Shown here one piece after another: positions 1-64,000 of a DNA stretch of 64,000 nucleotides. A program made the position numbers and the translations under genes. Positions within the stretch are counted from its first letter, which is position 1, and each line of letters starts with the position of its first letter. This DNA comes from an uncultured Bacilli bacterium (GTDB lineage: Bacteria; Bacillota_I; Bacilli_A; RF39; UBA660), in the NCBI GenBank assembly GCA_944373145.1, contig CALWAL010000002.1, positions 86,282 to 150,281 on the forward strand. Reading direction: 5' to 3'. The notes below the pieces were generated by a model. The model had not been told where the DNA came from, did no database searches, and saw only the letters and a program-made list of their open reading frames with translations.

Positions 1-102
<102 letters not shown>

Positions 103-177
103 ATCTTTTGGAATAACAAATAGTTATTTCTTTTTTTTTCTTTCTGTGTTAAAATTTTTTTCGAAAGGAGCAATATT

Positions 178-1530
178 ATGAATGATACAATAGCGGCTAT
201 TTCAACGGCTTTAGGTGTTGGTGCTATTTCAATTATCCGCATCAGTGGAAGTGATGCTATAGATATAACTAATAAAATTTGGAAAGGAAAAGATTTAAAA
301 AAATTACCAAGTCATACTATTCAATATGGACATATAGTTGATGGTGATGAAATAATTGATGAGGTATTATTATCCATAATGAGAGCTCCTAAAACTTTTA
401 CAGTAGAAGATGTAATTGAAATTAATTCACATGGAGGTATTGCTACTACAAATAAGGTTTTAGAACTTTTATTAATTAATGGATGTCGTTTGGCTGAGCC
501 GGGTGAATTTACAAAGCGTGCTTTTTTGAACGGTCGTATTGATTTAATAGAAGCAGAAGGAGTTATGGATTTAATTAGCGCTAAAACAGATAAATCGAGA
601 GCACTTGCTTTATCACAAGTAAGCGGTAATATTTCTCAGTTAATTAAAGAGCTTCGCCAAAAAATCGTTAACGTAGTTGCTAATATAGAAGTTAACATTG
701 ATTATCCAGAATATGAAGATATTGCAGTAGTAACAACTAATCAACTTCGTGATTGTGTTATTGAGATTGAAAGAGAACTAAAAAATATTTTATCCAAATC
801 GGAAACTAGTACAATTATTAAGGAAGGTATTAAAGTTGTAATTGTTGGCAAACCAAATGTTGGAAAAAGCAGTATTTTAAATTGCTTATTAGAAGAGGAA
901 AAAGCAATTGTAACAGATATTGCTGGAACAACTAGAGATATTGTTGAGGGAGATATTTCTATTGATGGTATTTTATTACATGTTATTGATACTGCTGGTA
1001 TTCGTGAAACAGAAGATGTAGTAGAAAAATTAGGAGTTAGTAAAAGTATTAATTTAATTGAGGAAGCTGAGTTAGTATTATTTGTCTTGAATAATAATGA
1101 AGAATTAACCTCTGAAGAATTAGAAATATTAGAAAAAATAAAAGATAAGCCGGCAATTATTATTGTCAATAAAACAGATTTGCCTAAAAGATTAAATAAC
1201 ATTCCTACTGAAAAAAGTATTATTTATTTATCGGCTCAAAATAATATTGGTTTAGATGATTTAAGAAGAGAGATTAAATTGTTATTTAATTTAGAAAAAT
1301 TAGAAACAGAAGATTATTCATATCTTAGTAGTGCACGTTCAATATCATTACTAAAGCAAGCTTATCAAGCTTTAGAAGAAGTAAAGAAAGGTATTGAAAA
1401 CAATAATCCAATTGATATGGTTGAAATAGATTTAAAAAATATTTGGAATTTATTGGGTCAGATTACTGGAGATACTTATAGCGAAGAATTAATTGATCAA
1501 TTATTTAGTCAATTTTGTTTAGGAAAGTAA
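178..1530 (+). CDS. mnmE: tRNA modification GTPase MnmE
   Basis: P-loop GKPNVGKSS, TTRD and NKTD G-motifs, C-terminal CLGK tail; RBS aaaggag 6 nt upstream. Confidence 0.95.
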   Translation: MNDTIAAISTALGVGAISIIRISGSDAIDITNKIWKGKDLKKLPSHTIQYGHIVDGDEIIDEVLLSIMRAPKTFTVEDVIEINSHGGIATTNKVLELLLINGCRLAEPGEFTKRAFLNGRIDLIEAEGVMDLISAKTDKSRALALSQVSGNISQLIKELRQKIVNVVANIEVNIDYPEYEDIAVVTTNQLRDCVIEIERELKNILSKSETSTIIKEGIKVVIVGKPNVGKSSILNCLLEEEKAIVTDIAGTTRDIVEGDISIDGILLHVIDTAGIRETEDVVEKLGVSKSINLIEEAELVLFVLNNNEELTSEELEILEKIKDKPAIIIVNKTDLPKRLNNIPTEKSIIYLSAQNNIGLDDLRREIKLLFNLEKLETEDYSYLSSARSISLLKQAYQALEEVKKGIENNNPIDMVEIDLKNIWNLLGQITGDTYSEELIDQLFSQFCLGK

Positions 1531-1578
1531 AAATATATGATATAATAATAAAAATAGAAGTAAGAGAGGTATATATAT

Positions 1579-2124
1579 ATGGGTAAGTTTTGCAGTAATT
1601 GTGGTAAAGAACTAGAATCAACAGATAATGCGTGTTCAAATTGTGGAACATTAGTTAATCCTTCTGTTCAACCAAATTATCAAAATAATATGAATTATAA
1701 TAATCAAATGATGATGCCACAACCAATGATAAATCCTCAAAATATGTATTATCAAAATATGGCTTTTCCTAACAATATGAACTATGGAAATTATAACATT
1801 CAATATCCTATGAAAAAAAATAATGGAGCAGCAATTGCTAGTATGGTGTTAGGAATAATTGCTATGGTATGGGCATTTTTAAGTCTTATTGCTTTAGGGG
1901 AAGTAAGTGAAGAAACTTTTTGGATTTACAGTACATCAGAATTTATTGGATATATAATAGGTTTTAATTTATTGTCTCTTCCAACTTCAATAGTGGGATT
2001 TGTTTTAGCACTAACTTCTAGAAAAAAAATAAAGAATGGCTTTAATACATCTGGTTTAATTTTATGTTCCATTTGTTTGGTTATCTGCGCATTTATAATC
2101 ATATATTTTATAACATTAAGATAG
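1579..2124 (+). CDS. Zn-ribbon / Q,N,M,P-rich low-complexity / C-terminal multi-TM membrane protein
   Basis: N-terminal CxxC…CxxC, ~60-aa NQMP-rich linker, hydrophobic helices at the C-terminus; RBS agagagg. Confidence 0.6.
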   Translation: MGKFCSNCGKELESTDNACSNCGTLVNPSVQPNYQNNMNYNNQMMMPQPMINPQNMYYQNMAFPNNMNYGNYNIQYPMKKNNGAAIASMVLGIIAMVWAFLSLIALGEVSEETFWIYSTSEFIGYIIGFNLLSLPTSIVGFVLALTSRKKIKNGFNTSGLILCSICLVICAFIIIYFITLR

Positions 2125-2223
2125 AAAGAGTTAAAACTCTTTTTTTTATCTTTAATATATTCATTGATAAAAATAACAAAAGATAGTATAATAGCAACAG
2201 CAAATAAAGAACTAGGTGATATT

Positions 2224-4092
2224 ATGTATGAAATTATAGTTGTTGGTGGAGGTCATGCTGGTTGTGAAGCAGCTTTAGCAAGTGCTCGTAAAGGACATAA
2301 GACTTTATTAATAACGGGAAATATTAATAATATAGCTGATATGCCATGTAATCCTTCAATTGGTGGAAGCGCAAAAGGAATTGTGGTTCGTGAAATTGAT
2401 GCATTAGGTGGAGAGATGGGACGTAATGCGGATAAAAGTTTATTACAAATAAAAATGTTGAATAGTGCTAAAGGTCCTGCTGTTCAAGCTTTGAGAGCTC
2501 AAGCTGATAAAATAACTTATCCTAAAAATATGTTTAAGACGTTAAGAAACACAAAAAATTTAGAAATAAGAGAAGCATTAGTTGAAGATTTAATTATTGA
2601 TGATAGAACAGTTCATGGAGTTATTTTAGAAGACGGTGAACAAATTACAAGTAGCATTGTAATTTTAACAACAGGAACATATTTAAAAGCTGATATTTTG
2701 GTTGGTGATACTCGTACACGTCAAGGTCCACACGGTGAGAAACCAAGTAACCATTTAAGTGATAAATTAGGTGAATATGGATTTAATATTATTCGTCTTA
2801 AAACGGGAACGCCACAAAGAATAGATAAGAGTTCGATAGATTATACAAAAACAAAAGAAGAAAAAGGTGATAATCATTATTGGACTTTTAGTTTTGATAA
2901 TGAGATTCATTATAAAATAGAAGATCAAATCTCTTGTCATTTAATATATACACAGCCGGAAACCCATAAAATTATTAGAGAAAATTTAAATAAATCAAGT
3001 ATGTATGGTGGTTTAGATGATATCAAAGGTGTAGGTCCTAGATATTGTCCATCCATTGAAGATAAAGTAGTACGTTTTGCTGATAAAGAAAAGCATCAAT
3101 TATTTTTAGAGCCAGAGAGTTTATATTATGATGATATTTATATTCAAGGATTTTCAACTAGTATGCCAAGAGATATTCAAGAAAAAATGGTTCATAGTTT
3201 GCCGGGATTAGAGAATGCTAAAATTTTAAAGTATGCTTACGCGATTGAATATGATGCCATAGATTGTCGTCAATTAAAACAATCTCTAGAAACAAAAGTA
3301 ATTAAAAATTTGTATACGGCTGGTCAAATAAATGGTACTAGTGGTTATGAGGAAGCAGCTTGTCAAGGGCTGATGGCTGGTATTAATGCATCTTTAAGCC
3401 TTGAGGGAAAAGATCCACTGATATTAAAACGTAATGAAGCCTATATTGGTGTTTTAATAGATGATCTTGTTACCAAAGGGGTCATTGATCCGTACCGTTT
3501 ATTGACTTCAAGAGCTGAATATCGTTTATTATTAAGACATGATAATGCTGATATACGTTTACGTGATTATGGTTATGAGATTGGATTAGTGTCACAAGAA
3601 CGATATGATAAATTTTTATTGAAAAAAGAACAAATAAATCATTTATTTGAATATTTAAAAAGTAATAAACTAACACCAACTAGTGAAGTACAAGAATATT
3701 TAAAAACAATTCCTACAACTGAATTGAAAGATGGAATTAGTTTGTATGATTTTTTAAAACGTCCTGAGATTAAATTTAAGCATATTGAGCATTTTTATCC
3801 AATATTGGAATCCGATGAGGTTAAAGATACCGTAGAAATTTATATTAAATATGAAGGATATATTGCCAAAGCTTTAAAAGAAGCTGAAAAGATGATCGAT
3901 TTAGATAATAAAAAAATTCCTAAAGATATTAACTATGATAAAATTCATAATTTAGCAAGTGAGGCTAAACAAAAACTAAAAATGATTCAACCAACTTCAA
4001 TTGGACAAGCTTTAAGGATAAGTGGTGTTAATCCAGCAGATATCTCTTTAATTATGGTATATTTAAAAAAGGAGTATCATTATGAATCTTAA
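2224..4092 (+). CDS. mnmG: tRNA uridine 5-carboxymethylaminomethyl modification enzyme MnmG (GidA)
   Basis: FAD-binding VVGGGHAGCEAA at the start of the frame-consistent ATG (MYEIIVVGGG); full-length GidA-like; the ORF-track start at 2164 is probably too early. Confidence 0.93.
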   Translation: MYEIIVVGGGHAGCEAALASARKGHKTLLITGNINNIADMPCNPSIGGSAKGIVVREIDALGGEMGRNADKSLLQIKMLNSAKGPAVQALRAQADKITYPKNMFKTLRNTKNLEIREALVEDLIIDDRTVHGVILEDGEQITSSIVILTTGTYLKADILVGDTRTRQGPHGEKPSNHLSDKLGEYGFNIIRLKTGTPQRIDKSSIDYTKTKEEKGDNHYWTFSFDNEIHYKIEDQISCHLIYTQPETHKIIRENLNKSSMYGGLDDIKGVGPRYCPSIEDKVVRFADKEKHQLFLEPESLYYDDIYIQGFSTSMPRDIQEKMVHSLPGLENAKILKYAYAIEYDAIDCRQLKQSLETKVIKNLYTAGQINGTSGYEEAACQGLMAGINASLSLEGKDPLILKRNEAYIGVLIDDLVTKGVIDPYRLLTSRAEYRLLLRHDNADIRLRDYGYEIGLVSQERYDKFLLKKEQINHLFEYLKSNKLTPTSEVQEYLKTIPTTELKDGISLYDFLKRPEIKFKHIEHFYPILESDEVKDTVEIYIKYEGYIAKALKEAEKMIDLDNKKIPKDINYDKIHNLASEAKQKLKMIQPTSIGQALRISGVNPADISLIMVYLKKEYHYES

Positions 4093-4780
4093 TTTATTTT
4101 TATCATCCTTAAAGCAAATAGGAATTGAAGCTACAAAATTACAATTGGCACAATTGCATCGCTACTATGAATTATTAGTTGAATATAATAAAGTAATGAA
4201 TTTAACCGGTATTGTTGAAGAAGAAGATGTTTATTTAAAGCATTTTTATGATAGTTTAACAATTGCTCGTGTGATTGATTTAAAAGAAGTTAATTATCTT
4301 TGTGATATTGGTACTGGCGCAGGTTTTCCTGGACTTGTATTAAAGATAATATTTCCTAACTTGCATGTTACTTTAGTTGATTCATTAAATAAACGAATCG
4401 ATTTTTTAAAAGTAGTAATTAAGGAATTAAATTTAAATAATATAGAAGCTATTCACGCTAGAGCTGAAGAATATGCTCTAAATAACCGCGAACGATTTGA
4501 TATCGTAACAGCGCGTGCTGTTGCTAGTTTAAATATCTTGTTAGAATATAGTATTCCACTTGTAAAAATCAATGGATATTTTATAGCAATGAAAGGTAAA
4601 AATGAAGAAGATAATGCTATTAATGCTTTAAAAGTATTGTCTTCTAAAATTGAGAATGTTGATAGTTTTCTCTTACCAATTGAGAATAGTACTCGAACTT
4701 TAATTAAAATAAAAAAAGAAGCTAAAACAGCTTCTAAATATCCTAGAAAATATGCAGAGATGAAAAAACATCCATTATAA
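4082..4780 (+). CDS. rsmG: 16S rRNA (guanine527-N7)-methyltransferase RsmG (GidB)
   Basis: SAM-MTase motif DIGTGAGFPG; canonical position after mnmG with an 11-nt overlap. Confidence 0.9.
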   Translation: MNLNLFLSSLKQIGIEATKLQLAQLHRYYELLVEYNKVMNLTGIVEEEDVYLKHFYDSLTIARVIDLKEVNYLCDIGTGAGFPGLVLKIIFPNLHVTLVDSLNKRIDFLKVVIKELNLNNIEAIHARAEEYALNNRERFDIVTARAVASLNILLEYSIPLVKINGYFIAMKGKNEEDNAINALKVLSSKIENVDSFLLPIENSTRTLIKIKKEAKTASKYPRKYAEMKKHPL

Positions 4781-4816
4781 AAAGTTATACACAACAAAGT
4801 GTATAACTTTTTTTAT
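4778..4816. terminator. Bidirectional intrinsic terminator between rsmG (+) and the convergent - strand gene
   Basis: 10-bp perfect stem agttatacac/gtgtataact, loop aacaaa, flanked by an A-run and a T-run. Confidence 0.65.
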
Positions 4817-5889
4817 TTAACATAATTATTTAAAGGTTGTGTACGATATTTTAATTCATCCATATCACAAGTTGGAACAAAACCTGGTCGTGCATTAATA
4901 ACATCTGGAAGTCGATTTACAATTGTAGCGCAAGTAAGTTCTACTGTTGCGGGACGATTTACAACGATTGTTGTATTAGGTTCACCCATAATTGTCCATT
5001 CATTTTTATCAAATTCATCAGGCCCGTATACTTTCCCAATACATTCTGATTCTATAATAATTCCTTCTTTTGTCTCTGTTGTTACAATAGCACTCATACC
5101 AGTGGCATTACCAGCCGGAATTGTCATACCTAAAGTTGAAGATTCAATGTCATTTGAATATGTTGTTGGAACACATTTTTGGTTTTGATCAATAACAGTT
5201 AAACCTAATTTACGAGCCAACCAACCATTAACATTCCACATATATGAAGGAGAATAAGTTCCACCATTTATTAAAGCATTACGTTTTTCAGTACTCATGC
5301 GATCAATACTTGCAATTTTATTATCAAAATCTTCTAATGATAAACCGGATCCATGAGCTTGTGCTAAAGCAATTCCGTAGTCTTCTACATTGTAAGAAGA
5401 ACTCCCTTTAATCTTTGTGATATTATGTGTTGATCCGGCAATTGCACTTATTAATTCTCCCCAATAAATATCTTGATATCCAGAGCCTGTAATTGTACAG
5501 TTATTTTGAATAGCTAAATCATTAATTTTATTAGTTAATACAGGATTAGAGTTATATGAGAAGAAAGCTTCTTCACAGGTAGTGATAGCATTAATACCCA
5601 ATTTAGCGCATAACATTAAAGCTTCTTCAACGTCGCTTAATAAACTCATTGTTGTAACAATACAAACATCTGGTTTTAATTCATTTAGTAATTCTTCAGC
5701 TTCACTAGTTGATCTAACAATTACCCCTTTAGGTTCACTTCCAATAATTTCACCGATATCTTTTCCTATTACATTAGGATTAATATCAATAGCCCCAACA
5801 ATTTCAGCTCCTTTTTCAAATACATATCTCATGGTATACACTGACATTTTTCCAGTACCATATTGAACGACACGAATTCTATTTTCCAT
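4813..5889 (-). CDS. NAD(P)-dependent amine dehydrogenase / DapB-like oxidoreductase family protein (cf. 2,4-diaminopentanoate dehydrogenase)
   Basis: N-terminal Rossmann VVQYGTGKMSVYTMRY; ~358 aa with similarity in organisation to dihydrodipicolinate-reductase-like enzymes. Confidence 0.5.
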   Translation of the reverse strand: MENRIRVVQYGTGKMSVYTMRYVFEKGAEIVGAIDINPNVIGKDIGEIIGSEPKGVIVRSTSEAEELLNELKPDVCIVTTMSLLSDVEEALMLCAKLGINAITTCEEAFFSYNSNPVLTNKINDLAIQNNCTITGSGYQDIYWGELISAIAGSTHNITKIKGSSSYNVEDYGIALAQAHGSGLSLEDFDNKIASIDRMSTEKRNALINGGTYSPSYMWNVNGWLARKLGLTVIDQNQKCVPTTYSNDIESSTLGMTIPAGNATGMSAIVTTETKEGIIIESECIGKVYGPDEFDKNEWTIMGEPNTTIVVNRPATVELTCATIVNRLPDVINARPGFVPTCDMDELKYRTQPLNNYVK

Positions 5890-5994
5890 AAATTCCTCCT
5901 TTATTTTCTATTTTAATTTTAACATGTGCTAATAGCAAAAAAAATAGATAATTGTTTTAAAATTAGTTTTTTGACATAACTTTACAAATTAGTT

Positions 5995-6008
5995 ATTTCC
6001 CGGGAAAT
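5995..6008. promoter_or_regulatory. Noc-binding site (NBS) consensus palindrome ATTTCCCGGGAAAT
   Basis: Perfect 14-bp match to the published B. subtilis Noc-binding sequence, ~165 bp upstream of the noc-like gene; two further ATTATTTCCCAAA half-site repeats at 6075-6087 and 6118-6130. Confidence 0.6.
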
Positions 6009-6173
6009 AAAATTTTTTTAAAGTCAAAAAATTCCTTTTTTCTTTATATTTTAAGGTTTTAATTCATTATGTATATTATTTCCCAAATTGCATATGTTAT
6101 TATTTAATTAGTATTGAATTATTTCCCAAAGTATATTATAATTGATATTAGTAAAATAGAACGGAGTGTTTAT

Positions 6174-7811
6174 ATGGATGATGTGAAGTCACGAGTTGTT
6201 GATTTAAATTTGAATGACGTTTTACCAAATCGTTTTCAACCACGTATAAAATTTAGTGAAGACTCAATCATCGAACTTTCTGAGTCTATAAAAGAACACG
6301 GTGTTATTCAACCAATTGTGGTAAGACCGATTGGAGATAAGTATGAAATTATCGCCGGTGAACGGAGATATAAAGCTAGTGTTTTAGCGGGTAAGGAGAC
6401 TATTCCCGCCATTATTACAGATTTAAATGATAAAGATAGTGCCGAAGTAGCCCTTATTGAGAATGTTCAAAGAAAAGATTTAACCGCTATTGAAGAAGCT
6501 ATATCATATAAAAAAATATTAGATATGGGTTATTTAACACAAGAACAATTAGCAATTAAGTTAGGTCGTAGTCAGTCGACGATTGCTAATAAATTAAGAT
6601 TATTAAATTTATGTGATGAAGTTCAAGAAGCCTTAATGCAAGATAAGATTTCGGAGCGTCATGCAAGGTCAATGCTAAAATTACCAACAGCTGAATTGCA
6701 AAGAAAAATGTTAGATAAAATTATCAAAGAGCGATTAACGGTAAGAAAAACAGATGAGGAGATTGATAAAATGAATACATATATTACAAATCCAATAGAA
6801 CAAGATCAAAACCAAACCAACCCAGGTTTTATGAATGTTGACAATATTGTTAACAACGCACAAGATTTAAATTCAAATAACCAAGTGGGTAAGATGGATA
6901 TGAATGCCCTATTACAAGGTGGTCCAATGACCTCAATGAATCCAACTCCAGCGGTGTCTCCATCAGTACCAAACGCCGCTCCAGAGATGTTTAATCAATC
7001 ACATGTACCGTCAATTCCTCAGGTACAGAGCGCCCCTACCGATTTTGCGCCAAGTGCCCCAGTAATGGAACAAGTACCATTAACACCTGTTGTAGATCCT
7101 ATCCCAGCTATTCCTACAGTAATGCCTGGGGTACCTTCTACATCAACAGTTGAACCAATTGTTTCTTCAATTCCAGAAGTAACACCAGTCTCACCTGTTG
7201 ATGTTGCCTTTTCACCACTTCCAGAAGTTTCACCAATTTCAACAGTATCGCCAATTCCGGATGCAGCATCAGTTCCTGCGGTTGAACCAGTAGCTGTAAC
7301 AACTCCGTCTCCAGTATTTGAGGCGCCAGTAGCTCCAGTTGAATCAAATTTATCTCAGATAAATTCACCAGTTCAACAATCAGTTAATGCAGTTTCTGAA
7401 ATGGCACCTATTGGTGAAATTCCTACAATAACACCAATTTCACCAATGCCAACGACGCCAATTGTAGAAGATTCGTTGCCAAGCAATTTTTCAGAACCAT
7501 CAGTTGAACCAGAACCACCAGTGGTTTCATCAGCCGTTGAACCAGTAGCTGTTCCACCAGCCGAACCAACAATGGAACAGAAAGTTGAAGAAGTACCGCC
7601 AATCATTATAACCGACTATAGTAAGCAGTATGATCCAGTTCTTCCGACAACTCAGTCAGCTCCTGTCAAGAGGGTTGATTTTAAGCAAATTATTAATTTA
7701 TTAAGAGATGTCAACACTACAATTGAAAAATGTGGGTATAGTGTAGAAACAGAAGAATATGATTTAGAAGGAATATATCAAGTCGTTATTAAAATTAATA
7801 AAGGTGATTAA
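6174..7811 (+). CDS. noc: Nucleoid occlusion protein Noc-like ParB-family protein with a long P/V/S/T-rich low-complexity insertion
   Basis: ParB N-terminal PNRFQPR…GERRYKA plus HTH (GRSQSTIANKLRLL); follows rsmG as in Bacillus; residues ~230-500 are a Pro/Val/Ser-rich repeat region; start set at the RBS-supported ATG 6174. Confidence 0.8.
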   Translation: MDDVKSRVVDLNLNDVLPNRFQPRIKFSEDSIIELSESIKEHGVIQPIVVRPIGDKYEIIAGERRYKASVLAGKETIPAIITDLNDKDSAEVALIENVQRKDLTAIEEAISYKKILDMGYLTQEQLAIKLGRSQSTIANKLRLLNLCDEVQEALMQDKISERHARSMLKLPTAELQRKMLDKIIKERLTVRKTDEEIDKMNTYITNPIEQDQNQTNPGFMNVDNIVNNAQDLNSNNQVGKMDMNALLQGGPMTSMNPTPAVSPSVPNAAPEMFNQSHVPSIPQVQSAPTDFAPSAPVMEQVPLTPVVDPIPAIPTVMPGVPSTSTVEPIVSSIPEVTPVSPVDVAFSPLPEVSPISTVSPIPDAASVPAVEPVAVTTPSPVFEAPVAPVESNLSQINSPVQQSVNAVSEMAPIGEIPTITPISPMPTTPIVEDSLPSNFSEPSVEPEPPVVSSAVEPVAVPPAEPTMEQKVEEVPPIIITDYSKQYDPVLPTTQSAPVKRVDFKQIINLLRDVNTTIEKCGYSVETEEYDLEGIYQVVIKINKGD

Positions 7812-7823
7812 CACCTTTTTTTA
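7801..7823 (+). terminator. Intrinsic terminator after noc
   Basis: aaggtg…cacctt stem followed by a T7 run; the stop codon sits in the loop. Confidence 0.5.
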
Positions 7824-7856
7824 TTAAATAATGTTATAATAGAGGTGGTGATTAAT

Positions 7857-8933
7857 ATGGTAATAATGAATATTGATGCCACTGATGAAAGTTTAAAACA
7901 GCAAGCATTAGAAAAAAGAAAAAAACTATTAAGAATAATAAAAGAAAAAGGATGTTATGGTGCTAATGATTTTGTTCTTGTAAGAACTACTGATTATTTA
8001 AGTGATGATAATGTTATAAGGCCCCTTTGTCATGTTCCTTTTCTTGTAAAAAATAATCATGCTATCAAGAGAGTTATTAATGATTTATTAGATGAACAGG
8101 ATCATATAGATTTTTATCAAGAAGAAGAACGTTTTGATGAACGTCAAAAGTTAATTACAGATAATTATTTGCCATATTCTAGTCAATATCGCTCAACTGT
8201 TCATTTTTGTATTAATGGTTTAGTTTCGTCACATGCTAAAGGAAATTTTGATAATCGTCATTTTGTCATTATTGATCATATTATGTTTCATTTAACTCAT
8301 AATGATATTCGCTCTTTTCGCGTTGAAGATACTTTTTTTTACGGCAATGTTCCCCTATCATCAGATGCCGTTATTTTAATAAAGGAACAGGAATATGATG
8401 AATTACTAATGCAATATCCTCAACTCCAACAAGCTAAAGTTGTTTTATATAAAGGATTAGAAAATGATGCAGTAAATATATACTTAGCTAGCATTGGAAT
8501 TGTAAGTGAAGAAATTAAAGAACATGGTTCTTTGGAACATGAATGTAGTTTTTATTTTCGTCAGTTTCAAAAATTAATTAAAGAGAAATATGAAATCGAT
8601 AATGAGCCACATTGGCTATCCAAAGAATATCGTCAAGATGATGAATATAATTTAATTATTTGGGAATATTATGAACGTTTATTTTATACATATTTATTAA
8701 AGCTTTTAAATATTGAAGAATCACAATTTTCCAATTTATTAACGATGTTGCTAAATATCGATCAAAGCCAAGAAAATAGAGATAAGTTAAAGGAAATAAT
8801 AAAGAATATGGGATTGTTTAGATTTGGTGAGTTGGTTGATAATTTTAATCGCCAAATATTAGATTCTATTGTAAACGGTACATTTATGAATAATGATGAA
8901 ATTATTCAAAGTTTAACAGGCATCCAAAAATAG
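7857..8933 (+). CDS. Hypothetical protein (~358 aa), no recognised domain
   Basis: Long ORF with RBS aggtgg 8 nt upstream of the ATG; 12-nt gap to the next gene. Confidence 0.6.
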   Translation: MVIMNIDATDESLKQQALEKRKKLLRIIKEKGCYGANDFVLVRTTDYLSDDNVIRPLCHVPFLVKNNHAIKRVINDLLDEQDHIDFYQEEERFDERQKLITDNYLPYSSQYRSTVHFCINGLVSSHAKGNFDNRHFVIIDHIMFHLTHNDIRSFRVEDTFFYGNVPLSSDAVILIKEQEYDELLMQYPQLQQAKVVLYKGLENDAVNIYLASIGIVSEEIKEHGSLEHECSFYFRQFQKLIKEKYEIDNEPHWLSKEYRQDDEYNLIIWEYYERLFYTYLLKLLNIEESQFSNLLTMLLNIDQSQENRDKLKEIIKNMGLFRFGELVDNFNRQILDSIVNGTFMNNDEIIQSLTGIQK

Positions 8934-8945
8934 TTAGGAGAATGT

Positions 8946-9830
8946 ATGAAAGAAAAAAGAAAAATTGCAATTTTTGCTGATGCTCATAGTTTATTAGAGC
9001 CAACCAAGGCAGCCTTAGAAGATATAAGTAAACGAGGAATAACTGAAATTTATTCTTTAGGCGATAATATAGGTGTTGGCCCAAATCCAAGTGAAGTTTT
9101 AGAATTATTAAAGGAATATAATGTTAAATCGATAGCAGGAAATTCTGAAGAATATATTTCCTTGGGATATGAACCATTTGCTTCATATTTTAATAGTTTA
9201 AAAAAGCAAAGCCATTTGTGGACCTTATCAAAATTAAATGAAAAACAAATTGGTCAAATAAAGCTATTTCCAAGATTTATTGAATTAACAGTAGGCGGTA
9301 AAAAAATAGCTTTATGTCATTTTGCTAATGATGTTAGAATTGATTTTTTAAGTCGAAGCACATGGACATATCAAAATCATTTCGATTTTGCTGGTACAGG
9401 AGCTAGATTTGATTCCTCAGCTTCACAACAATTTAATTATACAAATAGCGTTACGCAATTAGAAGAGATTGAGTTGATGATAAAAAAATATTGTACTAAT
9501 AGTCCATTTGTTAGAGGATATTTGTCAGCACGTGAAAATCCACTATTTGCTAAAAAGAAGGTTGATTTTTATGATGCGGTTATTCAAGGTCATGTTCATT
9601 GGAAGTTATATGACGATAATGAAAAAACAAAATTTTATTCTATTAGAGCAGTAGGAATGGCTTATAGAAATGATCCTATTGATACAGCCTCATATGTTAT
9701 TTTAGAAGAACAAGAAGAAGGTTTTAAATTAGAAGAAGTTTTAGTTAAATATGATCGTGAAAAAATGGTGTCGAGCATTTTAGCTAGTGACTCACCTGAC
9801 CATAGTATTGAACGATTTGTAAAAATGTAA
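8946..9830 (+). CDS. Calcineurin-like metallophosphoesterase (PPP / ApaH-PrpE-like family)
   Basis: Motifs DAH (FADAHS), GDNIGVGP, GNSEE (GNHE-like), GHVHW; RBS taggag. Confidence 0.7.
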   Translation: MKEKRKIAIFADAHSLLEPTKAALEDISKRGITEIYSLGDNIGVGPNPSEVLELLKEYNVKSIAGNSEEYISLGYEPFASYFNSLKKQSHLWTLSKLNEKQIGQIKLFPRFIELTVGGKKIALCHFANDVRIDFLSRSTWTYQNHFDFAGTGARFDSSASQQFNYTNSVTQLEEIELMIKKYCTNSPFVRGYLSARENPLFAKKKVDFYDAVIQGHVHWKLYDDNEKTKFYSIRAVGMAYRNDPIDTASYVILEEQEEGFKLEEVLVKYDREKMVSSILASDSPDHSIERFVKM

Positions 9831-9907
9831 AAAAGTATAATAAAAATTTGATAAATAAAAATGTTAATATTAATATGTATGTTTTATACGGTTAAGAGGT
9901 TGATAGC

Positions 9908-10162
9908 ATGTTTGAAATTAAATTTATATCATCAGAAAAAAGAGCAGTTATATATGATAATGATAAAATAATTGGTGAATGTGATTTTTTAGAAAATGGT
10001 GATATTTGGAATATTATTCATACTATTGTTGATCCACAATATCAGGGTTGTGGTTTGGCACGAAAATTAGTTGAAAAAATTATTGAAGAAGCAAAAAAGA
10101 ACCACAAACAGATAATTGCAGATTGTAGTTATGCTAAAAAAATATTAATAAGCAAAAAATAA
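9908..10162 (+). CDS. Small GNAT-fold N-acetyltransferase (YjdJ-like)
   Basis: 84 aa with the Q/RxxGxG/A-like motif YQGCGLARKLVEKIIEEAKK, typical of single-domain GNAT proteins. Confidence 0.6.
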   Translation: MFEIKFISSEKRAVIYDNDKIIGECDFLENGDIWNIIHTIVDPQYQGCGLARKLVEKIIEEAKKNHKQIIADCSYAKKILISKK

Positions 10163-10174
10163 TAATATTTAAAT

Positions 10175-10225
10175 TATATGTAAATCAAAAATAACTAGTT
10201 TGAACATTATGTCATTTCTAGTTAT
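10175..10225 (+). terminator. Intrinsic terminator after the GNAT gene
   Basis: 8-bp stem ataactag/ctagttat followed by a T7 run (long loop). Confidence 0.4.
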
Positions 10226-10281
10226 TTTTTTATACTTTATAAGTATCATGTTATAATAAACGATAGATTTGGGTGAATGTG

Positions 10282-10845
10282 ATGTTTGAGATTAGAGGTT
10301 ATAAAGCATTTAATAAAGATCAAACTAATCGTTATGGTTTTTATTTTGAAGAGGGAAAAACATATTATGCAACTGGTGAAATAACTTTTGGTAATAATGG
10401 TAATGGTTTTCATATGTGTACCCATTTATCTGATGTATTTCGTTATTTTGATTTTCAAGAAGAAGTTACAGTTGCGATAGTTACTGGGCGAGGAAAACAT
10501 CAGCAGTATGATGATTTATATTATGGATATTTTGATATGTATGTAGTAGAAGAAATAACCATTGAATGTTTTTTAACGCGTGAAGAAATTTTAAATATTA
10601 TTTTAAATTCTATACCTTCAGATATTAAAAAGTTTATAATGACTTTTTCTTTAAATGAATTAGAAATAGTTACTATGATTCGTCATTTATTAGGGCAAAG
10701 AGATTTAATAGAAGCTATTTTATATTATCAATGTAATAAGCGCGATATATATTATTTATCATCTTATGAGAGAGAAAGTGAAATTCAAAAAGTATTAAAA
10801 TATTTACAAGAACAAACAAAAGCTAATAAAAAAAGTAGTTTATAG
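10282..10845 (+). CDS. Hypothetical protein (~187 aa)
   Basis: ORF with RBS gggtga; own extended -10 (tgttataat) upstream. Confidence 0.5.
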   Translation: MFEIRGYKAFNKDQTNRYGFYFEEGKTYYATGEITFGNNGNGFHMCTHLSDVFRYFDFQEEVTVAIVTGRGKHQQYDDLYYGYFDMYVVEEITIECFLTREEILNIILNSIPSDIKKFIMTFSLNELEIVTMIRHLLGQRDLIEAILYYQCNKRDIYYLSSYERESEIQKVLKYLQEQTKANKKSSL

Positions 10846-10873
10846 TATATTGGCTTGAACATTAAACTATAAA

Positions 10874-12148
10874 CTATTTTATATTAATTGTGTCTTTATC
10901 CATGATAATTTCTGCGTTATAGAAACCATTTAATGCTTTGTACATTTCATTGATGTCCCATGCTCCTATTGTTTCGTTAGCGGAATGCATAGCTAATTGT
11001 GGTAAACCAATATCAATTGATGGAATACTGATGTGACTATTTGAAATTCCTCCTAAAGTTTTGCCACATTGCATATCAGAGCGACAAGTAAAATCTTGAT
11101 ACATAGCCCCTGCTTTTTCGCAAATACCTTTAAAAATAGTAGAACTTAAGGCATCAGTTGTATAATTAGTATGGTGCTTAATAACAACTCCCCTATTTAG
11201 TAAAACATGGTTAGTAGGATCACTTTTTTCTGGCGCATTGGGATGAAGCGCATGCCCATTATCAGCACTTATCATAAAACTATTGTTTAAAGTTGTATAA
11301 AAATTAGTGTTTAAAGCTTCACAAATCCTTGTTAGAGTATCAAGTAAAAAATGTGAATCAGCGCCTTGGTAAGTTAAACTCCCTATTTCTTCATTATTAA
11401 AAGCACAAAAAACGGCTGAAGTTTTATTATAAGAGTTAGTAAAACTTTCTAACGAAATAAAAGTAGTTGCTAAATTATCAAAACGTGGCCCTAAAATAAA
11501 TTCTTTATTGGCTCCAATATATTTAGCTTTATCACGATTATACAAATATAAATCATAATCGCATATTTTTTCAAAAATAATTCCTTCTTTTTTTAGCTTA
11601 TTTTCAATAAGTTTTTGTAATGACATATTTTGTAAAGAAATAATTGGCGACATATCTATTTGCTCATTAAGTTTAATTCCCTCGTTTACCTCCCTATTAA
11701 TATGAATAGCTTGACTTGGAATAATTGCTAAGTCTTCATCAAAGTTAATTAAATGAGCATGATATCCCCTTTTATCTTCTAAAAATATTCTTCCAGCAAT
11801 TGATAAAGGCCGATCAAGCCATGAATAATTGATTGTGCCTCCATAACGTTCAACATTGAGTTTATTAACTCCTTCTACACTCATATCGGCATTTACTTTA
11901 ATTTTAAAACTAGGCGAGTCTAAATGGCTTGCGACAATATTAAAACCATTATTATTTCGCAATTTAAAAGCAATAATAGAAGAATCGTTGCGAATTACAA
12001 AATAATTGTTACCTTCTTTAAGTTTATGCCAATCTTCATTTTCATAAATTTGAATAAAACCTTTTTGGCATAAATAATTTTTAATATTTTGTACTCCATA
12101 ATAAGCATTAGGCGTTGAATTAATAAAGTTCATTAAGTTTTCGTTCAT
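10874..12148 (-). CDS. M18-family aminopeptidase (aspartyl aminopeptidase-like)
   Basis: 424 aa; overall M18 architecture with metal-ligand His/Asp/Glu-containing blocks (…SHLDSP…, …DNGH…, …HSANE…). Confidence 0.75.
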   Translation of the reverse strand: MNENLMNFINSTPNAYYGVQNIKNYLCQKGFIQIYENEDWHKLKEGNNYFVIRNDSSIIAFKLRNNNGFNIVASHLDSPSFKIKVNADMSVEGVNKLNVERYGGTINYSWLDRPLSIAGRIFLEDKRGYHAHLINFDEDLAIIPSQAIHINREVNEGIKLNEQIDMSPIISLQNMSLQKLIENKLKKEGIIFEKICDYDLYLYNRDKAKYIGANKEFILGPRFDNLATTFISLESFTNSYNKTSAVFCAFNNEEIGSLTYQGADSHFLLDTLTRICEALNTNFYTTLNNSFMISADNGHALHPNAPEKSDPTNHVLLNRGVVIKHHTNYTTDALSSTIFKGICEKAGAMYQDFTCRSDMQCGKTLGGISNSHISIPSIDIGLPQLAMHSANETIGAWDINEMYKALNGFYNAEIIMDKDTINIK

Positions 12149-12252
12149 ACTTATATACCTCCAATTTTAATTATATTATAGCATATTATTTTAAAATATT
12201 ATTTTTATTATATGATATAATTTATGTAGATTTTGAAGTTAAAGGTGATTAT

Positions 12253-13047
12253 ATGCGATTGATAGATTTAAATATTGGTATTAAATTAGATAATAATGAT
12301 GAAGTTATTAAATTGTTAAAAGAAATGGATGCAGATATCATCACTTTACAAGAGGTAACGAGGGGTCTTGATAACAGCGTTTTTGATCGATATAACAATA
12401 GTAATATTATTAAAAAAAATTTAAGTAATCTTTATCAAAATAGTTTTTTTGGTGCTTTATGGTGTGCTAAATTTCATATGAAAAAAGGAGTTATTACAAA
12501 GGACTTTGGTGGATTAATAGAGCAAGGAAATGAAATAATTACAAAATATAAAATTATTGATGCTGAGAATATCTTTTTTTATAAAAATTATGCTCCTTTT
12601 GTTGATACCACTAACTTTCGACAAGAAGATCACCCGCGGGCTTTAGAAAAAATAATTTTAGAGATTAATGGTCAAAAATTGCAAATTATTAATCTTCATG
12701 GTATTTGGAGTGAAGGAAAAAAAGGAGATTTTAGGACACTTAAAGAATGTGAATTTATTTGTAAAATAGCTAAGGCAAATCTTTTACCAACAATTGTAGT
12801 AGGAGATTTTAATTTAAGCCCTGAAAGTGAAAGTATTCAACTGATGAATAAACATTTAAATAATTTGATTAAAATGTATAATATTAAAACGACTCGCCCG
12901 AGAGTTAAAGATGGCCTTGATACTGGCAATAATGTTGATGATTATATTTTTATTAATGATAAAATAAAAGTTAATAAATTTGAAATTATAAAAAGTGAAG
13001 TTTCAGATCACTATCCATTGATTTTGGATTTTGAAATTATTAATTAA
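12253..13047 (+). CDS. Endonuclease/exonuclease/phosphatase (EEP) family protein
   Basis: ITLQEV near the N-terminus, GDFN, C-terminal SDHYPL motif. Confidence 0.75.
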   Translation: MRLIDLNIGIKLDNNDEVIKLLKEMDADIITLQEVTRGLDNSVFDRYNNSNIIKKNLSNLYQNSFFGALWCAKFHMKKGVITKDFGGLIEQGNEIITKYKIIDAENIFFYKNYAPFVDTTNFRQEDHPRALEKIILEINGQKLQIINLHGIWSEGKKGDFRTLKECEFICKIAKANLLPTIVVGDFNLSPESESIQLMNKHLNNLIKMYNIKTTRPRVKDGLDTGNNVDDYIFINDKIKVNKFEIIKSEVSDHYPLILDFEIIN

Positions 13048-13087
13048 ATGACTTATGCACAAAATATTAATAGATAAGAGGTGTTAT

Positions 13088-15034
13088 ATGTTTGAATTAG
13101 TATCTAATTATCAGCCTAGTGGCGATCAGCCCCAAGCAATTGAAAAATTAGTAAAAGGTATTAAAGATGGTGAAAAACACCAGGTTTTATTAGGTGTAAC
13201 TGGAAGTGGGAAAACATTTACGATTGCGAATGTTATTAAAGAGGTAAATAAGCCAACTCTTGTTTTAGCACACAATAAAACATTAGCTGGACAATTATAT
13301 AGTGAATTTAAAGAGTTATTTCCTAATAATGCAGTTGAATATTTTGTATCTTATTATGATTATTATCAACCAGAAGCTTATGTTGCTAAAACTGATACTT
13401 ATATTGAGAAAGATGCTTCTATTAATGATGAAATAGACGAATTAAGACATTCTGCTACTAGCGCATTATTGAATCGTCGAGATGTAATTATTGTTGCTTC
13501 TGTATCGTGTATTTATGGAATCGGAGATATTGATGATTACCGTGAAAAGATGCTTACAGTTAATGTTGGTGATAATGTAGAGCGCGATGAAATATTAGAA
13601 AAATTAATAGCTATGTTATATGAACGAAACGATATGGATTTTAAAAGGGGAACTTTTAGGGCTAAGGGAGATATTTTAGAAATTATGCCTGCTAATCAAC
13701 ATAATCGTGGGATTAGAATAGAATTTTTTGGTGATGAGGTAGAAAGAATTAGTGAATTTGATCCATTAACAGGAGCTATATTAGTAAATAAGAAAACAAT
13801 TAGCATTTTTCCGGCAAGTCATTTTGTTACTTCTGAAGATAAAATTTTAAAAGCTATAGAAAATATAAAAACGGAATTATCAGAACAATTAGCTAAATTT
13901 AAACGTGAAAATAAATTATTAGAATATCAACGTCTAGAAGAGCGTACTAATTATGATATTGAAATGTTAGCTGAAACTGGATCTTGCCGTGGAGTAGAGA
14001 ACTATTCTCGCCATTTAGCGCTTAAACAGCCCGGTGAGACCCCATCAACTTTAATAGATTTTTTTGCGGGAGATTTCTTATTGGTTGTAGATGAATCACA
14101 TGTAACTATACCTCAAGTGCGAGGTATGTATAATGGCGATAGAGCGCGTAAAGAAATATTAGTTGATTATGGGTTTAGACTACCTAGTGCTTTAGATAAC
14201 CGTCCTTTAAAATTTTCAGAATTTGAAAATAAGATTGATCAAATCATTTATATCTCAGCTACACCAGGAGATTATGAGTTGGAAAAAAGCCACGGAGTTG
14301 TTGAACAAATCATTCGCCCAACTGGTTTATTAGATCCAGAAATTGAAATTCATCCATCAAAAGGTCAAATTGATGATTTAGTAGAACGCATTAATAATAT
14401 TAAAAGTCGATCTGCTCGTGTATTAGTTACAACATTAACGATCAGGATGGCCGAAGAATTGACTAATTATTTGCGAAAGTTGGATATGAAAGTTGCATAT
14501 TTACATTCTGAAGTTAAAACTTTAGAGCGAATGGAAATTATTAGAGATTTACGTTTAGGAAAGTATGATGTTTTAGTTGGTATTAATTTGTTACGTGAGG
14601 GATTAGATATACCAGAAGTAGAACTAGTAGCTATCATGGATGCTGATAAACAAGGTTTTTTGCGAAGTACGCGAAGTTTGATTCAAACTATTGGTCGAGC
14701 AGCACGTAATGCCAATGGAAAGGTTGTGATGTATGCTGATGTTATTAGTGAATCTATGCAAGAGGCAATTACTGAAACTAATAGGCGCCGTGCTATTCAA
14801 AAAAAATACAATGAAGAACATGGTATTACTCCTAAAACCATAATTAAAGAAGTGCGAGAAGTTATTTCTAATATTCAAACAACAACTTCTAATAAAGAAC
14901 GTAAAATGAGTAAAAAAGAGAAAAATGACTTAATGCTTAAAATTGAAAATGAAATGAAAGAAGCAGCCAAATGTCTTGATTTTGAAAGAGCTATGGAGTT
15001 AAGAGATGCTTTATTTGAATTAAAAAGCGAGTAG
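13088..15034 (+). CDS. uvrB: Excinuclease ABC subunit B
   Basis: Walker A GVTGSGKT, helicase motifs, C-terminal UVR domain (…[12 protein letters not shown]…); start at the RBS-supported ATG ([14 protein letters not shown]). Confidence 0.95.
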
Positions 15035-15043
15035 GTGATATGA

Positions 15044-15658
15044 GTGAAAATAATATTTGGAACAACAAATGCTAGAAAAGTAGAAGATTTAGAATTTATT
15101 ATACAAAAATATAATTTAGATTTAGAGGTTTTGACTTTAGCGGATATTGGTTGGGATCGAGGAGAAATTGAAGAAAACGGTCAAACTTTAGAAGAAAATT
15201 CTTTAATAAAAGCTCGAGCGATTCATGATTATTGTAAAGATAATAATATAACTTACCCAATTATTACAGATGATGCGGGATTATTTGTTGATAGTTTAAA
15301 CGGTGAGCCGGGAATTTATACAGCTCGTTATGCTGATGCTGAAATAAAAAACAATCCGAATTTACCCGGATATGAGTGTGTTAATAAATTGTTAAGAAAA
15401 TTGGACGGTGCTAAAGATAGAGGGGCAGAATATCGTTGTGTTGTAACTTGCATGGATTGTAACGGTGATTATTTTCAAACTTTTGGCATATCAAAAGGAA
15501 TTATTGCAGAAGAGATAGCCCCTCCACTTGTTAAGCCTTATTTTTATTCTGTTTTTATACTTTTAGACAAAGGTGAAACTTTTAATTTAATACCGAAAGA
15601 AGATTTGTGTGAAACGTATCGGTACAAAGCTTTAAAGAAGGCTTTAAAAAGAATATAA
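15044..15658 (+). CDS. rdgB: Non-canonical purine NTP pyrophosphatase (RdgB/HAM1 family)
   Basis: N-terminal FGTTNARK, later TDDAGLFVDSLNGEPGIYTARYA, characteristic of the Ham1/ITPase family. Confidence 0.85.
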   Translation: MKIIFGTTNARKVEDLEFIIQKYNLDLEVLTLADIGWDRGEIEENGQTLEENSLIKARAIHDYCKDNNITYPIITDDAGLFVDSLNGEPGIYTARYADAEIKNNPNLPGYECVNKLLRKLDGAKDRGAEYRCVVTCMDCNGDYFQTFGISKGIIAEEIAPPLVKPYFYSVFILLDKGETFNLIPKEDLCETYRYKALKKALKRI

Positions 15659-15707
15659 GTTGCTTATTAATAGGTAAAAATGGTATAATTAATTTTGGAG
15701 ATGAACT

Positions 15708-16145
15708 ATGAAAAAAGTAGAAGAAAATGCAAAAGAAGTTATGTTAAAACCAAAAATTAATAAATATTTAGATTGGCTTATTCACATTTTAGGATATACG
15801 TTAGTTTTAATAGCAGTATCAGTTGTATTTAATGATACAGTTTATATTGATAATCAATTTTTTGGATTATGGGGAGTTTTGGCAATTATTATCATTTATA
15901 TTTTAAATCGTACTGTAAAACCTTTATTAGTTTGGCTAACTTTACCACTTACAGCTCTTACTTTAGGCCTTTTTTATCCAATAACTAATGTAATTATTTT
16001 AAAAGTAACTGATTGGCTTTTAGGTTGCCATTTTCAAATTCATGGCTTATTTATGATTTTTATTGTATCAATTATTATTTCAATTATGAATGCTATCATG
16101 GATAATATTATTATAGATACTTTTTTAAGAGGTAGAAAAAAATGA
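15708..16145 (+). CDS. Small 4-TM membrane protein (phage-holin-4_2/DUF360-like)
   Basis: 145 aa with four hydrophobic helices; 4-nt ATGA overlap with lgt suggests co-transcription. Confidence 0.45.
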   Translation: MKKVEENAKEVMLKPKINKYLDWLIHILGYTLVLIAVSVVFNDTVYIDNQFFGLWGVLAIIIIYILNRTVKPLLVWLTLPLTALTLGLFYPITNVIILKVTDWLLGCHFQIHGLFMIFIVSIIISIMNAIMDNIIIDTFLRGRKK

Positions 16146-16936
16146 ATAATATATTTTTAAGCATAGGACCAATTAATATTTATTGGTATTCAATTTGTAT
16201 TTTATTAGCGTTTGTAACCGGGTATTTTTTAGCGCTTCGTGAATTGAAAAAGCATAATATATCTTTAGACTTTTTTTACGATTATTTTTTTTACATGATT
16301 CCTATTGTTTTAGTGGGTGCCAGAATTTATTATGTTATTTTTGAATGGGGTTATTATTCAAAAAATTTATTAGAAATTTTTGCTGTTTGGAATGGTGGTT
16401 TAGCTATCCATGGTGGGATTATTGCTGGGGTTATTTTTACTATTATTTATACGCGTAAGCATCAAGTTGACGCGTTTAAATTAATGGATATAGTAGCGCC
16501 TTGTCTTATTATAGGTCAGGCAATTGGACGTTGGGGCAATTTTTTTAATCAAGAAGTTTATGGTCAAGAAATAAGTTTAGAAATGCTTAAATCTTTACAT
16601 ATTCCACAATTTATCATTGATGGGATGTATATTGGTGGAACTTATTATCATCCTTTATTTTTGTATGAATCACTGTTATGTCTATTAGGATTTATTATTT
16701 TGATATTAGTTAGAAAATATAGAAAATTAAAAGTTGGACAGATAACGGCTTTATATTTAATTATTTATGGTGTTATTAGGTTTTTTATGGAAGATATGCG
16801 GCAAGTTGAGTACAATTTAATGTTTGGGCAATTTAAAGTTGCTCAATTAGTTTCACTAATACTTGTTATAATTGGTTCGATTTTGTTTATAAAGCAAATG
16901 AATTCAAAAAAACTATATAACAGTAAGGAGAAATAA
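16142..16936 (+). CDS. lgt: Prolipoprotein diacylglyceryl transferase
   Basis: Lgt signature blocks (GPINIYWYSI…, ARIYYVIFEW, NGGLAIHGGII, GQAIGRWGNFFNQE). Confidence 0.9.
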   Translation: MNNIFLSIGPINIYWYSICILLAFVTGYFLALRELKKHNISLDFFYDYFFYMIPIVLVGARIYYVIFEWGYYSKNLLEIFAVWNGGLAIHGGIIAGVIFTIIYTRKHQVDAFKLMDIVAPCLIIGQAIGRWGNFFNQEVYGQEISLEMLKSLHIPQFIIDGMYIGGTYYHPLFLYESLLCLLGFIILILVRKYRKLKVGQITALYLIIYGVIRFFMEDMRQVEYNLMFGQFKVAQLVSLILVIIGSILFIKQMNSKKLYNSKEK

Positions 16937-16937
16937 T

Positions 16938-17825
16938 ATGAAGTATGATTATGATTGTGTTGTAATTGGAGCAGGAATAGCTGGAATGACGGCGGCAATC
17001 TATTTGAAACGCTTTAATTTAAGAGTTTTATTGATTGATAAAAGTAAACCAGGTGGTTTATTAAATAAAATATCAACAATTGAAAATTATCCCGGATTTG
17101 TTAATATTAAAGGCTCTGATTTAGCTAAAGAAGTGTATAAACAAGTTGAAGAGTTAAAAATTGATTTTAAATTGGAAAATGTTGTAAAAATTATTGATCA
17201 TAAAATTATAACCAATATAGAAGAGATTACAACTAATAAGATTATCCTTGCGACAGGAAGGAAGCCTCGGAAGATTCAAGATGATGTTCAATACGAAAAT
17301 TTAATTTATAATGCGGTCGATAGTGCTCAAGACTATCATAATAAAATAGTAGCTGTTGTTGGTGGAGGAAATAGTGCTTTAGAAGAATCGTTATTTTTAG
17401 CCCATTATTGCAAAAAAGTAATAATTCTAAATAGAAGTTCTAATTTAAGAGCCGATGAAGTTGTAAAAAATAAAATAGCTAAATCTGATAATATAGAATT
17501 GATTTTAGAATGTAGTATTACTAAAATTAACGCGCATAATAATATGATTTATGAGATTGAGACAAATAATGGAAAATATCAGATTGATGCTTTATTTTCG
17601 TTTATTGGTTATGAACCGAGTGTTTCTTTTTTAGATAATATTATTATGGATAATAATTATATTTTGGTTGATGAAAATATGAAAACGAATATTAATAATA
17701 TTTATGCTTGCGGTGATATTATTAAAAAAGAAGTTTATCAATTATCGACAGCAATAGGAGAAGCTACTATTGCTGCAGTTAATGTAAAAAAAGATATTAA
17801 TAAAGAAAAGAAAGAAAATGCATAA
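16938..17825 (+). CDS. FAD-dependent pyridine nucleotide-disulfide oxidoreductase (thioredoxin-reductase-like)
   Basis: GxGxxG (VIGAGIAGMTAA), second dinucleotide motif VVGGGNSALEE, ACGD near the C-terminus; no CxxC redox pair seen. Confidence 0.7.
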   Translation: MKYDYDCVVIGAGIAGMTAAIYLKRFNLRVLLIDKSKPGGLLNKISTIENYPGFVNIKGSDLAKEVYKQVEELKIDFKLENVVKIIDHKIITNIEEITTNKIILATGRKPRKIQDDVQYENLIYNAVDSAQDYHNKIVAVVGGGNSALEESLFLAHYCKKVIILNRSSNLRADEVVKNKIAKSDNIELILECSITKINAHNNMIYEIETNNGKYQIDALFSFIGYEPSVSFLDNIIMDNNYILVDENMKTNINNIYACGDIIKKEVYQLSTAIGEATIAAVNVKKDINKEKKENA

Positions 17826-17843
17826 AATTAATTGGGTGGTAAT

Positions 17844-18794
17844 ATGAATAAAAAAGTAGTCGTTTTAGGTGGAGGAACAGGTTTATCAGCTCTTTTACGA
17901 GGTTTGAAACAATTTCCTGTTGATATAACTGCTATTGTATCTGTTTGTGATGATGGAAAAAGCACCGGTATTTTAAGAGAAGAATTTAATATTCCTGCAG
18001 TTGGGGATATTCGACGAGTGTTAGTTGCTTTATCAGAAACGGAACCATTAGTGATGGATTTATTTAATTATCGTTTTAATACGACAAGCGATTTAGACGG
18101 ACATACAGTTGGTAATTTATTATTAACAGCAATGACTGAAATTACCGGTAATTTATCAGATGGAATTGAAGCGTTGAGTAAAGTTATGAATTTAAAGGGG
18201 AAAGTTGTTCCTCTAACTGAAGATAATGTTATATTAATGGCCGAAATGGATGATGGTTGTATTGTCCAAGGTGAACATAATATTACAGTAGATAAGCGAA
18301 AGATTGAACGAGTTTTCTATAAAGAGGAGCCTATACCAACAGAAGAGGCTGTAAAAGCTATTGAAGAAGCTGACTTAATAATTTTAAGTATGGGTAGTTT
18401 ATTTACTAGTATTATTCCTAATCTTATTTGTGATAAAATTGTAGAAGCTATTGATAATAGTAATGGGAAAATTATGTATGTATGTAATATGATGACTCAA
18501 CCGGGAGAAACTGATGATTTTACGGTAACTGATCATGTTAAATTATTGAATGGTTATTTGGGTAAAAGAAAAATAGATTTGGTGATTGCTAATAAGGGTA
18601 AGATTGCTCCGGCGTTAGTTAAAAAGTATGAAAGTGCTGAGCAGAAAGATGCTGTTGTTTATGATTCTAAAAACTTTAGTCGTATAAGTGCAAAAGTTAT
18701 TAGCGATGATTTTGTTTCAATACAAAATGATTTGGTCCGACATGATGTTATAAAATTAGGCTTTCATATTTTTTCATATTTATTAAAGATGTAG
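17844..18794 (+). CDS. yvcK: Gluconeogenesis factor YvcK (UPF0052/CofD-like)
   Basis: VVLGGGTGLSALLRGLK N-terminus; conserved yvcK-whiA adjacency. Confidence 0.85.
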   Translation: MNKKVVVLGGGTGLSALLRGLKQFPVDITAIVSVCDDGKSTGILREEFNIPAVGDIRRVLVALSETEPLVMDLFNYRFNTTSDLDGHTVGNLLLTAMTEITGNLSDGIEALSKVMNLKGKVVPLTEDNVILMAEMDDGCIVQGEHNITVDKRKIERVFYKEEPIPTEEAVKAIEEADLIILSMGSLFTSIIPNLICDKIVEAIDNSNGKIMYVCNMMTQPGETDDFTVTDHVKLLNGYLGKRKIDLVIANKGKIAPALVKKYESAEQKDAVVYDSKNFSRISAKVISDDFVSIQNDLVRHDVIKLGFHIFSYLLKM

Positions 18795-18802
18795 GTGATA
18801 AA

Positions 18803-19720
18803 ATGTCTTTTACAAGTACAGTAAAAAACGAAGTTAGTAAACTAAACCAACAAAAAGTAGAACAAATAGCCGAATTATCGGCTATTTTACGCAATAGTTC
18901 TTCTATATCTAATTACATAAGAATAACAACAGAAAACTCTTCTGTTGCGCGTTTAATTTTTAATAGTATCAAAAGTTTATATGGGATAATTCCCAAAATT
19001 ACTGTACGTAATGGATATAATTATAATAAAAATTATATTTATATTTTAGAATTGAAAGATAAAATCAATGCTGTTTGCCAAGATTTATCATTACTATCCA
19101 ATATTCCTAAAAATTATTTAATTGATGATGATATTTCTAAAAGAGCATATTTACGCGGAGTTTTTTTAGCGTGCGGAAGTATTAACGATCCAAAAAAATC
19201 ACGTTACCATTTAGAATTTATTATCGATGATTTTGATTATGCTAATTTTATTTCTTCGCTTATTAATCAATATGGATTAAATAGCAAAGTTTTGAAACGC
19301 GAAAATAAATATATGGTTTATGTTAAAGAAGCGGAAAAAATAGGAGATTTTCTTAGAATGATTAATGCTATTCAAGCTTTATTTTATTATGAGGATATTC
19401 GTATTTATCGTGACCATAAAAATATGACAAATCGTTTAAATAATTGTGAACAAGCTAATGTTGATAAAATTATTAGTTCTGCAATGAAACAAGTTGAAGA
19501 TATTGAATTAATTGAAAAAATGAGTGGATTAGAACTGTTGAGTGATAAAGAAAAATTGGTAGCAATTTATCGACTAAAATATAAAGAAGTATCTTTGCAA
19601 GAATTAAGTGAGATTATTTCTATAGAAACGGGACATAAGATTACGAAGTCGGGACTTAATCATCGTTTTAATAAAATAAAGGAATTAGCTAATAAACTAA
19701 GAGAGAAGAATTGTAATTAA
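18803..19720 (+). CDS. whiA: Sporulation/cell-division regulator WhiA
   Basis: ~305 aa; LAGLIDADG-like middle region and C-terminal HTH; located after yvcK. Confidence 0.9.
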   Translation: MSFTSTVKNEVSKLNQQKVEQIAELSAILRNSSSISNYIRITTENSSVARLIFNSIKSLYGIIPKITVRNGYNYNKNYIYILELKDKINAVCQDLSLLSNIPKNYLIDDDISKRAYLRGVFLACGSINDPKKSRYHLEFIIDDFDYANFISSLINQYGLNSKVLKRENKYMVYVKEAEKIGDFLRMINAIQALFYYEDIRIYRDHKNMTNRLNNCEQANVDKIISSAMKQVEDIELIEKMSGLELLSDKEKLVAIYRLKYKEVSLQELSEIISIETGHKITKSGLNHRFNKIKELANKLREKNCN

Positions 19721-19776
19721 TTCTTCTTTTTATATTTATTTTGTAGTATAATAGGTATGTGACAAGGGGTGAATTT

Positions 19777-20751
19777 ATGGATAATTTATTTAACAAATTA
19801 ATAGATATTTTTAAAACACATAGTAAAGTTGTAATTATGGCTCATCATGATCCTGATTTGGATGCAATATCTTCATCATTGGCCCTTAGTTACTTATTAA
19901 GTAAGTTAGATATTGAAAATTATATATTTTTATCTAAAAAAAGAGCTGATAGTTACACCAGCTCTGTAGCTCAAGTTTTAATGCGTGCTAATAATAATAA
20001 TTATATATATCCTAGTACTTATAAAGAAATAATTGATGATGAGACAGTTTTGGCCATTTTAGATGTTCACCAAAAAGAACGACTAGAATATCCAAATATT
20101 ATTAACACAATAAAAAAAGTAGTTATATTAGATCACCATATTAAATCAAATTCTTACATACGTGATACGGAATTGTTTTATATTGATTCGACTTTATCTA
20201 GTATGGCAGAGTTTATGGTTTGGTTTGCTAACTATTTAAATATTAATTATAGTATTTTTCTAGCAAGTGTCTTATTGGCGGGGGTTGAAGTTGACACTAA
20301 TGGCTTCACTTTAAAAACAACAGAGAAAACTTTTACAGCGGCTGCTAGTTTAGCAAGTATGGGAGCTGACAGTGTTTTGAAACAGGAACTACTTAAAGAA
20401 AGTAAAGATACTTATTTAAGACGAGCTGATTTTATTCGCAGTAGTTATGTTATTAATAAAAATATAGCAATTTGTCCATTGTCAGAACCGGTTTCGACTA
20501 AAGAAGAATTAGCGGAGATTGCTGAAGAGTTATTGAAATTGGAGTATGTTGAAGCTTCGTTTGCTATTGGACAATTAAAACGAAATGAAGTTGGAATTAG
20601 TGCACGATCTATTGGCAATATTAATGTTTGTGAAATTATGAAACGATTAGGTGGAGGAGGTCATATTACTAATGCTGCTTCACAACTAAATAATTCGACT
20701 GTAAAAGAAACAGAACGTAAATTGCATAAAGTATTGGAGGAATTAGAATGA
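19777..20751 (+). CDS. nrnA: DHH/DHHA1 phosphoesterase (NrnA-like oligoribonuclease/pAp phosphatase)
   Basis: MAHHDPDLDAISS (DHH motif I), DHH at motif III, GGGH in DHHA1; upstream of rplI as in many Firmicutes. Confidence 0.75.
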   Translation: MDNLFNKLIDIFKTHSKVVIMAHHDPDLDAISSSLALSYLLSKLDIENYIFLSKKRADSYTSSVAQVLMRANNNNYIYPSTYKEIIDDETVLAILDVHQKERLEYPNIINTIKKVVILDHHIKSNSYIRDTELFYIDSTLSSMAEFMVWFANYLNINYSIFLASVLLAGVEVDTNGFTLKTTEKTFTAAASLASMGADSVLKQELLKESKDTYLRRADFIRSSYVINKNIAICPLSEPVSTKEELAEIAEELLKLEYVEASFAIGQLKRNEVGISARSIGNINVCEIMKRLGGGGHITNAASQLNNSTVKETERKLHKVLEELE

Positions 20752-21185
20752 AAATCATTTTATTAGAAGATGTTAGAAAGCAAGGTAAAAAGGGTGATAT
20801 TCTTGAGGTTAAAGATGGCTATGCTAATTTCTTAATTAAGAATAAACAAGCGGTAGTAGCTACTGCAGGAAGTATAAATCGTTTAAATAAAGAGAACGAA
20901 CAAAAAGCACAGGAACTTGCTAATGACATTAAAGAAGCTGAAAAATTAAAAGGTAAATTAGAAAAAACTAGCTTATCGTTTGTTGTTAAAACAGGTGAAG
21001 GTGACCGTGTTTTTGGAAGTGTTAGTCCAAAGCAAATTGCTGAAAGTTTAAAAGAGCAAGGATTCATGATTGATAAGAAACAAATTAAACCAACTACTAG
21101 CTTATCATCATTAGGTTATCATAATGTTGATATTGAGTTACATAAAAAAGTAACAGCAACAATTAAAATATTATTACAAAAATAA
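20748..21185 (+). CDS. rplI: 50S ribosomal protein L9
   Basis: MKIILLEDV…GKKGDI…VKDGYA N-terminus typical of L9. Confidence 0.9.
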   Translation: MKIILLEDVRKQGKKGDILEVKDGYANFLIKNKQAVVATAGSINRLNKENEQKAQELANDIKEAEKLKGKLEKTSLSFVVKTGEGDRVFGSVSPKQIAESLKEQGFMIDKKQIKPTTSLSSLGYHNVDIELHKKVTATIKILLQK

Positions 21186-21199
21186 AGGTAGGTGGATTT

Positions 21200-22543
21200 A
21201 TGCCTGAAAGAATAATACCGCATAGTAAAGAAGCTGAACAATCAGTTATTGGATCGATGTTTTTAACTAAAAAGGCTTTGCAAAAAGCTTTAGAAATGTT
21301 AATGCCCGATGATTTTTATTTAGATGCTCACAACAAGATATTTACTTGTATAAAAACAATTGATGATCAAAAAAGACCAGTTGATTTAACTACTGTTTCT
21401 GAGGAATTAAGTGTTAGAGGGTGGTTAAAACAAGTAGGTGATATTGAGTATTTAGCGGAAATTATCAATAATGTTCCAACGACAGCTAATATAGATGAAT
21501 ATATTAAAATTGTATCGGAAAAGTCGTTACTTCGTCAATTAATTGATGAAGCTACAGAAATTGTCCAAGAAAGTTATAAGATTGGGGGAAATATTGGCGA
21601 TTTTTTATATGCTTCACAAAAGAAAATTGCTGATGTATCACAGGGATTAAGAACAGTCGAATTTAAACCTATTCAAACTGTTTTAACAAAGACACAATCA
21701 GATTTAGAAGCTTTAGCATCCAATAAGGGCGATATTACTGGCATTCCAACGGGATATTATGATTTAGATAAAATTACATCTGGGTTTCATCCTCATGAAT
21801 TGATTATTATTGCGGCTCGTCCAGGTATGGGAAAAACGGCAATTGCTCTTAATATGGTAACTAACATTGCAATAAATGCAAAAAAAACAGTAGCCTTATT
21901 TAATATGGAAATGGGAGCGGAACAATTAGTTACAAGAATGCTATCGTCAGTTGGTCAAATTGATGGTAATAAGTTAAAAACAGGTAATTTAGAACATAAT
22001 GATTGGAAGCGGATTAATGAAGCTATTAGCCGACTTTCAGATACTAAAATATTTATTGATGATACGGCAGGTCAGACCGTAGCGGAAATTCGTTCTAAAT
22101 GCCGTCGTTTAAAGAGCTCTCCAAATGGTCTTGATATTGTTGTGATTGATTATTTAACCTTAATTCAAAGTGCAAATAAGGGTGGCTCAACTGGGCAAAA
22201 TAGACAGCAAGAAGTAGCTGATATTTCAAGAGCTTTAAAAACAATGGCTATGGAATTAGACGTTCCTGTTATTGCGTTATCTCAATTATCACGTGGTATT
22301 GAACAACGTACTGATAAAAAACCTATGCTAAGTGATTTAAGAGAATCAGGAGCAATAGAGCAAGATGCTGATATTGTCGCGTTTTTGCACTGTACTGACG
22401 AAGAAAGAGAAAAGGAAGATAGTTTAATGGAATTTGTTATTAGAAAACATCGTAACGGTCCATTAATGGATATCCCACTTATTTTTAAGCGTGCAACAAG
22501 TAGTTTTGTTAATGTTGCCACCAATGGTATATCTGAGGAATAG
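21200..22543 (+). CDS. dnaB: Replicative DNA helicase (DnaB-type; dnaC in B. subtilis nomenclature)
   Basis: N-terminal PHSKEAEQSVIGSM, Walker A ARPGMGKTA, RecA-like core. Confidence 0.95.
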   Translation: MPERIIPHSKEAEQSVIGSMFLTKKALQKALEMLMPDDFYLDAHNKIFTCIKTIDDQKRPVDLTTVSEELSVRGWLKQVGDIEYLAEIINNVPTTANIDEYIKIVSEKSLLRQLIDEATEIVQESYKIGGNIGDFLYASQKKIADVSQGLRTVEFKPIQTVLTKTQSDLEALASNKGDITGIPTGYYDLDKITSGFHPHELIIIAARPGMGKTAIALNMVTNIAINAKKTVALFNMEMGAEQLVTRMLSSVGQIDGNKLKTGNLEHNDWKRINEAISRLSDTKIFIDDTAGQTVAEIRSKCRRLKSSPNGLDIVVIDYLTLIQSANKGGSTGQNRQQEVADISRALKTMAMELDVPVIALSQLSRGIEQRTDKKPMLSDLRESGAIEQDADIVAFLHCTDEEREKEDSLMEFVIRKHRNGPLMDIPLIFKRATSSFVNVATNGISEE

Positions 22544-22552
22544 GGTGATGAA

Positions 22553-24550
22553 GTGAAAAAAATATTAGGAATCATATGCATCGTATTATGTGGTGCTTTT
22601 GTTTTATATTTACAATTTAGTTATAAGCCAAAGGCAAAACCTGGTACTTATTATCAAGTTTATTTAGATGACAAAGTAATTGGTGTTATAAAGTCAAAAG
22701 ATGAATTTTATGAACATGTATCAGAACAAGGTGAATTAATAAAAAAACAAGTTCAAGAATATATTGATAATGATAATGTATTAGAAGCCATTGATAATTT
22801 GATTAATGAAAAAATAGTAAACACTAATTTAAAAAAACAATATCTTAATTATCGTAAACAATATAAGGAATTATCACAATATGTTAAGACAAATGGTTCT
22901 TTTTCTTCTGAAAATAGAGAAAAAGTTGAAACATTATTAAACTCATTTGCTCCTGAATATTTAAATAATGTTTATATTAATGAAGAAAATATTTCAAATT
23001 ATAAAGGTTTTTTATCTAAGTTAGAAGACTATTTTAATACGACTAAAGCTACATATATTAAATATATAATTGAAAATGTAAGCGATTTGAACTTAAGTGA
23101 GAATGATACTTATTATTTAGATATTTATACCAAAGATGAAGAATTACAAAATGTAAGTTATATTCGCCAATTATATATGGAAGAATATATTGAAGAAAAT
23201 GAAATTTATGTAGAAGTCGAAGATATTTATACGCCTTTGGGCGTAAGGGTACAAAAATTAAATAGTTATGTAGCTGATGTATCAACTGTTGATGAGGTAT
23301 ATCGTAAAATAATTGATCAAAAACCAAATACAATTGAGGGTTATCAATTTAGAATTAAAAAAACGCCAACGCAGACCTTATCTTATTTTGCAGCTGTAGG
23401 CGGTGTTTTAGTTGACGATTATAAAGAGATAACTTCGGTTGCTGATGAAGATGTTATTATTTATGTAACTTCTCCTGAAGTTTTTAAAGAAGCTGTTGAA
23501 AAATTAGAGTATGTTTTTGTTGATGAAGATGTATTGGAAGCATACCGGGCTGGTAATCAAAAAGAGATTGAAACAGAAGGATCGATTATTGCTGATATTT
23601 ATGTAGAAGAAGATATAACTTATAAAGAAGATAATATTTCAGTAAGTGAGCGTATTTTTAGCGAACCAACCGAATTATCTAATTATTTGTTATATGGTGA
23701 AAACATGGATGTTAGAACAGTTAAAGCAACTGCTGATACGTCAAATATTGAAGATTTAACTAATAAATATGAAATAAGTGTTGAAGAATTTTTCTTATCA
23801 AATCCTAAGTTTACAAGTATCAATAATATTTTCTATATTGGTGAAGAATTAACTATCGCCAAAACAGATCCTAAAATAAATATTGTTGTAGAGCAATATG
23901 TTGTAGAAGATATGCCGGTTGAATATGAGACTATCGAACAATATGATAGTTCTATTAATCAAGGTATGGAAGTTGTTAAACAAAATGGTAAAGATGGTAT
24001 GAATCGTGTTGGTCAAAATGTTCGCAGTGTTAATGGTACAATTACTTATGTTGAACCAGTTAGCAGTGTCTCAATCGTTGAACCAAGAGATAGAATTATT
24101 GCTATTGGGACTAAAGTTATTCCAAATGTTGGTAGTCTATCAAGTTGGGGTTGGCCAACTAAAAAAGGCTATCGTATTTCTTCATATTTTGGTTGGCGTA
24201 CTAGTCCAATTACTGGTGGCCGTGAACTGCACTCTGGTATAGATATAGCCGGAACAGGTTTGGGTTCACCAGTATATGCTACTAATAATGGCACGATCAT
24301 GATTAAAGAATATAAATATTCATATGGAAATTATATTATTATTGACCATAATAATGGATATTATTCAACTTATGCACATATGAATGGCTTTGCAAAAGGT
24401 ATAAAAGAGGGAGCAACTGTATCGCGTGGACAAATTATTGGTTATGTTGGTTCAACTGGATATTCAACAGGACCGCATTTACACTTTGAGATTAGAACTT
24501 GTTCAAGGTATTCATGTGCGGTAAATCCTTTGCCATATTTGAGAAAATAA
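22553..24550 (+). CDS. Membrane-anchored LysM-G5-M23 peptidoglycan endopeptidase
   Basis: N-terminal TM helix; LysM-like segment (…EEFFLSNPKFTSINNIFYIGEELTIA); G5-like segment; C-terminal M23 HxxxD/HxH motifs (HSGIDIA, GPHLHFE). Confidence 0.75.
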   Translation: MKKILGIICIVLCGAFVLYLQFSYKPKAKPGTYYQVYLDDKVIGVIKSKDEFYEHVSEQGELIKKQVQEYIDNDNVLEAIDNLINEKIVNTNLKKQYLNYRKQYKELSQYVKTNGSFSSENREKVETLLNSFAPEYLNNVYINEENISNYKGFLSKLEDYFNTTKATYIKYIIENVSDLNLSENDTYYLDIYTKDEELQNVSYIRQLYMEEYIEENEIYVEVEDIYTPLGVRVQKLNSYVADVSTVDEVYRKIIDQKPNTIEGYQFRIKKTPTQTLSYFAAVGGVLVDDYKEITSVADEDVIIYVTSPEVFKEAVEKLEYVFVDEDVLEAYRAGNQKEIETEGSIIADIYVEEDITYKEDNISVSERIFSEPTELSNYLLYGENMDVRTVKATADTSNIEDLTNKYEISVEEFFLSNPKFTSINNIFYIGEELTIAKTDPKINIVVEQYVVEDMPVEYETIEQYDSSINQGMEVVKQNGKDGMNRVGQNVRSVNGTITYVEPVSSVSIVEPRDRIIAIGTKVIPNVGSLSSWGWPTKKGYRISSYFGWRTSPITGGRELHSGIDIAGTGLGSPVYATNNGTIMIKEYKYSYGNYIIIDHNNGYYSTYAHMNGFAKGIKEGATVSRGQIIGYVGSTGYSTGPHLHFEIRTCSRYSCAVNPLPYLRK

Positions 24551-25311
24551 TGAAGTTTATCATATTAGCTAGTGGAAGTAAGGGAAATTGTACTTATATT
24601 GAAACTAAAACCAAAAAAATTTTAATTGATATAGGTACAACTTCACTTCATATTGAAAAAAAATTACGTGAATATGCAATTGACCCTCATATGATTGATG
24701 CCATTTTTATAACTCACGCTCATACTGATCATGTATCAGGTTTAAGAGTATTTAGTAAGAAATATAGTCCAAGTATTTATATGACCGAAAAAATGGAAAA
24801 AGAAATAAATCTTTCAATTGAAAATGTTCATTACATAACATCTCCAGTTATTTTAGACGAGTTAAAAATTATACCTATTAAAATTTCTCACGATGTTAGT
24901 GATGCTAATGGCTATATTTTAGAAGATGATTTTTCATCATTAGTTTATATAACAGATACCGGTTATGTAAATGAAAAATATTATGAATTATTGAGTAATA
25001 AAAACGCTTATATATTTGAAAGTAATCATGATGTAGAAAAATTGATGAATAATCCTCATTATCCGCATCAGACAAAAATTAGAATTTTAAGTGATAGAGG
25101 GCATTTATCTAATGAGACCTCATCTTATTATTTAAGTAAACTTATAGGAGATCATACAAAGTATATTGTTTTAGCGCATTTAAGTGAAGAAAATAATACT
25201 CCAGAATTGGCAATTAAAACGTTGAAAGATACTTTATGTGAATGCAATATAGTATTTAACAACGTGCAAGCAGCTCCACAAGCTGGTCTTAGCGAGGTTT
25301 TTGAAGTATGA
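24550..25311 (+). CDS. MBL-fold metallo-hydrolase (WalJ/YycJ-like)
   Basis: HxHxDH motif (THAHTDHVSG); position just upstream of rlmH matches yycJ; start at the internal ATG (MKFIILASGSKGN). Confidence 0.8.
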   Translation: MKFIILASGSKGNCTYIETKTKKILIDIGTTSLHIEKKLREYAIDPHMIDAIFITHAHTDHVSGLRVFSKKYSPSIYMTEKMEKEINLSIENVHYITSPVILDELKIIPIKISHDVSDANGYILEDDFSSLVYITDTGYVNEKYYELLSNKNAYIFESNHDVEKLMNNPHYPHQTKIRILSDRGHLSNETSSYYLSKLIGDHTKYIVLAHLSEENNTPELAIKTLKDTLCECNIVFNNVQAAPQAGLSEVFEV

Positions 25312-25763
25312 TAAAAATTATTTGTGTTGGAAAATTAAAAGAAAAATATTGGCGAGCTGCGGTTTTAGAATATAGCAAGAGAATCAGTAGATATACTAAA
25401 TTAGAAATAATTGAATGTAGTGATTACAATGGTAATGATATAAATACTGTTTTAATTCACGAAAAAAATGAAATAATAAAACATATTAATAATCGAGATT
25501 ATATTATTACTTTAGAAATAGAAGGCGAACAGTTATCATCAACAGAGTTGGCTAGAAAAGTGGATTCTTTATTTCTTAATTATTCTAATTTAACCTTTAT
25601 TATTGGTGGCTCATATGGTATACATGAAGAAATTAAAAAAATGGCTAATTTTTCCTTATCTTTTTCTAAAATGACTTATCCACATCAAATGTTTAGAGTT
25701 ATGTTATTGGAACAAATTTATCGTTCATATAAAATATTAAATAATGAGTCATATCATAAATAA
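25308..25763 (+). CDS. rlmH: 23S rRNA (pseudouridine1915-N3)-methyltransferase RlmH
   Basis: SPOUT fold; N-terminal KIICVGKLKEKYW and C-terminal PHQMFRVMLLEQIYRSY conserved blocks. Confidence 0.9.
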   Translation: MIKIICVGKLKEKYWRAAVLEYSKRISRYTKLEIIECSDYNGNDINTVLIHEKNEIIKHINNRDYIITLEIEGEQLSSTELARKVDSLFLNYSNLTFIIGGSYGIHEEIKKMANFSLSFSKMTYPHQMFRVMLLEQIYRSYKILNNESYHK

Positions 25764-25833
25764 AAAATTACAGTAAAATGTAATTTTTTTGTATATAAAA
25801 AAAATAAACTACCATAATAAATTAGGTGATGAT

Positions 25834-26343
25834 ATGAAGAAGGCTATTTTTATATTTGGTATAATGCTTTTTTATTTAATATTAGGTAATGTTTCTGAAA
25901 ACAGTAATTTAATTCCGAAAGAAGCAATTCGAATTAGAGTTTTAGCTAATTCTAATAGTAGGGCGGATCAAGAAGAAAAGATGAAGGTTAAGGGAAAAGT
26001 CGAAAATTATTTATATAATAAACTAGCTTATGTTAATGATATTAATAGTGCTAATACTATTATAGAAAATAATCTTTTGGAGTTAGAAAATGTCATAGAA
26101 AATGTTTATGACGGAAATTTTACTATTAATTATGGAATGAATTATTTTCCTGAAAAGGAATATAAAGGTATTATATATGATGAGGGTTATTATAATTCTT
26201 TGGTTATAAGTTTAGGTAAAGGTTTAGGAGAAAATTGGTGGTGTGTTTTATTTCCACCTTTGTGTATGCTAGAAGGTAACGAAATGGATGATGTTGAATA
26301 TAGGTCTTTGGTTGGCGATCTTGTCAATCAATATTTAAAATAA
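25834..26343 (+). CDS. spoIIR: Stage II sporulation protein R-like protein
   Basis: Signal peptide, then IRIRVLANSNS and C-terminal NWWCVLFPPLC blocks characteristic of SpoIIR. Confidence 0.7.
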   Translation: MKKAIFIFGIMLFYLILGNVSENSNLIPKEAIRIRVLANSNSRADQEEKMKVKGKVENYLYNKLAYVNDINSANTIIENNLLELENVIENVYDGNFTINYGMNYFPEKEYKGIIYDEGYYNSLVISLGKGLGENWWCVLFPPLCMLEGNEMDDVEYRSLVGDLVNQYLK

Positions 26344-26520
26344 AAAAATTATAACTTTGGATAATGTTACAATAGGATCTCAAAAGATAAGATATAATTC
26401 TATTTAAAATGAATTAAGTTATAAATAATGTCAAATAGCTTGACATTATTTTGTGGATAATTGTCGAATTACTTGCCTTTTTAAAATGAGTTATAATATA
26501 ATTGAGATAGGTGATAATGG

Positions 26521-27381
26521 ATGTTAGAAAATATGAAAAATATGTTAAATTGTGCGAAAAATGGTAAGTATGCAGTAGCTCAATTTAATATTAATAATTT
26601 GGAGTGGACAAGATTTATTTTAGAAGAGTGTCAAGCCAATAATAGCCCTGTAATTTTGGGTGTAAGCGAGGGTGCTGCTAGATATATGGGTGGATATAAA
26701 ACTGTTTTTGGCCTTGTTAAGAACTTAATGGAATATTTAAATATCACTATTCCCGTTGCTCTTCATTTAGATCATGGTAGTAGTTATGAGGTTTGCGTAG
26801 AAGCTATCGATGCTGGTTTTACTTCTGTTATGATTGATGCTTCGAAGTATGATTTAGCAACTAATATTGAGATTACTAAAAAAGTTGTTGATTATGCTCA
26901 TCCACGCAATGTCACCGTGGAAGGTGAGATTGGTCATATCGGTGGTAATGAAGATGGTGTTAATGGAGGCATTTTGTATGCCGAAGTAAATGATTGTGTT
27001 GAATACTGTACAAAAACGGATTTAGACTTTTTAGCACCTGCTTTAGGTAGTGTTCATGGGCCTTATAAAGGAGAACCAGTTTTAGCTTTTGATCGTATGT
27101 CAGAAATTAAAGAAAAAACTAATCTACCTTTGGTGTTACACGGAGGATCTGGAATATATGATGACCAAATTCGTCAAGCAATTGAGTGTGGTATTTGTAA
27201 ATTAAATATTAATACAGAATTACAACAAGCATGGACGTTAGGCGTTCGCGAAAAATTAAATACCGATGCTAATGTATATGATCCTCGCAAAGTAATTAAA
27301 GCCGGCGAAGCCAATATCAAACAGGCAATTAAAGCAAAATTAGAATTATTAAAAACAATTAATATTGCGTCTAATAATTAA
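26521..27381 (+). CDS. fba: Class II fructose-bisphosphate aldolase
   Basis: N-terminal NGKYAVAQFNINN; metal-binding His residues (LHLDHG, GHIGG…, LHGGSG). Confidence 0.9.
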   Translation: MLENMKNMLNCAKNGKYAVAQFNINNLEWTRFILEECQANNSPVILGVSEGAARYMGGYKTVFGLVKNLMEYLNITIPVALHLDHGSSYEVCVEAIDAGFTSVMIDASKYDLATNIEITKKVVDYAHPRNVTVEGEIGHIGGNEDGVNGGILYAEVNDCVEYCTKTDLDFLAPALGSVHGPYKGEPVLAFDRMSEIKEKTNLPLVLHGGSGIYDDQIRQAIECGICKLNINTELQQAWTLGVREKLNTDANVYDPRKVIKAGEANIKQAIKAKLELLKTINIASNN

Positions 27382-27426
27382 TTAACACATCTGGGTGTTT
27401 AACATATAGTAGTATTGGAGGTAAAC

Positions 27427-28680
27427 ATGAAAAAAATAAAAATAGAAGGTGGGCATAAGCTAACAGGTAGCATTCAAATTAGTGGTGCTAAAAATAGTGC
27501 AGTTGCACTCGTACCAGCATCATTGTTATCTGACGGAATTGTTACGATTGACAATATACCTAATATTTCAGATATTGATGCTTTAAACGAAATTTTAGAA
27601 TATCTAGGTGCTAAGGTGTCAAGAGATGGATTAGTAATGAAAATTGATTCTTCAAGTATTGTAAATAAAGAAATACCAGAAGACATATCTAAAAAATTAA
27701 GAGCATCTTATTATTTTATGTCATCTTTACTAGGTAAGTATAAAAAAGTTGAAATGTATTTTCCGGGTGGTTGTTCAATCGGCGCTAGACCAATTGATCA
27801 AACTTTAAAAGGGTACCGAGCTTTAGGTGCAACAGTTGTTGAAGATGGGAATAAGTATACAATTTTTGCGGATGAGTTAAAAGGAGCCGAAGTATATTTA
27901 GATATGCCAAGTGTTGGAGCTACCGTTAATACAATATTAGTGGCTGTTAAAGCTAAAGGTGTAACAGTTATTGAAAACGCGGCTAAAGAGCCAGAAATAG
28001 TTAATGTAGCAACTTTCCTAAATAATATGGGTGCTAAAATAACAGGTGCGGGGACTAGTACGATTCGTATTACTGGTGTTGAACATTTAGGAAACTGTTA
28101 TATGGAAGTTATTCCTGATAGAATTGAAGCAGGTACTTATATTATTGCAGGGGCTTTAATGGGAGATAAATTAAGGATTGAAAATATTATTCCTGAACAT
28201 GTTGATTCATTAATTAATAAATTGAAAGAAATGGGAGTTTCCATAAAAGAAGAAGGGGATGCAGTTGAAGTAACTGCAGTAGATAATTTACAACCGGTTA
28301 ATGTTAAAACATTAGGATATCCAGGCTTTCCAACTGATTTACAACAACCATTAACCACATTATTAACACAATGTCATGGTCAATCAGTATTAGAAGAGAC
28401 TATTTATGAAAATCGTTTTCAAAATATTCCATATTTAAATGAAATGGGTGCTAAAATTGATATAAATCAGCGTAAAATCTATGTAAGTGGCCCTACATCT
28501 TTAGTTGGAAAAGAGGTCGTAGCTACTGATTTAAGAGCTGGAGCTTGTTTAGTTTTAGCTGGGTTAAAAGCAGAAGGCATAACTGTTATTGATAATGTGG
28601 AACATATTTTAAGGGGTTATGAGAATATTATTGGTAAATTAACTAGTGTGGGTGCTAAAATTGAAATTGAAGAAATATAA
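27427..28680 (+). CDS. murA: UDP-N-acetylglucosamine 1-carboxyvinyltransferase
   Basis: N-terminal MKKIKIEGG…GSIQISGAKNSA; active-site Cys in …PGGCSIGARPID…. Confidence 0.95.
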   Translation: MKKIKIEGGHKLTGSIQISGAKNSAVALVPASLLSDGIVTIDNIPNISDIDALNEILEYLGAKVSRDGLVMKIDSSSIVNKEIPEDISKKLRASYYFMSSLLGKYKKVEMYFPGGCSIGARPIDQTLKGYRALGATVVEDGNKYTIFADELKGAEVYLDMPSVGATVNTILVAVKAKGVTVIENAAKEPEIVNVATFLNNMGAKITGAGTSTIRITGVEHLGNCYMEVIPDRIEAGTYIIAGALMGDKLRIENIIPEHVDSLINKLKEMGVSIKEEGDAVEVTAVDNLQPVNVKTLGYPGFPTDLQQPLTTLLTQCHGQSVLEETIYENRFQNIPYLNEMGAKIDINQRKIYVSGPTSLVGKEVVATDLRAGACLVLAGLKAEGITVIDNVEHILRGYENIIGKLTSVGAKIEIEEI

Positions 28681-28715
28681 TAAAGTAGCTTAGGCTACTT
28701 TTTTGGTGGTGAAAA

Positions 28716-29153
28716 ATGAAAAAAATTTTTCTTCTAATGGTAATTATTTTGTTAGTGTTATTAATATATATTTTAGCGTATAAAAATAAAAAGTTATCTT
28801 TTGCAATTGGTGATAACAATAGTGATATTAATTATAATCCTAGTGATTACCGAATTACGGATATAATTATTGATATTGAAAATAATATAAATATTGGTAA
28901 TTATAAAATTCAGCATCTTTTAGTAAAAGCTACAACAATAAATATAAATTTAGATAAATATATATCTTCCAAAGATTATCAATCCATTATAAAACAAATC
29001 GACGATTTAGAATGTTTATATAAATTACTTAAGATATATAGTAAAGAAGAAATTAAGGTTAAACTTTTAAAAGGCAAGAATGATTTAATTGATTATGCAA
29101 ATCGAAAAATAATTGTACTATCAAAAAAATATGATATAATGATTGTGAGGTGA
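28716..29153 (+). CDS. Hypothetical membrane-anchored protein
   Basis: N-terminal TM helix (IFLLMVIILLVLLIYILAY), Asn/Ile-rich body; no recognised domain. Confidence 0.5.
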   Translation: MKKIFLLMVIILLVLLIYILAYKNKKLSFAIGDNNSDINYNPSDYRITDIIIDIENNINIGNYKIQHLLVKATTININLDKYISSKDYQSIIKQIDDLECLYKLLKIYSKEEIKVKLLKGKNDLIDYANRKIIVLSKKYDIMIVR

Positions 29154-29156
29154 ATT

Positions 29157-29795
29157 ATGGAAAGAGTTTTATCAAAAGTATTTATGTGGCTATTTATTGG
29201 CTTGGCTATTACTTTTGGCGTTGCTTATACGGTATCAACTAATGAAGTTTTATTATTAGAATTATTTGCAGGTGGTAAATATTTAATTTTATGTTTAGCT
29301 GAAATTGGTGTAGCAATTTTTTTAGGCGTTCGAATTCGTAAAATGTCAAAGATGACTGCCACAATTTGTTATTTGTTATATTCTATTTTGACCGGTTTAA
29401 CATTATCATCGATTTTTATTGTATATAGTTTAACATCAATTGTGTACGTTTTTGCAATAGCTGCGATTTTATTTTTGCTATTTGGCTTATTTGGATATTT
29501 TACTAAACTAGATTTATCAAAGTGGGGAACATATTTATTAATGGGTCTTTTAGCACTTTTATTATCTTATATTGTCAGCCTTTTCGTGGGAAATGAAACT
29601 TTTAATTTAGCACAAGCCGCAATTGGTATAGTTATTTTTTTAGGTTTTACTTCTTATGATATTCATGTTATTAAAAGAAATTTATATGGTATTGATGATG
29701 AAGATAAGCAAGCCGTATATGGCGCATTTCAATTATATTTAGATTTTATTAATATTTTTATTGATTTATTAAGATTATTTGGTAAAAGAGATTAG
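29157..29795 (+). CDS. Bax-inhibitor-1/YccA (TMBIM) family membrane protein
   Basis: ~212 aa with 7 predicted TM helices, typical BI-1 family length and topology. Confidence 0.7.
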   Translation: MERVLSKVFMWLFIGLAITFGVAYTVSTNEVLLLELFAGGKYLILCLAEIGVAIFLGVRIRKMSKMTATICYLLYSILTGLTLSSIFIVYSLTSIVYVFAIAAILFLLFGLFGYFTKLDLSKWGTYLLMGLLALLLSYIVSLFVGNETFNLAQAAIGIVIFLGFTSYDIHVIKRNLYGIDDEDKQAVYGAFQLYLDFINIFIDLLRLFGKRD

Positions 29796-29898
29796 TTAAT
29801 TCTAATCTTTTTAGTTGCATTTATTAAAAATATTTGTTACAATATGATGGTATCAAATTACTATGACTTATTGAAGTCATGGCGGAAGGAGAGAGAAA

Positions 29899-30123
29899 AT
29901 GAAAAAAGGTATTCATCCAAATTATGTGGAAACTAAAGTTACTTGTGCTTGTGGCAATACATTTACAGTAATGTCAAATAAAGAAAGTCTACATATTGAA
30001 GCATGTGATAAGTGCCATCCATTTTATAATGGAACTAAAGATAATGGTGGTGCTTCAAAAGCAGGACGTGTTGAAAAATTCAACCGTAAATATGGATTTA
30101 CTTCAGATAAAAAAAGTGCTTAG
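29899..30123 (+). CDS. rpmE: 50S ribosomal protein L31
   Basis: MKKGIHP…CxCGN…CDKCHPFY zinc-ribbon L31 signature. Confidence 0.9.
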
Positions 30124-30138
30124 TAGCACTTTTTTTGT
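30111..30138 (+). terminator. Intrinsic terminator after rpmE
   Basis: Stem aagtgct/agcactt with loop tagt, followed by T7. Confidence 0.65.
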
Positions 30139-30179
30139 ATGTTCAAACAATAAAAGGACATATTAGTAATGGTGATAAT

Positions 30180-30893
30180 ATGAATTTTGATAATTTTTTG
30201 CCCGTATTATATCGAAGTTTAATTTCTCTTTTTACGTTGTTTATTATTTGCAAGATAATTGGTAAAAAACAAATATCAGAATTGAGTATTTTTGACTATG
30301 TTATTGGAATATCGATTGGTAATTTTGCAGCAGAAATGACAATTAATTTAGAATCTCCTGAGTTTGACGGTATTTTAGCTGTGATTATTTTCGGCTTAGT
30401 AGCTTATTTGGTTTCTTATTTGAGTTTAAAGAGTATTTGGTTACGAAAATTTGTAATGGGGAAGCCTACCATTATTATTCAAGAAGGAAAGTTTATTAGA
30501 AAAAATATGAGCAAAGTTCGTTTGGATATGAACGATCTATTGGAGGAAGCAAGGATTAAAGGTTATTTTGATTTATCCGAAATACAGTACGGAATAATGG
30601 AAGCAAATGGAGAAATGAGCTTTTTACCGTACGCAAAGTATCAGCCAATTACTCGTGAAGATATGAATAAAAACATAAATTCCAATAGTTTAAATACTTC
30701 TGTTATTATAGATGGTAAAATTTTAAAAGATAATTTAAAGAAATTTAATAAGACGGAAGATTGGCTTTATAAAGAAATAAAAAAAGGAAAATATGAATTG
30801 AAAGATATTATGTTATGTACAATTGATTCTAATCAAAAATTGACATATTATTTGAATGGTGATAATTTAGAAACCTCTAATGTTTTAGAATAG
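30180..30893 (+). CDS. DUF421 (YetF-like) membrane protein
   Basis: N-terminal TM helices with SIFDYVIGISIGNFAAEM and a C-terminal soluble domain, typical of DUF421; start at the ATG after the terminator. Confidence 0.65.
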   Translation: MNFDNFLPVLYRSLISLFTLFIICKIIGKKQISELSIFDYVIGISIGNFAAEMTINLESPEFDGILAVIIFGLVAYLVSYLSLKSIWLRKFVMGKPTIIIQEGKFIRKNMSKVRLDMNDLLEEARIKGYFDLSEIQYGIMEANGEMSFLPYAKYQPITREDMNKNINSNSLNTSVIIDGKILKDNLKKFNKTEDWLYKEIKKGKYELKDIMLCTIDSNQKLTYYLNGDNLETSNVLE

Positions 30894-30936
30894 ACAATTA
30901 AAAAAAAGTTTGTTATAATTTCACTAGAGTGGTGAT

Positions 30937-31596
30937 ATGATGAATGAGTATTTAACTATTATTCTAACAATTTTATCAATTATAATCCCAGTATATGCAA
31001 CCATTTATACTGGTCATATTCGTATAAAAAATGAAAATAAAGAAGGGCATAAGCCATATTTGGTTTTAGGAAAAATAGAAAAAATTACTTCGATTAATCG
31101 TTTTGTTTATTTTCTAGCAATCGTAAGTGATAAGATAAAAAGAGCGTCATTAGAAGAAATTGATGAACTAACTAAAAAAAGTACAACCGTTAATGTTTCT
31201 GTTTCTTTAAAAAATATCGGATATGGAGTTGCCAGTAATATTAAATTTTACGACTTAGAAACGGCCGAACCGATTGTTGGGCTTCAAGAAACTTCTAAAA
31301 CGATGAATCAAAAAAAGTTTACAACTTTTGATATTTCCAAAGATCGCGAAAAAAAGGTTCAAACCTGTTTGATTACTAATCGTGGCAATGATGTGATAAA
31401 TACTGAACAATATTGCCTTTTATGTGTATATCAAGATTTAAATGAAAATGTTTATGATTTTATAATCGGAATTGATGTCAAAGAAGGCGGAGCTTATGAT
31501 TTTTTTGCTTTTCAAAGAAGCAGTCATAGCTATAAGTCTCTTATTAATTTATACAAAAAAAATTATCATAGAATTCATAAGTTATATAAAAAATAA
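30937..31596 (+). CDS. Hypothetical protein with an N-terminal TM anchor
   Basis: ORF with one N-terminal hydrophobic helix; RBS ggtga. Confidence 0.5.
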   Translation: MMNEYLTIILTILSIIIPVYATIYTGHIRIKNENKEGHKPYLVLGKIEKITSINRFVYFLAIVSDKIKRASLEEIDELTKKSTTVNVSVSLKNIGYGVASNIKFYDLETAEPIVGLQETSKTMNQKKFTTFDISKDREKKVQTCLITNRGNDVINTEQYCLLCVYQDLNENVYDFIIGIDVKEGGAYDFFAFQRSSHSYKSLINLYKKNYHRIHKLYKK

Positions 31597-31625
31597 CGCA
31601 TTTTATTATAAAATGCGCTTTTTTA
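31597..31625. terminator. Bidirectional intrinsic terminator
   Basis: 9-bp stem cgcatttta/taaaatgcg with A and T runs on both sides, between convergent genes. Confidence 0.6.
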
Positions 31626-32276
31626 TTTTCTTAATTCTTTTTTTATAGTCTGTTTGGCTCTTTTAATAATTTCCTTCCGCCCTTTAGAACTAAAAATGAA
31701 AATTAAGATTACTACAATAACTCCCATTGTAACAATGATAGGGTTAACTTTTATATGGTATATATTAGTCATAGGAAGTTCATTAATTTTATCTTCATCT
31801 TTATCATTATTTTGATTTGACCATATTCCAACTTTGTTATTAATTGCTTGTTCTTGTTCTTGTTCTAAAATATTGGTATATTTATAGTCATCATAAAGGT
31901 AAGCTACTTCAGCATATCCTTTTTTTATTAATTCTTTTTGTAAGAGATTCTCATCAACAAAAACCCACACTAAGTATCGGTCATATTTATCTTTTTTATC
32001 GCTGTTAGGGTCAAATTCTAAAATAATTTTATTAGCATTTTTTAAAGCTTCACAAGTATAATCGCTAGCTTCTTTTCCATATGGTTCTTCTTCAATTGTG
32101 GGATGAACTGTTTCTGGTGTATCAATTGCTAAAAAGCGAGCTACTATTTCTTCATCTTTATAAATAAATCTAGCGGTATCACCATCTACACATTTACTTA
32201 GTTTGACTTGAATTTCTTCGGCATTAACATTAATGTTAAGAAATAAGCAAAGAAATAAAATTAATATTTTTTTCAT
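31623..32276 (-). CDS. Thermonuclease (staphylococcal-nuclease/SNase-like) with signal peptide and C-terminal TM anchor
   Basis: SNase catalytic blocks …VDGDTARF…, …RFLAIDTPE…, …DRYGRYLVWV-like…; N-terminal signal peptide; C-terminal hydrophobic helix plus K-rich tail. Confidence 0.8.
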   Translation of the reverse strand: MKKILILFLCLFLNINVNAEEIQVKLSKCVDGDTARFIYKDEEIVARFLAIDTPETVHPTIEEEPYGKEASDYTCEALKNANKIILEFDPNSDKKDKYDRYLVWVFVDENLLQKELIKKGYAEVAYLYDDYKYTNILEQEQEQAINNKVGIWSNQNNDKDEDKINELPMTNIYHIKVNPIIVTMGVIVVILIFIFSSKGRKEIIKRAKQTIKKELRK

Positions 32277-32382
32277 ATCATCACCTATTTTAAGTATATC
32301 ATAAAATAAAAATTATGATAAAAATTTCTTTGCTAAATTTCAATTTTGTGATATAATCATTGAGTTACAAGGAAGTGTTGTT

Positions 32383-34194
32383 ATGCAAAAAAAGAGAAAT
32401 ATAGCAATTATAGCCCATGTTGATCATGGAAAAACAACTTTAGTAGATAAACTTTTACAATCTTCGGGAATGTTTAGAGACAATGAAACAATACAAGATA
32501 GAATGATGGATTCAAATGATATTGAAAGAGAAAGAGGAATTACAATTTTAGCTAAAACAACCTCTATTAATTATAAAGATTATCGCATCAATATTTTAGA
32601 TACTCCAGGACATGCCGATTTTGGCGGAGAAGTAGAAAGAATTATGAATATGGTTGATGGGGTACTATTAGTTGTTGATGCTTATGAAGGCACGATGCCT
32701 CAGACAAGGTTTGTTTTAAAAAAGGCAATGGAAGCTGGTGTAAAGCCAATAGTAGTGGTTAATAAAATTGATAAACCGTCAGCACGCCCTAAAGAAGTAG
32801 TCGATGAGGTTATGGATTTATTTATAGAGTTAGGTGCGGATATTGATGATCTAGATTTCCCGGTTGCCTATTGTTCTGCAATCAATAATACTTCTTCCTT
32901 AAGTGATGATATTGCAACACAAGAAGAGGGAATGCAAAAAATTCTAGATATGATTATTGAATATATTCCCGAACCAAAAGTTGAAATCGAAGGAGCGTTA
33001 CAATTCCAACCAGCATTATTAGATTATAACGATTTTGTAGGACGCATTGGGATTGGTTTAGTTAAAAGAGGAAAGGTAAAAGTTAATGAAATGGTAAGTT
33101 GTGTGCGTTTAGATGGCTCTATTAAACAATTTAGAGTGGCTAAGTTGTATGGTTTTTTAGGCCTTAAACGTATTGAAATCGATGAGGCAATGGCCGGTGA
33201 TATTATAGCGATAGCAGGATTACCAGATATTTCAGTAGGGGAAACTGTTTGTACAGTTAATCAAGAAGAGGCCCTACCTATATTACACATTGATGAACCG
33301 ACTCTTCAAATGACATTTGGTGTTAACACTAGTCCATTTTGTGGACGCGAGGGCAAAATTGTAACAGCGCGAAAGATTGAAGAACGACTTATGAAAGAAA
33401 CAGAACGAGATGTTTCTTTAAAAGTAAAACCAAATGATTCTGAATCCTTCATTGTATCTGGACGTGGAGAATTGCATTTATCAATTTTAATTGAAAATAT
33501 GCGCCGTGAGGGCTTTGAATTACAAGTATCTAAGCCACAAATAATTTTGAAAGAAATTGATGGAGTAATTTGTGAACCATTTGAAGATGTTCAAATTGAT
33601 GTGCCAGAAGAATATGTAGGTGCCGTAATTGAAGCTCTGGGTAATCGTGAAGGAATAATGGAAAATATGGCTACACACGAAGGTCAAACAAAATTAACTT
33701 ATGTTTTGCCAACACGAGGCTTAATTGGGTTTGCTACTGAATTTATGACAATGACTAAAGGTTATGGTATCATGAATCACACTTATAAAGAATATCGCAA
33801 ACAAGTTGGGTCAACGGTTGGTTATCGTAAAAATGGTGTTTTAGTGTCAATGGAAAATGGTAAATCCACAGCTTATGCCTTAGGAGGGCTAGAAGATCGT
33901 GGCGTTATGTTCATTGAACCTGGTGTGGATGTTTATGAAGGAATGATTGTTGGAGAAAATAATCATGATAACGATTTAGCGGTTAATGTTGTTAAAGGAA
34001 AAAATTTAACTAATACAAGAAGTTCAAGTAAAGATCATACAGTGGTTTTGAAAAGGCCAAAATTAATGAGTTTAGAGACATGTTTAGATTATATTAATGA
34101 TGATGAATTAGTTGAAGTTACACCATTAAGTTTTAGAATGCGTAAGAAAATTTTAAATACAAACGAACGTAAAAAAATGGATAGTCGAAAATAA
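32383..34194 (+). CDS. typA: Translational GTPase TypA/BipA
   Basis: G-domain AHVDHGKTTL, DTPGHADF, NKIDK; EF-G-like domains; ~600 aa. Confidence 0.95.
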   Translation: MQKKRNIAIIAHVDHGKTTLVDKLLQSSGMFRDNETIQDRMMDSNDIERERGITILAKTTSINYKDYRINILDTPGHADFGGEVERIMNMVDGVLLVVDAYEGTMPQTRFVLKKAMEAGVKPIVVVNKIDKPSARPKEVVDEVMDLFIELGADIDDLDFPVAYCSAINNTSSLSDDIATQEEGMQKILDMIIEYIPEPKVEIEGALQFQPALLDYNDFVGRIGIGLVKRGKVKVNEMVSCVRLDGSIKQFRVAKLYGFLGLKRIEIDEAMAGDIIAIAGLPDISVGETVCTVNQEEALPILHIDEPTLQMTFGVNTSPFCGREGKIVTARKIEERLMKETERDVSLKVKPNDSESFIVSGRGELHLSILIENMRREGFELQVSKPQIILKEIDGVICEPFEDVQIDVPEEYVGAVIEALGNREGIMENMATHEGQTKLTYVLPTRGLIGFATEFMTMTKGYGIMNHTYKEYRKQVGSTVGYRKNGVLVSMENGKSTAYALGGLEDRGVMFIEPGVDVYEGMIVGENNHDNDLAVNVVKGKNLTNTRSSSKDHTVVLKRPKLMSLETCLDYINDDELVEVTPLSFRMRKKILNTNERKKMDSRK

Positions 34195-34228
34195 ATTGGC
34201 TATTTTTTTAAAAAATTAAAAAAAGCTA

Positions 34229-34257
34229 TTGCATAATTATATATTTTTTGCTATAAT
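34229..34257 (+). promoter_or_regulatory. Sigma-A-type promoter (TTGCAT-17-TATAAT with TGn extended -10) immediately after typA
   Basis: ttgcat at 34229-34234; tgcTATAAT at 34249-34257. Confidence 0.45.
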
Positions 34258-34263
34258 AAAATT

Positions 34264-34607
34264 ACTTAATAGAACAGTAGTCAAAATTATTTATATAATA
34301 CAGATGTGATTAGGAGGTTTATACCAAATAAAAGTTGAAGTATATATAGTAATTTTGCTCTTGTGTATATGTATAAAATGATATAAATATATCAATAATA
34401 AAATATATACATACTACTTTTTCATTAAATAATTAATATGAACAATATTAATGTGATGAAAATTTAAGAATATCCTAAAAAAGGAGCTTATCGTCTATTA
34501 AGTATATAGCTATATGGGGAAAGAAAACCCTTGATAAGCAGTTTTTATTAGTGACTTGATAAAAATTGGTTCAAACTAGAGCAACGTTTAGTCAGCGTTG
34601 CTTTTTT
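34264..34607 (+). ncRNA. Candidate small non-coding transcript (orphan promoter-to-terminator unit, ~340 nt) with no ORF
   Basis: Bounded by the promoter above and an intrinsic terminator (stem agcaacg/cgttgct + T6 at 34580-34607). Contains two SD-like sequences (aggagg at 34311, aaggag at 34483) with no usable start codon or ORF of 10 codons or more. Confidence 0.3.
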
Positions 34608-34668
34608 CATGAAAACCTTTACAAATTTTGTCGGTTATATTATAATAAGCGCTTAAAGAGTGATTATT

Positions 34669-36657
34669 ATGGATGAATTAAATCGTATACAAATAGCGGC
34701 AGATTTATTAGATGAGGTGTTAAATCGCTGTGAGGAAAAAAAATTTGAAGATAGAATAACAGTAATTTATAATTTTTTGTTAGATACTGTTAATGATAAT
34801 TCGGGATTTAATAGAGAACTTTGTTTAGCGCACGGTATATCTAATCAATTGTTAAGAACTTATAAAAAAGATTCGTGGTTTATTATTTTATTAGATAGTT
34901 ATGAATATCTTAAATATTTAAAAGAAAAAAACAGTTTGTCATCTGAAGAAACGATTGTGTTAACAGAATTAGATAAATTGGAGTGTACTTTTACAAATTT
35001 ATTTGAATATTTTATGAGCTCAACTAATGAAGGTAAAATAAGAATTCTAATAACTAAATATTATGAATATATTGCTAAAGGCGAAGATTATATAAAGATA
35101 GTTGAAGATTATAATTATGAAAATCAAACACCATACCGCAATGTTTTAACAGATTACATTTTTGATATTACTGTAATGGATGAATTAGCTTCTTTATTTT
35201 CTTATTTAGACGACAAGTACCAAGGGCAAATAAATCGTGTAGTTGGCGTATCCGATGAAGAAGATTCTTTAACACCTGATGAATGCGATGAAATTAACTT
35301 TGAAGATGTTGTTTCAGATGAAGCTAACTATGAGGATGAAGACGAAGAAGATTCTGAATATAGTCAAGCTGTTGATGAATTATTTGAAGATCATGAAGAA
35401 GAAGTACATCAAATTTTGGAGAACTTTAAGGCTGATTTACATAGTAGGGTTATGGATATTTTAGAAAAATATTATGATGATAAATTTGAGTGTGATGATT
35501 TTATTGGCTTTTTAATGAGTTTTGTTTATACTTCTTTACTTAAATATAAAGGTACTCATCTTAAAGAAGAACAATCAATTCTCGAATTATTAGCAAACCC
35601 AGATGTTGATTATCCTTTAATTGTTGAATCTTTTTATAGTAGTCGTGAATATGTTTTGTCGTCATTAGATGTTTTTACAAAATATTATTATAGGTATTGT
35701 TGCGATATTTTAACGCATCGTGATGATTTAGGCAACTTTGAGATATCAAGAGTATCTTTAATGGATAAAAACTTCCCTAAATTAAGAGTATCCTTTCAAG
35801 GAAAACTTATTTCTAATCCTTTTAATCATATTTATGATAAATTTTTTATGAGTGTTAAAAAAATAAATAACGACAATTACATAGTAGAAATTCTTAATAT
35901 GTTACTTGAAGGCGAAAATATAGATGAAATTTTTAAATTATTGGGAATTAATAGCGATTTTGCATATCATAGATTGCAGATGATAAGGTATTTTACTCGT
36001 ATATTTATAGAAAATATGTACAATTCTAGTTTAAATGACATTGAGTCTGAACCTTTTGATGTTTTAATGAAAATTATGTATGATGATATTAGCGTAGAAA
36101 ATATTGTTAGACAATTTAAAAATCACGGAGAAATAATATTAAGAGGCTATGAATGTGGAATTAATAAAAGTATTGCTTCAAGAAAAGATAGCATACGTCA
36201 TTTACAGTACTCTAATGTGTTACATAATTTGGTAACAGTTGATCCAATGCTTATTGGCGATGCTATTTATTATCGCGCTTTCAACGATTCTAAATTATTT
36301 CAATATATTGAAGCGAATGGAATAGAATGGACAATTAGCTATTTGAAAAGTTTAGAAATTGATGAAGCTCAAGAATTTATGAAAGAAGTAATTGTTACTA
36401 TTTATTGTCATACTAGTGAATTAACTAAAATGGATTCTATTGACCAAACAATATCTGTTTTGTGTGAAAACGATGATAACGATTTACTACCTTATATTAG
36501 CTTCGCTTTAGGTAATAACCACTTGCTATCACAGTTACTTTTAAAATATTATGATTATGAAGTAAAGGAAGATTTTCCACCTAGTTATGAAGAACGTGTG
36601 GTTAAAAATCCAAAAATAAAACAAAAATTATATCCGAATATTGATAATAAAGAATAA
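34669..36657 (+). CDS. Large hypothetical cytoplasmic protein with an acidic D/E-rich segment
   Basis: ~660-aa ORF; its own promoter-like element (ttacaa-16-tataat) follows the upstream terminator; no recognised domain; residues ~195-245 are a highly acidic tract. Confidence 0.6.
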   Translation: MDELNRIQIAADLLDEVLNRCEEKKFEDRITVIYNFLLDTVNDNSGFNRELCLAHGISNQLLRTYKKDSWFIILLDSYEYLKYLKEKNSLSSEETIVLTELDKLECTFTNLFEYFMSSTNEGKIRILITKYYEYIAKGEDYIKIVEDYNYENQTPYRNVLTDYIFDITVMDELASLFSYLDDKYQGQINRVVGVSDEEDSLTPDECDEINFEDVVSDEANYEDEDEEDSEYSQAVDELFEDHEEEVHQILENFKADLHSRVMDILEKYYDDKFECDDFIGFLMSFVYTSLLKYKGTHLKEEQSILELLANPDVDYPLIVESFYSSREYVLSSLDVFTKYYYRYCCDILTHRDDLGNFEISRVSLMDKNFPKLRVSFQGKLISNPFNHIYDKFFMSVKKINNDNYIVEILNMLLEGENIDEIFKLLGINSDFAYHRLQMIRYFTRIFIENMYNSSLNDIESEPFDVLMKIMYDDISVENIVRQFKNHGEIILRGYECGINKSIASRKDSIRHLQYSNVLHNLVTVDPMLIGDAIYYRAFNDSKLFQYIEANGIEWTISYLKSLEIDEAQEFMKEVIVTIYCHTSELTKMDSIDQTISVLCENDDNDLLPYISFALGNNHLLSQLLLKYYDYEVKEDFPPSYEERVVKNPKIKQKLYPNIDNKE

Positions 36658-36751
36658 TCTACTAATAAAATTGAAGATTATTTTTTTCATAGATTTATGA
36701 TATTAAATGTGTTAAAATATATATGTAAACAATTAGAAATAGGTGAAAAAG

Positions 36752-37537
36752 ATGGGAAAGATTATAGCATTTGTTAATCAAAAAGGTGGAGTTGGTAAAA
36801 CAACTTCTAGCATCAATTTGGCAGCCTCATTAGGTTTACTTGGTAAAAAAACTCTTTTAGTTGATTTGGATCCACAAGGTAATGCGACTACAGGAGTAGG
36901 AATAGTTAAAAGCGAAGTTAAAGATAGTGTTTATGAACTATTAACGGAAAAAACAGATATTGAGGATGTTATTATAAAAACACGATTTAAAAATTTATAT
37001 ACAATTCCAGCCTCTATTAATTTAGCGGGTGTTGATATGGAATTGATGGAAATAGCTCGTAGTAATAAGGATTTTATTGCTCAGCTTCAATTAAAGAAAG
37101 CTTTGGGAAAAGTAACGGACTTATTCGACTATATTATTTTAGATTGCCCGCCTTCTTTAGGTTTAATTACTACTAATGCTTTAGCTAGTGCTAATTCGGT
37201 AATTATTCCCGTACAATGTGAATTTTTCGCACTTGAAGGAATTATGCAACTTCTAAATTCAATAATGATTGCGCAAAAAAAATTAAATCCAGAATTAGTT
37301 ATTGAAGGGGTATTGTTGACTATGCTGGATAATCGCACTAACTTAGGATTAGAAGTTGTAGAGGAAATAAAAAGTTATTTTAAAGAAAAAGTTTATGATA
37401 CTATTATCCCACGTTTAGTTAGGTTATCAGAAGCGCCAAGTCATGGTAAACCAATTCATGCATATGATCCTAAAAGTCGTGGGACAGAAGCATATTTAAA
37501 TTTAGCAAAAGAGGTGATTGAGAGAAATGGAAATTAA
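36752..37537 (+). CDS. soj: Chromosome partitioning ATPase ParA/Soj
   Basis: Deviant Walker A NQKGGVGKTT; ParA family length; followed by an overlapping parB. Confidence 0.9.
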   Translation: MGKIIAFVNQKGGVGKTTSSINLAASLGLLGKKTLLVDLDPQGNATTGVGIVKSEVKDSVYELLTEKTDIEDVIIKTRFKNLYTIPASINLAGVDMELMEIARSNKDFIAQLQLKKALGKVTDLFDYIILDCPPSLGLITTNALASANSVIIPVQCEFFALEGIMQLLNSIMIAQKKLNPELVIEGVLLTMLDNRTNLGLEVVEEIKSYFKEKVYDTIIPRLVRLSEAPSHGKPIHAYDPKSRGTEAYLNLAKEVIERNGN

Positions 37538-38405
37538 AAAAAGAGCCTTAGGTAGAGGTTTGGAACAATTATTTAACACGGAAAACCTTGATTTAGATAG
37601 CTTTGAAAAGAGTGTTTATGAGAGTGCAACTAGTGAAGAAATTATTGATATTAATTTGTCTGAATTACGAGCTAATCCATATCAACCTCGTAAAGTATTT
37701 AATGATGAGTCGTTAAAAGAATTGTCTGATTCGATTAAAGAACACGGAGTTTTTCAACCAATTATTGTAAAGAAAAGTATTAAAGGGTATGAAATTATAG
37801 CTGGAGAAAGAAGAGTTAGGGCTAGTAAATTAGCTGGTCTTGAGACCATTCCAGCTATTGTTCGTAATTTAAATGATGAACAAATGATGGAAATAGCTCT
37901 TTTAGAAAACTTACAAAGGGAGGATTTATCAGCAATTGAAGAAGCTACCGCTTATAAAACGATGATTGAACGTTTAAATTTGACACAAGAAGAGTTGAGT
38001 GTTAAGGTGGGAAAAAGCAGAAGTCATATTACTAATTTGTTAGGCCTTTTGCGCTTACCATCAGAAGTTCAAGATATGGTTACCAATAATCAATTAAGTA
38101 TGGCTCACGCACGTGTATTATCAAAGTGGGAAGATGACCAAGAAATTATTGATACTGCACACAAAATTATAGAGGATAAAATTCCAGTACGTAAATTAGA
38201 ATTTCAAGCAACGACTATTAATAAAAAAAATAAAGTAGAAAAAATTAAGACTGTAACTAAAGTAGACGAATATAAATACGCTGAAGATTTGTTGCGTGAT
38301 AAATTAGATACAAAAGTTCGTATTCGCGAAAATAAAATTGAAATCAGTTTTACTAATGTAGCTGATTTAAATCGTATTTTGGATACAATGGATGTTAAGG
38401 GATAA
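37527..38405 (+). CDS. spo0J: Chromosome partitioning protein ParB/Spo0J
   Basis: GRGL N-terminus, ParB box GERRVRAS, HTH region; overlaps the parA 3' end. Confidence 0.9.
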   Translation: MEIKKRALGRGLEQLFNTENLDLDSFEKSVYESATSEEIIDINLSELRANPYQPRKVFNDESLKELSDSIKEHGVFQPIIVKKSIKGYEIIAGERRVRASKLAGLETIPAIVRNLNDEQMMEIALLENLQREDLSAIEEATAYKTMIERLNLTQEELSVKVGKSRSHITNLLGLLRLPSEVQDMVTNNQLSMAHARVLSKWEDDQEIIDTAHKIIEDKIPVRKLEFQATTINKKNKVEKIKTVTKVDEYKYAEDLLRDKLDTKVRIRENKIEISFTNVADLNRILDTMDVKG

Positions 38406-38407
38406 AG

Positions 38408-39196
38408 ATGTTAGAGAAAATACTAATTAAAGAAGTTGTTGCTCCTATTTTGATAATATTTAGTTGTGTTGTTATATATTTAATTATTTCGAAGATTATA
38501 AAAAAAGTTTTTACTATTAAGAGTAGTCGCGTTGATGAACGCAAACGGAAGACGATTGTTATAACGATAAACACTACATTAAAAGTTTTTTTATCAATTG
38601 TAGCATTATTGATGATTTTAGAAGTGTTTAATATTGATACTAAAACATTAGTAGCTTCGTTAGGCGCTGTTAGTGTGGTTATAGGTTTAGCCTTCCAAGA
38701 CTTACTAAAAGACTTTATTGCCGGTTTCACAATCTTATTTGAAGATCAATTTTCTGTCGGCGATTATGTTATGATTGATGGCTTTACAGGCAAGGTAATT
38801 GAAGCAGGCTTAAAAACAACAAGAATTCAGGCTTATACTGGTGAAGTTAAAATAATCTCCAATCGTAATATTACAACGGTTGTTAATTATGATTTGGGAA
38901 TGAATGTTCAAGTTGTAGATGTTGCTGTTAGTTATGATTCAGATATTAAAAAAGTTAAGAACGTTTTGGATAAAGTTTGTGAGGATTTGAGTCAGGAATT
39001 ATCTTTAACTGAACCTGCAACTTGCTTAGGTGTTGAAGCTTTAAGTGATAGTTCAATTAATTTTAGGATAGTAATTCCAGGTATTTATGATGATAAGTTT
39101 GCTTTTGCTAGAGCTTTTAGAGCAAGAATTAAAGAAAGCTTTGATGAGCATGGAATTGAAATACCATATCCACAGGTGGTGGTTCACAATGAATAG
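38408..39196 (+). CDS. Small-conductance mechanosensitive channel (MscS family)
   Basis: 3 N-terminal TM helices then the MscS beta-domain (…FSVGDYVMIDGFTGKVIEAGLKTTRIQAYTGEV…). Confidence 0.8.
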   Translation: MLEKILIKEVVAPILIIFSCVVIYLIISKIIKKVFTIKSSRVDERKRKTIVITINTTLKVFLSIVALLMILEVFNIDTKTLVASLGAVSVVIGLAFQDLLKDFIAGFTILFEDQFSVGDYVMIDGFTGKVIEAGLKTTRIQAYTGEVKIISNRNITTVVNYDLGMNVQVVDVAVSYDSDIKKVKNVLDKVCEDLSQELSLTEPATCLGVEALSDSSINFRIVIPGIYDDKFAFARAFRARIKESFDEHGIEIPYPQVVVHNE

Positions 39197-39374
39197 TGAA
39201 TATAAATTAAATAGTATAGTTATGATGAAAAAAGCTCATCCTTGTGGTGGTAATGAGTGGGTTATTACACGTGTAGGAGCTGATATTAAAATAAAATGTG
39301 TAAAATGTGGCCGTTCAATTATGCTGCCACGAATTGAATTTAATAAAAAAATGAAGAAGGTTATTTCTTTATAG
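39189..39374 (+). CDS. DUF951 family small protein
   Basis: MNSEYKLNSIVMMKKAHPCGG…C.KCGR zinc-ribbon-like; typical ~60-aa DUF951; 8-nt overlap with mscS. Confidence 0.65.
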   Translation: MNSEYKLNSIVMMKKAHPCGGNEWVITRVGADIKIKCVKCGRSIMLPRIEFNKKMKKVISL

Positions 39375-39383
39375 GAGGGTAGT

Positions 39384-40886
39384 ATGGCAATAAGGCGCGT
39401 TAAAAATAGAAAAACACTGGGACCCATTATTATTATGATTTTAATTAGTATCGTTATTATGATACTTAGTTTTATTTTTAATAAGATCGGTTTGCAAGCT
39501 GTTTTAACAGATATCTCCTCTTCAGAAACAACAATTGTTACTGTTAATAATATTTTTAGTAGAGAAGGGCTTCAATATATTTTTGGAAGTGCTGTTAGTA
39601 ATTTCCAAAATATTGAACCTTTAATTTACGTTGCAATTTCACTAATTGCAATATCTATTTTAGAATCAAGCGGTTTGTTAAAACATTTATTTGGATATTT
39701 TAAAAGAGTTAAACCAGCTTTTATAACTTTCATTGTATTGTTTATAGGTATGATATCTACTTTGGCGCTTGATTATGGATATGCAGTCTTAATACCTTTG
39801 GTAGCGGTACTTTATAAAAATATAAATCGAGATCCAAAATTGGGAATTATGACAGTTTTTATTGGAATAACAGCAGGTTATGGGGCGGGCTTTTTATACA
39901 ATTATCAGGATATTGTTTTAGGAGCTTTGACTCAAACTTCATCTGTTGGTATTATTTCTAATTATCGCTTTGATCGTTGGTCAATGGCTTTTATAACAAC
40001 AGCTTCAACTATTATCTTATCGTTAGTTGGAACGTTTGCTATTGAAAAATTTTTAGTAAAGAAAAATAAACGTTCAACTGATGATGAATTGATTGTTTCA
40101 ACTAAAGCTTTACAAGCTACAACCATTGTGTTTATTTTGTTACTTTTGTTAACTATATATTCGATTATTCCTGGATTACCTTTCTCTGGTATTTTGTTGG
40201 ATTCACAAGCTAACGGTTATATGGAAAAATTGTTTTCTGAAACATCACCATTTCGTGAAGGAATTTTAGCATTATTTGTAGTAATATCTCTTATTTGTGG
40301 ATATGTTTATGGCAAGATATCACGTAATATAAAGAATGTTCGCGAATATAATAGTGCTATTTCTTCTTCATTTGAGGGAACAGGATTTATTTTTGCAGGT
40401 TTATTTTTTGCTTCAATTATGCTAGGTATTTTGGATTGGACTAATATTAGCACTGTTTTATCATTGAAACTTGTAAATTTATTTAATAATGCTCCAATGA
40501 CGGGTATTTTTCTAATTAGCTTAATGTTTATAATATTTGTTTTAGTAACTATTTTAAATCCAACGACTATTGCTAATTGGACTTTTATTGCTCCAGTTTT
40601 TGTACCTCTAGGTATACGAGCTAATATTTCGCCTTCATTTACACAAATGATTTTTAAAGCGGCTGATTCGGTTGGAAAATGTTTTACTCCTTTTTATATT
40701 TATTTAATTGTTATGCTAGGCTTTTTATATAAGTATGATACAGATGGTGAAGAATTAGAACTATTTGGAACAATGAAAAAGATGGCGCCAGTAGCTATTT
40801 GGTTAGCGATTACATGGATAGTAATTATTATTGGCTGGAATTTATTAGGACTTAGTATGGGAGTTGGAACTTATCCAACGTTATAG
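39384..40886 (+). CDS. Polytopic membrane transporter-like protein (possibly AbgT/antiporter-like family)
   Basis: 500 aa with 12 or more hydrophobic helices; family assignment tentative. Confidence 0.5.
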   Translation: MAIRRVKNRKTLGPIIIMILISIVIMILSFIFNKIGLQAVLTDISSSETTIVTVNNIFSREGLQYIFGSAVSNFQNIEPLIYVAISLIAISILESSGLLKHLFGYFKRVKPAFITFIVLFIGMISTLALDYGYAVLIPLVAVLYKNINRDPKLGIMTVFIGITAGYGAGFLYNYQDIVLGALTQTSSVGIISNYRFDRWSMAFITTASTIILSLVGTFAIEKFLVKKNKRSTDDELIVSTKALQATTIVFILLLLLTIYSIIPGLPFSGILLDSQANGYMEKLFSETSPFREGILALFVVISLICGYVYGKISRNIKNVREYNSAISSSFEGTGFIFAGLFFASIMLGILDWTNISTVLSLKLVNLFNNAPMTGIFLISLMFIIFVLVTILNPTTIANWTFIAPVFVPLGIRANISPSFTQMIFKAADSVGKCFTPFYIYLIVMLGFLYKYDTDGEELELFGTMKKMAPVAIWLAITWIVIIIGWNLLGLSMGVGTYPTL

Positions 40887-40961
40887 AGCGTGCATTATGC
40901 ATGCTTTTTTACTTGCTTTTTCAAAAATAGTATAGTAAACTTTACTTGTTGAGGTGAGAGT

Positions 40962-42062
40962 ATGAGTTTAACTGCAGGAATAGTTGGATTACCTAATGTT
41001 GGTAAGTCTACATTGTTTAATGCTATAACTAAAAAAAATATATTGGCAGCTAATTATCCGTTTGCTACAATAGACCCAAATGTTGGGATTGTAACTGTAC
41101 CAGATAAGAGACTGGAATTTTTAAATGATTTATATAAGCCTTCTAGTTTAGTTCCAACTAGTTTTGAATTTACTGATATAGCTGGTTTAGTTAAAGGTGC
41201 TTCTAATGGTGAAGGGTTAGGGAATAAGTTTTTATCACATATTCGTGAAGTTGATGCAATTGTAGAAGTTGTAAGATGTTTTGAAGATAGTAATATTATA
41301 CATGTAGAAGATAAAGTTGATCCTATTCGTGATATTGAAATTATTAATGTGGAATTAATTTTGGCTGATTTAGAGATAATAGAAAATAGATTTAATAAAA
41401 TTGGTAAAAAGGCAGCTTTATCTAAAGACAAAGAAGTAAAAAAGGAAGCAGAGTTACTAGATAAATTAAAGAAATCTTTGGAATCTAATATGACGATTCG
41501 TCAATTGGATTTAGATGAAGAAGAACAAAAAATAATTAAAGCATTTAATCTACTTACGGCGAAACCTATTATTTATATGGCAAATGTATCAGAAGATGAT
41601 ATTTTAACTGGCACTAATGCGATGGTTGAAAAAGTAAAAGAATATGCATCAAAAGATGGTTCTGAGGTTGTTGTTGTGTGTGCCAAAATAGAATCAGAAT
41701 TAAGTGATTTAAACGACGAAGAAAAATTGGTATTCTTAAGAGAGTTAGGTATTAATGAAAGTGGCTTAGATAAGTTAATTAAAGCTACTTACTCTTTGCT
41801 AGGGCTTGAAACTTTTTTTACTGCAGGTGTTGATGAAGTTCGAGCTTGGACTTTTAAAAAAGGCATGAAGGCTCCTCAATGTGCTGGAATTATTCATACT
41901 GATTTTGAAAGAGGTTTTATTAAAGCTGAAATTATGAGTTATGAAGATTTAGTAGCTTGCGGCAGTGAAAAAGCTGTTAAAGAAGCAGGAAAAATGCGCC
42001 TAGAAGGAAAAGACTATTTTATGAAAGATGGCGATATTTGCTATTTCCGTTTTAATGTATAA
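40962..42062 (+). CDS. ychF: Ribosome-binding ATPase YchF (Obg-like GTPase family)
   Basis: GIVGLPNVGKSTLFNA, DIAGLVKGAS, C-terminal TGS domain; 366 aa. Confidence 0.95.
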   Translation: MSLTAGIVGLPNVGKSTLFNAITKKNILAANYPFATIDPNVGIVTVPDKRLEFLNDLYKPSSLVPTSFEFTDIAGLVKGASNGEGLGNKFLSHIREVDAIVEVVRCFEDSNIIHVEDKVDPIRDIEIINVELILADLEIIENRFNKIGKKAALSKDKEVKKEAELLDKLKKSLESNMTIRQLDLDEEEQKIIKAFNLLTAKPIIYMANVSEDDILTGTNAMVEKVKEYASKDGSEVVVVCAKIESELSDLNDEEKLVFLRELGINESGLDKLIKATYSLLGLETFFTAGVDEVRAWTFKKGMKAPQCAGIIHTDFERGFIKAEIMSYEDLVACGSEKAVKEAGKMRLEGKDYFMKDGDICYFRFNV

Positions 42063-42095
42063 AAAAAATTCACAATTGATGTGAATTTTTATTTT
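42061..42095. terminator. Bidirectional intrinsic terminator
   Basis: Stem attcaca/tgtgaat with an A8 run upstream and a T-run downstream, between convergent ychF and the - gene. Confidence 0.6.
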
Positions 42096-42667
42096 CTTTT
42101 TTGTTTTGACTTCACAACACCAGTTTCAAAATCAAGATTTTCTTGTACTCTTTTTCCATTGACTACACTTTCTAAAACTAGTCTTGTCGGGGAAGTAAAA
42201 CAAATTGAACTTTCGGTTGTTAGCATTTTGCTCCCATAAAGCAAATCAATTATTTTTTGCAATTCCGCTTCATTTTCTTGTGCGACGTGAATTTCGTTTA
42301 CTCGTTGAGTTCCAAATTGTATAATATCAACCATAAAGCTAGCTTCACTGATATTAACACTAATTGATGTCCCATTTTCTAAAGTAATTAAACTATTCTG
42401 CCATACCAATTTCGGTGCATAAATGTTTTTCCGTTGTAAACTGATTTTGCCATCAGTAATAAATTTTTCTCTAACAAAAAAACCATTATACTCTCCAACG
42501 CCGATATCGGTTATTTGATTGACATCATGCTCAAAAAAAGAACAATTTTTAAATCTTTCATAAATATTACATTTATATGCATATAATGGATCACTAGTTG
42601 CAACAATATTTTTAATCATAAAATCACCTGTAGGAATAATAATATCAAAAAAATTGGTAGTAATCAA
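42089..42667 (-). CDS. Hypothetical protein (start uncertain; an alternative ATG gives 176 aa)
   Basis: Only long ORF in this interval; no recognised motifs. Confidence 0.45.
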   Translation of the reverse strand: MITTNFFDIIIPTGDFMIKNIVATSDPLYAYKCNIYERFKNCSFFEHDVNQITDIGVGEYNGFFVREKFITDGKISLQRKNIYAPKLVWQNSLITLENGTSISVNISEASFMVDIIQFGTQRVNEIHVAQENEAELQKIIDLLYGSKMLTTESSICFTSPTRLVLESVVNGKRVQENLDFETGVVKSKQKRK

Positions 42668-42784
42668 TAATAAATAAAATAAATTTATTGTTTACAAATT
42701 ATTATTTATTTGTTATAATTTATGACGAGTATTAATTTACTCCTTGCCTGAAGAAGGCTTATAACCATAAGGAGGTGTAAAAAG

Positions 42785-43087
42785 ATGAGAAATTATGAGA
42801 TTATGTTTATTGTTAAGCCAACACTTGCTGAAGCTGAAATCACTAAAGTTGCTGAAGATTTAAAGAAAACTTTAGAAGCTTATGGAGCAAGAGTTACAAG
42901 TGTTGATGCTTGGGGACAAAGAACTTTGGCTTATGAAATTAAGAAACGTTCAGAAGTATTTAAAAGTGGATATTATTATGTATACCAAATTGAAGCTAAT
43001 GATGATTTAGGTATTAAAGAGTTTGATCGTTTAGCTGGTATTAGTGCAGATATTATCAGACATTTAATCATTAGAAAAGAAGATTAA
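42785..43087 (+). CDS. rpsF: 30S ribosomal protein S6
   Basis: MRNYEIMFIV… S6 N-terminus; rpsF-ssb-rpsR operon. Confidence 0.93.
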   Translation: MRNYEIMFIVKPTLAEAEITKVAEDLKKTLEAYGARVTSVDAWGQRTLAYEIKKRSEVFKSGYYYVYQIEANDDLGIKEFDRLAGISADIIRHLIIRKED

Positions 43088-43101
43088 GAGAGAGGTATTA
43101 C

Positions 43102-43557
43102 ATGAATAAAGTGTTATTAGTTGGTAGATTAACAGCAAAACCTGAATTAAGATATACTAACGGGAATACTGCGTTTATTAGATTTACTGTCGCTGTTAAT
43201 AGAAATTTTACTAATAGTGAAGGTAAAAGAGAAGCAGATTTTATCAATGTAGTAGCTTGGAGAAAACAGGCTGAAACTATAGCTAAATTTTTTGATAAAG
43301 GAAATTTGATTGCTGTAGAAGGAAGATTACAAACAGGAAGTTATGATGATAGAGATGGCAATAAAAGATATACGACTGATGTTGCTTTAGATAATTTTGA
43401 ATTTGTTGAAGGAAAGAATAGTCGTAGTCAAGGGGATCCTTTTGAAAGTAACCAACCTAGTCCATATGATTATCAAAGTAATAGCATAAGCGTTGAAAAC
43501 GATCCATTTGCCGAATATGGTGATTCTGTTTCAATAGATGATAACTTCCTAGATTAA
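43102..43557 (+). CDS. ssb: Single-stranded DNA-binding protein
   Basis: MNKVLLVGRLT…PELRYT OB-fold N-terminus; acidic C-terminal tail ending DDNFLD-like (…IDDNFLD). Confidence 0.93.
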   Translation: MNKVLLVGRLTAKPELRYTNGNTAFIRFTVAVNRNFTNSEGKREADFINVVAWRKQAETIAKFFDKGNLIAVEGRLQTGSYDDRDGNKRYTTDVALDNFEFVEGKNSRSQGDPFESNQPSPYDYQSNSISVENDPFAEYGDSVSIDDNFLD

Positions 43558-43571
43558 AGGAGGAAATAATA

Positions 43572-43790
43572 ATGGCAGAGTTTTATAGAAAAAAGAAAAA
43601 AGTTTGTCAAATGTGCACAGGTAAAGATGTGGATTATAAAAATATTGATGTTATTAAAAAATACATTAGTGCTGATAAAGGTAAAATATTACCAAGAAGA
43701 ATTACTGGAAACTGCGCTAAACACCAAAGACATGTAGCTACACAAGTTAAATATGCACGTTTTATGGCACTTATTCCATTTACAAAGTAA
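43572..43790 (+). CDS. rpsR: 30S ribosomal protein S18
   Basis: …KKVCQMCTGKDVDYKN…ITGNCAKHQR… S18 signature. Confidence 0.93.
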   Translation: MAEFYRKKKKVCQMCTGKDVDYKNIDVIKKYISADKGKILPRRITGNCAKHQRHVATQVKYARFMALIPFTK

Positions 43791-43794
43791 AAAA

Positions 43795-43819
43795 ATAGAG
43801 ATTAAATCTCTATTTTTTT
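43795..43819. terminator. Bidirectional terminator after rpsR / convergent - gene
   Basis: Stem tagagat/atctcta with loop taa, A6 upstream and T7 downstream. Confidence 0.6.
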
Positions 43820-44379
43820 GTGGCAACAACTTTAATCAGTGGTGCATGACAATATTCACATTCATCTAAATTATCAGTTAAAGCAGCACCACAATTAGGA
43901 CATTTAAGTGATTTATATTCTGGATTCATTTCTTTAGCCATATCAACCGCCATATTACCAATAATTTTTGCCATGTTTTCTAAATTACTAGTGTTAGAAT
44001 TTTGAGTGCTATTTTGTATAATTTTATGAGAACTTATAGTTTTAAAAATTAAAACAACAGCACTGCCAAATATAATTATAAATAATATACCGCTTATAGT
44101 AAAAATTATAGACGGAGCGCTTGTGGATAGCTCGGTATGTTGAATTTTTTCATTAATGTCTGTTAATTCTTGATCAATACGATAATATTCTTCGCTAAAA
44201 CCTTCTTGATAAAAAACTTCATTTTTTTCTGCTTGCAGTTTTATTTTTTGTTCTTTTAGTTCATTAAGTTCTTGTTCTGAATTATCTTTATTATTTGAAA
44301 AATTTTTAATTGCAATAAAAAGAATAGTTCCAATAATTAATATAATAATAAAGAGAAATAATAGTTTTTTCTTTTTCAT
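43810..44379 (-). CDS. Membrane protein with coiled-coil and C-terminal zinc-ribbon (CPNCGA…CEYCHAPL)
   Basis: Two TM helices, Glu/Lys-rich coiled region, CxxC…CxxC at the C-terminus. Confidence 0.5.
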   Translation of the reverse strand: MKKKKLLFLFIIILIIGTILFIAIKNFSNNKDNSEQELNELKEQKIKLQAEKNEVFYQEGFSEEYYRIDQELTDINEKIQHTELSTSAPSIIFTISGILFIIIFGSAVVLIFKTISSHKIIQNSTQNSNTSNLENMAKIIGNMAVDMAKEMNPEYKSLKCPNCGAALTDNLDECEYCHAPLIKVVATKK

Positions 44380-44476
44380 TAAATCACTCCTACATATAAA
44401 ATATTATAATGAAAAATTAATAAAGTCAATTTACTATTTACTTGTGAGCATGCTATAATGGTAATAGTAGGAGGGT

Positions 44477-44740
44477 ATGGTAATGGAAATTAATAATTTA
44501 AAAGTACAACTTTATTATAGTAAAAGGATTGTGTTGAAAAATTTTATTTTATTTATTTTATTAACAGCTATTTTGTTATGGTCTAAAAATTTTACTTATA
44601 TACTTGTAGTTGTTCCATTTTTTATTGGGACGATTGTTTCCTTACTACATGAAGTTCGTATTATGGAAAACTATAATTTGAAATTAAATGAACTAAAATT
44701 AATAGAATTACAACCTGAAGAAACTAAAAAGGCATCATAA
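44477..44740 (+). CDS. Small hypothetical membrane protein (87 aa, 2 TM)
   Basis: RBS taggaggg 5 nt upstream; two hydrophobic helices. Confidence 0.45.
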   Translation: MVMEINNLKVQLYYSKRIVLKNFILFILLTAILLWSKNFTYILVVVPFFIGTIVSLLHEVRIMENYNLKLNELKLIELQPEETKKAS

Positions 44741-44752
44741 TATGCCTTTTTA
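44725..44752. terminator. Bidirectional intrinsic terminator
   Basis: Stem aaggcat/atgcctt with loop cataat, A-run upstream and T-run downstream. Confidence 0.6.
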
Positions 44753-45724
44753 TACTTTTTCAACTAAGAATGTCAATAAATCTTCGGGTTTTGCTTCGCC
44801 ATAAATAATGTCATAAATTAAATTAATAATAGGCATTTCTACTTGTTTGTTATCCAGTAATTGATAAATTGATTTTAAAGTATATAACCCTTCGATAGTT
44901 GTTGTTTCAATATATTGATTAATTTCATTTTTTGAAGCTTTTTTTCCTATTAATTGTCCAAATGAGAAATTGCGGCTTTTTACACTTGTACAAGTTAATA
45001 ATAAATCACCAAAACCGGCAAAAGATAAAATTGTATTTTTTTTGCCACCTAAAGCATCGATTAATTCTTTAATATCGTTTAATGACTCAGTAATCATCAT
45101 TGCTTGAGTTGAAATTGGTAAATTCATGCCGTCTAACATTCCATTTGCGATAGCAATGACATTTTTGATTGACCCACAAATCTCGATTCCCAAAATATCA
45201 TTAGTAGGTCGTAATTTAACATGACTATTTTCTAAGGCTTTCTTAATAACAAAAATAGTTTCTTCGTTTTGAGAACCTAAGGAAAGTCCTACTGGAACTT
45301 TATTTGCAACATCAATTGCAAATGTCGGCCCTGAAATAACGCCCAATTTATCAGTATCAATGCTTTTCTTAACTACATCATGAACAAATAAGCAAGTATC
45401 TCGTTCGATTCCTTTAGAAGCAATACAGATGTGTTGATTAGGTTTTAGATATTTTTTTAAAGTTTTTGATACATCATCAACGAAGGCAGCCGGAACAGCA
45501 ATTAAAATTAAATCAGCATCTTTAACTGTTTTTTTAAAATTAGTTGATATTTTTATTTCCTCATCAATAATTATATTTTTCAGATTAGGACTTGTACGTG
45601 TCTGTGATAAATAATTAGCTTCTTCTTCAAATTTGGTCCACATTTCTACTTTATGACCGTTTTCATTAAGAATGAGAGCTAGAGAAACTCCATATGCTCC
45701 AGTTCCTAATACACCTATTTTCAT
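44750..45724 (-). CDS. gpsA: NAD(P)H-dependent glycerol-3-phosphate dehydrogenase
   Basis: MKIGVLGTGAYG Rossmann N-terminus; GpsA-like length; start at the RBS-supported internal ATG. Confidence 0.9.
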   Translation of the reverse strand: MKIGVLGTGAYGVSLALILNENGHKVEMWTKFEEEANYLSQTRTSPNLKNIIIDEEIKISTNFKKTVKDADLILIAVPAAFVDDVSKTLKKYLKPNQHICIASKGIERDTCLFVHDVVKKSIDTDKLGVISGPTFAIDVANKVPVGLSLGSQNEETIFVIKKALENSHVKLRPTNDILGIEICGSIKNVIAIANGMLDGMNLPISTQAMMITESLNDIKELIDALGGKKNTILSFAGFGDLLLTCTSVKSRNFSFGQLIGKKASKNEINQYIETTTIEGLYTLKSIYQLLDNKQVEMPIINLIYDIIYGEAKPEDLLTFLVEKV

Positions 45725-46013
45725 AACATCACCGACCTTATTATAACACAAGCTTTCCAAATTTAAAAACGTTTTATTAATTCTTCATTTTAAAATGTTT
45801 ATATTAGTGGTGTTGTTAACGATATGTGGTTTTCTCTTATTATTGTTTATAAATTGTTGGTGTGAGGCATTTGTCCACCTAATTGCCCATCCAACATAAA
45901 TCAATTACCAATAGAATTTTACTAAACTAAATTTAAATTGTCAGCTAATAAAATACTGATGGCAATAACACTTATTGTAAAGTTTGGCGGAAAGATATAT
46001 TATTTAAAATATT

Positions 46014-46595
46014 TTGAATATAGGTATTAAATATGAACAAAATGTGTTAGTATATAACGAGGGAAGCGGTGGTAGTGTGGATGATACTTTAAAACGTATG
46101 ATAAAAATATATGGTATTAGAGAATATGATTGGATGAATTTTAAAATTACGCGTGATAATCCCTTAACTTATCACCATATAAAAAAGGAGGAACACGGAG
46201 GCAAAAGGACTATTGCTAATGGCGCTCCGTTGACTAAATTAGCGCACGTTTATATTCATCAAATAGAGCGTGATGATCAAAGGAATTTTGTTTATTTAAG
46301 TAAACTACTTCAAAAAATTAATAATGGAAAAAATCCTCCTACAAAAAAACAATTACAAGCCATTAATGCAGTTTTAAAAAATTATGAGAGTAAAAATGAT
46401 AATGTTTTAAGAAGAAGAATTTTATCTTTAAATTTGAATTATTATGCTTTATCAATCACAGGAGTAAAGGATATATATAGTCCTACTAATGTGAGAATGG
46501 TTATGCAGGCAGGAATTAATCCTAGGAGTTGGTTAGAAAATAGCTCAACGAATGATAAAAAAGTTAAAAAAAAGAAAAAACGAAAGAAAAAGTAA
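46014..46595 (+). CDS. Standalone HNH endonuclease-domain protein with a poly-Lys C-terminal tail (start codon uncertain)
   Basis: HNH core …LTYHHIKKEEHGG…NGAPL…HVYIHQ; C-terminus KKVKKKKKRKKK; own terminator downstream (46598-46626). Confidence 0.65.
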   Translation: MNIGIKYEQNVLVYNEGSGGSVDDTLKRMIKIYGIREYDWMNFKITRDNPLTYHHIKKEEHGGKRTIANGAPLTKLAHVYIHQIERDDQRNFVYLSKLLQKINNGKNPPTKKQLQAINAVLKNYESKNDNVLRRRILSLNLNYYALSITGVKDIYSPTNVRMVMQAGINPRSWLENSSTNDKKVKKKKKRKKK

Positions 46596-46764
46596 AAAAG
46601 TGTTGATTTTTCGGCACTTTTTTAGTATACTTTTGTATGTGTGGCATGCAAAGATGTGTGAGGTTGCCGATACACCAGGTTAAGTTGTAAGACAAATAAG
46701 CTTAAGAATCGGGTTTTTACACGGAGCAAGTCTATACAAGATATAGGCGAAGGGAGGACATAAA
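46596..46764 (+). promoter_or_regulatory. S10 operon leader region (terminator of the upstream gene plus the 5' UTR of rpsJ)
   Basis: ~170-nt untranslated region between the HNH gene and rpsJ containing a hairpin with T-run at 46598-46626 and the RBS gaagggagg. Confidence 0.5.
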
Positions 46765-47073
46765 ATGTCAAAAGTTAAGATTCGTATCAAATTAAAAGCT
46801 TTCGAACATAAAAATTTAGACAAAGCTTGTGCGAAAATCGTTGAAACTGTAAAGAGAAACGGTGGAGAAGTTAGTGGGCCAATTCCACTTCCAACAGAAG
46901 TTGAAAAAATCACTATCTTAAGAGCTGTTCACAAAGACAAAGATTCACGTGAGCAATTTGAAAAAAGAACACACAAAAGACTTATTGATATTATTAATCC
47001 GACAAAGGAAACTATTGAGGCATTAACTCATTTAGAGGTACCAAGCGGCGTTAATATCAAAATTATTAAATAA
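46765..47073 (+). CDS. rpsJ: 30S ribosomal protein S10
   Basis: [19 protein letters not shown]… S10 signature. Confidence 0.95.
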
Positions 47074-47087
47074 TAGGAGGAAAGTAT

Positions 47088-47825
47088 ATGAAAGGAATCT
47101 TAGGTCGTAAAATTGGAATGACTCAAGTATTTACTGAATCTGGAAAATTGATTCCTGTAACTGTTGTTGAAGTTGAACCAAATGTAGTAACACAAATTAA
47201 AACTAAAGAAAACGATGGTTACGAAGCTATTCAATTGGGATTCGATACAAAGAGAGAAAAGTTAGCGACTAAAGCTTCAGCTGGACATACAGCTAAGGCT
47301 AATACTACACCTAAGCGCTTCTTTAGAGAAATAAAAGGTGTAGATATCAATGAATATACTTTGGGGCAAGAAGTTAAAGTTGATGTTTTTGCACCAGGTG
47401 AAGTAGTTGATGTAACTGGAACTACTAAAGGAAAAGGGTTCCAAGGTGTTATTAAGAGACATGGACAATCAAGAGGGCCTATGGGACATGGTTCACACTA
47501 TCATAGAAGACCAGGTTCAATGGGTACTATGAGACCAATGCGCGTTTTTAAGGGTAAAAAATTACCAGGACATATGGGTACACTTACAGTTACAATTCAA
47601 AATCTTGAGATTGTTGCTGTAGATTTAGAAAACAATGTAATATTGATAAAAGGTAATGTTCCTGGACCTAAAAAAGGTTTAGTTGTTATTAAGAGTGCTG
47701 TAAAAAACTTGGGAAAAGTTAATGAAACAGAAGGCTTAGTAAACTATGCACCAAAAACTGCAGAGGTTGTTGTTGAACCTACAACTGAAGAAGTTGTAGA
47801 AGAGTCTACTACAGAAGAAAAATAG
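47088..47825 (+). CDS. rplC: 50S ribosomal protein L3 (with a T/E-rich C-terminal extension)
   Basis: [16 protein letters not shown]3 N-terminus; ~35-aa acidic C-terminal extension. Confidence 0.95.
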
Positions 47826-47843
47826 TAGGGAGGATACAAACTT

Positions 47844-48470
47844 ATGAAGAAAATGGATGTATTAAACATACAAGGTAAAAAGGTTAAGGATATTACATTA
47901 AATGAATCAGTATTTGGTGTTGAACCAAATGATGTTGTTATCTATGATGCAATTCGTTTAGCAACTGCAAATGCTAGACAAGGTACACATAGTGTTAAAA
48001 ATCGTGCTGAGGTTTCTGGCGGTGGAAAAAAACCATGGAGACAAAAAGGAACTGGACGTGCTCGTCAAGGATCAACACGTGCTCCACATTGGATTCACGG
48101 TGGTGTAGCGTTTGGTCCACAAACAGATAAAAATTATACATTGAAAATGAACCGTAAAGAAAGAAGATTAGCTTTAAAATCAGCTTTATCTTATAAAGTA
48201 TTAGATAATGAGTTAATCATTTTAGATGAATTGAAATTAAAAAGTGCTAAAACAAAAGAAATGAAGGAAATTTTAGCAAATTTAAATATCGACAGAAATA
48301 TTTTAGTTGTTGTTGATGAATTAGATGATAATTTAATTTTAGCAGCTAGAAATTTAGAAAATGTTTTATTATTACAAGCTGATGAAATCAATACAATGGA
48401 TATCATTTCAGCTAACGTATTAGTAGCAACAGAAGCTGCAATTAAATCAGTAGAGGAGGCTTTAGCATAA
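47844..48470 (+). CDS. rplD: 50S ribosomal protein L4
   Basis: Position in the S10 operon; L4 conserved blocks (…[20 protein letters not shown]…). Confidence 0.95.
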
Positions 48471-48751
48471 TGAATAATTATAGAGATATTATTAAAGAGC
48501 CAATCATTACTGAAAAAACTGCTAATTTAGCACAAGGAAAAAACACTATCGTGTTTAGCGTTGATCCAAAAGCTAATAAAACACAAATTAAACAGGCAGT
48601 TGAAAAAGTATTCGATGTTAAAGTTGAAAGCGTTAATACCATTAATGCTACAACTAAGAAAAAAAGAGTTGGTCGCTACACTGGTAGAACTAACAAGAGA
48701 AAAAAAGCTATTGTTAAATTAGCTGAAGGTAGTTCAATTGAACTAAACTAG
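48470..48751 (+). CDS. rplW: 50S ribosomal protein L23
   Basis: Operon position; …[10 protein letters not shown]…VFSVD… L23 signature. Confidence 0.93.
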
Positions 48752-48771
48752 TCTAAAGGAGGATTATACGT

Positions 48772-49605
48772 ATGGCAATCAAAAGTTATAGGTCAACAAC
48801 TAATGGTAGACGTGGTATGACTACTTTAGATAATAGTGAATTAACTAAAGTACAACCAGAAAAATCATTGGTAGTTACAAAAAAGAAAAATGGCGGTCGT
48901 AATAATCAAGGTAGAATTACTGTTAGACACCAAGGTGGTGGTGAAAAGAGAAAATACCGTGTTATCGATTTTAAAAGAGATAAAGATGGTGTTCCAGGAA
49001 CAGTAGCATCTATCGAATACGATCCAAATAGAAGTTCAAATATTGCTCTTATTAATTATGTCGATGGAGAAAAAAGATATATTATTGCTCCAAAAGGATT
49101 AAAAGTAGGAGACAAAGTTGAAAGTGGTGAAAAGGCTGATATTAAAGTTGGTAATTGTTTACCTCTTGAAAATATCCCAGAAGGTACTTTTGTTCACAAT
49201 GTTGAGTTAAAAGCAGGTAAAGGTGGACAATTAGCTCGTTCTGCAGGTTCTTCAGTTCAAATTTTAGGACGTGAAGGAAAATATACATTACTTCGTTTAA
49301 CTAGCGGTGAAGTTCGTAAAGTATTAAGTACTTGTCGTGCAACAGTTGGTGAAGTTGGAAATGAAGATCATGAATTAGTAAATTTAGGAAAGGCTGGTCG
49401 TAAGAGACATTTAGGTATTAGACCTACTGTTCGTGGATCAGTTATGAACCCTAATGATCACCCACATGGTGGTGGAGAAGGTCGTGCACCAATTGGTCGT
49501 AAAGGACCTGTTACTCCTTGGGGTAAACCAGCACTTGGTTATAAAACTCGTAAAGGTAAAAAACAATCTGATGGCTTAATTGTTCGTCGTCGCAACACTA
49601 AATAA
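48772..49605 (+). CDS. rplB: 50S ribosomal protein L2
   Basis: …[16 protein letters not shown]…, …[14 protein letters not shown]… L2 signature. Confidence 0.95.
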
Positions 49606-49624
49606 TAGGGAAAGGATGGTTTAG

Positions 49625-49897
49625 ATGGCAAGAAGTCTTAAAAAAGGACCTTTCGTAGACGAAAGTTTAATGAAAAAGGTTAGAAAAAATAATGAAGCTG
49701 AGAAAAAAGAAGTTATTAAAACTTGGTCACGCCGTTCAACAATTTTCCCAGAATTTATTGGGAACACATTCGCTGTACATAGCGGTAAAGAATTCGTTCC
49801 AGTTTATGTAACAGAAGATATGGTAGGACATAAATTAGGAGAATTTGTTCCAACACGTAAATTCGGTGGTCATGGCGAAGACAAGAATAAAAAGTAA
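49625..49897 (+). CDS. rpsS: 30S ribosomal protein S19
   Basis: [12 protein letters not shown]… S19 signature. Confidence 0.95.
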
Positions 49898-49922
49898 TTG
49901 AAGTTAAGGAAGGAGGACTAAA

Positions 49923-50258
49923 ATGGAAGCAAAAGCGATAGCAAAAGGAGTTAGAATTCCAGCACGTAAAGCTCGTTTAGTAATAGATTTAATACGTGGC
50001 AAAAACGTATCAGAAGCAGATAAAATTTTAAATAATTTAAATAAAGAAGCTGCAAGATTAATTCGTAAAGTCTTAACTTCAGCTGTAGCAAATGCCGAAA
50101 ATAATTTAAGTTTAGACAAAAACAAATTATATGTTAAAGAGGCATATGTTAATGAAGGTCAAACCTTAAAAAGAATAAAATTTGGTTCTCGTGGACATGT
50201 AGATCCAATTAAGAAGAGAACAAGTCACATTACTGTTGTAGTAAGTGAAAGAAACTAA
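49923..50258 (+). CDS. rplV: 50S ribosomal protein L22
   Basis: [28 protein letters not shown]22 signature. Confidence 0.95.
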
Positions 50259-50276
50259 AGTAAAGGAGGAACACTT

Positions 50277-50954
50277 GTGGGTCAAAAAGTTAGTCCAATA
50301 GGACTTAGAGTTGGTATCAATAAAGGCTGGGAATCTACTTGGTATGCTGAAAAAAAAGATTTTTCTAAATTTTTAGCTAACGACAACAAGATTCGTAAGT
50401 ATTTAGCTAAAAAGTTGAAGGATGCCTCAGTTTCAAGCGTTCTTATTGAAAGAAACGAGAAAAGAACCGAAGTAATTATTAACACTGCAAAACCTGGTGT
50501 GGTAATTGGTCACGGTGGCGATGAAATTGAAAAATTAAAAGCAGAATTATCAAAATTAGTTAATGAAAACGTTCAAATTTCTATTAAAGAAGTTAAGAAC
50601 CCAGATTTAGATGCTGCATTAGTTGCAGAAAATATTGCTCGCCAAATCGAAGGACGTGTGTCTTTCAGAATAGCACAAAAAAGAGCAGTTAGAAATACAA
50701 TGAAAGCTGGAGCGAAAGGAATTAAAACTGCCGTTTCTGGTCGTTTAGGTGGAGCGGATATGGCTCGTACTGAAGGATATATTGAAGGAATTATTCCACT
50801 ACATACTTTAAGAGCAGACATCGATTATGCTCATAAAGAAGCAGATACTGCTTATGGTAAAATTGGTGTTAAAGTATGGATTTGTAAAGGTGAAATACTT
50901 CCTGAAAAAAATAAGGGAGGTAATGTAGATGGCCGTAATACCAAAAAGAACTAA
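50277..50954 (+). CDS. rpsC: 30S ribosomal protein S3 (GTG start)
   Basis: [13 protein letters not shown]…KH domain; RBS aaggagg 7 nt upstream of the GTG. Confidence 0.95.
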
Positions 50955-51357
50955 ATATCGTAATCCTCATCGCCTACCTTATGATGGTAAAGCAAAAGGA
51001 AATACAGAATTACATTTAGGTGAATATGGATTAATGGCAATGGAAGGTGCTTGGATTACTGAACGTCAAATCGAAGCAGCCAGAGTTGCTATGACACGTT
51101 TTACAAAACGTGGTGGTAAAATATATAAAAATATATTTCCACACTTATCATTAACAAAGAAACCACTAGAAACTCGTCAAGGTAAAGGTAAAGGTTCTCA
51201 TGATGCATGGGTAGCAGTAGTTAAGAAAGGCAAAATTATGTTTGAAATGTCAGGAGTTGAAGAATCAGTTGCACGTGAAGCATTCCGTTTAGCTAGTCAT
51301 AAACTTCCTATCAAATGTAAATTTGTTAAGAAAGAAAGCGGTGTAAATAATGACTAA
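50929..51357 (+). CDS. rplP: 50S ribosomal protein L16
   Basis: …PKRTKYR…[12 protein letters not shown]… L16 signature. Confidence 0.95.
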
Positions 51358-51547
51358 TAAAGAAATTAGAGAATTATCAAACGAAGAAATACTTTCAAAA
51401 ATTGAAGAATACAAAGAAGAATTATTTAACTTGCGTTTTTCACAAGCTACAGGATCTTTAGAAAAACCTTCAAGAATAAATGAATTAAGAAAGTTAGTTG
51501 CACGTATGAAAACAATTTTACGTGAAAGAGAACTATCTGGGAAGTAA
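51350..51547 (+). CDS. rpmC: 50S ribosomal protein L29
   Basis: …LRELSNEEL…ELFNLRFQ… L29 signature. Confidence 0.93.
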
Positions 51548-51560
51548 TTAGGAGGGTAAT

Positions 51561-51821
51561 ATGGAAGAAAAAAGAACTCGTGAATTAGTTGGTAAAGTTG
51601 TTAGCGATGCTAATGATAAAACTGTTACTGTACTAGTTGAAACTTATAAAAATGATAGCTTATATGGAAAAAGAGTTAAATATTCTAAAAAATACGCTGC
51701 ACATGACGAAAAAAATGAGGCTAAGAAAGGTGATATCGTTAGAATCACTGAAACTAGACCATTATCTAAAACAAAACATTTCCGTGTTGTGGAAATAGTA
51801 GAGAAAGCAGTTATTCTATAA
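51561..51821 (+). CDS. rpsQ: 30S ribosomal protein S17
   Basis: …[17 protein letters not shown]… S17 signature. Confidence 0.93.
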
Positions 51822-51850
51822 TTGCAAATTGACGAAGGAGGAATTAGTAT

Positions 51851-52219
51851 ATGATTCAACAAGAAAGCCGTTTAAAAGTAGCAGACAATTCAGGTGCAAA
51901 AGAATTATTAGTAATTCGTGTACTTGGTGGATCTAAAGTTAAAACTGGCAATATTGGAGATGTAGTGGTAGCAACTGTTAAAAGCGCAATTCCTAACGGA
52001 ACTGTCAAAAAAGGAAAAGTTGTTAAAGCAGTAATCGTTAGAAGCAAATTCGGTCTAAGAAGAGAAGATGGATCTTATATCAAATTTGATGATAATGCTG
52101 CGGTTATTATTAAAGATGACAAGAGCCCAGTAGGAACTCGTGTATTTGGACCAGTAGCACGTGAATTACGTGACAAAAATTTTATGAAAATTATATCACT
52201 TGCTAAAGAAGTGTTATAG
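51851..52219 (+). CDS. rplN: 50S ribosomal protein L14
   Basis: [18 protein letters not shown]14 signature. Confidence 0.95.
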
Positions 52220-52237
52220 AAGTTTGGAGGAATGAAA

Positions 52238-52546
52238 ATGAACTTTAAAACTGGAGATAAAGTAGTTGTCATTGCTGGTAAAGATAAAGGTAAAGAAGGA
52301 AAAATTTCACACGTATTGCGTGCTGAAAATCGTGTAGTTGTAGAAGGTGTTAACATTATTAAAAAACATGTTAAGCCAAATGGACAAACTGCAGGTAGTA
52401 TCGTTGAAGTGGAAGCTCCAATTCATGCTTCTAATGTAATGATCGTTGATCCGAAGACCGGTAAAAGAACCAGAATTGGACATTCTACAGATAAAAAAGG
52501 CAATAAAATTAGAGTAACTAAAAAATCTAATGAAAGTCTTAATTAA
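52238..52546 (+). CDS. rplX: 50S ribosomal protein L24
   Basis: …[18 protein letters not shown]… KOW motif; second in-frame ATG chosen for RBS spacing (the ORF-track ATG 52232 is also possible). Confidence 0.9.
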
Positions 52547-52563
52547 TTGGAAGGAGGGTATAT

Positions 52564-53103
52564 ATGAACCGCCTAAAAGAAAAATACGAAAAAGAGATCG
52601 TATCTAGTTTAAGAGAAAAATATAATTATAAAAATGTTATGGAAGTACCAAAACTTGATAAAATTGTGGTTAATATTGGATGTGGTGATGCTACAAGCAA
52701 TTCTAAATTATTGGAAGCTGCAATGAAAGACTTGGAAGCAATCACAGGACAAAAACCAGTTGCTACAAAATCAAAAAAATCAATTGCTGGATTTAAATTA
52801 AGACAAGGACAAGCAATTGGTTGTAAAGTAACTCTTCGTGGTGAAAATATGTATAACTTCTTAGATAAATTAATTAGTATTACATTACCACGTGTAAGAG
52901 ACTTTAGAGGTATATCTAATAAATCATTTGATGGTAGAGGAAACTATACATTAGGACTTACAGAACAATTAATATTCTCAGAAATTGAGTATGATAATGT
53001 TGTTAAAGTTCGTGGTATGGACATTGTGTTCGTTACTACTGCAAAGACTAATGCAGAGGCTCTTGATCTCTTAAAAGGTTTCGGTATGCCATTTAAGAAA
53101 TAA
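52564..53103 (+). CDS. rplE: 50S ribosomal protein L5
   Basis: MNRLKEKY…[13 protein letters not shown]5 signature. Confidence 0.95.
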
Positions 53104-53120
53104 TTACTTAGGAGGAAAAT

Positions 53121-53306
53121 ATGGCTAAGAAAAGTATGAAAGTTAAAGCTAGTCGTGAGCCAAAGTTTGAAGTACGTAGATATACTCGTTGTACTCGTTG
53201 TGGAAGACCACATTCTGTATTAAAAAAATACGGTATTTGTAGAATTTGTTTTCGTGAACTAGCTTATAAAGGACAAATCCCAGGAATGAAAAAATCTAGT
53301 TGGTAG
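53121..53306 (+). CDS. rpsZ: 30S ribosomal protein S14 type Z (zinc-binding, 61 aa)
   Basis: [23 protein letters not shown] Cys4 zinc-ribbon; 61 aa. Confidence 0.93.
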
Positions 53307-53320
53307 AAGGAGGGAAGTAT

Positions 53321-53716
53321 ATGGTAACAGATCCAATAGCTGATATGCTTACAAGAATTCGTAATGCAAATCAGATGAGAAATAAAGAAGTAGAAATTCC
53401 TGCTTCAAAAATTAAAGTTGAAATAGCCAGAATCTTAAAAGAAGAAGGATTCATTGTAGACTATAAAACTAAAAAGAACAATGTTCAAGATATTTTAGTT
53501 TTAACGCTAAAATATGGTGAAAATAAAGAGCGTGTTATTACTGGATTAAAGAGAATTTCTAAACCAGGTTTACGTGCTTATGTTAAAGCTGACGAAGTAC
53601 CAAAAGTATTAAACGGTCTAGGTATTGCTATTATATCTACCTCAAAAGGTGTGATGACTGACAAGGATGCTAGACAACAATCACTTGGTGGAGAAGTTTT
53701 AGCTTACATTTGGTAG
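53321..53716 (+). CDS. rpsH: 30S ribosomal protein S8
   Basis: [17 protein letters not shown]8 N-terminus; ATG with RBS gaaggaggg upstream. Confidence 0.93.
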
Positions 53717-53729
53717 AAAGGATGATTTT

Positions 53730-54263
53730 ATGAGTCGTGTTGGAAATAGAATATTAAGTATTCCAGCTGGTGTAACGGTATCTGTAGATGGAAACATCGT
53801 TACAGTAAAAGGTCCTAAAGGAGAACTTTCTACTGAAATTAACAATCATTTAAATGTTGAAATCACAGATACAGAAGTTAAAATAACTAGAGATAATGAT
53901 AATTATAAACAATTTCATGGAACTGCAAACGCTAATATCAGTAATATGATTGTTGGTGTTACAGAAGGATATGAAAAGAAATTAGAATGTGTCGGTGTAG
54001 GTTATCGTTTCCAATTAAAAGGAAGTGATTTAGTAATCTCTGCTGGTCATTCTCATACTTGGACTCCAGAAATTCCAGAAGGAATCACTGTTGAAGTACC
54101 AAGCAATACTGAATTATTAGTAAAAGGTATTGATAAACAATTAGTTGGAGAATTCGCAGCTAATGTTCGAAAAATAAGAAAACCTGAACCATATAAAGGA
54201 AAAGGTATTCGTTATGCTGATGAACACGTTCAACGTAAAGAAGGAAAGAAAGCTTCTAAATAG
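53730..54263 (+). CDS. rplF: 50S ribosomal protein L6
   Basis: MSRVGNRILSIPAGV L6 signature. Confidence 0.95.
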   Translation: MSRVGNRILSIPAGVTVSVDGNIVTVKGPKGELSTEINNHLNVEITDTEVKITRDNDNYKQFHGTANANISNMIVGVTEGYEKKLECVGVGYRFQLKGSDLVISAGHSHTWTPEIPEGITVEVPSNTELLVKGIDKQLVGEFAANVRKIRKPEPYKGKGIRYADEHVQRKEGKKASK

Positions 54264-54281
54264 TAGAAAAGGAGAGAAACT

Positions 54282-54644
54282 ATGATAAAAAAAGTAGCTC
54301 GTAATGAAGCACGTCAAGCAAGACATAGTCGTGTTAGAGCAAAAGTATCAGGTACAGCTAGTGTACCTAGATTAAATGTTTTTAGATCAAATAGTAATAT
54401 TTTTGCACAAATTATTGATGATGAAAAAGCTGTTACTTTAGTTAGTGCCTCTTCTATTGATAAAGAGTTAAAGCTTGAAAATGGTAGTAACGTTGAAGCA
54501 GCAACTAAAGTAGGAGAATTATTAGCTAAAAGAGCTAAAGAAGCAAAAATAACAAAAGTAGTTTTCGATAGAGGTGGATACCAATATCATGGACGTGTAA
54601 AAGCATTAGCAGATGCTGCACGTGAAAACGGACTAGAATTCTAA
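54282..54644 (+). CDS. rplR: 50S ribosomal protein L18
   Basis: …[12 protein letters not shown]…PRLNVFRSN… L18 signature. Confidence 0.95.
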
Positions 54645-54654
54645 AAGGAGGGTA

Positions 54655-55263
54655 ATGATGGAACAAGAAATCGCAAAAGTTGAAGAAGTTAAAACAACTG
54701 AAAAAGTTGAATCAACTGGTAAGAATAGCAGAAGAGATTCTCGTAAGTCTGATAGAAAACCAAGAGAACCAAGAGCTAAACAACCAAAACTTTATGAAGA
54801 AGAAGTAATTTCTATCGGTCGTGTTACTAAAGTTACGAAAGGTGGACGTCATTTCCGTTTTTCTGCCGTTGTTGTAGTTGGAGATAGAAAAGGTAAAGTT
54901 GGTCTTGGAACTGGTAAGGCTAATGAAGTACCTGATGCTATCAAGAAAGCTAGTCAAGCTGCTGCTAAAAATGTAGTTAAAGTTGCTATTGTTGATGATA
55001 GAACTATACCACATGAAGCAATCGGTGTAGAAGGAGCTAGTAAAGTTATGTTAAGACCTGCTGCTAAAGGTACAGGAGTTAAAGCTGGTGGTCCAGTTCG
55101 TTCTGTACTAGAAATGGCAGGGGTTAAAGATATTTTATCTAAATCATTAGGTTCAAGTACAAAAATTAATATGGCATATGCAACCCTTAATGCTTTAAAA
55201 TCACAAAAGACAATAGAAGAAGTTGCAAGACTTCGTGGTAAGAAAGTTGAGGATTTGATGTAA
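54655..55263 (+). CDS. rpsE: 30S ribosomal protein S5 (N-terminal K/R/E-rich extension)
   Basis: …[24 protein letters not shown]… S5 dsRBD-like domain signature. Confidence 0.95.
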
Positions 55264-55706
55264 TGAAACTATATGCTATTAATCAACCTGAAGGCGCTGT
55301 TAAGAGCCGTAAAAGAGTAGGACGTGGAGTTGCTACTGGTAACGGTAAAACAAGCGGTAGAGGACATAAGGGACAAAATGCTAGAAGTGGTGGAGGAGTA
55401 AGACCTGGATTTGAAGGTGGACAATTACCTTTATTCAGACGTTTACCAAAAAGAGGTTTTTCAAATGCACCATTTAAAGTTGAATATGCAACAATTAATT
55501 TAAGTGATTTAGAAAAATTTGAAGATGGAGCTGTAGTAACTCCAGAATTATTGAAAGAGATGGGAATTGTTAAGAAGCAATTATCTGGAATTAAAGTGTT
55601 GGGTAATGGTGAATTAACTAAAAAGTTAACAGTTAAAGCTTCTAAATTCTCAAAGACTGCTATAGAAAAAATAGAAAAAATAGGTGGAAAAGCTGAGGTG
55701 ATTTAA
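55263..55706 (+). CDS. rplO: 50S ribosomal protein L15
   Basis: …[19 protein letters not shown]… L15 signature; start overlaps the rpsE stop (tAATGa); no L30 gene between. Confidence 0.95.
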
Positions 55707-55707
55707 T

Positions 55708-56964
55708 ATGTTTGCAACTATTAAGCAAATATTTAATCCTAAAAATAAAGATATTCAAAAGAAAATCTTATTTACTTTTGCTGCCTTATTTATCTTTAAG
55801 TTAGGAACAACTATTCCTGTACCTGGTGTTGAAATGAGTACGGAAGGGTTAGGTTTCTTAGAGATTGTTAATGCAATGAGTGGTGGCGCTTTTGAGTCTG
55901 CTTCTATTTTTGCATTAGGTGTTATGCCTTATATTTCAGCCTCAATTATTATTCAACTGTTATCTATGGATATTGTTCCATATTTAGCAGATTTAAGTAA
56001 ACAAGGTGGAGTAGGGCGTAACAAATTAAATCAAATAACTAGAGTAACTGGTATTATTTTAGCGTTTATCCAAGGTTATATGTATTCATTCTCTTATATT
56101 AAAAATGGTACATCGCTAGATTATATGACTTACTCATTAGTATTAACTGCAGGTACTGCATTAGTATTATGGATTGGTGATCAAATAACCCAAAAAGGAA
56201 TAGGTAATGGGGTTTCAATGATAATCATGGCTGGTATCATAGCCACTTTGCCATCAATGTTTTCTAGTCTTTGGACGGAATTAATTAATGGTGCAAATGG
56301 ATTTATTGGAATTTTAACATTTATTATGTTTGTTTTAGTGTTTTTAGCTATAATAATCGGTGTTATTTTTGAAGAAAATGCAGAACGCCGTATTCCTATT
56401 CAATATGCTAATAAATCAACAAGTACCTTCGGTAAACAAAATTATATTCCATTCAAATTGAACAGTGCTGGTGTTATGCCTGTTATCTTCGCATCAGCAG
56501 TAGTGTCAATTCCGCAAATCATAGCTTCATTTATAAATAATGCTGATTTTGCGCTTTTTGTAACAAAGTATATTAGCTATACTTCTATAAGTGGGATTAT
56601 CTTATATGTGTTATTAATAATTGGTTTTTCATATTTGTATACATTTATGCAGTTAAAACCAAAAGAATTATCTGAAAAGTTAAATAAAAACGGTGGATAT
56701 ATTCCAGGTGTAAGACCAGGCCACGAAACTGATGAATATATAAGTAAAATATTAAAGAGGATAACAATTGTTGGTGCTTGCTTTTTAGCACTACTTGCTG
56801 CACTTCCAATTCTATTTAGTGAGTTCTCAACACTTCAAACAAGTATTACAATTAGTGGTACTGGATTATTAATTGTTGTTGGTGTTGCCTTAGAAACCTA
56901 TAAACAATTAAAAAGTCAATTGGTTAGTCGAACTTATACTAAAGGAAGAAAAGGGAGAAGATAA
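55708..56964 (+). CDS. secY: Preprotein translocase subunit SecY
   Basis: 10-TM SecY; conserved blocks …LGVMPYISASIIIQLL…, …GGYIPGVRPG…. Confidence 0.95.
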   Translation: MFATIKQIFNPKNKDIQKKILFTFAALFIFKLGTTIPVPGVEMSTEGLGFLEIVNAMSGGAFESASIFALGVMPYISASIIIQLLSMDIVPYLADLSKQGGVGRNKLNQITRVTGIILAFIQGYMYSFSYIKNGTSLDYMTYSLVLTAGTALVLWIGDQITQKGIGNGVSMIIMAGIIATLPSMFSSLWTELINGANGFIGILTFIMFVLVFLAIIIGVIFEENAERRIPIQYANKSTSTFGKQNYIPFKLNSAGVMPVIFASAVVSIPQIIASFINNADFALFVTKYISYTSISGIILYVLLIIGFSYLYTFMQLKPKELSEKLNKNGGYIPGVRPGHETDEYISKILKRITIVGACFLALLAALPILFSEFSTLQTSITISGTGLLIVVGVALETYKQLKSQLVSRTYTKGRKGRR

Positions 56965-56966
56965 AA

Positions 56967-57620
56967 ATGAAAAGTATCATACTTATAGCGCCGCCAGCAG
57001 CGGGAAAAGGAACTGAAGCAGAACAAATTAAAAATCAATATAATATTCCAAGTATATCAACTGGAGATTTATTAAGAGATGTAGTAAAAAGAGATGATGA
57101 ACAAGCTCAAGCAATTCGTGAAATTCTTAATAAAGGAGCTTTGGTTCCTGATGAAATAGTATTAGATCTTTTGAAAGCAAGGATTTCACAGTCTGACTGT
57201 GAAATCGGTTATATATTAGATGGATTTCCACGCAATGTATCTCAAGCAGAAGCTTATGATAAAATCTTAAAAGAGATGAAAAGAGATACAGGTGTAGTAA
57301 TTGTTTTGGATATAGATAAGGAAATCGCAAAATCACGTATAAGTGGTAGGTTTACATGTCCAATGTGTAAAAGAATATATAACACAAATACAGGAGATAT
57401 GAAACCAAAAAAAATAGGACTATGTGATGATTGCAATGTAGAACTTATTCAACGAAGTGATGACAATCCTGAAACTTATGATGATAGATATAACACATAT
57501 TTAGAAAAAACAGAACCTTTGGTAGATTATTATGATGCTCAAGGTATTGTATATCACGTTGATTCTTCTAAAAGCCCTAGTCATACCCACGCTCAAGTAA
57601 TTAAGATTTTAGGAGAGTAA
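56967..57620 (+). CDS. adk: Adenylate kinase (zinc-finger LID)
   Basis: P-loop GAPGAGKGT-like (APPAAGKGTE), LID CPMCKR…CDDC. Confidence 0.95.
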   Translation: MKSIILIAPPAAGKGTEAEQIKNQYNIPSISTGDLLRDVVKRDDEQAQAIREILNKGALVPDEIVLDLLKARISQSDCEIGYILDGFPRNVSQAEAYDKILKEMKRDTGVVIVLDIDKEIAKSRISGRFTCPMCKRIYNTNTGDMKPKKIGLCDDCNVELIQRSDDNPETYDDRYNTYLEKTEPLVDYYDAQGIVYHVDSSKSPSHTHAQVIKILGE

Positions 57621-57621
57621 T

Positions 57622-58368
57622 TTGATTAGTATTAAATCTCCTAGAGAAATAGAGTTAATGGTCGTAGCTGGTGAAATAGTTGGCGATACACATAAATATT
57701 TAAAGCCATATCTTAAGCCGGGAATTACAACGCAAGAGATAGACTCACTAGCTCGCGATTATATTATAAGCCGCGGCGCGACACCGTCATGCTACAATTA
57801 TGACGGATATCCAGCTAATATATGTATATCAATTAACGAAGAAGTTGTACACGGAATTGCTAGTAAGCGTAAGTTAAAAGATGGCGATATTGTAACATTA
57901 GATATTTGTGCTTGCTATAAGGGATATCATGGCGATTCGGCTTGGAGTTATGCCGTAGGTAATGTATCAAAAGATAAGAAATATCTTTTGGAACATACAG
58001 AAAAAGCATTATATGAAGGTTTGAGCGTAATAAAAGAGGGAACCAGAGTTGGTGATATTGGGTATGCAGTGGAAAAGTATGCAACTGACCATGATTTAGG
58101 CGTTGTTAAAGAACTAGTAGGTCATGGTGTAGGTAGCCATCTTCATGAAGATCCAGAAGTACCTAACTATGGTAAAAAAGGAACCGGTCCTGTTTTAAAA
58201 GCTGGGATGGTTATTGCTGTAGAACCAATGCTTAATTTAGGAACAGCAGATGTCTATTTATTAGACGATGATTGGACAGTAGTTACTGCAGACGGTTGTC
58301 CATCTGCTCACTTTGAACATACGATATTAGTTACGAAAGACGGTTATACAATATTGACGAAGAGGTGA
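57622..58368 (+). CDS. map: Methionine aminopeptidase type I (TTG start)
   Basis: Metal ligands in …[15 protein letters not shown]…, …[10 protein letters not shown]…, …VEPM… blocks. Confidence 0.93.
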
Positions 58369-58372
58369 TAAA

Positions 58373-58588
58373 ATGGCTAAGCAAGACGTTATAGAAGTTG
58401 AAGGTAAAGTGCTTGAGGTTTTACCAGGTTATTATTTTAAGGTAGAACTAGCAAATAAACATGTTATTACGGCGCATGTATCAGGTAAAATGCGAATGAA
58501 CATGATTCGTATTTTAGCTGGAGATACAGTAATGGTTGAGTTGTCAACATACGATTTATCACATGGTCGCATAACATACCGAAAGTAG
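58373..58588 (+). CDS. infA: Translation initiation factor IF-1
   Basis: [15 protein letters not shown]…S1-like; 71 aa. Confidence 0.95.
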
Positions 58589-58598
58589 GAGGGATTTT

Positions 58599-58712
58599 AT
58601 GAAAGTTAGAGCATCAGTTAAAAAAATGTGTGAAAAATGCAAAGTTATTAGACGAAAAGGTAAAGTTAGGGTTGTTTGTACTAATCCTAAGCATAAACAA
58701 AGACAAGGTTAA
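58599..58712 (+). CDS. rpmJ: 50S ribosomal protein L36
   Basis: [37 protein letters not shown] (37 aa) with RBS ggaggg; below the ORF-track size cut-off. Confidence 0.93.
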
Positions 58713-58727
58713 TATAGGAGGTGTTTT

Positions 58728-59093
58728 ATGGCACGTATTAAAGGTGTAGATATACCAAATAATAAAAGAATTGAGATAGCATTAACTTATATTTATGGTA
58801 TTGGTAGAAGCTTATCTAATAAAATTTTAGATAGCGTTAACGTTGATAAAGATAAAAGAGCTGGAGATTTATCAAATGATGAATTAAATCTTATTCGTGA
58901 TGAAGTTAACAAATATACGACTGAAGGAGATTTACGTCGTGAAGTTAATATGAACATCAAAACTAAAATGGAAATTAATTCTTATCAAGGAACTCGTCAT
59001 AAAAAAGGCTTACCAGTAAGAGGTCAAAGAACAAATAGAAATGCTCGCACTCGTAAAGGTAAAGGAAAAGTAGTTGCTAATAAGAAAAAATAG
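58728..59093 (+). CDS. rpsM: 30S ribosomal protein S13
   Basis: [15 protein letters not shown]13 signature. Confidence 0.95.
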
Positions 59094-59117
59094 TTGTAAC
59101 TAAAGGAGGTTATAAAA

Positions 59118-59501
59118 ATGGCGTATAAAGCAAGAAAAAGAAAAGTTAAAAAGTCTGTACCAGAAGGTAGAGCTTATATCCATTCAACATTCAATAATAC
59201 TATTGTTACGATCACAGATGCTGATGGTAATGCAATTAGTTGGGCTTCAGCAGGTACTTTAGGTTTTAAAGGATCTAAGAAGTCAACTCCATTCGCTGCT
59301 GGTATGTCAGCAGAAGCAACTGGAAAAGCAGCTTATGACATGGGAATGAGAAAAGTTGAAGTATATGTTAAAGGTTTAGGATCAGGAAGAGAAACAGCTA
59401 TTCGTTCACTTCAAACAGCAGGTTTAGAGATTACATCTATAACTGATGTTACACCTATACCACATAATGGATGTCGTCCACCAAAGCGTCCACGTGGATA
59501 A
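59118..59501 (+). CDS. rpsK: 30S ribosomal protein S11
   Basis: …[13 protein letters not shown]…GN… S11 signature. Confidence 0.95.
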
Positions 59502-59522
59502 TTTGAGAAAAGGAGTGGGGAA

Positions 59523-60473
59523 ATGTTAAATTTTGAGAAGCCAACATATAAAATAACTGAATATGTTGAAAACAAAAATTATGGTAAATTTGAATTAGAA
59601 CCTTTAGAAAGAGGGTTTGGAACCACATTAGGTAATGCTTTGAGAAGAATTATGTTATCAAGTATGCCTGGTAGTGCAATTGTTGCTGTCAAAATTGATG
59701 GTGTAATGCACGAGTTTCAAACAATTGATGGCGTTGTTGAAGATGTAACGACAATTGTTTTAAATTTAAAGAATGTAGTTGTTAAAAATAATACTCAAGA
59801 AGTAAAAATTGTTAAATTATTTGCTGATAAAGAAGGAGTTGTTACAGCTGCTGATATTGAAACAGATTCCGACGTTGAAATCATTTCTAAAGATCAAGTG
59901 ATTGCTACTCTTGCTAAGGGAGGAAAACTTGATATGGAACTTATGATAGCCAACGGTAGAGGGTATGTTCCATCAAATGAAAACAAATCATTTATTGATA
60001 ACGAGAAAAAAGGGTTCATTCCAATTGATGCGATTTACTCACCTATTGAAAGAGTTAGTTATGAAACGGAAAGCGCACGTGTTGGACAGGATGCCAACTA
60101 TGATAAATTAATAATGGAAGTATTTACAAATGGTTCTCTTCGGCCAGAAGAGGCTATGGCTTTAGCAGCTAAAATCATGATTGAACATTTAAACATTGTA
60201 ACAAATTTAAGTGAAATTGCTGATATTACAGGAATCATGAATGCTAAACAAGAAGATAATAAATTAAAGAAATTAGAAACATCAATTGATGATTTAGATT
60301 TCTCTGTTAGAGCATATAACTGCTTAAAGAGAGCTGGAGTTACTACTTTGGGAGATTTAACTTCTAAATCTGAATTAGAAATGATGAAGATTCGTAATTT
60401 AGGTAAAAAGTCTTTAAAAGAAGTAATCGATAAGATTAAAGAAATGGGACTTAAATTCCGTGATGACGATTAG
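59523..60473 (+). CDS. rpoA: DNA-directed RNA polymerase subunit alpha
   Basis: NTD …[15 protein letters not shown]…; CTD …[15 protein letters not shown]…. Confidence 0.95.
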
Positions 60474-60490
60474 TAGAAGGGAGTTTAGTT

Positions 60491-60847
60491 ATGGCTTATA
60501 GAAAATTAGGACGTACAAATAAACATAGAAGAAGTATGCTTGCTAACTTGACTAAAGCAGTTATTAATAATGAAAGAATTGAAACGACTGAAACAAGAGC
60601 TAAAGAAGTTCGTAAAGCAGTAGATAAAATGATTTCTTATGGTAAAGATGGCTCATTAGTTGCAAGAAGAAAAGCATTAGCATTTTTACATAATGATGTA
60701 GATACTGTTAAAAAAGTATTTGATGATTTAGCACCACGTTACGCTAATCGTAATGGTGGTTATACTAGAATTTTAAAATTAAATGAACGTCGTGGTGACG
60801 ATGCATTAACAGTAATTTTAGAATTAGTTGAAGGAGATGCCCAATAA
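60491..60847 (+). CDS. rplQ: 50S ribosomal protein L17
   Basis: MAYRKLGR…HRRSML.NL L17 signature. Confidence 0.95.
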
Positions 60848-60861
60848 GCATCTCTTTTTTT
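60833..60861 (+). terminator. Intrinsic terminator ending the alpha/rplQ operon
   Basis: Perfect 7-bp stem gagatgc/gcatctc, followed by T7; the rplQ stop codon lies in the loop. Confidence 0.7.
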
Positions 60862-60892
60862 CCCCTATTTTTGATGTTTTTTTGCATATTTG

Positions 60893-60901
60893 TGTTATAA
60901 T
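60893..60901 (+). promoter_or_regulatory. Extended -10 promoter element (TGtTATAAT) upstream of the LbH-acetyltransferase/agr-like gene block
   Basis: tgttataat 16 nt upstream of the ATG at 60917; weak -35 candidates (ttgatg / ttgcat) at non-ideal spacing. Confidence 0.4.
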
Positions 60902-60916
60902 TGTTAAGGTGATAAT

Positions 60917-61510
60917 ATGTATAGCATAATTGATGAAAAAACAACTTATATTGATGATGAAGTTCAAATTGATGATGGTTGTATTATCTATCCAAATACA
61001 ACAATTGTTGGAAAAACTATAATAGGCTCAAACACAATTATTTATCCAAGTACATTTATAAAAGACTCTATTATTGGATCTGATAATATTATATATACTT
61101 CTTATATAATAGAAAGTCATATAGGTAATAAAAATAATATAGGTCCATATGCTCATATAAGGCCAGGAAATATAATAGGTAATGAAAATAGAATAGGCTC
61201 TTTTGTTGAAATAAAAAATAGTAAACTTACCAATAGCGTAAAAATACCTCATTTAAGCTATGTAGGTGATACAACTATTAAAGATTGTGTAAATGTAGGT
61301 GCAGGTGTAAAAATTGCTAATTATGATGGAAAAAATAAGAATAATACATATATAGAGGAAGGTACTTTTATAGGATGCAATTCTGTATTAGTAGCTCCAG
61401 TTGTATTACATAAAAATAGTTTTATAGCTGCAGGATCAACAATTACTAAAGATGTACCGCAAGGTGCCCTAGCAATCGCAAGAGAGAGGCAAATTAATAA
61501 AGAAAGATAA
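60917..61510 (+). CDS. Standalone left-handed beta-helix acetyltransferase equivalent to the GlmU C-terminal (GlcN-1-P N-acetyltransferase) domain
   Basis: Hexapeptide repeats; blocks GPYAHIRPGN, GSFVEIKNSKL, HLSYVGD, NVGAGVKIANYDGKNK, LVAPV, GALAIARERQINKE parallel the GlmU acetyltransferase domain; no uridyltransferase domain. Confidence 0.75.
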   Translation: MYSIIDEKTTYIDDEVQIDDGCIIYPNTTIVGKTIIGSNTIIYPSTFIKDSIIGSDNIIYTSYIIESHIGNKNNIGPYAHIRPGNIIGNENRIGSFVEIKNSKLTNSVKIPHLSYVGDTTIKDCVNVGAGVKIANYDGKNKNNTYIEEGTFIGCNSVLVAPVVLHKNSFIAAGSTITKDVPQGALAIARERQINKER

Positions 61511-61549
61511 TTTGCTTTTTTATTATATTAAAAGAGTAGGGAGGAAAAA

Positions 61550-62245
61550 ATGAATATAGTTATTTGTGAAGATGATAGTGGTTGTAGAAAAGCAGAAATT
61601 AAAATTGTTGATGAATATATGAAAGAAAATAATATTGAGTATAAAATATTTGAATATGATGATTATAATCAACAATTTAAAAATATTATGAAAAGTAAGT
61701 GTAAGAAAATTTATATTCTTGATATTGAAACACCATCAGCATCAGGGATAGATATAGCTCGTGATATTAGAAAGTATGATAGAGACAGTATCATAATATT
61801 TGTGACAGGACATGATGAGTATGGAAAATTAGTTTTAAAGAGAAATATTATGTGTTTATCTTTTATTAATAAATTTGAAGATTTAAAATTTGATTTACGT
61901 AATTCTTTGAAAGATGCTTGTTACTACTTAAATTATGATAAAGCAGTGAAGTTAAACGATAGTAATGTTGACTATAATATTAGAATTAGCAAAATTCTTT
62001 ATATAACTAGAGATAGTATTGAAAGAAAAACAGTAATTAAATTGGAAAATGCAGAATATAGGTTAAATTTAAGTTTAAAGAAAGTTAAAGATGCTTTAGG
62101 CGATAATTTTGTTAGGACTCATAAAAGTTGTTATGTTAATAAGAATAGAGTTGAAAAAATTAATTATAAAAATAAACTTATTACATTTGATAATGGTCTT
62201 GAAATAGATTTGTTATCAAACTTGTATAAAAAGGAGATGTGTTAG
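61550..62245 (+). CDS. agrA: AgrA-like response regulator (receiver + LytTR DNA-binding domain)
   Basis: N-terminal ICEDD acidic pocket, phospho-Asp context YILDIETP, C-terminal LytTR (…FVRTHKSCYVNKNRVEKI…). Confidence 0.8.
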   Translation: MNIVICEDDSGCRKAEIKIVDEYMKENNIEYKIFEYDDYNQQFKNIMKSKCKKIYILDIETPSASGIDIARDIRKYDRDSIIIFVTGHDEYGKLVLKRNIMCLSFINKFEDLKFDLRNSLKDACYYLNYDKAVKLNDSNVDYNIRISKILYITRDSIERKTVIKLENAEYRLNLSLKKVKDALGDNFVRTHKSCYVNKNRVEKINYKNKLITFDNGLEIDLLSNLYKKEMC

Positions 62246-63541
62246 ATGAAGTATTGGGCAGCGTTTGCAATTATTAATTTATGTTCAGTTATTAGCATGT
62301 ATTTTATTAGTAACGTTAAAATTAATTTAAAAGATAAAAAAATGTATTGCAGCTATTTATTAAGCACCATATTTTTAATAATAAATTTTGAAATATCATT
62401 AAATGTATTTAAAATAATTATTAATTGTTTATTGTATGTTGTTTTAGCTCGTTATTTAATTAATAAAGATTTAAAAAATTCGTGCATTTTAGGTATAATT
62501 GTAATATTTATTAATATTTTTTCGGAGCTAATTTTTACTTTATTTGCATTGTCTTTTTTGAAACCAGTACTATTTGTAGATAGCGCTCCTTATATTGTAT
62601 TAATTCAAAATACAATTATAGGAATAATTACGGTGTTACTTAGTTTAATGTTTAAAAAATGTAATTTTTATGAAATTGTATTAAAAAAATTTAATAAAAT
62701 AGGTGTTAAACAAATCATAATTTTTTCCTTATTTATGGTGGTTCTATTCAACTTTTTTTTATTTCTTACATGCTTTATTTCTGAGGGTTTATTTAATAAC
62801 CCGATTTTATTAGGCGTAGGGTCTTCTATAAGTCTGTTTAGTGTTGCTTTGGTATATTCTTATTTAACGACTAATAACAAATATGTTGAGGTAATGGAAA
62901 AATATAGTGTTTCTTTAGATAGTATAAAATTATATGAGGATATAATTGAAAATAACCGAGTTAATAATCATGAAGTACGTAATCAATTTTTGATGTTACG
63001 GGGTATGAGTAAAAATAAAAAATTAAATACCTATATAGATTCAATTTTAGACAAAAATATTAGTACTAATGAAGATTTACTAAATAAAGTTATAAAAATA
63101 CCTAGTGGTGGGTTAAGAGGATTAATATATACTAAATTAATTCAAATGCAGGATAATAATATAAATTATGAAATTTATGTTGATAAAAGAGTCAACTCGC
63201 GTAAATTTAGTAAAATAGATTCCAATACTATGATTGATATTTGTAAAATTATTGGGGTTTTTATTGATAATGCTATTGAATGTGTATCTAATTTAAAGAA
63301 AAAAAATATCACTATAGAAATTTATGTTGAAAGAAACGATGTTGTCGTTTGTATTACTAATAACTTTGAAGGAAAAATCAATTTAGATAAATTTGGAACA
63401 GTTAATTATACAACAAAGGGTAATGGCCGTGGATATGGTCTAAGATTAGTTAAAGAAATTTTAAGTCAAAATAACAGGTTAAAAAATTCACGTGAGTTGT
63501 ATGAAGATAATTTTACACAAAATTTAAAAATAAAAATGTAG
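62246..63541 (+). CDS. agrC: AgrC-like (HPK10-type) sensor histidine kinase
   Basis: ~200-aa N-terminal polytopic (6-TM) sensor domain; H-box RVNNHEVRNQ; N-box GVFIDNAIE; G-box GNGRGYGL; ORF starts right after the agrA stop. Confidence 0.8.
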   Translation: MKYWAAFAIINLCSVISMYFISNVKINLKDKKMYCSYLLSTIFLIINFEISLNVFKIIINCLLYVVLARYLINKDLKNSCILGIIVIFINIFSELIFTLFALSFLKPVLFVDSAPYIVLIQNTIIGIITVLLSLMFKKCNFYEIVLKKFNKIGVKQIIIFSLFMVVLFNFFLFLTCFISEGLFNNPILLGVGSSISLFSVALVYSYLTTNNKYVEVMEKYSVSLDSIKLYEDIIENNRVNNHEVRNQFLMLRGMSKNKKLNTYIDSILDKNISTNEDLLNKVIKIPSGGLRGLIYTKLIQMQDNNINYEIYVDKRVNSRKFSKIDSNTMIDICKIIGVFIDNAIECVSNLKKKNITIEIYVERNDVVVCITNNFEGKINLDKFGTVNYTTKGNGRGYGLRLVKEILSQNNRLKNSRELYEDNFTQNLKIKM

Positions 63542-63560
63542 ATATATTTCTACATTTTTT
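63537..63560. terminator. Bidirectional intrinsic terminator between convergent agrC (+) and agrD (-)
   Basis: Stem tgtaga/tctaca with loop tatatt; A-run upstream (aaaaataaaaa) and T6 downstream. Confidence 0.55.
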
Positions 63561-63589
63561 GATTGATTATATGATTAATTTAAAAGTAA

Positions 63590-63715
63590 TTATTTGATTA
63601 ATGATTGAGGACATTTTGGTTCTTCGAACAACATAAACAAGACGCATCCCATTTCAGTTGTATTAGCTACAAATGAACCAACTTTTGCTAATAAATCAAC
63701 AAAAAGCCCTAACAT
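63590..63715 (-). CDS. agrD: AgrD-like autoinducing-peptide precursor (41 aa; not in the ORF track)
   Basis: Minus-strand ORF MLGLFVDLLAKVGSFVANTTEMGCVLFMLFEEPKCPQSLIK with RBS aaaggag 5 nt upstream. It has an amphipathic N-terminal leader, a single central Cys followed by hydrophobic residues, and a C-terminal EEPK acidic-proline recognition motif, as in staphylococcal and clostridial AgrD. It lies immediately downstream of, and overlaps, agrB. Confidence 0.65.
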   Translation of the reverse strand: MLGLFVDLLAKVGSFVANTTEMGCVLFMLFEEPKCPQSLIK

Positions 63716-64000
63716 AACTTCTCCTTTCTACCATATTTATCTATATATTTTAAATAATTATTATATGGCAAATTAAATAATTTATATGTGAATGGGGATA
63801 TAAGTATATTAATTAAAATTAAACTAAACAATAAGGAATTAGCTACTATTTGACTATCAACGAAAAATGAAGTGATTATATATATTGTAGCCACAATAGT
63901 AGCTAGCACCTTATGTTTTTTCCTAATTTTAGGACTGATTATTGGCCTTTTTTCAGTATCGGCAGGGCTATATCTATAAACATGTAAAATTAGTATAATT
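63709..64000 (-). CDS. agrB: AgrB-like membrane endopeptidase, C-terminal part (5' end beyond the window)
   Basis: Frame open from the window edge: …HVYRYSPADTEKRPIISPKIRKKHKVLATIVATIYIITSFF…KLC*. Aligns with the conserved S. aureus AgrB segment [34 protein letters not shown]. Hydrophobic helices. The ORF-track entry 63709-63909 is an internal GTG of this longer frame. Confidence 0.65.
   Translation of the reverse strand, partial: IILILHVYRYSPADTEKRPIISPKIRKKHKVLATIVATIYIITSFFVDSQIVANSLLFSLILINILISPFTYKLFNLPYNNYLKYIDKYGRKEKLC

Follow-up and report, generated by a model that had tools for sequence, protein, structure and literature searches.

A convergent agr-type quorum-sensing locus with an allelic signal/receptor cassette and a probable cold-shock protein output in uncultured gut Bacilli

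The last part of a 64,000-nucleotide stretch of DNA (here called the window) from an uncultured, small-genome, low-GC (30%) gut member of the Bacilli quite likely encodes a functional agr-type peptide quorum-sensing system, organized as two convergent operons with a pherotype cassette and a cold-shock protein gene (csp) as output. An earlier note on this DNA had proposed an agr-type module in which a response regulator (RR) and a histidine kinase (HK) converge on agrD and agrB behind the rplQ terminator. That core reading is upheld by domains, coordinates, and folds, and the acetyltransferase, regulator, kinase, agrD, and partial agrB reading frames were all recovered where the note had placed them.

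The pathway predicted in silico would run as follows. AgrB, a putative membrane cysteine peptidase (H76/C83), would cut the acidic tail off AgrD and cyclize the peptide at Cys24 to a thiolactone. The secreted peptide would activate AgrC, leading to phosphorylation of AgrA, and AgrA~P would bind paired direct repeats in the agrB-csp spacer. A CspA-family RNA chaperone would be the divergent output, in the place where RNAIII would be, and both operons would stop at one A-tract/hairpin/T-tract terminator, insulated from each other.

Gene content and order

On the forward strand, the rplQ terminator is followed by an extended -10 element, an acetyltransferase gene, a LytTR regulator gene, and an AgrC-like kinase gene, with agrD and agrB opposite them on the reverse strand. 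Instead of a canonical single agrBDCA operon, agrA-agrC (+) face agrD-agrB (-). The acetyltransferase (AcT) and agrA genes are 39 nt apart, the kinase ATG directly abuts the regulator TAG stop with a gap of zero, and the ends of the two converging operons are separated by 48 nt. The locus is unaltered in 19 metagenome contigs, and metagenome contig L001 is identical to the window across its last 4 kb.

The upstream limit of the agr block is rplQ (60491..60847, +), which closes the alpha operon and encodes ribosomal protein L17 (Pfam Ribosomal_L17 on the identical L001 gene). Its intrinsic terminator (60830..60858, +) has a stem across the stop codon and then a U run (fold of -13.4 kcal/mol, z of -4.07, 0/200 shuffles as stable), and the 3' arm GCATCT with its T-run is kept downstream of rplQ in relatives. 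Next comes the extended -10 element TGTTATAAT (60893..60901, +). TGnTATAAT is found at the same site in each of the five AcT-bearing loci examined (L001, L007, L008, L009, and L048), and relatives without AcT have an equivalent TGnTAnnAT ahead of agrA. The gaps between AcT and agrA in five AcT-bearing loci are 0 to 39 nt and contain no terminator. AcT and agrAC are probably cotranscribed as one operon, and these comparisons lend support to the suggestion, made in the earlier note, that transcription of both starts from around 60893. A scan for pairs of LytTR boxes upstream of agrAC found none, so this operon appears to be constitutive. A simple consensus scan returned 28 promoter-like sites against 31.2 by chance and missed both hairpins; since it was uninformative, our promoter and terminator claims rest on folding statistics and conservation in relatives.

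The agrA-like gene (61550..62245, +) encodes a response regulator with a receiver and a LytTR DNA-binding domain (Pfam LytTR, 52.3 bits; Response_reg, 32.1 bits), an acidic pocket (E7 D8 D9), and a predicted phospho-acceptor, D58. The agrC-like gene (62246..63541, +) encodes an HPK10-type histidine kinase (Pfam HATPase_c_5, GHKL; 48.8 bits). Its sensor (approximately 62246-62860, aa 1-205) is polytopic by hydropathy, with 6 or 7 hydrophobic segments, and its kinase core contains H242 (NNHEVRNQ), an N box (DNAIE), and a G box (GNGRGYGL), with H242, N342, G396, and G398 invariant across 26 kinase homologues. Against the staphylococcal AgrC equivalog of NCBIfam this kinase scores 38, far below the cut-off of 500, indicating a protein of the same type as AgrC and not its orthologue.

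On the reverse strand, agrD (63590..63715, -) encodes a putative autoinducing-peptide precursor of 41 aa, MLGLFVDLLAKVGSFVANTTEMGCVLFMLFEEPKCPQSLIK (TIGR04223, 20.8 bits against a cut-off of 19), made up of an amphipathic leader, Cys24, a variable hydrophobic ring region, and an acidic tail. Aligned across 65 species, the protein keeps an invariant Cys; the 4 to 6 residues that follow are hypervariable, and a DEPECPKSLIK tail is conserved. The ring reads CVLFM or CVLFML, its size of 5 or 6 residues being ambiguous from sequence alone. The agrD start and the agrB stop overlap by 7 nt, and the window holds the last 96 codons of agrB (63709..64000, -, running off the window; Pfam AgrB, 37.6 bits against a cut-off of 23). 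The possibility that agrB is a truncated pseudogene had been raised earlier; the complete gene in L001 (11464-12090) is intact and encodes 208 aa. H76 and C83 of AgrB are invariant across 69 relatives and align with H77 and C84 of S. aureus AgrB.

Among uncultured gut Bacilli, 74 species-level genomes are informative, and in 73 of these the RR-HK pair faces agrD-agrB; the RR is directly upstream of the HK in 75/75 loci, and csp is next after agrB in 67 loci, that is, in all whose contig extends far enough; because these relatives share ancestry, the independent events are fewer than such counts suggest. The convergent layout, initially singled out as noncanonical, does depart from agrBDCA but is the norm of the lineage and no oddity of this genome.

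Pherotypes and comparison with known systems

Between conserved agrA and agrB lies a hypervariable pherotype cassette (62246..63720) that spans the entire agrC, the junction, and agrD. In 100-nt bins, L001 and the conspecific contig L087 are 99 to 100% identical through 62245, drop to 55 to 63% over 62246-62845, recover to 83 to 95% up to around 63745, and are 97 to 100% identical thereafter; L088 and L093 show the same identity pattern as L087. Between conspecific alleles, the AgrC sensor is 29 to 48% identical in amino acids and 56 to 63% identical in nucleotides, the kinase core shares 81 to 90% aa identity, and between pherotypes agrA is 99.6 to 99.9% and agrB 98 to 99% identical at the nucleotide level. 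Four agrC-sensor/agrD alleles, with four AgrD rings, occur among conspecific contigs whose flanks are 99 to 100% identical. We conclude from these comparisons that the species carries at least four agrC plus agrD signal/receptor alleles, namely, putative pherotypes, which is a new finding. The sensor and the AgrD ring are swapped together, and this covariation links the kinase/regulator pair to AgrD.

All four components of S. aureus agr have a counterpart in the locus: the AgrB peptidase with its His/Cys pair, the Cys-containing AgrD with its acidic tail, the LytTR regulator, and the polytopic kinase of the HPK10 type. In staphylococci, the sites bound by AgrA are paired direct repeats that precede P2 and P3 (PMC4227749), and here too paired direct repeats are present in the divergent spacer beside agrB. 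A hypervariable agrB-D-C region defines four groups in staphylococci (PMC10482373), and here an intraspecific hypervariable region yields four signal/receptor alleles. The two systems differ in several respects. A single agrBDCA transcript in S. aureus is replaced by two convergent operons, in which agrAC appears to be constitutive and outside box control; part of agrB also varies in S. aureus, whereas the cassette here consists of agrC and agrD and agrB stays at 98 to 99%; the divergent output is RNAIII there and a cold-shock protein gene here; and sequence similarity is low, under the cut-offs of the NCBIfam equivalogs for AgrA and AgrC.

Split-operon agr systems of clostridia offer another comparison. 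In Clostridium acetobutylicum and in the agr2 locus of C. difficile, agrBD and agrCA form separate units, and an RNAIII equivalent is not known (PMC12312760, PMC3754575). Separate transcription units for agrBD and for the kinase and regulator genes are thus common to both arrangements; the clostridial ones are described as separate operons or as reversed in order, whereas here the regulator precedes the kinase. We found neither a convergent agrAC/agrDB layout nor a shared terminator described in the literature covered, with the gene-order survey of Wuster and Babu (2008) outside that coverage. The streptococcal ComCDE/Blp systems likewise pair an HPK10 kinase with a LytTR regulator, whose binding sites ahead of target promoters are paired direct repeats. 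Their signal is a linear double-glycine peptide that leaves the cell through an ABC transporter, in contrast to the AgrB and the AgrD covarying with the sensor that are encoded here.

The operon junction and the agrB-csp spacer

The two operons meet at a hairpin (63532..63559, both strands) whose 11-bp stem includes the agrC stop codon and which is flanked by AAAAAUAAAAA and UUUUUUG. It folds at -10.6 kcal/mol on the forward and -10.2 kcal/mol on the reverse strand (z of -3.7 and -5.7, respectively; 0/200 shuffles as stable). With an A tract on its 5' side and a T tract on its 3' side, the hairpin would be trailed by a U run at the end of either transcript. A hairpin is present at the junction in 61/65 species (z < -2; mean z of -4.6), and A-rich and T-rich flanks are present in 51/65, with 47 different 5' stem arms. 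The shared bidirectional intrinsic terminator proposed in the earlier note between agrC and agrD is well supported by these fold statistics and by its conservation, which point to insulation of the operons and selection for termination both ways.

Just outside the window, the agrB-csp spacer contains direct repeats (nnWTTYRnnCAWAA) in pairs with a 21-bp spacing. In this species the repeats lie at L001 12203-12237 and the -10 at L001 12265-12270; the strong pair is 40 to 41 nt ahead of this extended -10, which is directed toward the cold-shock protein gene. Pairs were scored with a position weight matrix trained on these same spacers, and the independent tests are only the 21-bp spacing and the -10 offset. 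The 21-bp spacing is enriched (86 observed versus ~15 expected), and the -10 sits at an offset of 40 to 41 for 47/51 csp-facing pairs; by score, the csp-facing pair is above the 99% null in 54/66 spacers. In 70 kb of this genome a single pair scores at least 14; it lies in the agrB-csp spacer and reaches 22.1 (shuffle maximum, 18.0). The flanks of relatives, 824 kb in total, contain 57 strong pairs, of which 50 are inside this spacer and most of the remaining seven next to it. Where csp is duplicated, the copy has its own repeat pair with identical geometry, and in L009 agrBD was lost and the RR, boxes, and csp were kept. No Rfam family was found in the spacer, and RNAIII is absent.

A second pair faces agrB in some species. 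Clear agrB-facing pairs occur in 12/66 species, and among agrB-facing pairs scoring at least 7, the same offset recurs in 13/17, this species included. Its pair is weak (score of 9.1, 41 nt from the -10) and unremarkable genome-wide. A strong csp-facing pair and a weak agrBD-facing pair of equal geometry would form a P2/P3-like arrangement. Autoinduction of agrBD is uncertain, because the agrB-facing pair is weak and none was found in L089 and L090, the closest other species. The earlier note had suggested looking for paired LytTR repeats ahead of both operons; such pairs are present upstream of agrB, where most face csp, but not upstream of agrAC. These repeats, with their position and geometry, are a new finding, and the agr system probably turns on the neighboring cold-shock protein gene.

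Alternative readings and the acetyltransferase gene

Two of the alternatives concern regulation. The paired repeats might not be AgrA sites but parts of the csp promoter, serving another regulator or as an UP-like element, with the agr regulon elsewhere. We regard this as rather unlikely but worth serious consideration, since the DNA ahead of csp genes is often complex, most relatives carry a second, csp-proximal extended -10 with a conserved TGTCGAAATTT box, and the scoring matrix was derived from these very spacers. The 21-bp periodicity, the fixed -10 distance, and the lack of a good -35, however, are a hallmark of LytTR sites (PMC4227749), the motif is nearly restricted to the spacer across the flanks, the identical motif faces agrB with the 40- to 41-nt geometry in some species, including this one, and L009 retained RR and boxes jointly after losing agrBD. 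Another LytTR regulator encoded elsewhere in the genome could bind the boxes instead. The other alternative, that convergent transcription itself regulates the system through antisense agrAC/agrDB readthrough or polymerase collisions, appears improbable. The operon ends are indeed merely 48 nt apart, and the AT-rich stem has just two G-C pairs and modest folding energies, making complete termination unlikely and some readthrough likely. Yet the A-tract/hairpin/T-tract arrangement persists in 51 to 61 of the 65 species, and no conserved antisense promoter or other element was noticed at the junction. A hairpin kept despite 47 differing stem arms favors insulation over antisense control, and the idea, put forward in the earlier note, that antisense or readthrough could control autoinduction finds no support.

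The remaining alternatives concern which genes belong to the system. By homology alone the RR is about equally near to ComE and AgrA: among NCBIfam models it scores highest with AgrA (58.9 bits, below the cut-off of 400), and its best solved homologue is ComE (PDB 4cbv, 1.9e-8, versus 7e-4 for the AgrA LytTR domain). Together with the AgrC score, likewise under its equivalog cut-off, this leaves room for a ComDE- or bacteriocin-type pair that senses another, linear peptide and adjoins agrBD incidentally. Such a reading is extremely unlikely given that RR-HK adjoins agrDB in 73/74 species and that the AgrC sensor and AgrD ring switch jointly within one species while their surroundings remain 99 to 100% identical. 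No double-glycine peptide or ABC exporter gene was found between rplQ and secA in L001, and the sole small peptide gene in that interval is agrD. The concern that the pair might belong to a non-agr family is thus answered by sensor/AgrD covariation, although homology alone also places it near ComE.

The acetyltransferase is another matter. AcT (60917..61510, +) is a stand-alone left-handed beta-helix acetyltransferase (Hexapep) of the housekeeping kind and the first gene of the operon, and its family, 197 to 205 aa long, is widespread across uncultured Bacilli. The protein of 197 aa aligns over its full length with the acetyltransferase half of GlmU, the bifunctional GlcNAc-1-P uridyltransferase/GlcN-1-P acetyltransferase, matching only positions 250-443 of the 447 in the NCBIfam model (248 bits against a cut-off of 450); the N-terminal nucleotidyltransferase (uridyltransferase) domain is missing, and no uridyltransferase gene was found within the window. 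A role within the quorum-sensing module, by peptide modification or by coupling cell-wall precursor supply to density, would fit the short distance to agrA, the probable cotranscription, and a linkage to agr that is retained in L007, L008, L009, L048, L087-L091, L093, and L094. We consider such a role very unlikely: AcT adjoins the agr locus in only 4/80 genome-collection relatives, it is a near match to the GlmU acetyltransferase half, and in L092 it follows rplQ without agr genes, in the order rplQ-x-SDR-AcT-ecfA-ecfA-ecfT-truA-x-rplM-rpsI. This context suggests that the position of AcT beside rplQ is ancestral and that the agr genes joined later. As judged from gene neighborhoods, AcT is a passenger and not a quorum-sensing component, so its inclusion in the agr module by the earlier note does not stand. 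A small hairpin fills most of the AcT-agrA spacer (61511..61540, +; -8.5 kcal/mol, z of -3.2) and abuts the agrA Shine-Dalgarno sequence; it lacks a U tract and was ruled out as a terminator. A similar sequence occurs in L009.

Convergent agr operons behind rplQ

Convergent agrAC and agrDB operons, which the earlier note described from a single stretch of DNA, are the norm of this lineage. In the window, all reading frames of the agr block fall where that note had placed them (ORF analysis), directly behind the rplQ terminator. The rplQ gene (forward strand) ends at 60847 with its stop codon inside this strong hairpin (60830-60858; −13.4 kcal/mol, z −4.1 by RNA folding). Also on the forward strand, an extended −10 sequence, TGTTATAAT (60893-60901), is followed by a gene for a 197-aa hexapeptide acetyltransferase with an NCBIfam GlmU match (AcT; 60917-61510), a 39-nt spacer, the receiver-plus-LytTR response regulator gene recognized by domain search (agrA; 61550-62245) and the gene for a 431-aa AgrC-like HPK10 kinase (agrC; 62246-63541). 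The zero gap reported between agrA and agrC is real, with TAG followed directly by ATG at 62246. The first 205 residues of the kinase form six or seven hydrophobic segments by hydropathy, and its GHKL/HATPase_c_5 core contains H242, DNAIE and GNGRGYGL. On the reverse strand, a 41-aa ORF for the peptide precursor (agrD; 63590-63715) scores 20.8 bits with the NCBI AgrD model (cut-off, 19) and overlaps by 7 nt the peptidase gene agrB, which extends from 63709 off the window end and passes Pfam AgrB.

Nineteen metagenome contigs encode exactly this kinase protein. The 89-kb contig L001 is identical to the window over the last 4,000 bases of the latter and then continues beyond it (window coordinates equal L001 coordinates plus 52,245). 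It carries an intact agrB of 208 aa, ruling out the truncated pseudogene that the earlier note had considered. Past agrB lie a 287-bp spacer, a cold-shock-domain gene on the opposite strand (csp), a GH25 muramidase gene, hpf and secA.

Searching bacterial genomes, one per species, with a profile built from kinase homologues gave 80 loci, which were annotated using the proteins of the window. All 80 come from uncultured gut MAGs, mostly labeled Bacilli, Tenericutes, Erysipelotrichaceae or Candidatus Coprosoma; the few differing labels (e.g., Muribaculaceae, Bacteroidaceae and Clostridia) seem to be binning errors. Among the relatives, three chromosomes are complete, at 1.34 to 1.54 Mb. The regulator gene is directly 5' of the kinase gene in 75/75 loci, and agrD-agrB converges on the kinase gene in 73 of the 74 loci long enough to tell, with csp behind agrB in 67 and rplQ just upstream of the agr locus in 23. 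In the sole exception to the layout, L009, agrBD has been deleted together with the sensor half of agrC. L009 retains, over 5206-7055, the AcT gene, the regulator, the kinase core, csp and a pair of direct repeats (score, 25.8) of the kind described below; this locus may be a signal-independent remnant. Three other loci (L026, L034, and L068) have two tandem agrC-like kinase genes, with agrA on one side and agrD on the other.

The stop codons of agrC and agrD are 48 nt apart, and between them lies an 11-bp hairpin (63532-63559) that takes in the stop codon of agrC and has AAAAAUAAAAA and UUUUUUG at its sides. Its predicted stability is alike on the two strands (−10.6 and −10.2 kcal/mol), and none of 200 shuffles was as stable. 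A junction hairpin with z < −2 is found in 61 of 65 species (mean z, −4.6), A-rich and T-rich flanks in 51 of the 65, and 47 different 5' arms are seen, indicating that structure rather than sequence is conserved. These features support the predicted bidirectional terminator that the earlier note proposed here, and a conserved structure with varied stems argues against its further suggestion that convergence adds antisense or readthrough control. A consensus scan for promoters and terminators gave promoter-like sites at chance level, and its G-C requirement made it overlook the two real hairpins.

The acetyltransferase gene and the agrAC promoter

NCBIfam GlmU models align with AcT at positions 250-443 of about 447 and nowhere else (248 bits), so AcT corresponds to the acetyltransferase half of GlmU without the rest. 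Its homologues are all stand-alone proteins of 197 to 205 aa in uncultured Bacilli. The family might represent one part of a GlmU split in two; no nucleotidyltransferase gene that could be the partner was found in the window.

The earlier note had AcT co-transcribed with agrAC and, by implication, part of the signaling module. Co-transcription is likely, given that TGnTATAAT is kept between the rplQ terminator and AcT in all 5 AcT-bearing loci examined and that the gaps between AcT and agrA in these loci are 0 to 39 nt without a terminator. In relatives without AcT, an equivalent TGnTAnnAT promoter precedes agrA. Module membership did not hold: AcT accompanies the agr locus in only 4 loci of the genome collection, and a more distant uncultured Bacilli genome (L092, 2587-10599) has the order rplQ-x-SDR-AcT-ecfA-ecfA-ecfT-truA-x-rplM-rpsI with no agr genes. 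Judged from this gene order, AcT is an ancestral neighbor of rplQ that lies outside the signaling module. A hairpin in the spacer between AcT and agrA (61511-61540; −8.5 kcal/mol, z −3.2) lacks a U tract and lies directly against the ribosome-binding site of agrA; L009 has a sequence resembling it.

agr identity and intraspecific pherotypes

Is this an agr system or a ComDE-like one? The regulator and the kinase score far below the NCBIfam AgrA and AgrC cut-offs, and the best solved relative of the regulator in a PDB sequence search is ComE (1.9e-8), ahead of AgrA (7e-4). By homology alone, the two proteins can be assigned only to the LytTR/HPK10 type, and it is AgrB, AgrD and the co-variation of signal and receptor that decide for agr. 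The predicted catalytic His and Cys of AgrB are invariant in 69 relatives (the PDB sequence search returned no solved AgrB relative); they are seven residues apart, as in S. aureus. Common to the 65 AgrD orthologues are an amphipathic leader, a Cys that never varies, a stretch of 4 to 6 hydrophobic, hypervariable residues and the conserved tail DEPECPKSLIK. The peptide of this species would be a thiolactone with Cys24 as its first residue. The most telling of the three lines is the co-variation of signal and receptor within one species. The components and logic of the system are those of agr, and the interpretation in the earlier note is supported overall, save for the antisense role and the place given to AcT.

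This co-variation is seen in three conspecific contigs (L087, L088, and L093), which are 99 to 100% identical to L001 in rplQ, AcT, agrA, the agrB-csp spacer, csp and the GH25 gene and 98 to 99% identical in agrB. In contrast, identity to L001 is only 56 to 59% in the first 600 nt of agrC, 84 to 90% in the kinase half and 82 to 88% in agrD. The break is sharp and falls exactly between the agrA stop and the agrC start (62246), the variable region spanning 62246-63720. The ring region of AgrD reads CVLFMLFEEPK in the window and L001 (allele I), CIMWIIADEPE in L087 (II), CLYFFVLDEPK in L093 (III) and CVLYFFLDEPK in L088 (IV); the sensors of the four alleles share 29 to 48% protein identity and the kinase cores 81 to 90%. 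By this pattern of sequence divergence, the four agrC-sensor/agrD alleles are intraspecific pherotypes. The variable cassette differs from that of staphylococcal agr, consisting here of agrC and agrD with a nearly invariant agrB. Four pherotypes in one uncultured species would extend staphylococcal strain-to-strain signal interference to gut commensals.

A cold-shock gene as candidate output

Candidate LytTR direct repeats, which the earlier note proposed to look for on both sides of the locus, lie upstream of agrB, beyond the window; a matrix scan found none upstream of AcT (60917) or agrA. When agrB-csp spacers from 66 different species were searched for repeated 11-mers, 86 recurred at exactly 21 bp versus about 15 in shuffles, a roughly six-fold excess, and other spacings gave no comparable peak. 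Iterative refinement yielded the half-site nnWTTYRnnCAWAA. With a matrix trained on the same spacers that it scores, and with related species that are not independent samples, a csp-facing pair exceeds the 99th percentile of shuffled spacers in 54/66 spacers and an agrB-facing pair passes the threshold in 12/66. Among the csp-facing pairs, 47/51 have a −10-like TAnnWT, commonly TG-extended, at a distance of 40 or 41 nt counted from where the proximal half-site starts. The 40- to 41-nt offset recurs in 13 of 17 pairs that face agrB and score 7 or more, including that of the window's species.

In this species, the spacer (L001 12091-12377; window-equivalent 64336-64622) holds two oppositely oriented pairs, each with a −10 at 40 to 41 nt. 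One faces agrB (L001 12148-12182; score, 9.1; extended −10, TGCTATGAT, the −10 itself at L001 12115-12120), and the stronger one faces csp (L001 12203-12237; window-equivalent 64448-64482; score, 22.1; extended −10, TGCTATCAT, the −10 itself at L001 12265-12270). In 70 kb of window and extension, no pair but the latter scores 14 or more, and the maximum of 30 shuffles was 18.0. Across 824 kb of the relatives' flanks, 50 of the 57 pairs scoring at least 16 are within the agrB-csp spacer, and most of the remaining seven adjoin it, masked by over-called ORF starts. This spacer, with its conserved candidate sites, is where the regulator probably acts. Two further cases support csp as the target: in L065 (8092-8380) and L079 (8025-8310), csp is duplicated, and the additional copy, which follows a terminator, comes with a separate pair and a −10 at offset 40, and L009, devoid of agrBD, still keeps the regulator, the pair and csp.

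In S. aureus, AgrA works through paired direct repeats upstream of the divergent P2 and P3 promoters (PMC4227749); the "P3" product of this locus differs in that it would be a predicted cold-shock RNA chaperone. A plausible, if not quite probable, reading is that, throughout the lineage, the agr regulator has this gene, divergent from agrBD, as its main conserved direct target. Cell density would then control expression globally and post-transcriptionally, with the csp protein in the role of staphylococcal RNAIII, and the convergent layout would hold agrC and agrD together as a single exchangeable pherotype cassette. The promoters point to a constitutive receptor and an inducible output, induction of signal production being uncertain.

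To our knowledge, direct agr outputs outside staphylococci are poorly known, and csp behind a LytTR-box promoter, conserved over dozens of species, is a concrete and testable candidate. Clostridia have separate agrBD and agrCA operons, and a recent primer states that nothing equivalent to RNAIII is known beyond staphylococci (PMC12312760). The "agrACDB" locus of C. difficile R20291 (PMC3754575) was rejected as a convergent precedent, being one transcript in reversed order, written agrB2D2C2A2 in a primer (PMC12312760). Neither a convergent agrAC/agrDB layout, nor agr in RF39-type uncultured Bacilli, nor a csp-agr link or csp output turned up in our literature search; an earlier description of the layout is possible, the agr gene-order survey of Wuster and Babu (2008) having been outside the scope of that search. 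Three features appear to differ or to be new for the group: the gut-commensal pherotypes, the candidate output, and wiring in which convergent operons end at one terminator and the receptor operon is constitutively expressed. With two operons converging on one terminator, the locus offers a clear natural case of agr circuit rewiring. Peptide quorum sensing has been kept in the core genome, beside ribosomal protein operons, in bacteria whose genomes measure 1.3 to 1.5 Mb, implying importance in the gut. Another agr locus will not surprise specialists; lineage-wide conservation in reduced genomes, pherotypes and csp-facing boxes are testable leads, and the sequences for peptide synthesis and heterologous reconstitution are all available. 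Bacillus subtilis chassis suited to such reconstitution have been described (PMC13151043).

Within the window's subclade (L001, L089, L090, L009, and L094), no second csp promoter was seen, and the LytTR-box promoter appears from the sequence to be the only one. The csp leader opens there with a hairpin, TCCGC...GCGGA, whose stem varies between species. Most relatives (e.g., L011 8260-8300 and L007 8245-8262) have a conserved box, (T)TGTCGAAATTT(TG), with the LytTR-box promoter on one side and a second, csp-proximal extended −10 on the other; this box is absent from the window's own subclade. Only in L084 (5041-5075) does a pair (score, 20.4) lie just upstream of the regulator gene, pointing away from it.

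Elsewhere in the window, NCBIfam gave no match at 1e-10 for two sizeable ORFs (34660-36657, 665 aa; 46014-46595, 193 aa). Rfam gave nothing in the agr locus or the agrB-csp spacer; its only matches above the gathering score in the whole window are the S10-Clostridia ribosomal leader and the L31-Firmicutes leader, at 46643-46750 and 29861-29891. Positions 178-46000 are origin-proximal core chromosome, with mnmE (178-1530), dnaB (21200-22543), parA/parB-noc (36743-38405), mscS, an AbgT-family transporter gene, ychF and gpsA, followed by the S10-spc-alpha operons.

Follow-up and report, generated by a model that had tools for sequence, protein, structure and literature searches.

The locus described here raises the question of whether a 41-codon open reading frame (ORF) on the minus strand, at 63590..63715 of a 64,000-nucleotide stretch of DNA (hereafter the window), encodes the precursor of an autoinducing peptide (AIP) of the Agr type, and, if so, which part of the precursor would become the signal and which receptor would sense it. 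The DNA comes from an uncultured Bacilli species that is associated with the gut and rich in AT (26-33% GC). An initial annotation regarded the ORF as an unannotated, AgrD-like propeptide that follows an AgrB-like gene, with a single cysteine that could close a five-residue thiolactone ring, CVLFM. Tens of thousands of AgrDs have already been predicted by large-scale mining (PMC12180512, PMC11953309).

The 41-codon ORF and its translation signals

The ORF at 63590..63715 (minus strand) encodes the 41-residue peptide MLGLFVDLLAKVGSFVANTTEMGCVLFMLFEEPKCPQSLIK, exactly as first translated. Its Shine-Dalgarno sequence, AAAGGAG, can be read directly at 63721..63727 on the same strand, within the 3′ end of agrB. 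The spacer from this motif (63727..63721) to the ATG (63715..63713) is 5 nt, and the motif is unchanged at the nucleotide level in three alleles of the locus. The agrB frame ends with K-L-C-TAG at 63709, and the two co-oriented genes overlap by 7 nt. In all these particulars the DNA reads as the initial annotation had described it.

The peptide can be divided into a leader (codons 1-23), a predicted core (codons 24-30) and a follower (codons 31-41). The N-terminal residues 1-18 have a helical hydrophobic moment of 0.40, a value that 0.16% of shuffled sequences reach and that is comparable to the 0.51 of the S. aureus AgrD1 leader; the amphipathic helix previously proposed for this segment is thus borne out. 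The cysteine count had to be corrected, as two cysteines are present, C24 and C35.

The NCBIfam model TIGR04223 (quorum_AgrD) recognizes the peptide with 20.8 bits, against a curated cutoff of 19 (E = 3.2e-4), with residues 2-41 aligned to profile positions 4-38 of 38. By contrast, a Pfam scan of the peptide returned no family up to E = 10, PF05931 included. That is, the comparison with an AgrD model proposed at the outset was negative for the Pfam family that had been named, and positive for its NCBIfam counterpart. The ORF had also been expected to escape standard gene callers; in fact, public metagenome contigs, at least 22 of them, have a called gene for the identical 41-residue product. 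Nor is the word unannotated supported, given these calls in public assemblies and the name 'cyclic lactone autoinducer peptide' that NCBI gives to close family members. PDB sequence searches with AgrB and AgrD as queries gave no match, and an exact DNA pattern scan over JGI metagenome contigs gave 0 matches.

The adjacent agrB, kinase and regulator genes

The C-terminal 96 codons of agrB occupy 63709..64000 on the minus strand, where the gene leaves the window. The fragment 63709..63999 matches the Pfam AgrB family PF04647 (1.9e-09; 37.6 bits, cutoff 23), which confirms the gene as AgrB-like. The remainder was recovered from the public contig L001, which differs from the window by 5 mismatches in 6411 nt, all of them further into the ribosomal-protein operon and none anywhere in the agr locus. 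A disrupted agrB frame had been named as something that would count against the AgrD assignment; in L001 the gene is intact (L001:5381-6007) and encodes a protein of 208 aa that has both His76 and Cys83, seven residues apart. These two residues, together with G74 and P124, are invariant in 31/31 aligned AgrB homologues. In S. aureus AgrB, the catalytic pair is His77/Cys84, which is likewise described as invariant (PMC10482373). In one related contig (L053:5434-6249) AgrB has been called as a protein of 271 aa; because its 65 extra N-terminal residues are found in no homologue, the start was probably mis-called, and the true start is likely MSELVIGK....

On the plus strand, a response regulator and a sensor histidine kinase converge on agrBD. 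The AgrA-like regulator (61550..62245, plus strand, 231 aa) consists of a receiver domain (PF00072), with Asp58 within ILDIE, and a LytTR domain (PF04397); its best NCBIfam match is quorum_RR_AgrA, under the equivalog cutoff. The AgrC-like kinase, of the HPK10 type (62246..63541, plus strand, 431 aa; PF14501, 7e-13, the GHKL_5 ATPase domain usual in such kinases), has hydrophobic segments across residues 3-205, which delimit a polytopic sensor of approximately residues 1-205, and an H-box histidine, His242, in NNHEVRNQF. Against the S. aureus equivalog models, the kinase scored 38.3 bits with the AgrC model NF046015 (cutoff 500) and the regulator 58.9 bits with the AgrA model NF046049 (cutoff 400). 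Judged from their sequences, the two are therefore the same kind of protein as S. aureus AgrC and AgrA, and not orthologous equivalogs.

The gene order is rplQ, a hexapeptide transferase gene, the regulator, the kinase, agrD and agrB (on the other strand), cspA, GH25, hpf and secA, with agrBD (minus strand) convergent with regulator-then-kinase (plus strand). All four agr genes are intact in every contig examined. The transferase, which lies between rplQ and the agr regulator (60917..61510, plus strand), is a hexapeptide-repeat (left-handed beta-helix) protein of 197 aa whose position is kept in all related contigs. Throughout the window (1..64000), where GC content ranges over 26-33%, GC skew is positive and long ORFs lie nearly all on the plus strand. 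The agrBD pair is one of the few minus-strand units, and the lowest GC content of the window, 25.6%, is that of the 60-64 kb block with the agr genes.

A family of AgrD peptides in related bacteria

A scan of a genome collection with AgrB gave homologues from 28 genomes at identities of 28-48%; the species of the window was not among them, and almost all were MAGs of uncultured gut or rumen bacteria that carry the label Bacilli, Tenericutes, Mycoplasmatota or Erysipelotrichaceae. A small ORF lies directly 3′ of agrB in 24 of these 28 distant relatives and ends with (C/S)-x5-6-(D/E)E(P/A)-x-x-P-x-S-L, so that conservation in related genomes, which the initial annotation had suggested examining, speaks for the ORF. 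A profile built from 27 such peptides matches at least 1554 protein clusters. Several of these carry the NCBI name 'MAG: cyclic lactone autoinducer peptide [Bacilli bacterium]', and several profile-matched members have a precomputed PF05931 match, unlike the window peptide. A single-sequence search with AgrD of a collection of 5.8 billion proteins yielded only 3 clusters, owing to the word index; this search missed two of the alleles described below, D and E, which were reached only via the kinase. In the same collection, the exact core CVLFMLF carries no name.

Among the 27 aligned family members, only E32, P36 and L39 (window numbering) are invariant. C24 is invariant in all 41-residue variants, and of 124 family members, 121 have Cys and 3 have Ser at the ring position. 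The number of residues between this position and the DEP motif is five in 112/124 of the peptides and six in the other 12, all of which belong to the 41-residue clade of the window. The relatives L032, L035, L037 and L041 have Ser at the ring position (e.g., GSWIFWWDEP, ASWIGWFDEA), often with DEA for DEP and with M or T for the follower Cys; from their sequences, they are predicted to give lactones, not thiolactones.

The NCBI 'cyclic lactone autoinducer peptide' entries from Bacilli MAGs (TIGR04223) have in common the motif ...A/G-C-x5-DEP(E/K)CPKSLIK. Like the window peptide, they are 37-41 residues long and placed after agrB; in comparison with them, the window peptide falls into a subclade of 41-residue peptides (12/124) marked by the motif E-x-G-C and a core of seven residues. 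Thus, from the TIGR04223 score, the position of the ORF after agrB, the size of the family (at least 1554 clusters), the NCBI names and the amphipathic leader, we conclude by sequence comparison that the window peptide is a member of a large and already recognized AgrD subfamily.

Alleles of the core peptide and of the kinase sensor

At least five agrD alleles are found in the same species with identical synteny. In all of them the leader and follower are conserved and the core is hypervariable: allele A, that of the window and of L001, reads GCVLFMLF-EEPK; allele B (L015), GCVLYFFL-DEPK; allele C (L018), GCLTLFFI-DEPE; allele D (L049, L050), GCIMWIIA-DEPE; and allele E (L051), GCLYFFVL-DEPK. 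All six positions after Cys24 vary, as far as the conserved follower. The other protein products differ little between alleles, with 3-6 of 208 residues changed in AgrB (97-99% identity) and 0-1 of 231 in the regulator (99.6-100% identity). The exception is the kinase. Relative to the window protein, the sensor half of the kinase in the other alleles is 35-41% identical, whereas the C-terminal catalytic half is 84-91% identical.

The hypervariable segment that distinguishes the alleles spans 62246..63666, from approximately codon 17 of agrD to the start codon of the kinase gene, with the whole of the latter gene included. In a sliding comparison of allele A (L001) with allele B (L015), nucleotide identity is 99-100% in the flanks, 97-99% in agrB and about 85% in the 3′ half of agrD. 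In the kinase gene it is 77-94% in the 3′ half and 45-65% in the 5′ half, which encodes the membrane sensor, and it regains 99% exactly at the regulator gene. That AgrB lies outside this variable block fits the invariant leader and follower of its substrate.

Cores and sensors are paired one-to-one, with no exception, in 14 independent contigs. This count covers alleles A (8 contigs), B (3), D (2) and E (1), the contigs of allele C (L018-L020) ending before the kinase. By analogy, the co-variation of core and sensor resembles the ligand-receptor co-diversification of the S. aureus agr groups (PMC12312760, PMC10482373). No other evidence at hand argues as strongly for the 41-residue product as the precursor of the ligand of the adjacent kinase. 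A search with the kinase revealed many more sensor variants (P0016-P0038) with one common catalytic half.

Alleles A (CVLFMLF, L006) and B (CVLYFFL, L017) co-occur in one metagenome sample, ERZ24773527, and therefore two pherotypes coexist in one gut community. In related lineages (L052, L053 and L054), whose RpoA is 97-99.7% identical to that of the window, the synteny and the 41-residue AgrD are kept, at identities of 57-86% for AgrB, 66-83% for the regulator and 48-72% for the kinase. By this measure of sequence divergence, the whole agr locus is evolving far faster than the neighboring housekeeping genes.

Predicted AgrB cut site and size of the macrocycle

The follower provides a register for the AgrB cut. 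E32, P36 and L39 have the same spacing as E34, P38 and L41 of S. aureus AgrD1, and the family HMM aligns 'DEPecPkSL' with S. aureus 'DEVEVPKEL', and the family Cys with C28. Of the S. aureus AgrD sequences in this alignment, only AgrD1 has a numbering borne out by the published account (PMC10482373). In that account, C28 of S. aureus AgrD is the nucleophile and M32 the final ring residue, while E34 and L41 are required for processing (PMC10482373). Because E32/P36/L39 align with E34/P38/L41, the M32|D33 junction of S. aureus corresponds to F30|E31. On this alignment, AgrB would cut after F30, and the ring would be the 7-residue CVLFMLF, i.e., codons C24-F30 (63626..63646, minus strand), rather than CVLFM, a prediction from the follower register and the hypervariable block that we regard as evenly poised. 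The five-residue ring of the initial annotation is therefore not favored, and its match of the EEPK segment to an EEPK of C. perfringens places the tail in the wrong register. Since five residues precede DEP in most family members, a 6-residue ring is predicted for most of the relatives.

AIP rings documented to date have 5, 6 or 9 residues, and none has 7 (PMC12312760, PMC8251862). Rings of six are found in C. acetobutylicum ([CVLVTL]) and R. cellulolyticum (CWFWSY) (PMC12312760, PMC8251862), and a ring of nine in GBAP (PMC12312760). A classical 5-residue ring, CVLFM, or a 6-residue ring, CVLFML, with the other hydrophobic residues belonging to the follower, has a smaller though substantial probability. 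Rings of five are found in most characterized AIPs, and rings of six in a few (PMC12312760); moreover, with C/S+5 before DEP in 112/124 peptides, the extra residue of the window clade could be an addition on the follower side. AgrB might also measure from the Cys instead, in which case the ring would have 5 or 6 residues and the follower would be longer. However, a cut immediately N-terminal to (D/E)31 is the only one that leaves the E, P and L of the follower at their S. aureus spacing, hypervariability between alleles affects each of the six residues that separate Cys24 from the invariant follower, and in S. aureus, too, the conserved follower begins right after the ring. Our preferred prediction is thus the 7-residue CVLFMLF. 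An S-to-N acyl shift has been described for clostridial AIPs, and if the product had no exocyclic tail, rearrangement of its thiolactone could give a homodetic cyclopeptide (PMC8251862).

C35 was considered as the ring cysteine and ruled out: it falls in the follower segment that AgrB would remove, with an invariant residue to either side (E32 and P36), and relatives have M, A or T in its place.

Probable signaling role of the peptide

From knowledge of the family, the following pathway may be proposed. The amphipathic leader (residues 1 to ~18) would hold the peptide at the membrane, where AgrB, through His76/Cys83, would recognize the follower (D/E)-E-P-x-C-P-x-S-L and cut it off. The thiol of Cys24, the putative nucleophile, would then receive the new C-terminus from AgrB, which would close a thiolactone macrocycle, and a second protease would remove the leader. 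The convergent AgrC-like kinase would detect the exported peptide with its polytopic sensor domain and would phosphorylate the LytTR regulator; this regulator would presumably autoinduce agrBD.

Taken together, the HMM score, the gene position, the His/Cys pair of AgrB, the conservation of the family and the co-variation of core and kinase sensor lead us to conclude that the 41-codon ORF is very probably an AgrD propeptide with a signaling role, a degree of confidence that applies to identity and role and is separate from that for ring size. In this respect the central proposal of the initial annotation, an AgrD propeptide beside AgrB that the adjacent AgrC/AgrA-like pair would sense, is fully supported. 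We consider it very unlikely that the AgrB-processed peptide is mainly an interference or antimicrobial molecule, or the locus a decayed remnant, rather than a source of a self-sensing quorum signal. The presence of alleles A and B in one sample would be compatible with interference between strains, and the scans demonstrated no autoinduction promoter. Nevertheless, a decayed remnant is at odds with four genes that are intact in every contig examined, and the strict co-variation of core and kinase sensor is what ligand-receptor co-evolution predicts. Cross-inhibition between groups, as in S. aureus, would add to self-sensing without replacing it (PMC12312760). Lastly, although spurious ORFs of 30-70 aa are numerous in the AT-rich window and the Pfam AgrD model gives no match, a chance, untranslated ORF in intergenic DNA is effectively refuted by conservation, with frame, length and motif kept in all alleles and in 24/28 distant relatives and at least 1554 related clusters, and is further opposed by the TIGR04223 score and by the Shine-Dalgarno sequence and translational coupling to agrB.

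A bacteriocin-type pheromone with a double-glycine leader was also ruled out, as the GG motif is absent and AgrB is present.

Non-coding elements of the locus

A hairpin with A-run and U-run flanks is found at 63532..63559, between the convergent agrD and kinase genes, whose stops are at 63590 and 63541, respectively. It has an 11-bp stem and a folding energy of -10.2 kcal/mol (z = -4.7), matched by 0/200 shuffled sequences; across the alleles the stem is conserved and the loop is variable. This element is likely a bidirectional terminator. A terminator scan missed it because the scan requires 3 G-C pairs, and the hairpin is AT-rich. The last codons of the kinase and its TAG stop (63530..63541) lie within the 5′ (plus-strand) arm.

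An Rfam search of the agr locus produced no match, and hence no RNAIII-like element. In the window as a whole, the only Rfam families at gathering score are an S10-Clostridia leader (46643..46750, plus strand) and an L31-Firmicutes leader (29861..29891, plus strand). A sigma-70 scan, which is uninformative in AT-rich DNA, gave sites no more common than in shuffled sequences. No direct repeats with 6-nt seeds were found upstream of agrB, and the promoter and repeat scans of that region gave no clear autoinduction promoter or validated LytTR site.

Past the window end (~64450-64480), L001:5237-5266 contains the tandem TGCACAAAA-N12-TGCACGAAA, i.e., two copies of TGCAC(A/G)AAA whose centres are 21 bp apart. 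The tandem precedes the agrB start by 115-144 bp and is divergent from cspA. A pattern was derived from it post hoc, out of these same sequences; related contigs have this pattern a single time in each locus, and the 64-kb window does not have it at all. In related lineages the tandem is conserved in part. A period of 21 bp is the periodicity of LytTR tandem sites, and by its sequence we regard the tandem as a candidate binding site for the LytTR (AgrA-like) regulator.

Discussion

By family assignment, all four proteins fit a circuit of the staphylococcal or clostridial agr kind. One of the systems most similar in its components is the agr system of S. aureus. In both, the propeptide consists of an amphipathic leader, a core that contains a Cys, and an acidic follower in which E, P and L stand at +2, +6 and +9; the His and Cys of AgrB are 7 residues apart; the sensor is a polytopic kinase; and the regulator is of the LytTR type. 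The alleles, too, are reminiscent of S. aureus groups I-IV, in which the agrD core and the agrC sensor fall in a hypervariable block and the flanks are conserved (PMC12312760, PMC10482373). The differences concern layout and extent. The locus in the window is not one agrBDCA operon, since agrBD converges on the regulator and kinase genes. Its AgrB is nearly invariant (97-99%), whereas in S. aureus AgrB is within the hypervariable region, and the catalytic half of its kinase is also moderately diverged (84-91%). The predicted ring has 7 residues instead of 5 and the follower 11 instead of 14, and an Rfam search of the locus identified no element resembling RNAIII.

The clostridial AIPs with six-residue rings, those of C. 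acetobutylicum and Ruminiclostridium cellulolyticum (Rc-AIP1), are similar in having a hydrophobic or aromatic ring of more than five residues. In clostridial systems, as here, agrBD and the two-component genes are separate transcription units (PMC12312760, PMC8251862). In contrast to these AIPs, the window clade has one core residue more (C+6), and its host belongs to an uncultured Bacilli lineage, not to Clostridia. The Fsr system of Enterococcus faecalis is likewise of the AgrB/AgrD type, with a macrocycle of more than five residues, the 9-residue ring of GBAP. GBAP is a lactone formed via Ser, as predicted for the relatives L032, L035, L037 and L041 (PMC12312760), while the window peptide has a Cys and a predicted 7-residue ring.

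The AgrD itself adds one more predicted signal to a family that annotation pipelines already recognize. What appears to be undescribed is the multi-allelic series of peptides and sensors that one uncultured gut species combines with an invariant AgrB, as do the co-occurrence of alleles A and B in ERZ24773527 and the predicted 7-residue core. A search of open-access text found no paper on agr in RF39-type bacteria or their lineage, and a text search of the literature for the follower sequences of known AgrDs found no precursor sequences.

In its broadest form, our interpretation is that of a multi-allelic agr system of at least five pherotypes, in which an essentially invariant AgrB would make different 7-residue thiolactones, a ring size not previously described, specificity would reside entirely in core and sensor, and coexisting pherotypes would possibly interfere with one another. 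We advance this interpretation tentatively, as one that falls a little short of an even chance. A 7-residue ring, if true, would extend the known AIP ring sizes of 5, 6 and 9. The alleles constitute a natural series of at least five cores, four of them with a matched sensor and all from the same AgrB. Such a series would be useful for understanding how AgrC sensors discriminate between hydrophobic macrocycles, and how far AgrB tolerates changes in core sequence and ring size. By analogy, these observations suggest that strain-level signaling interference, known from skin staphylococci, may operate among uncultured gut Bacilli as well.
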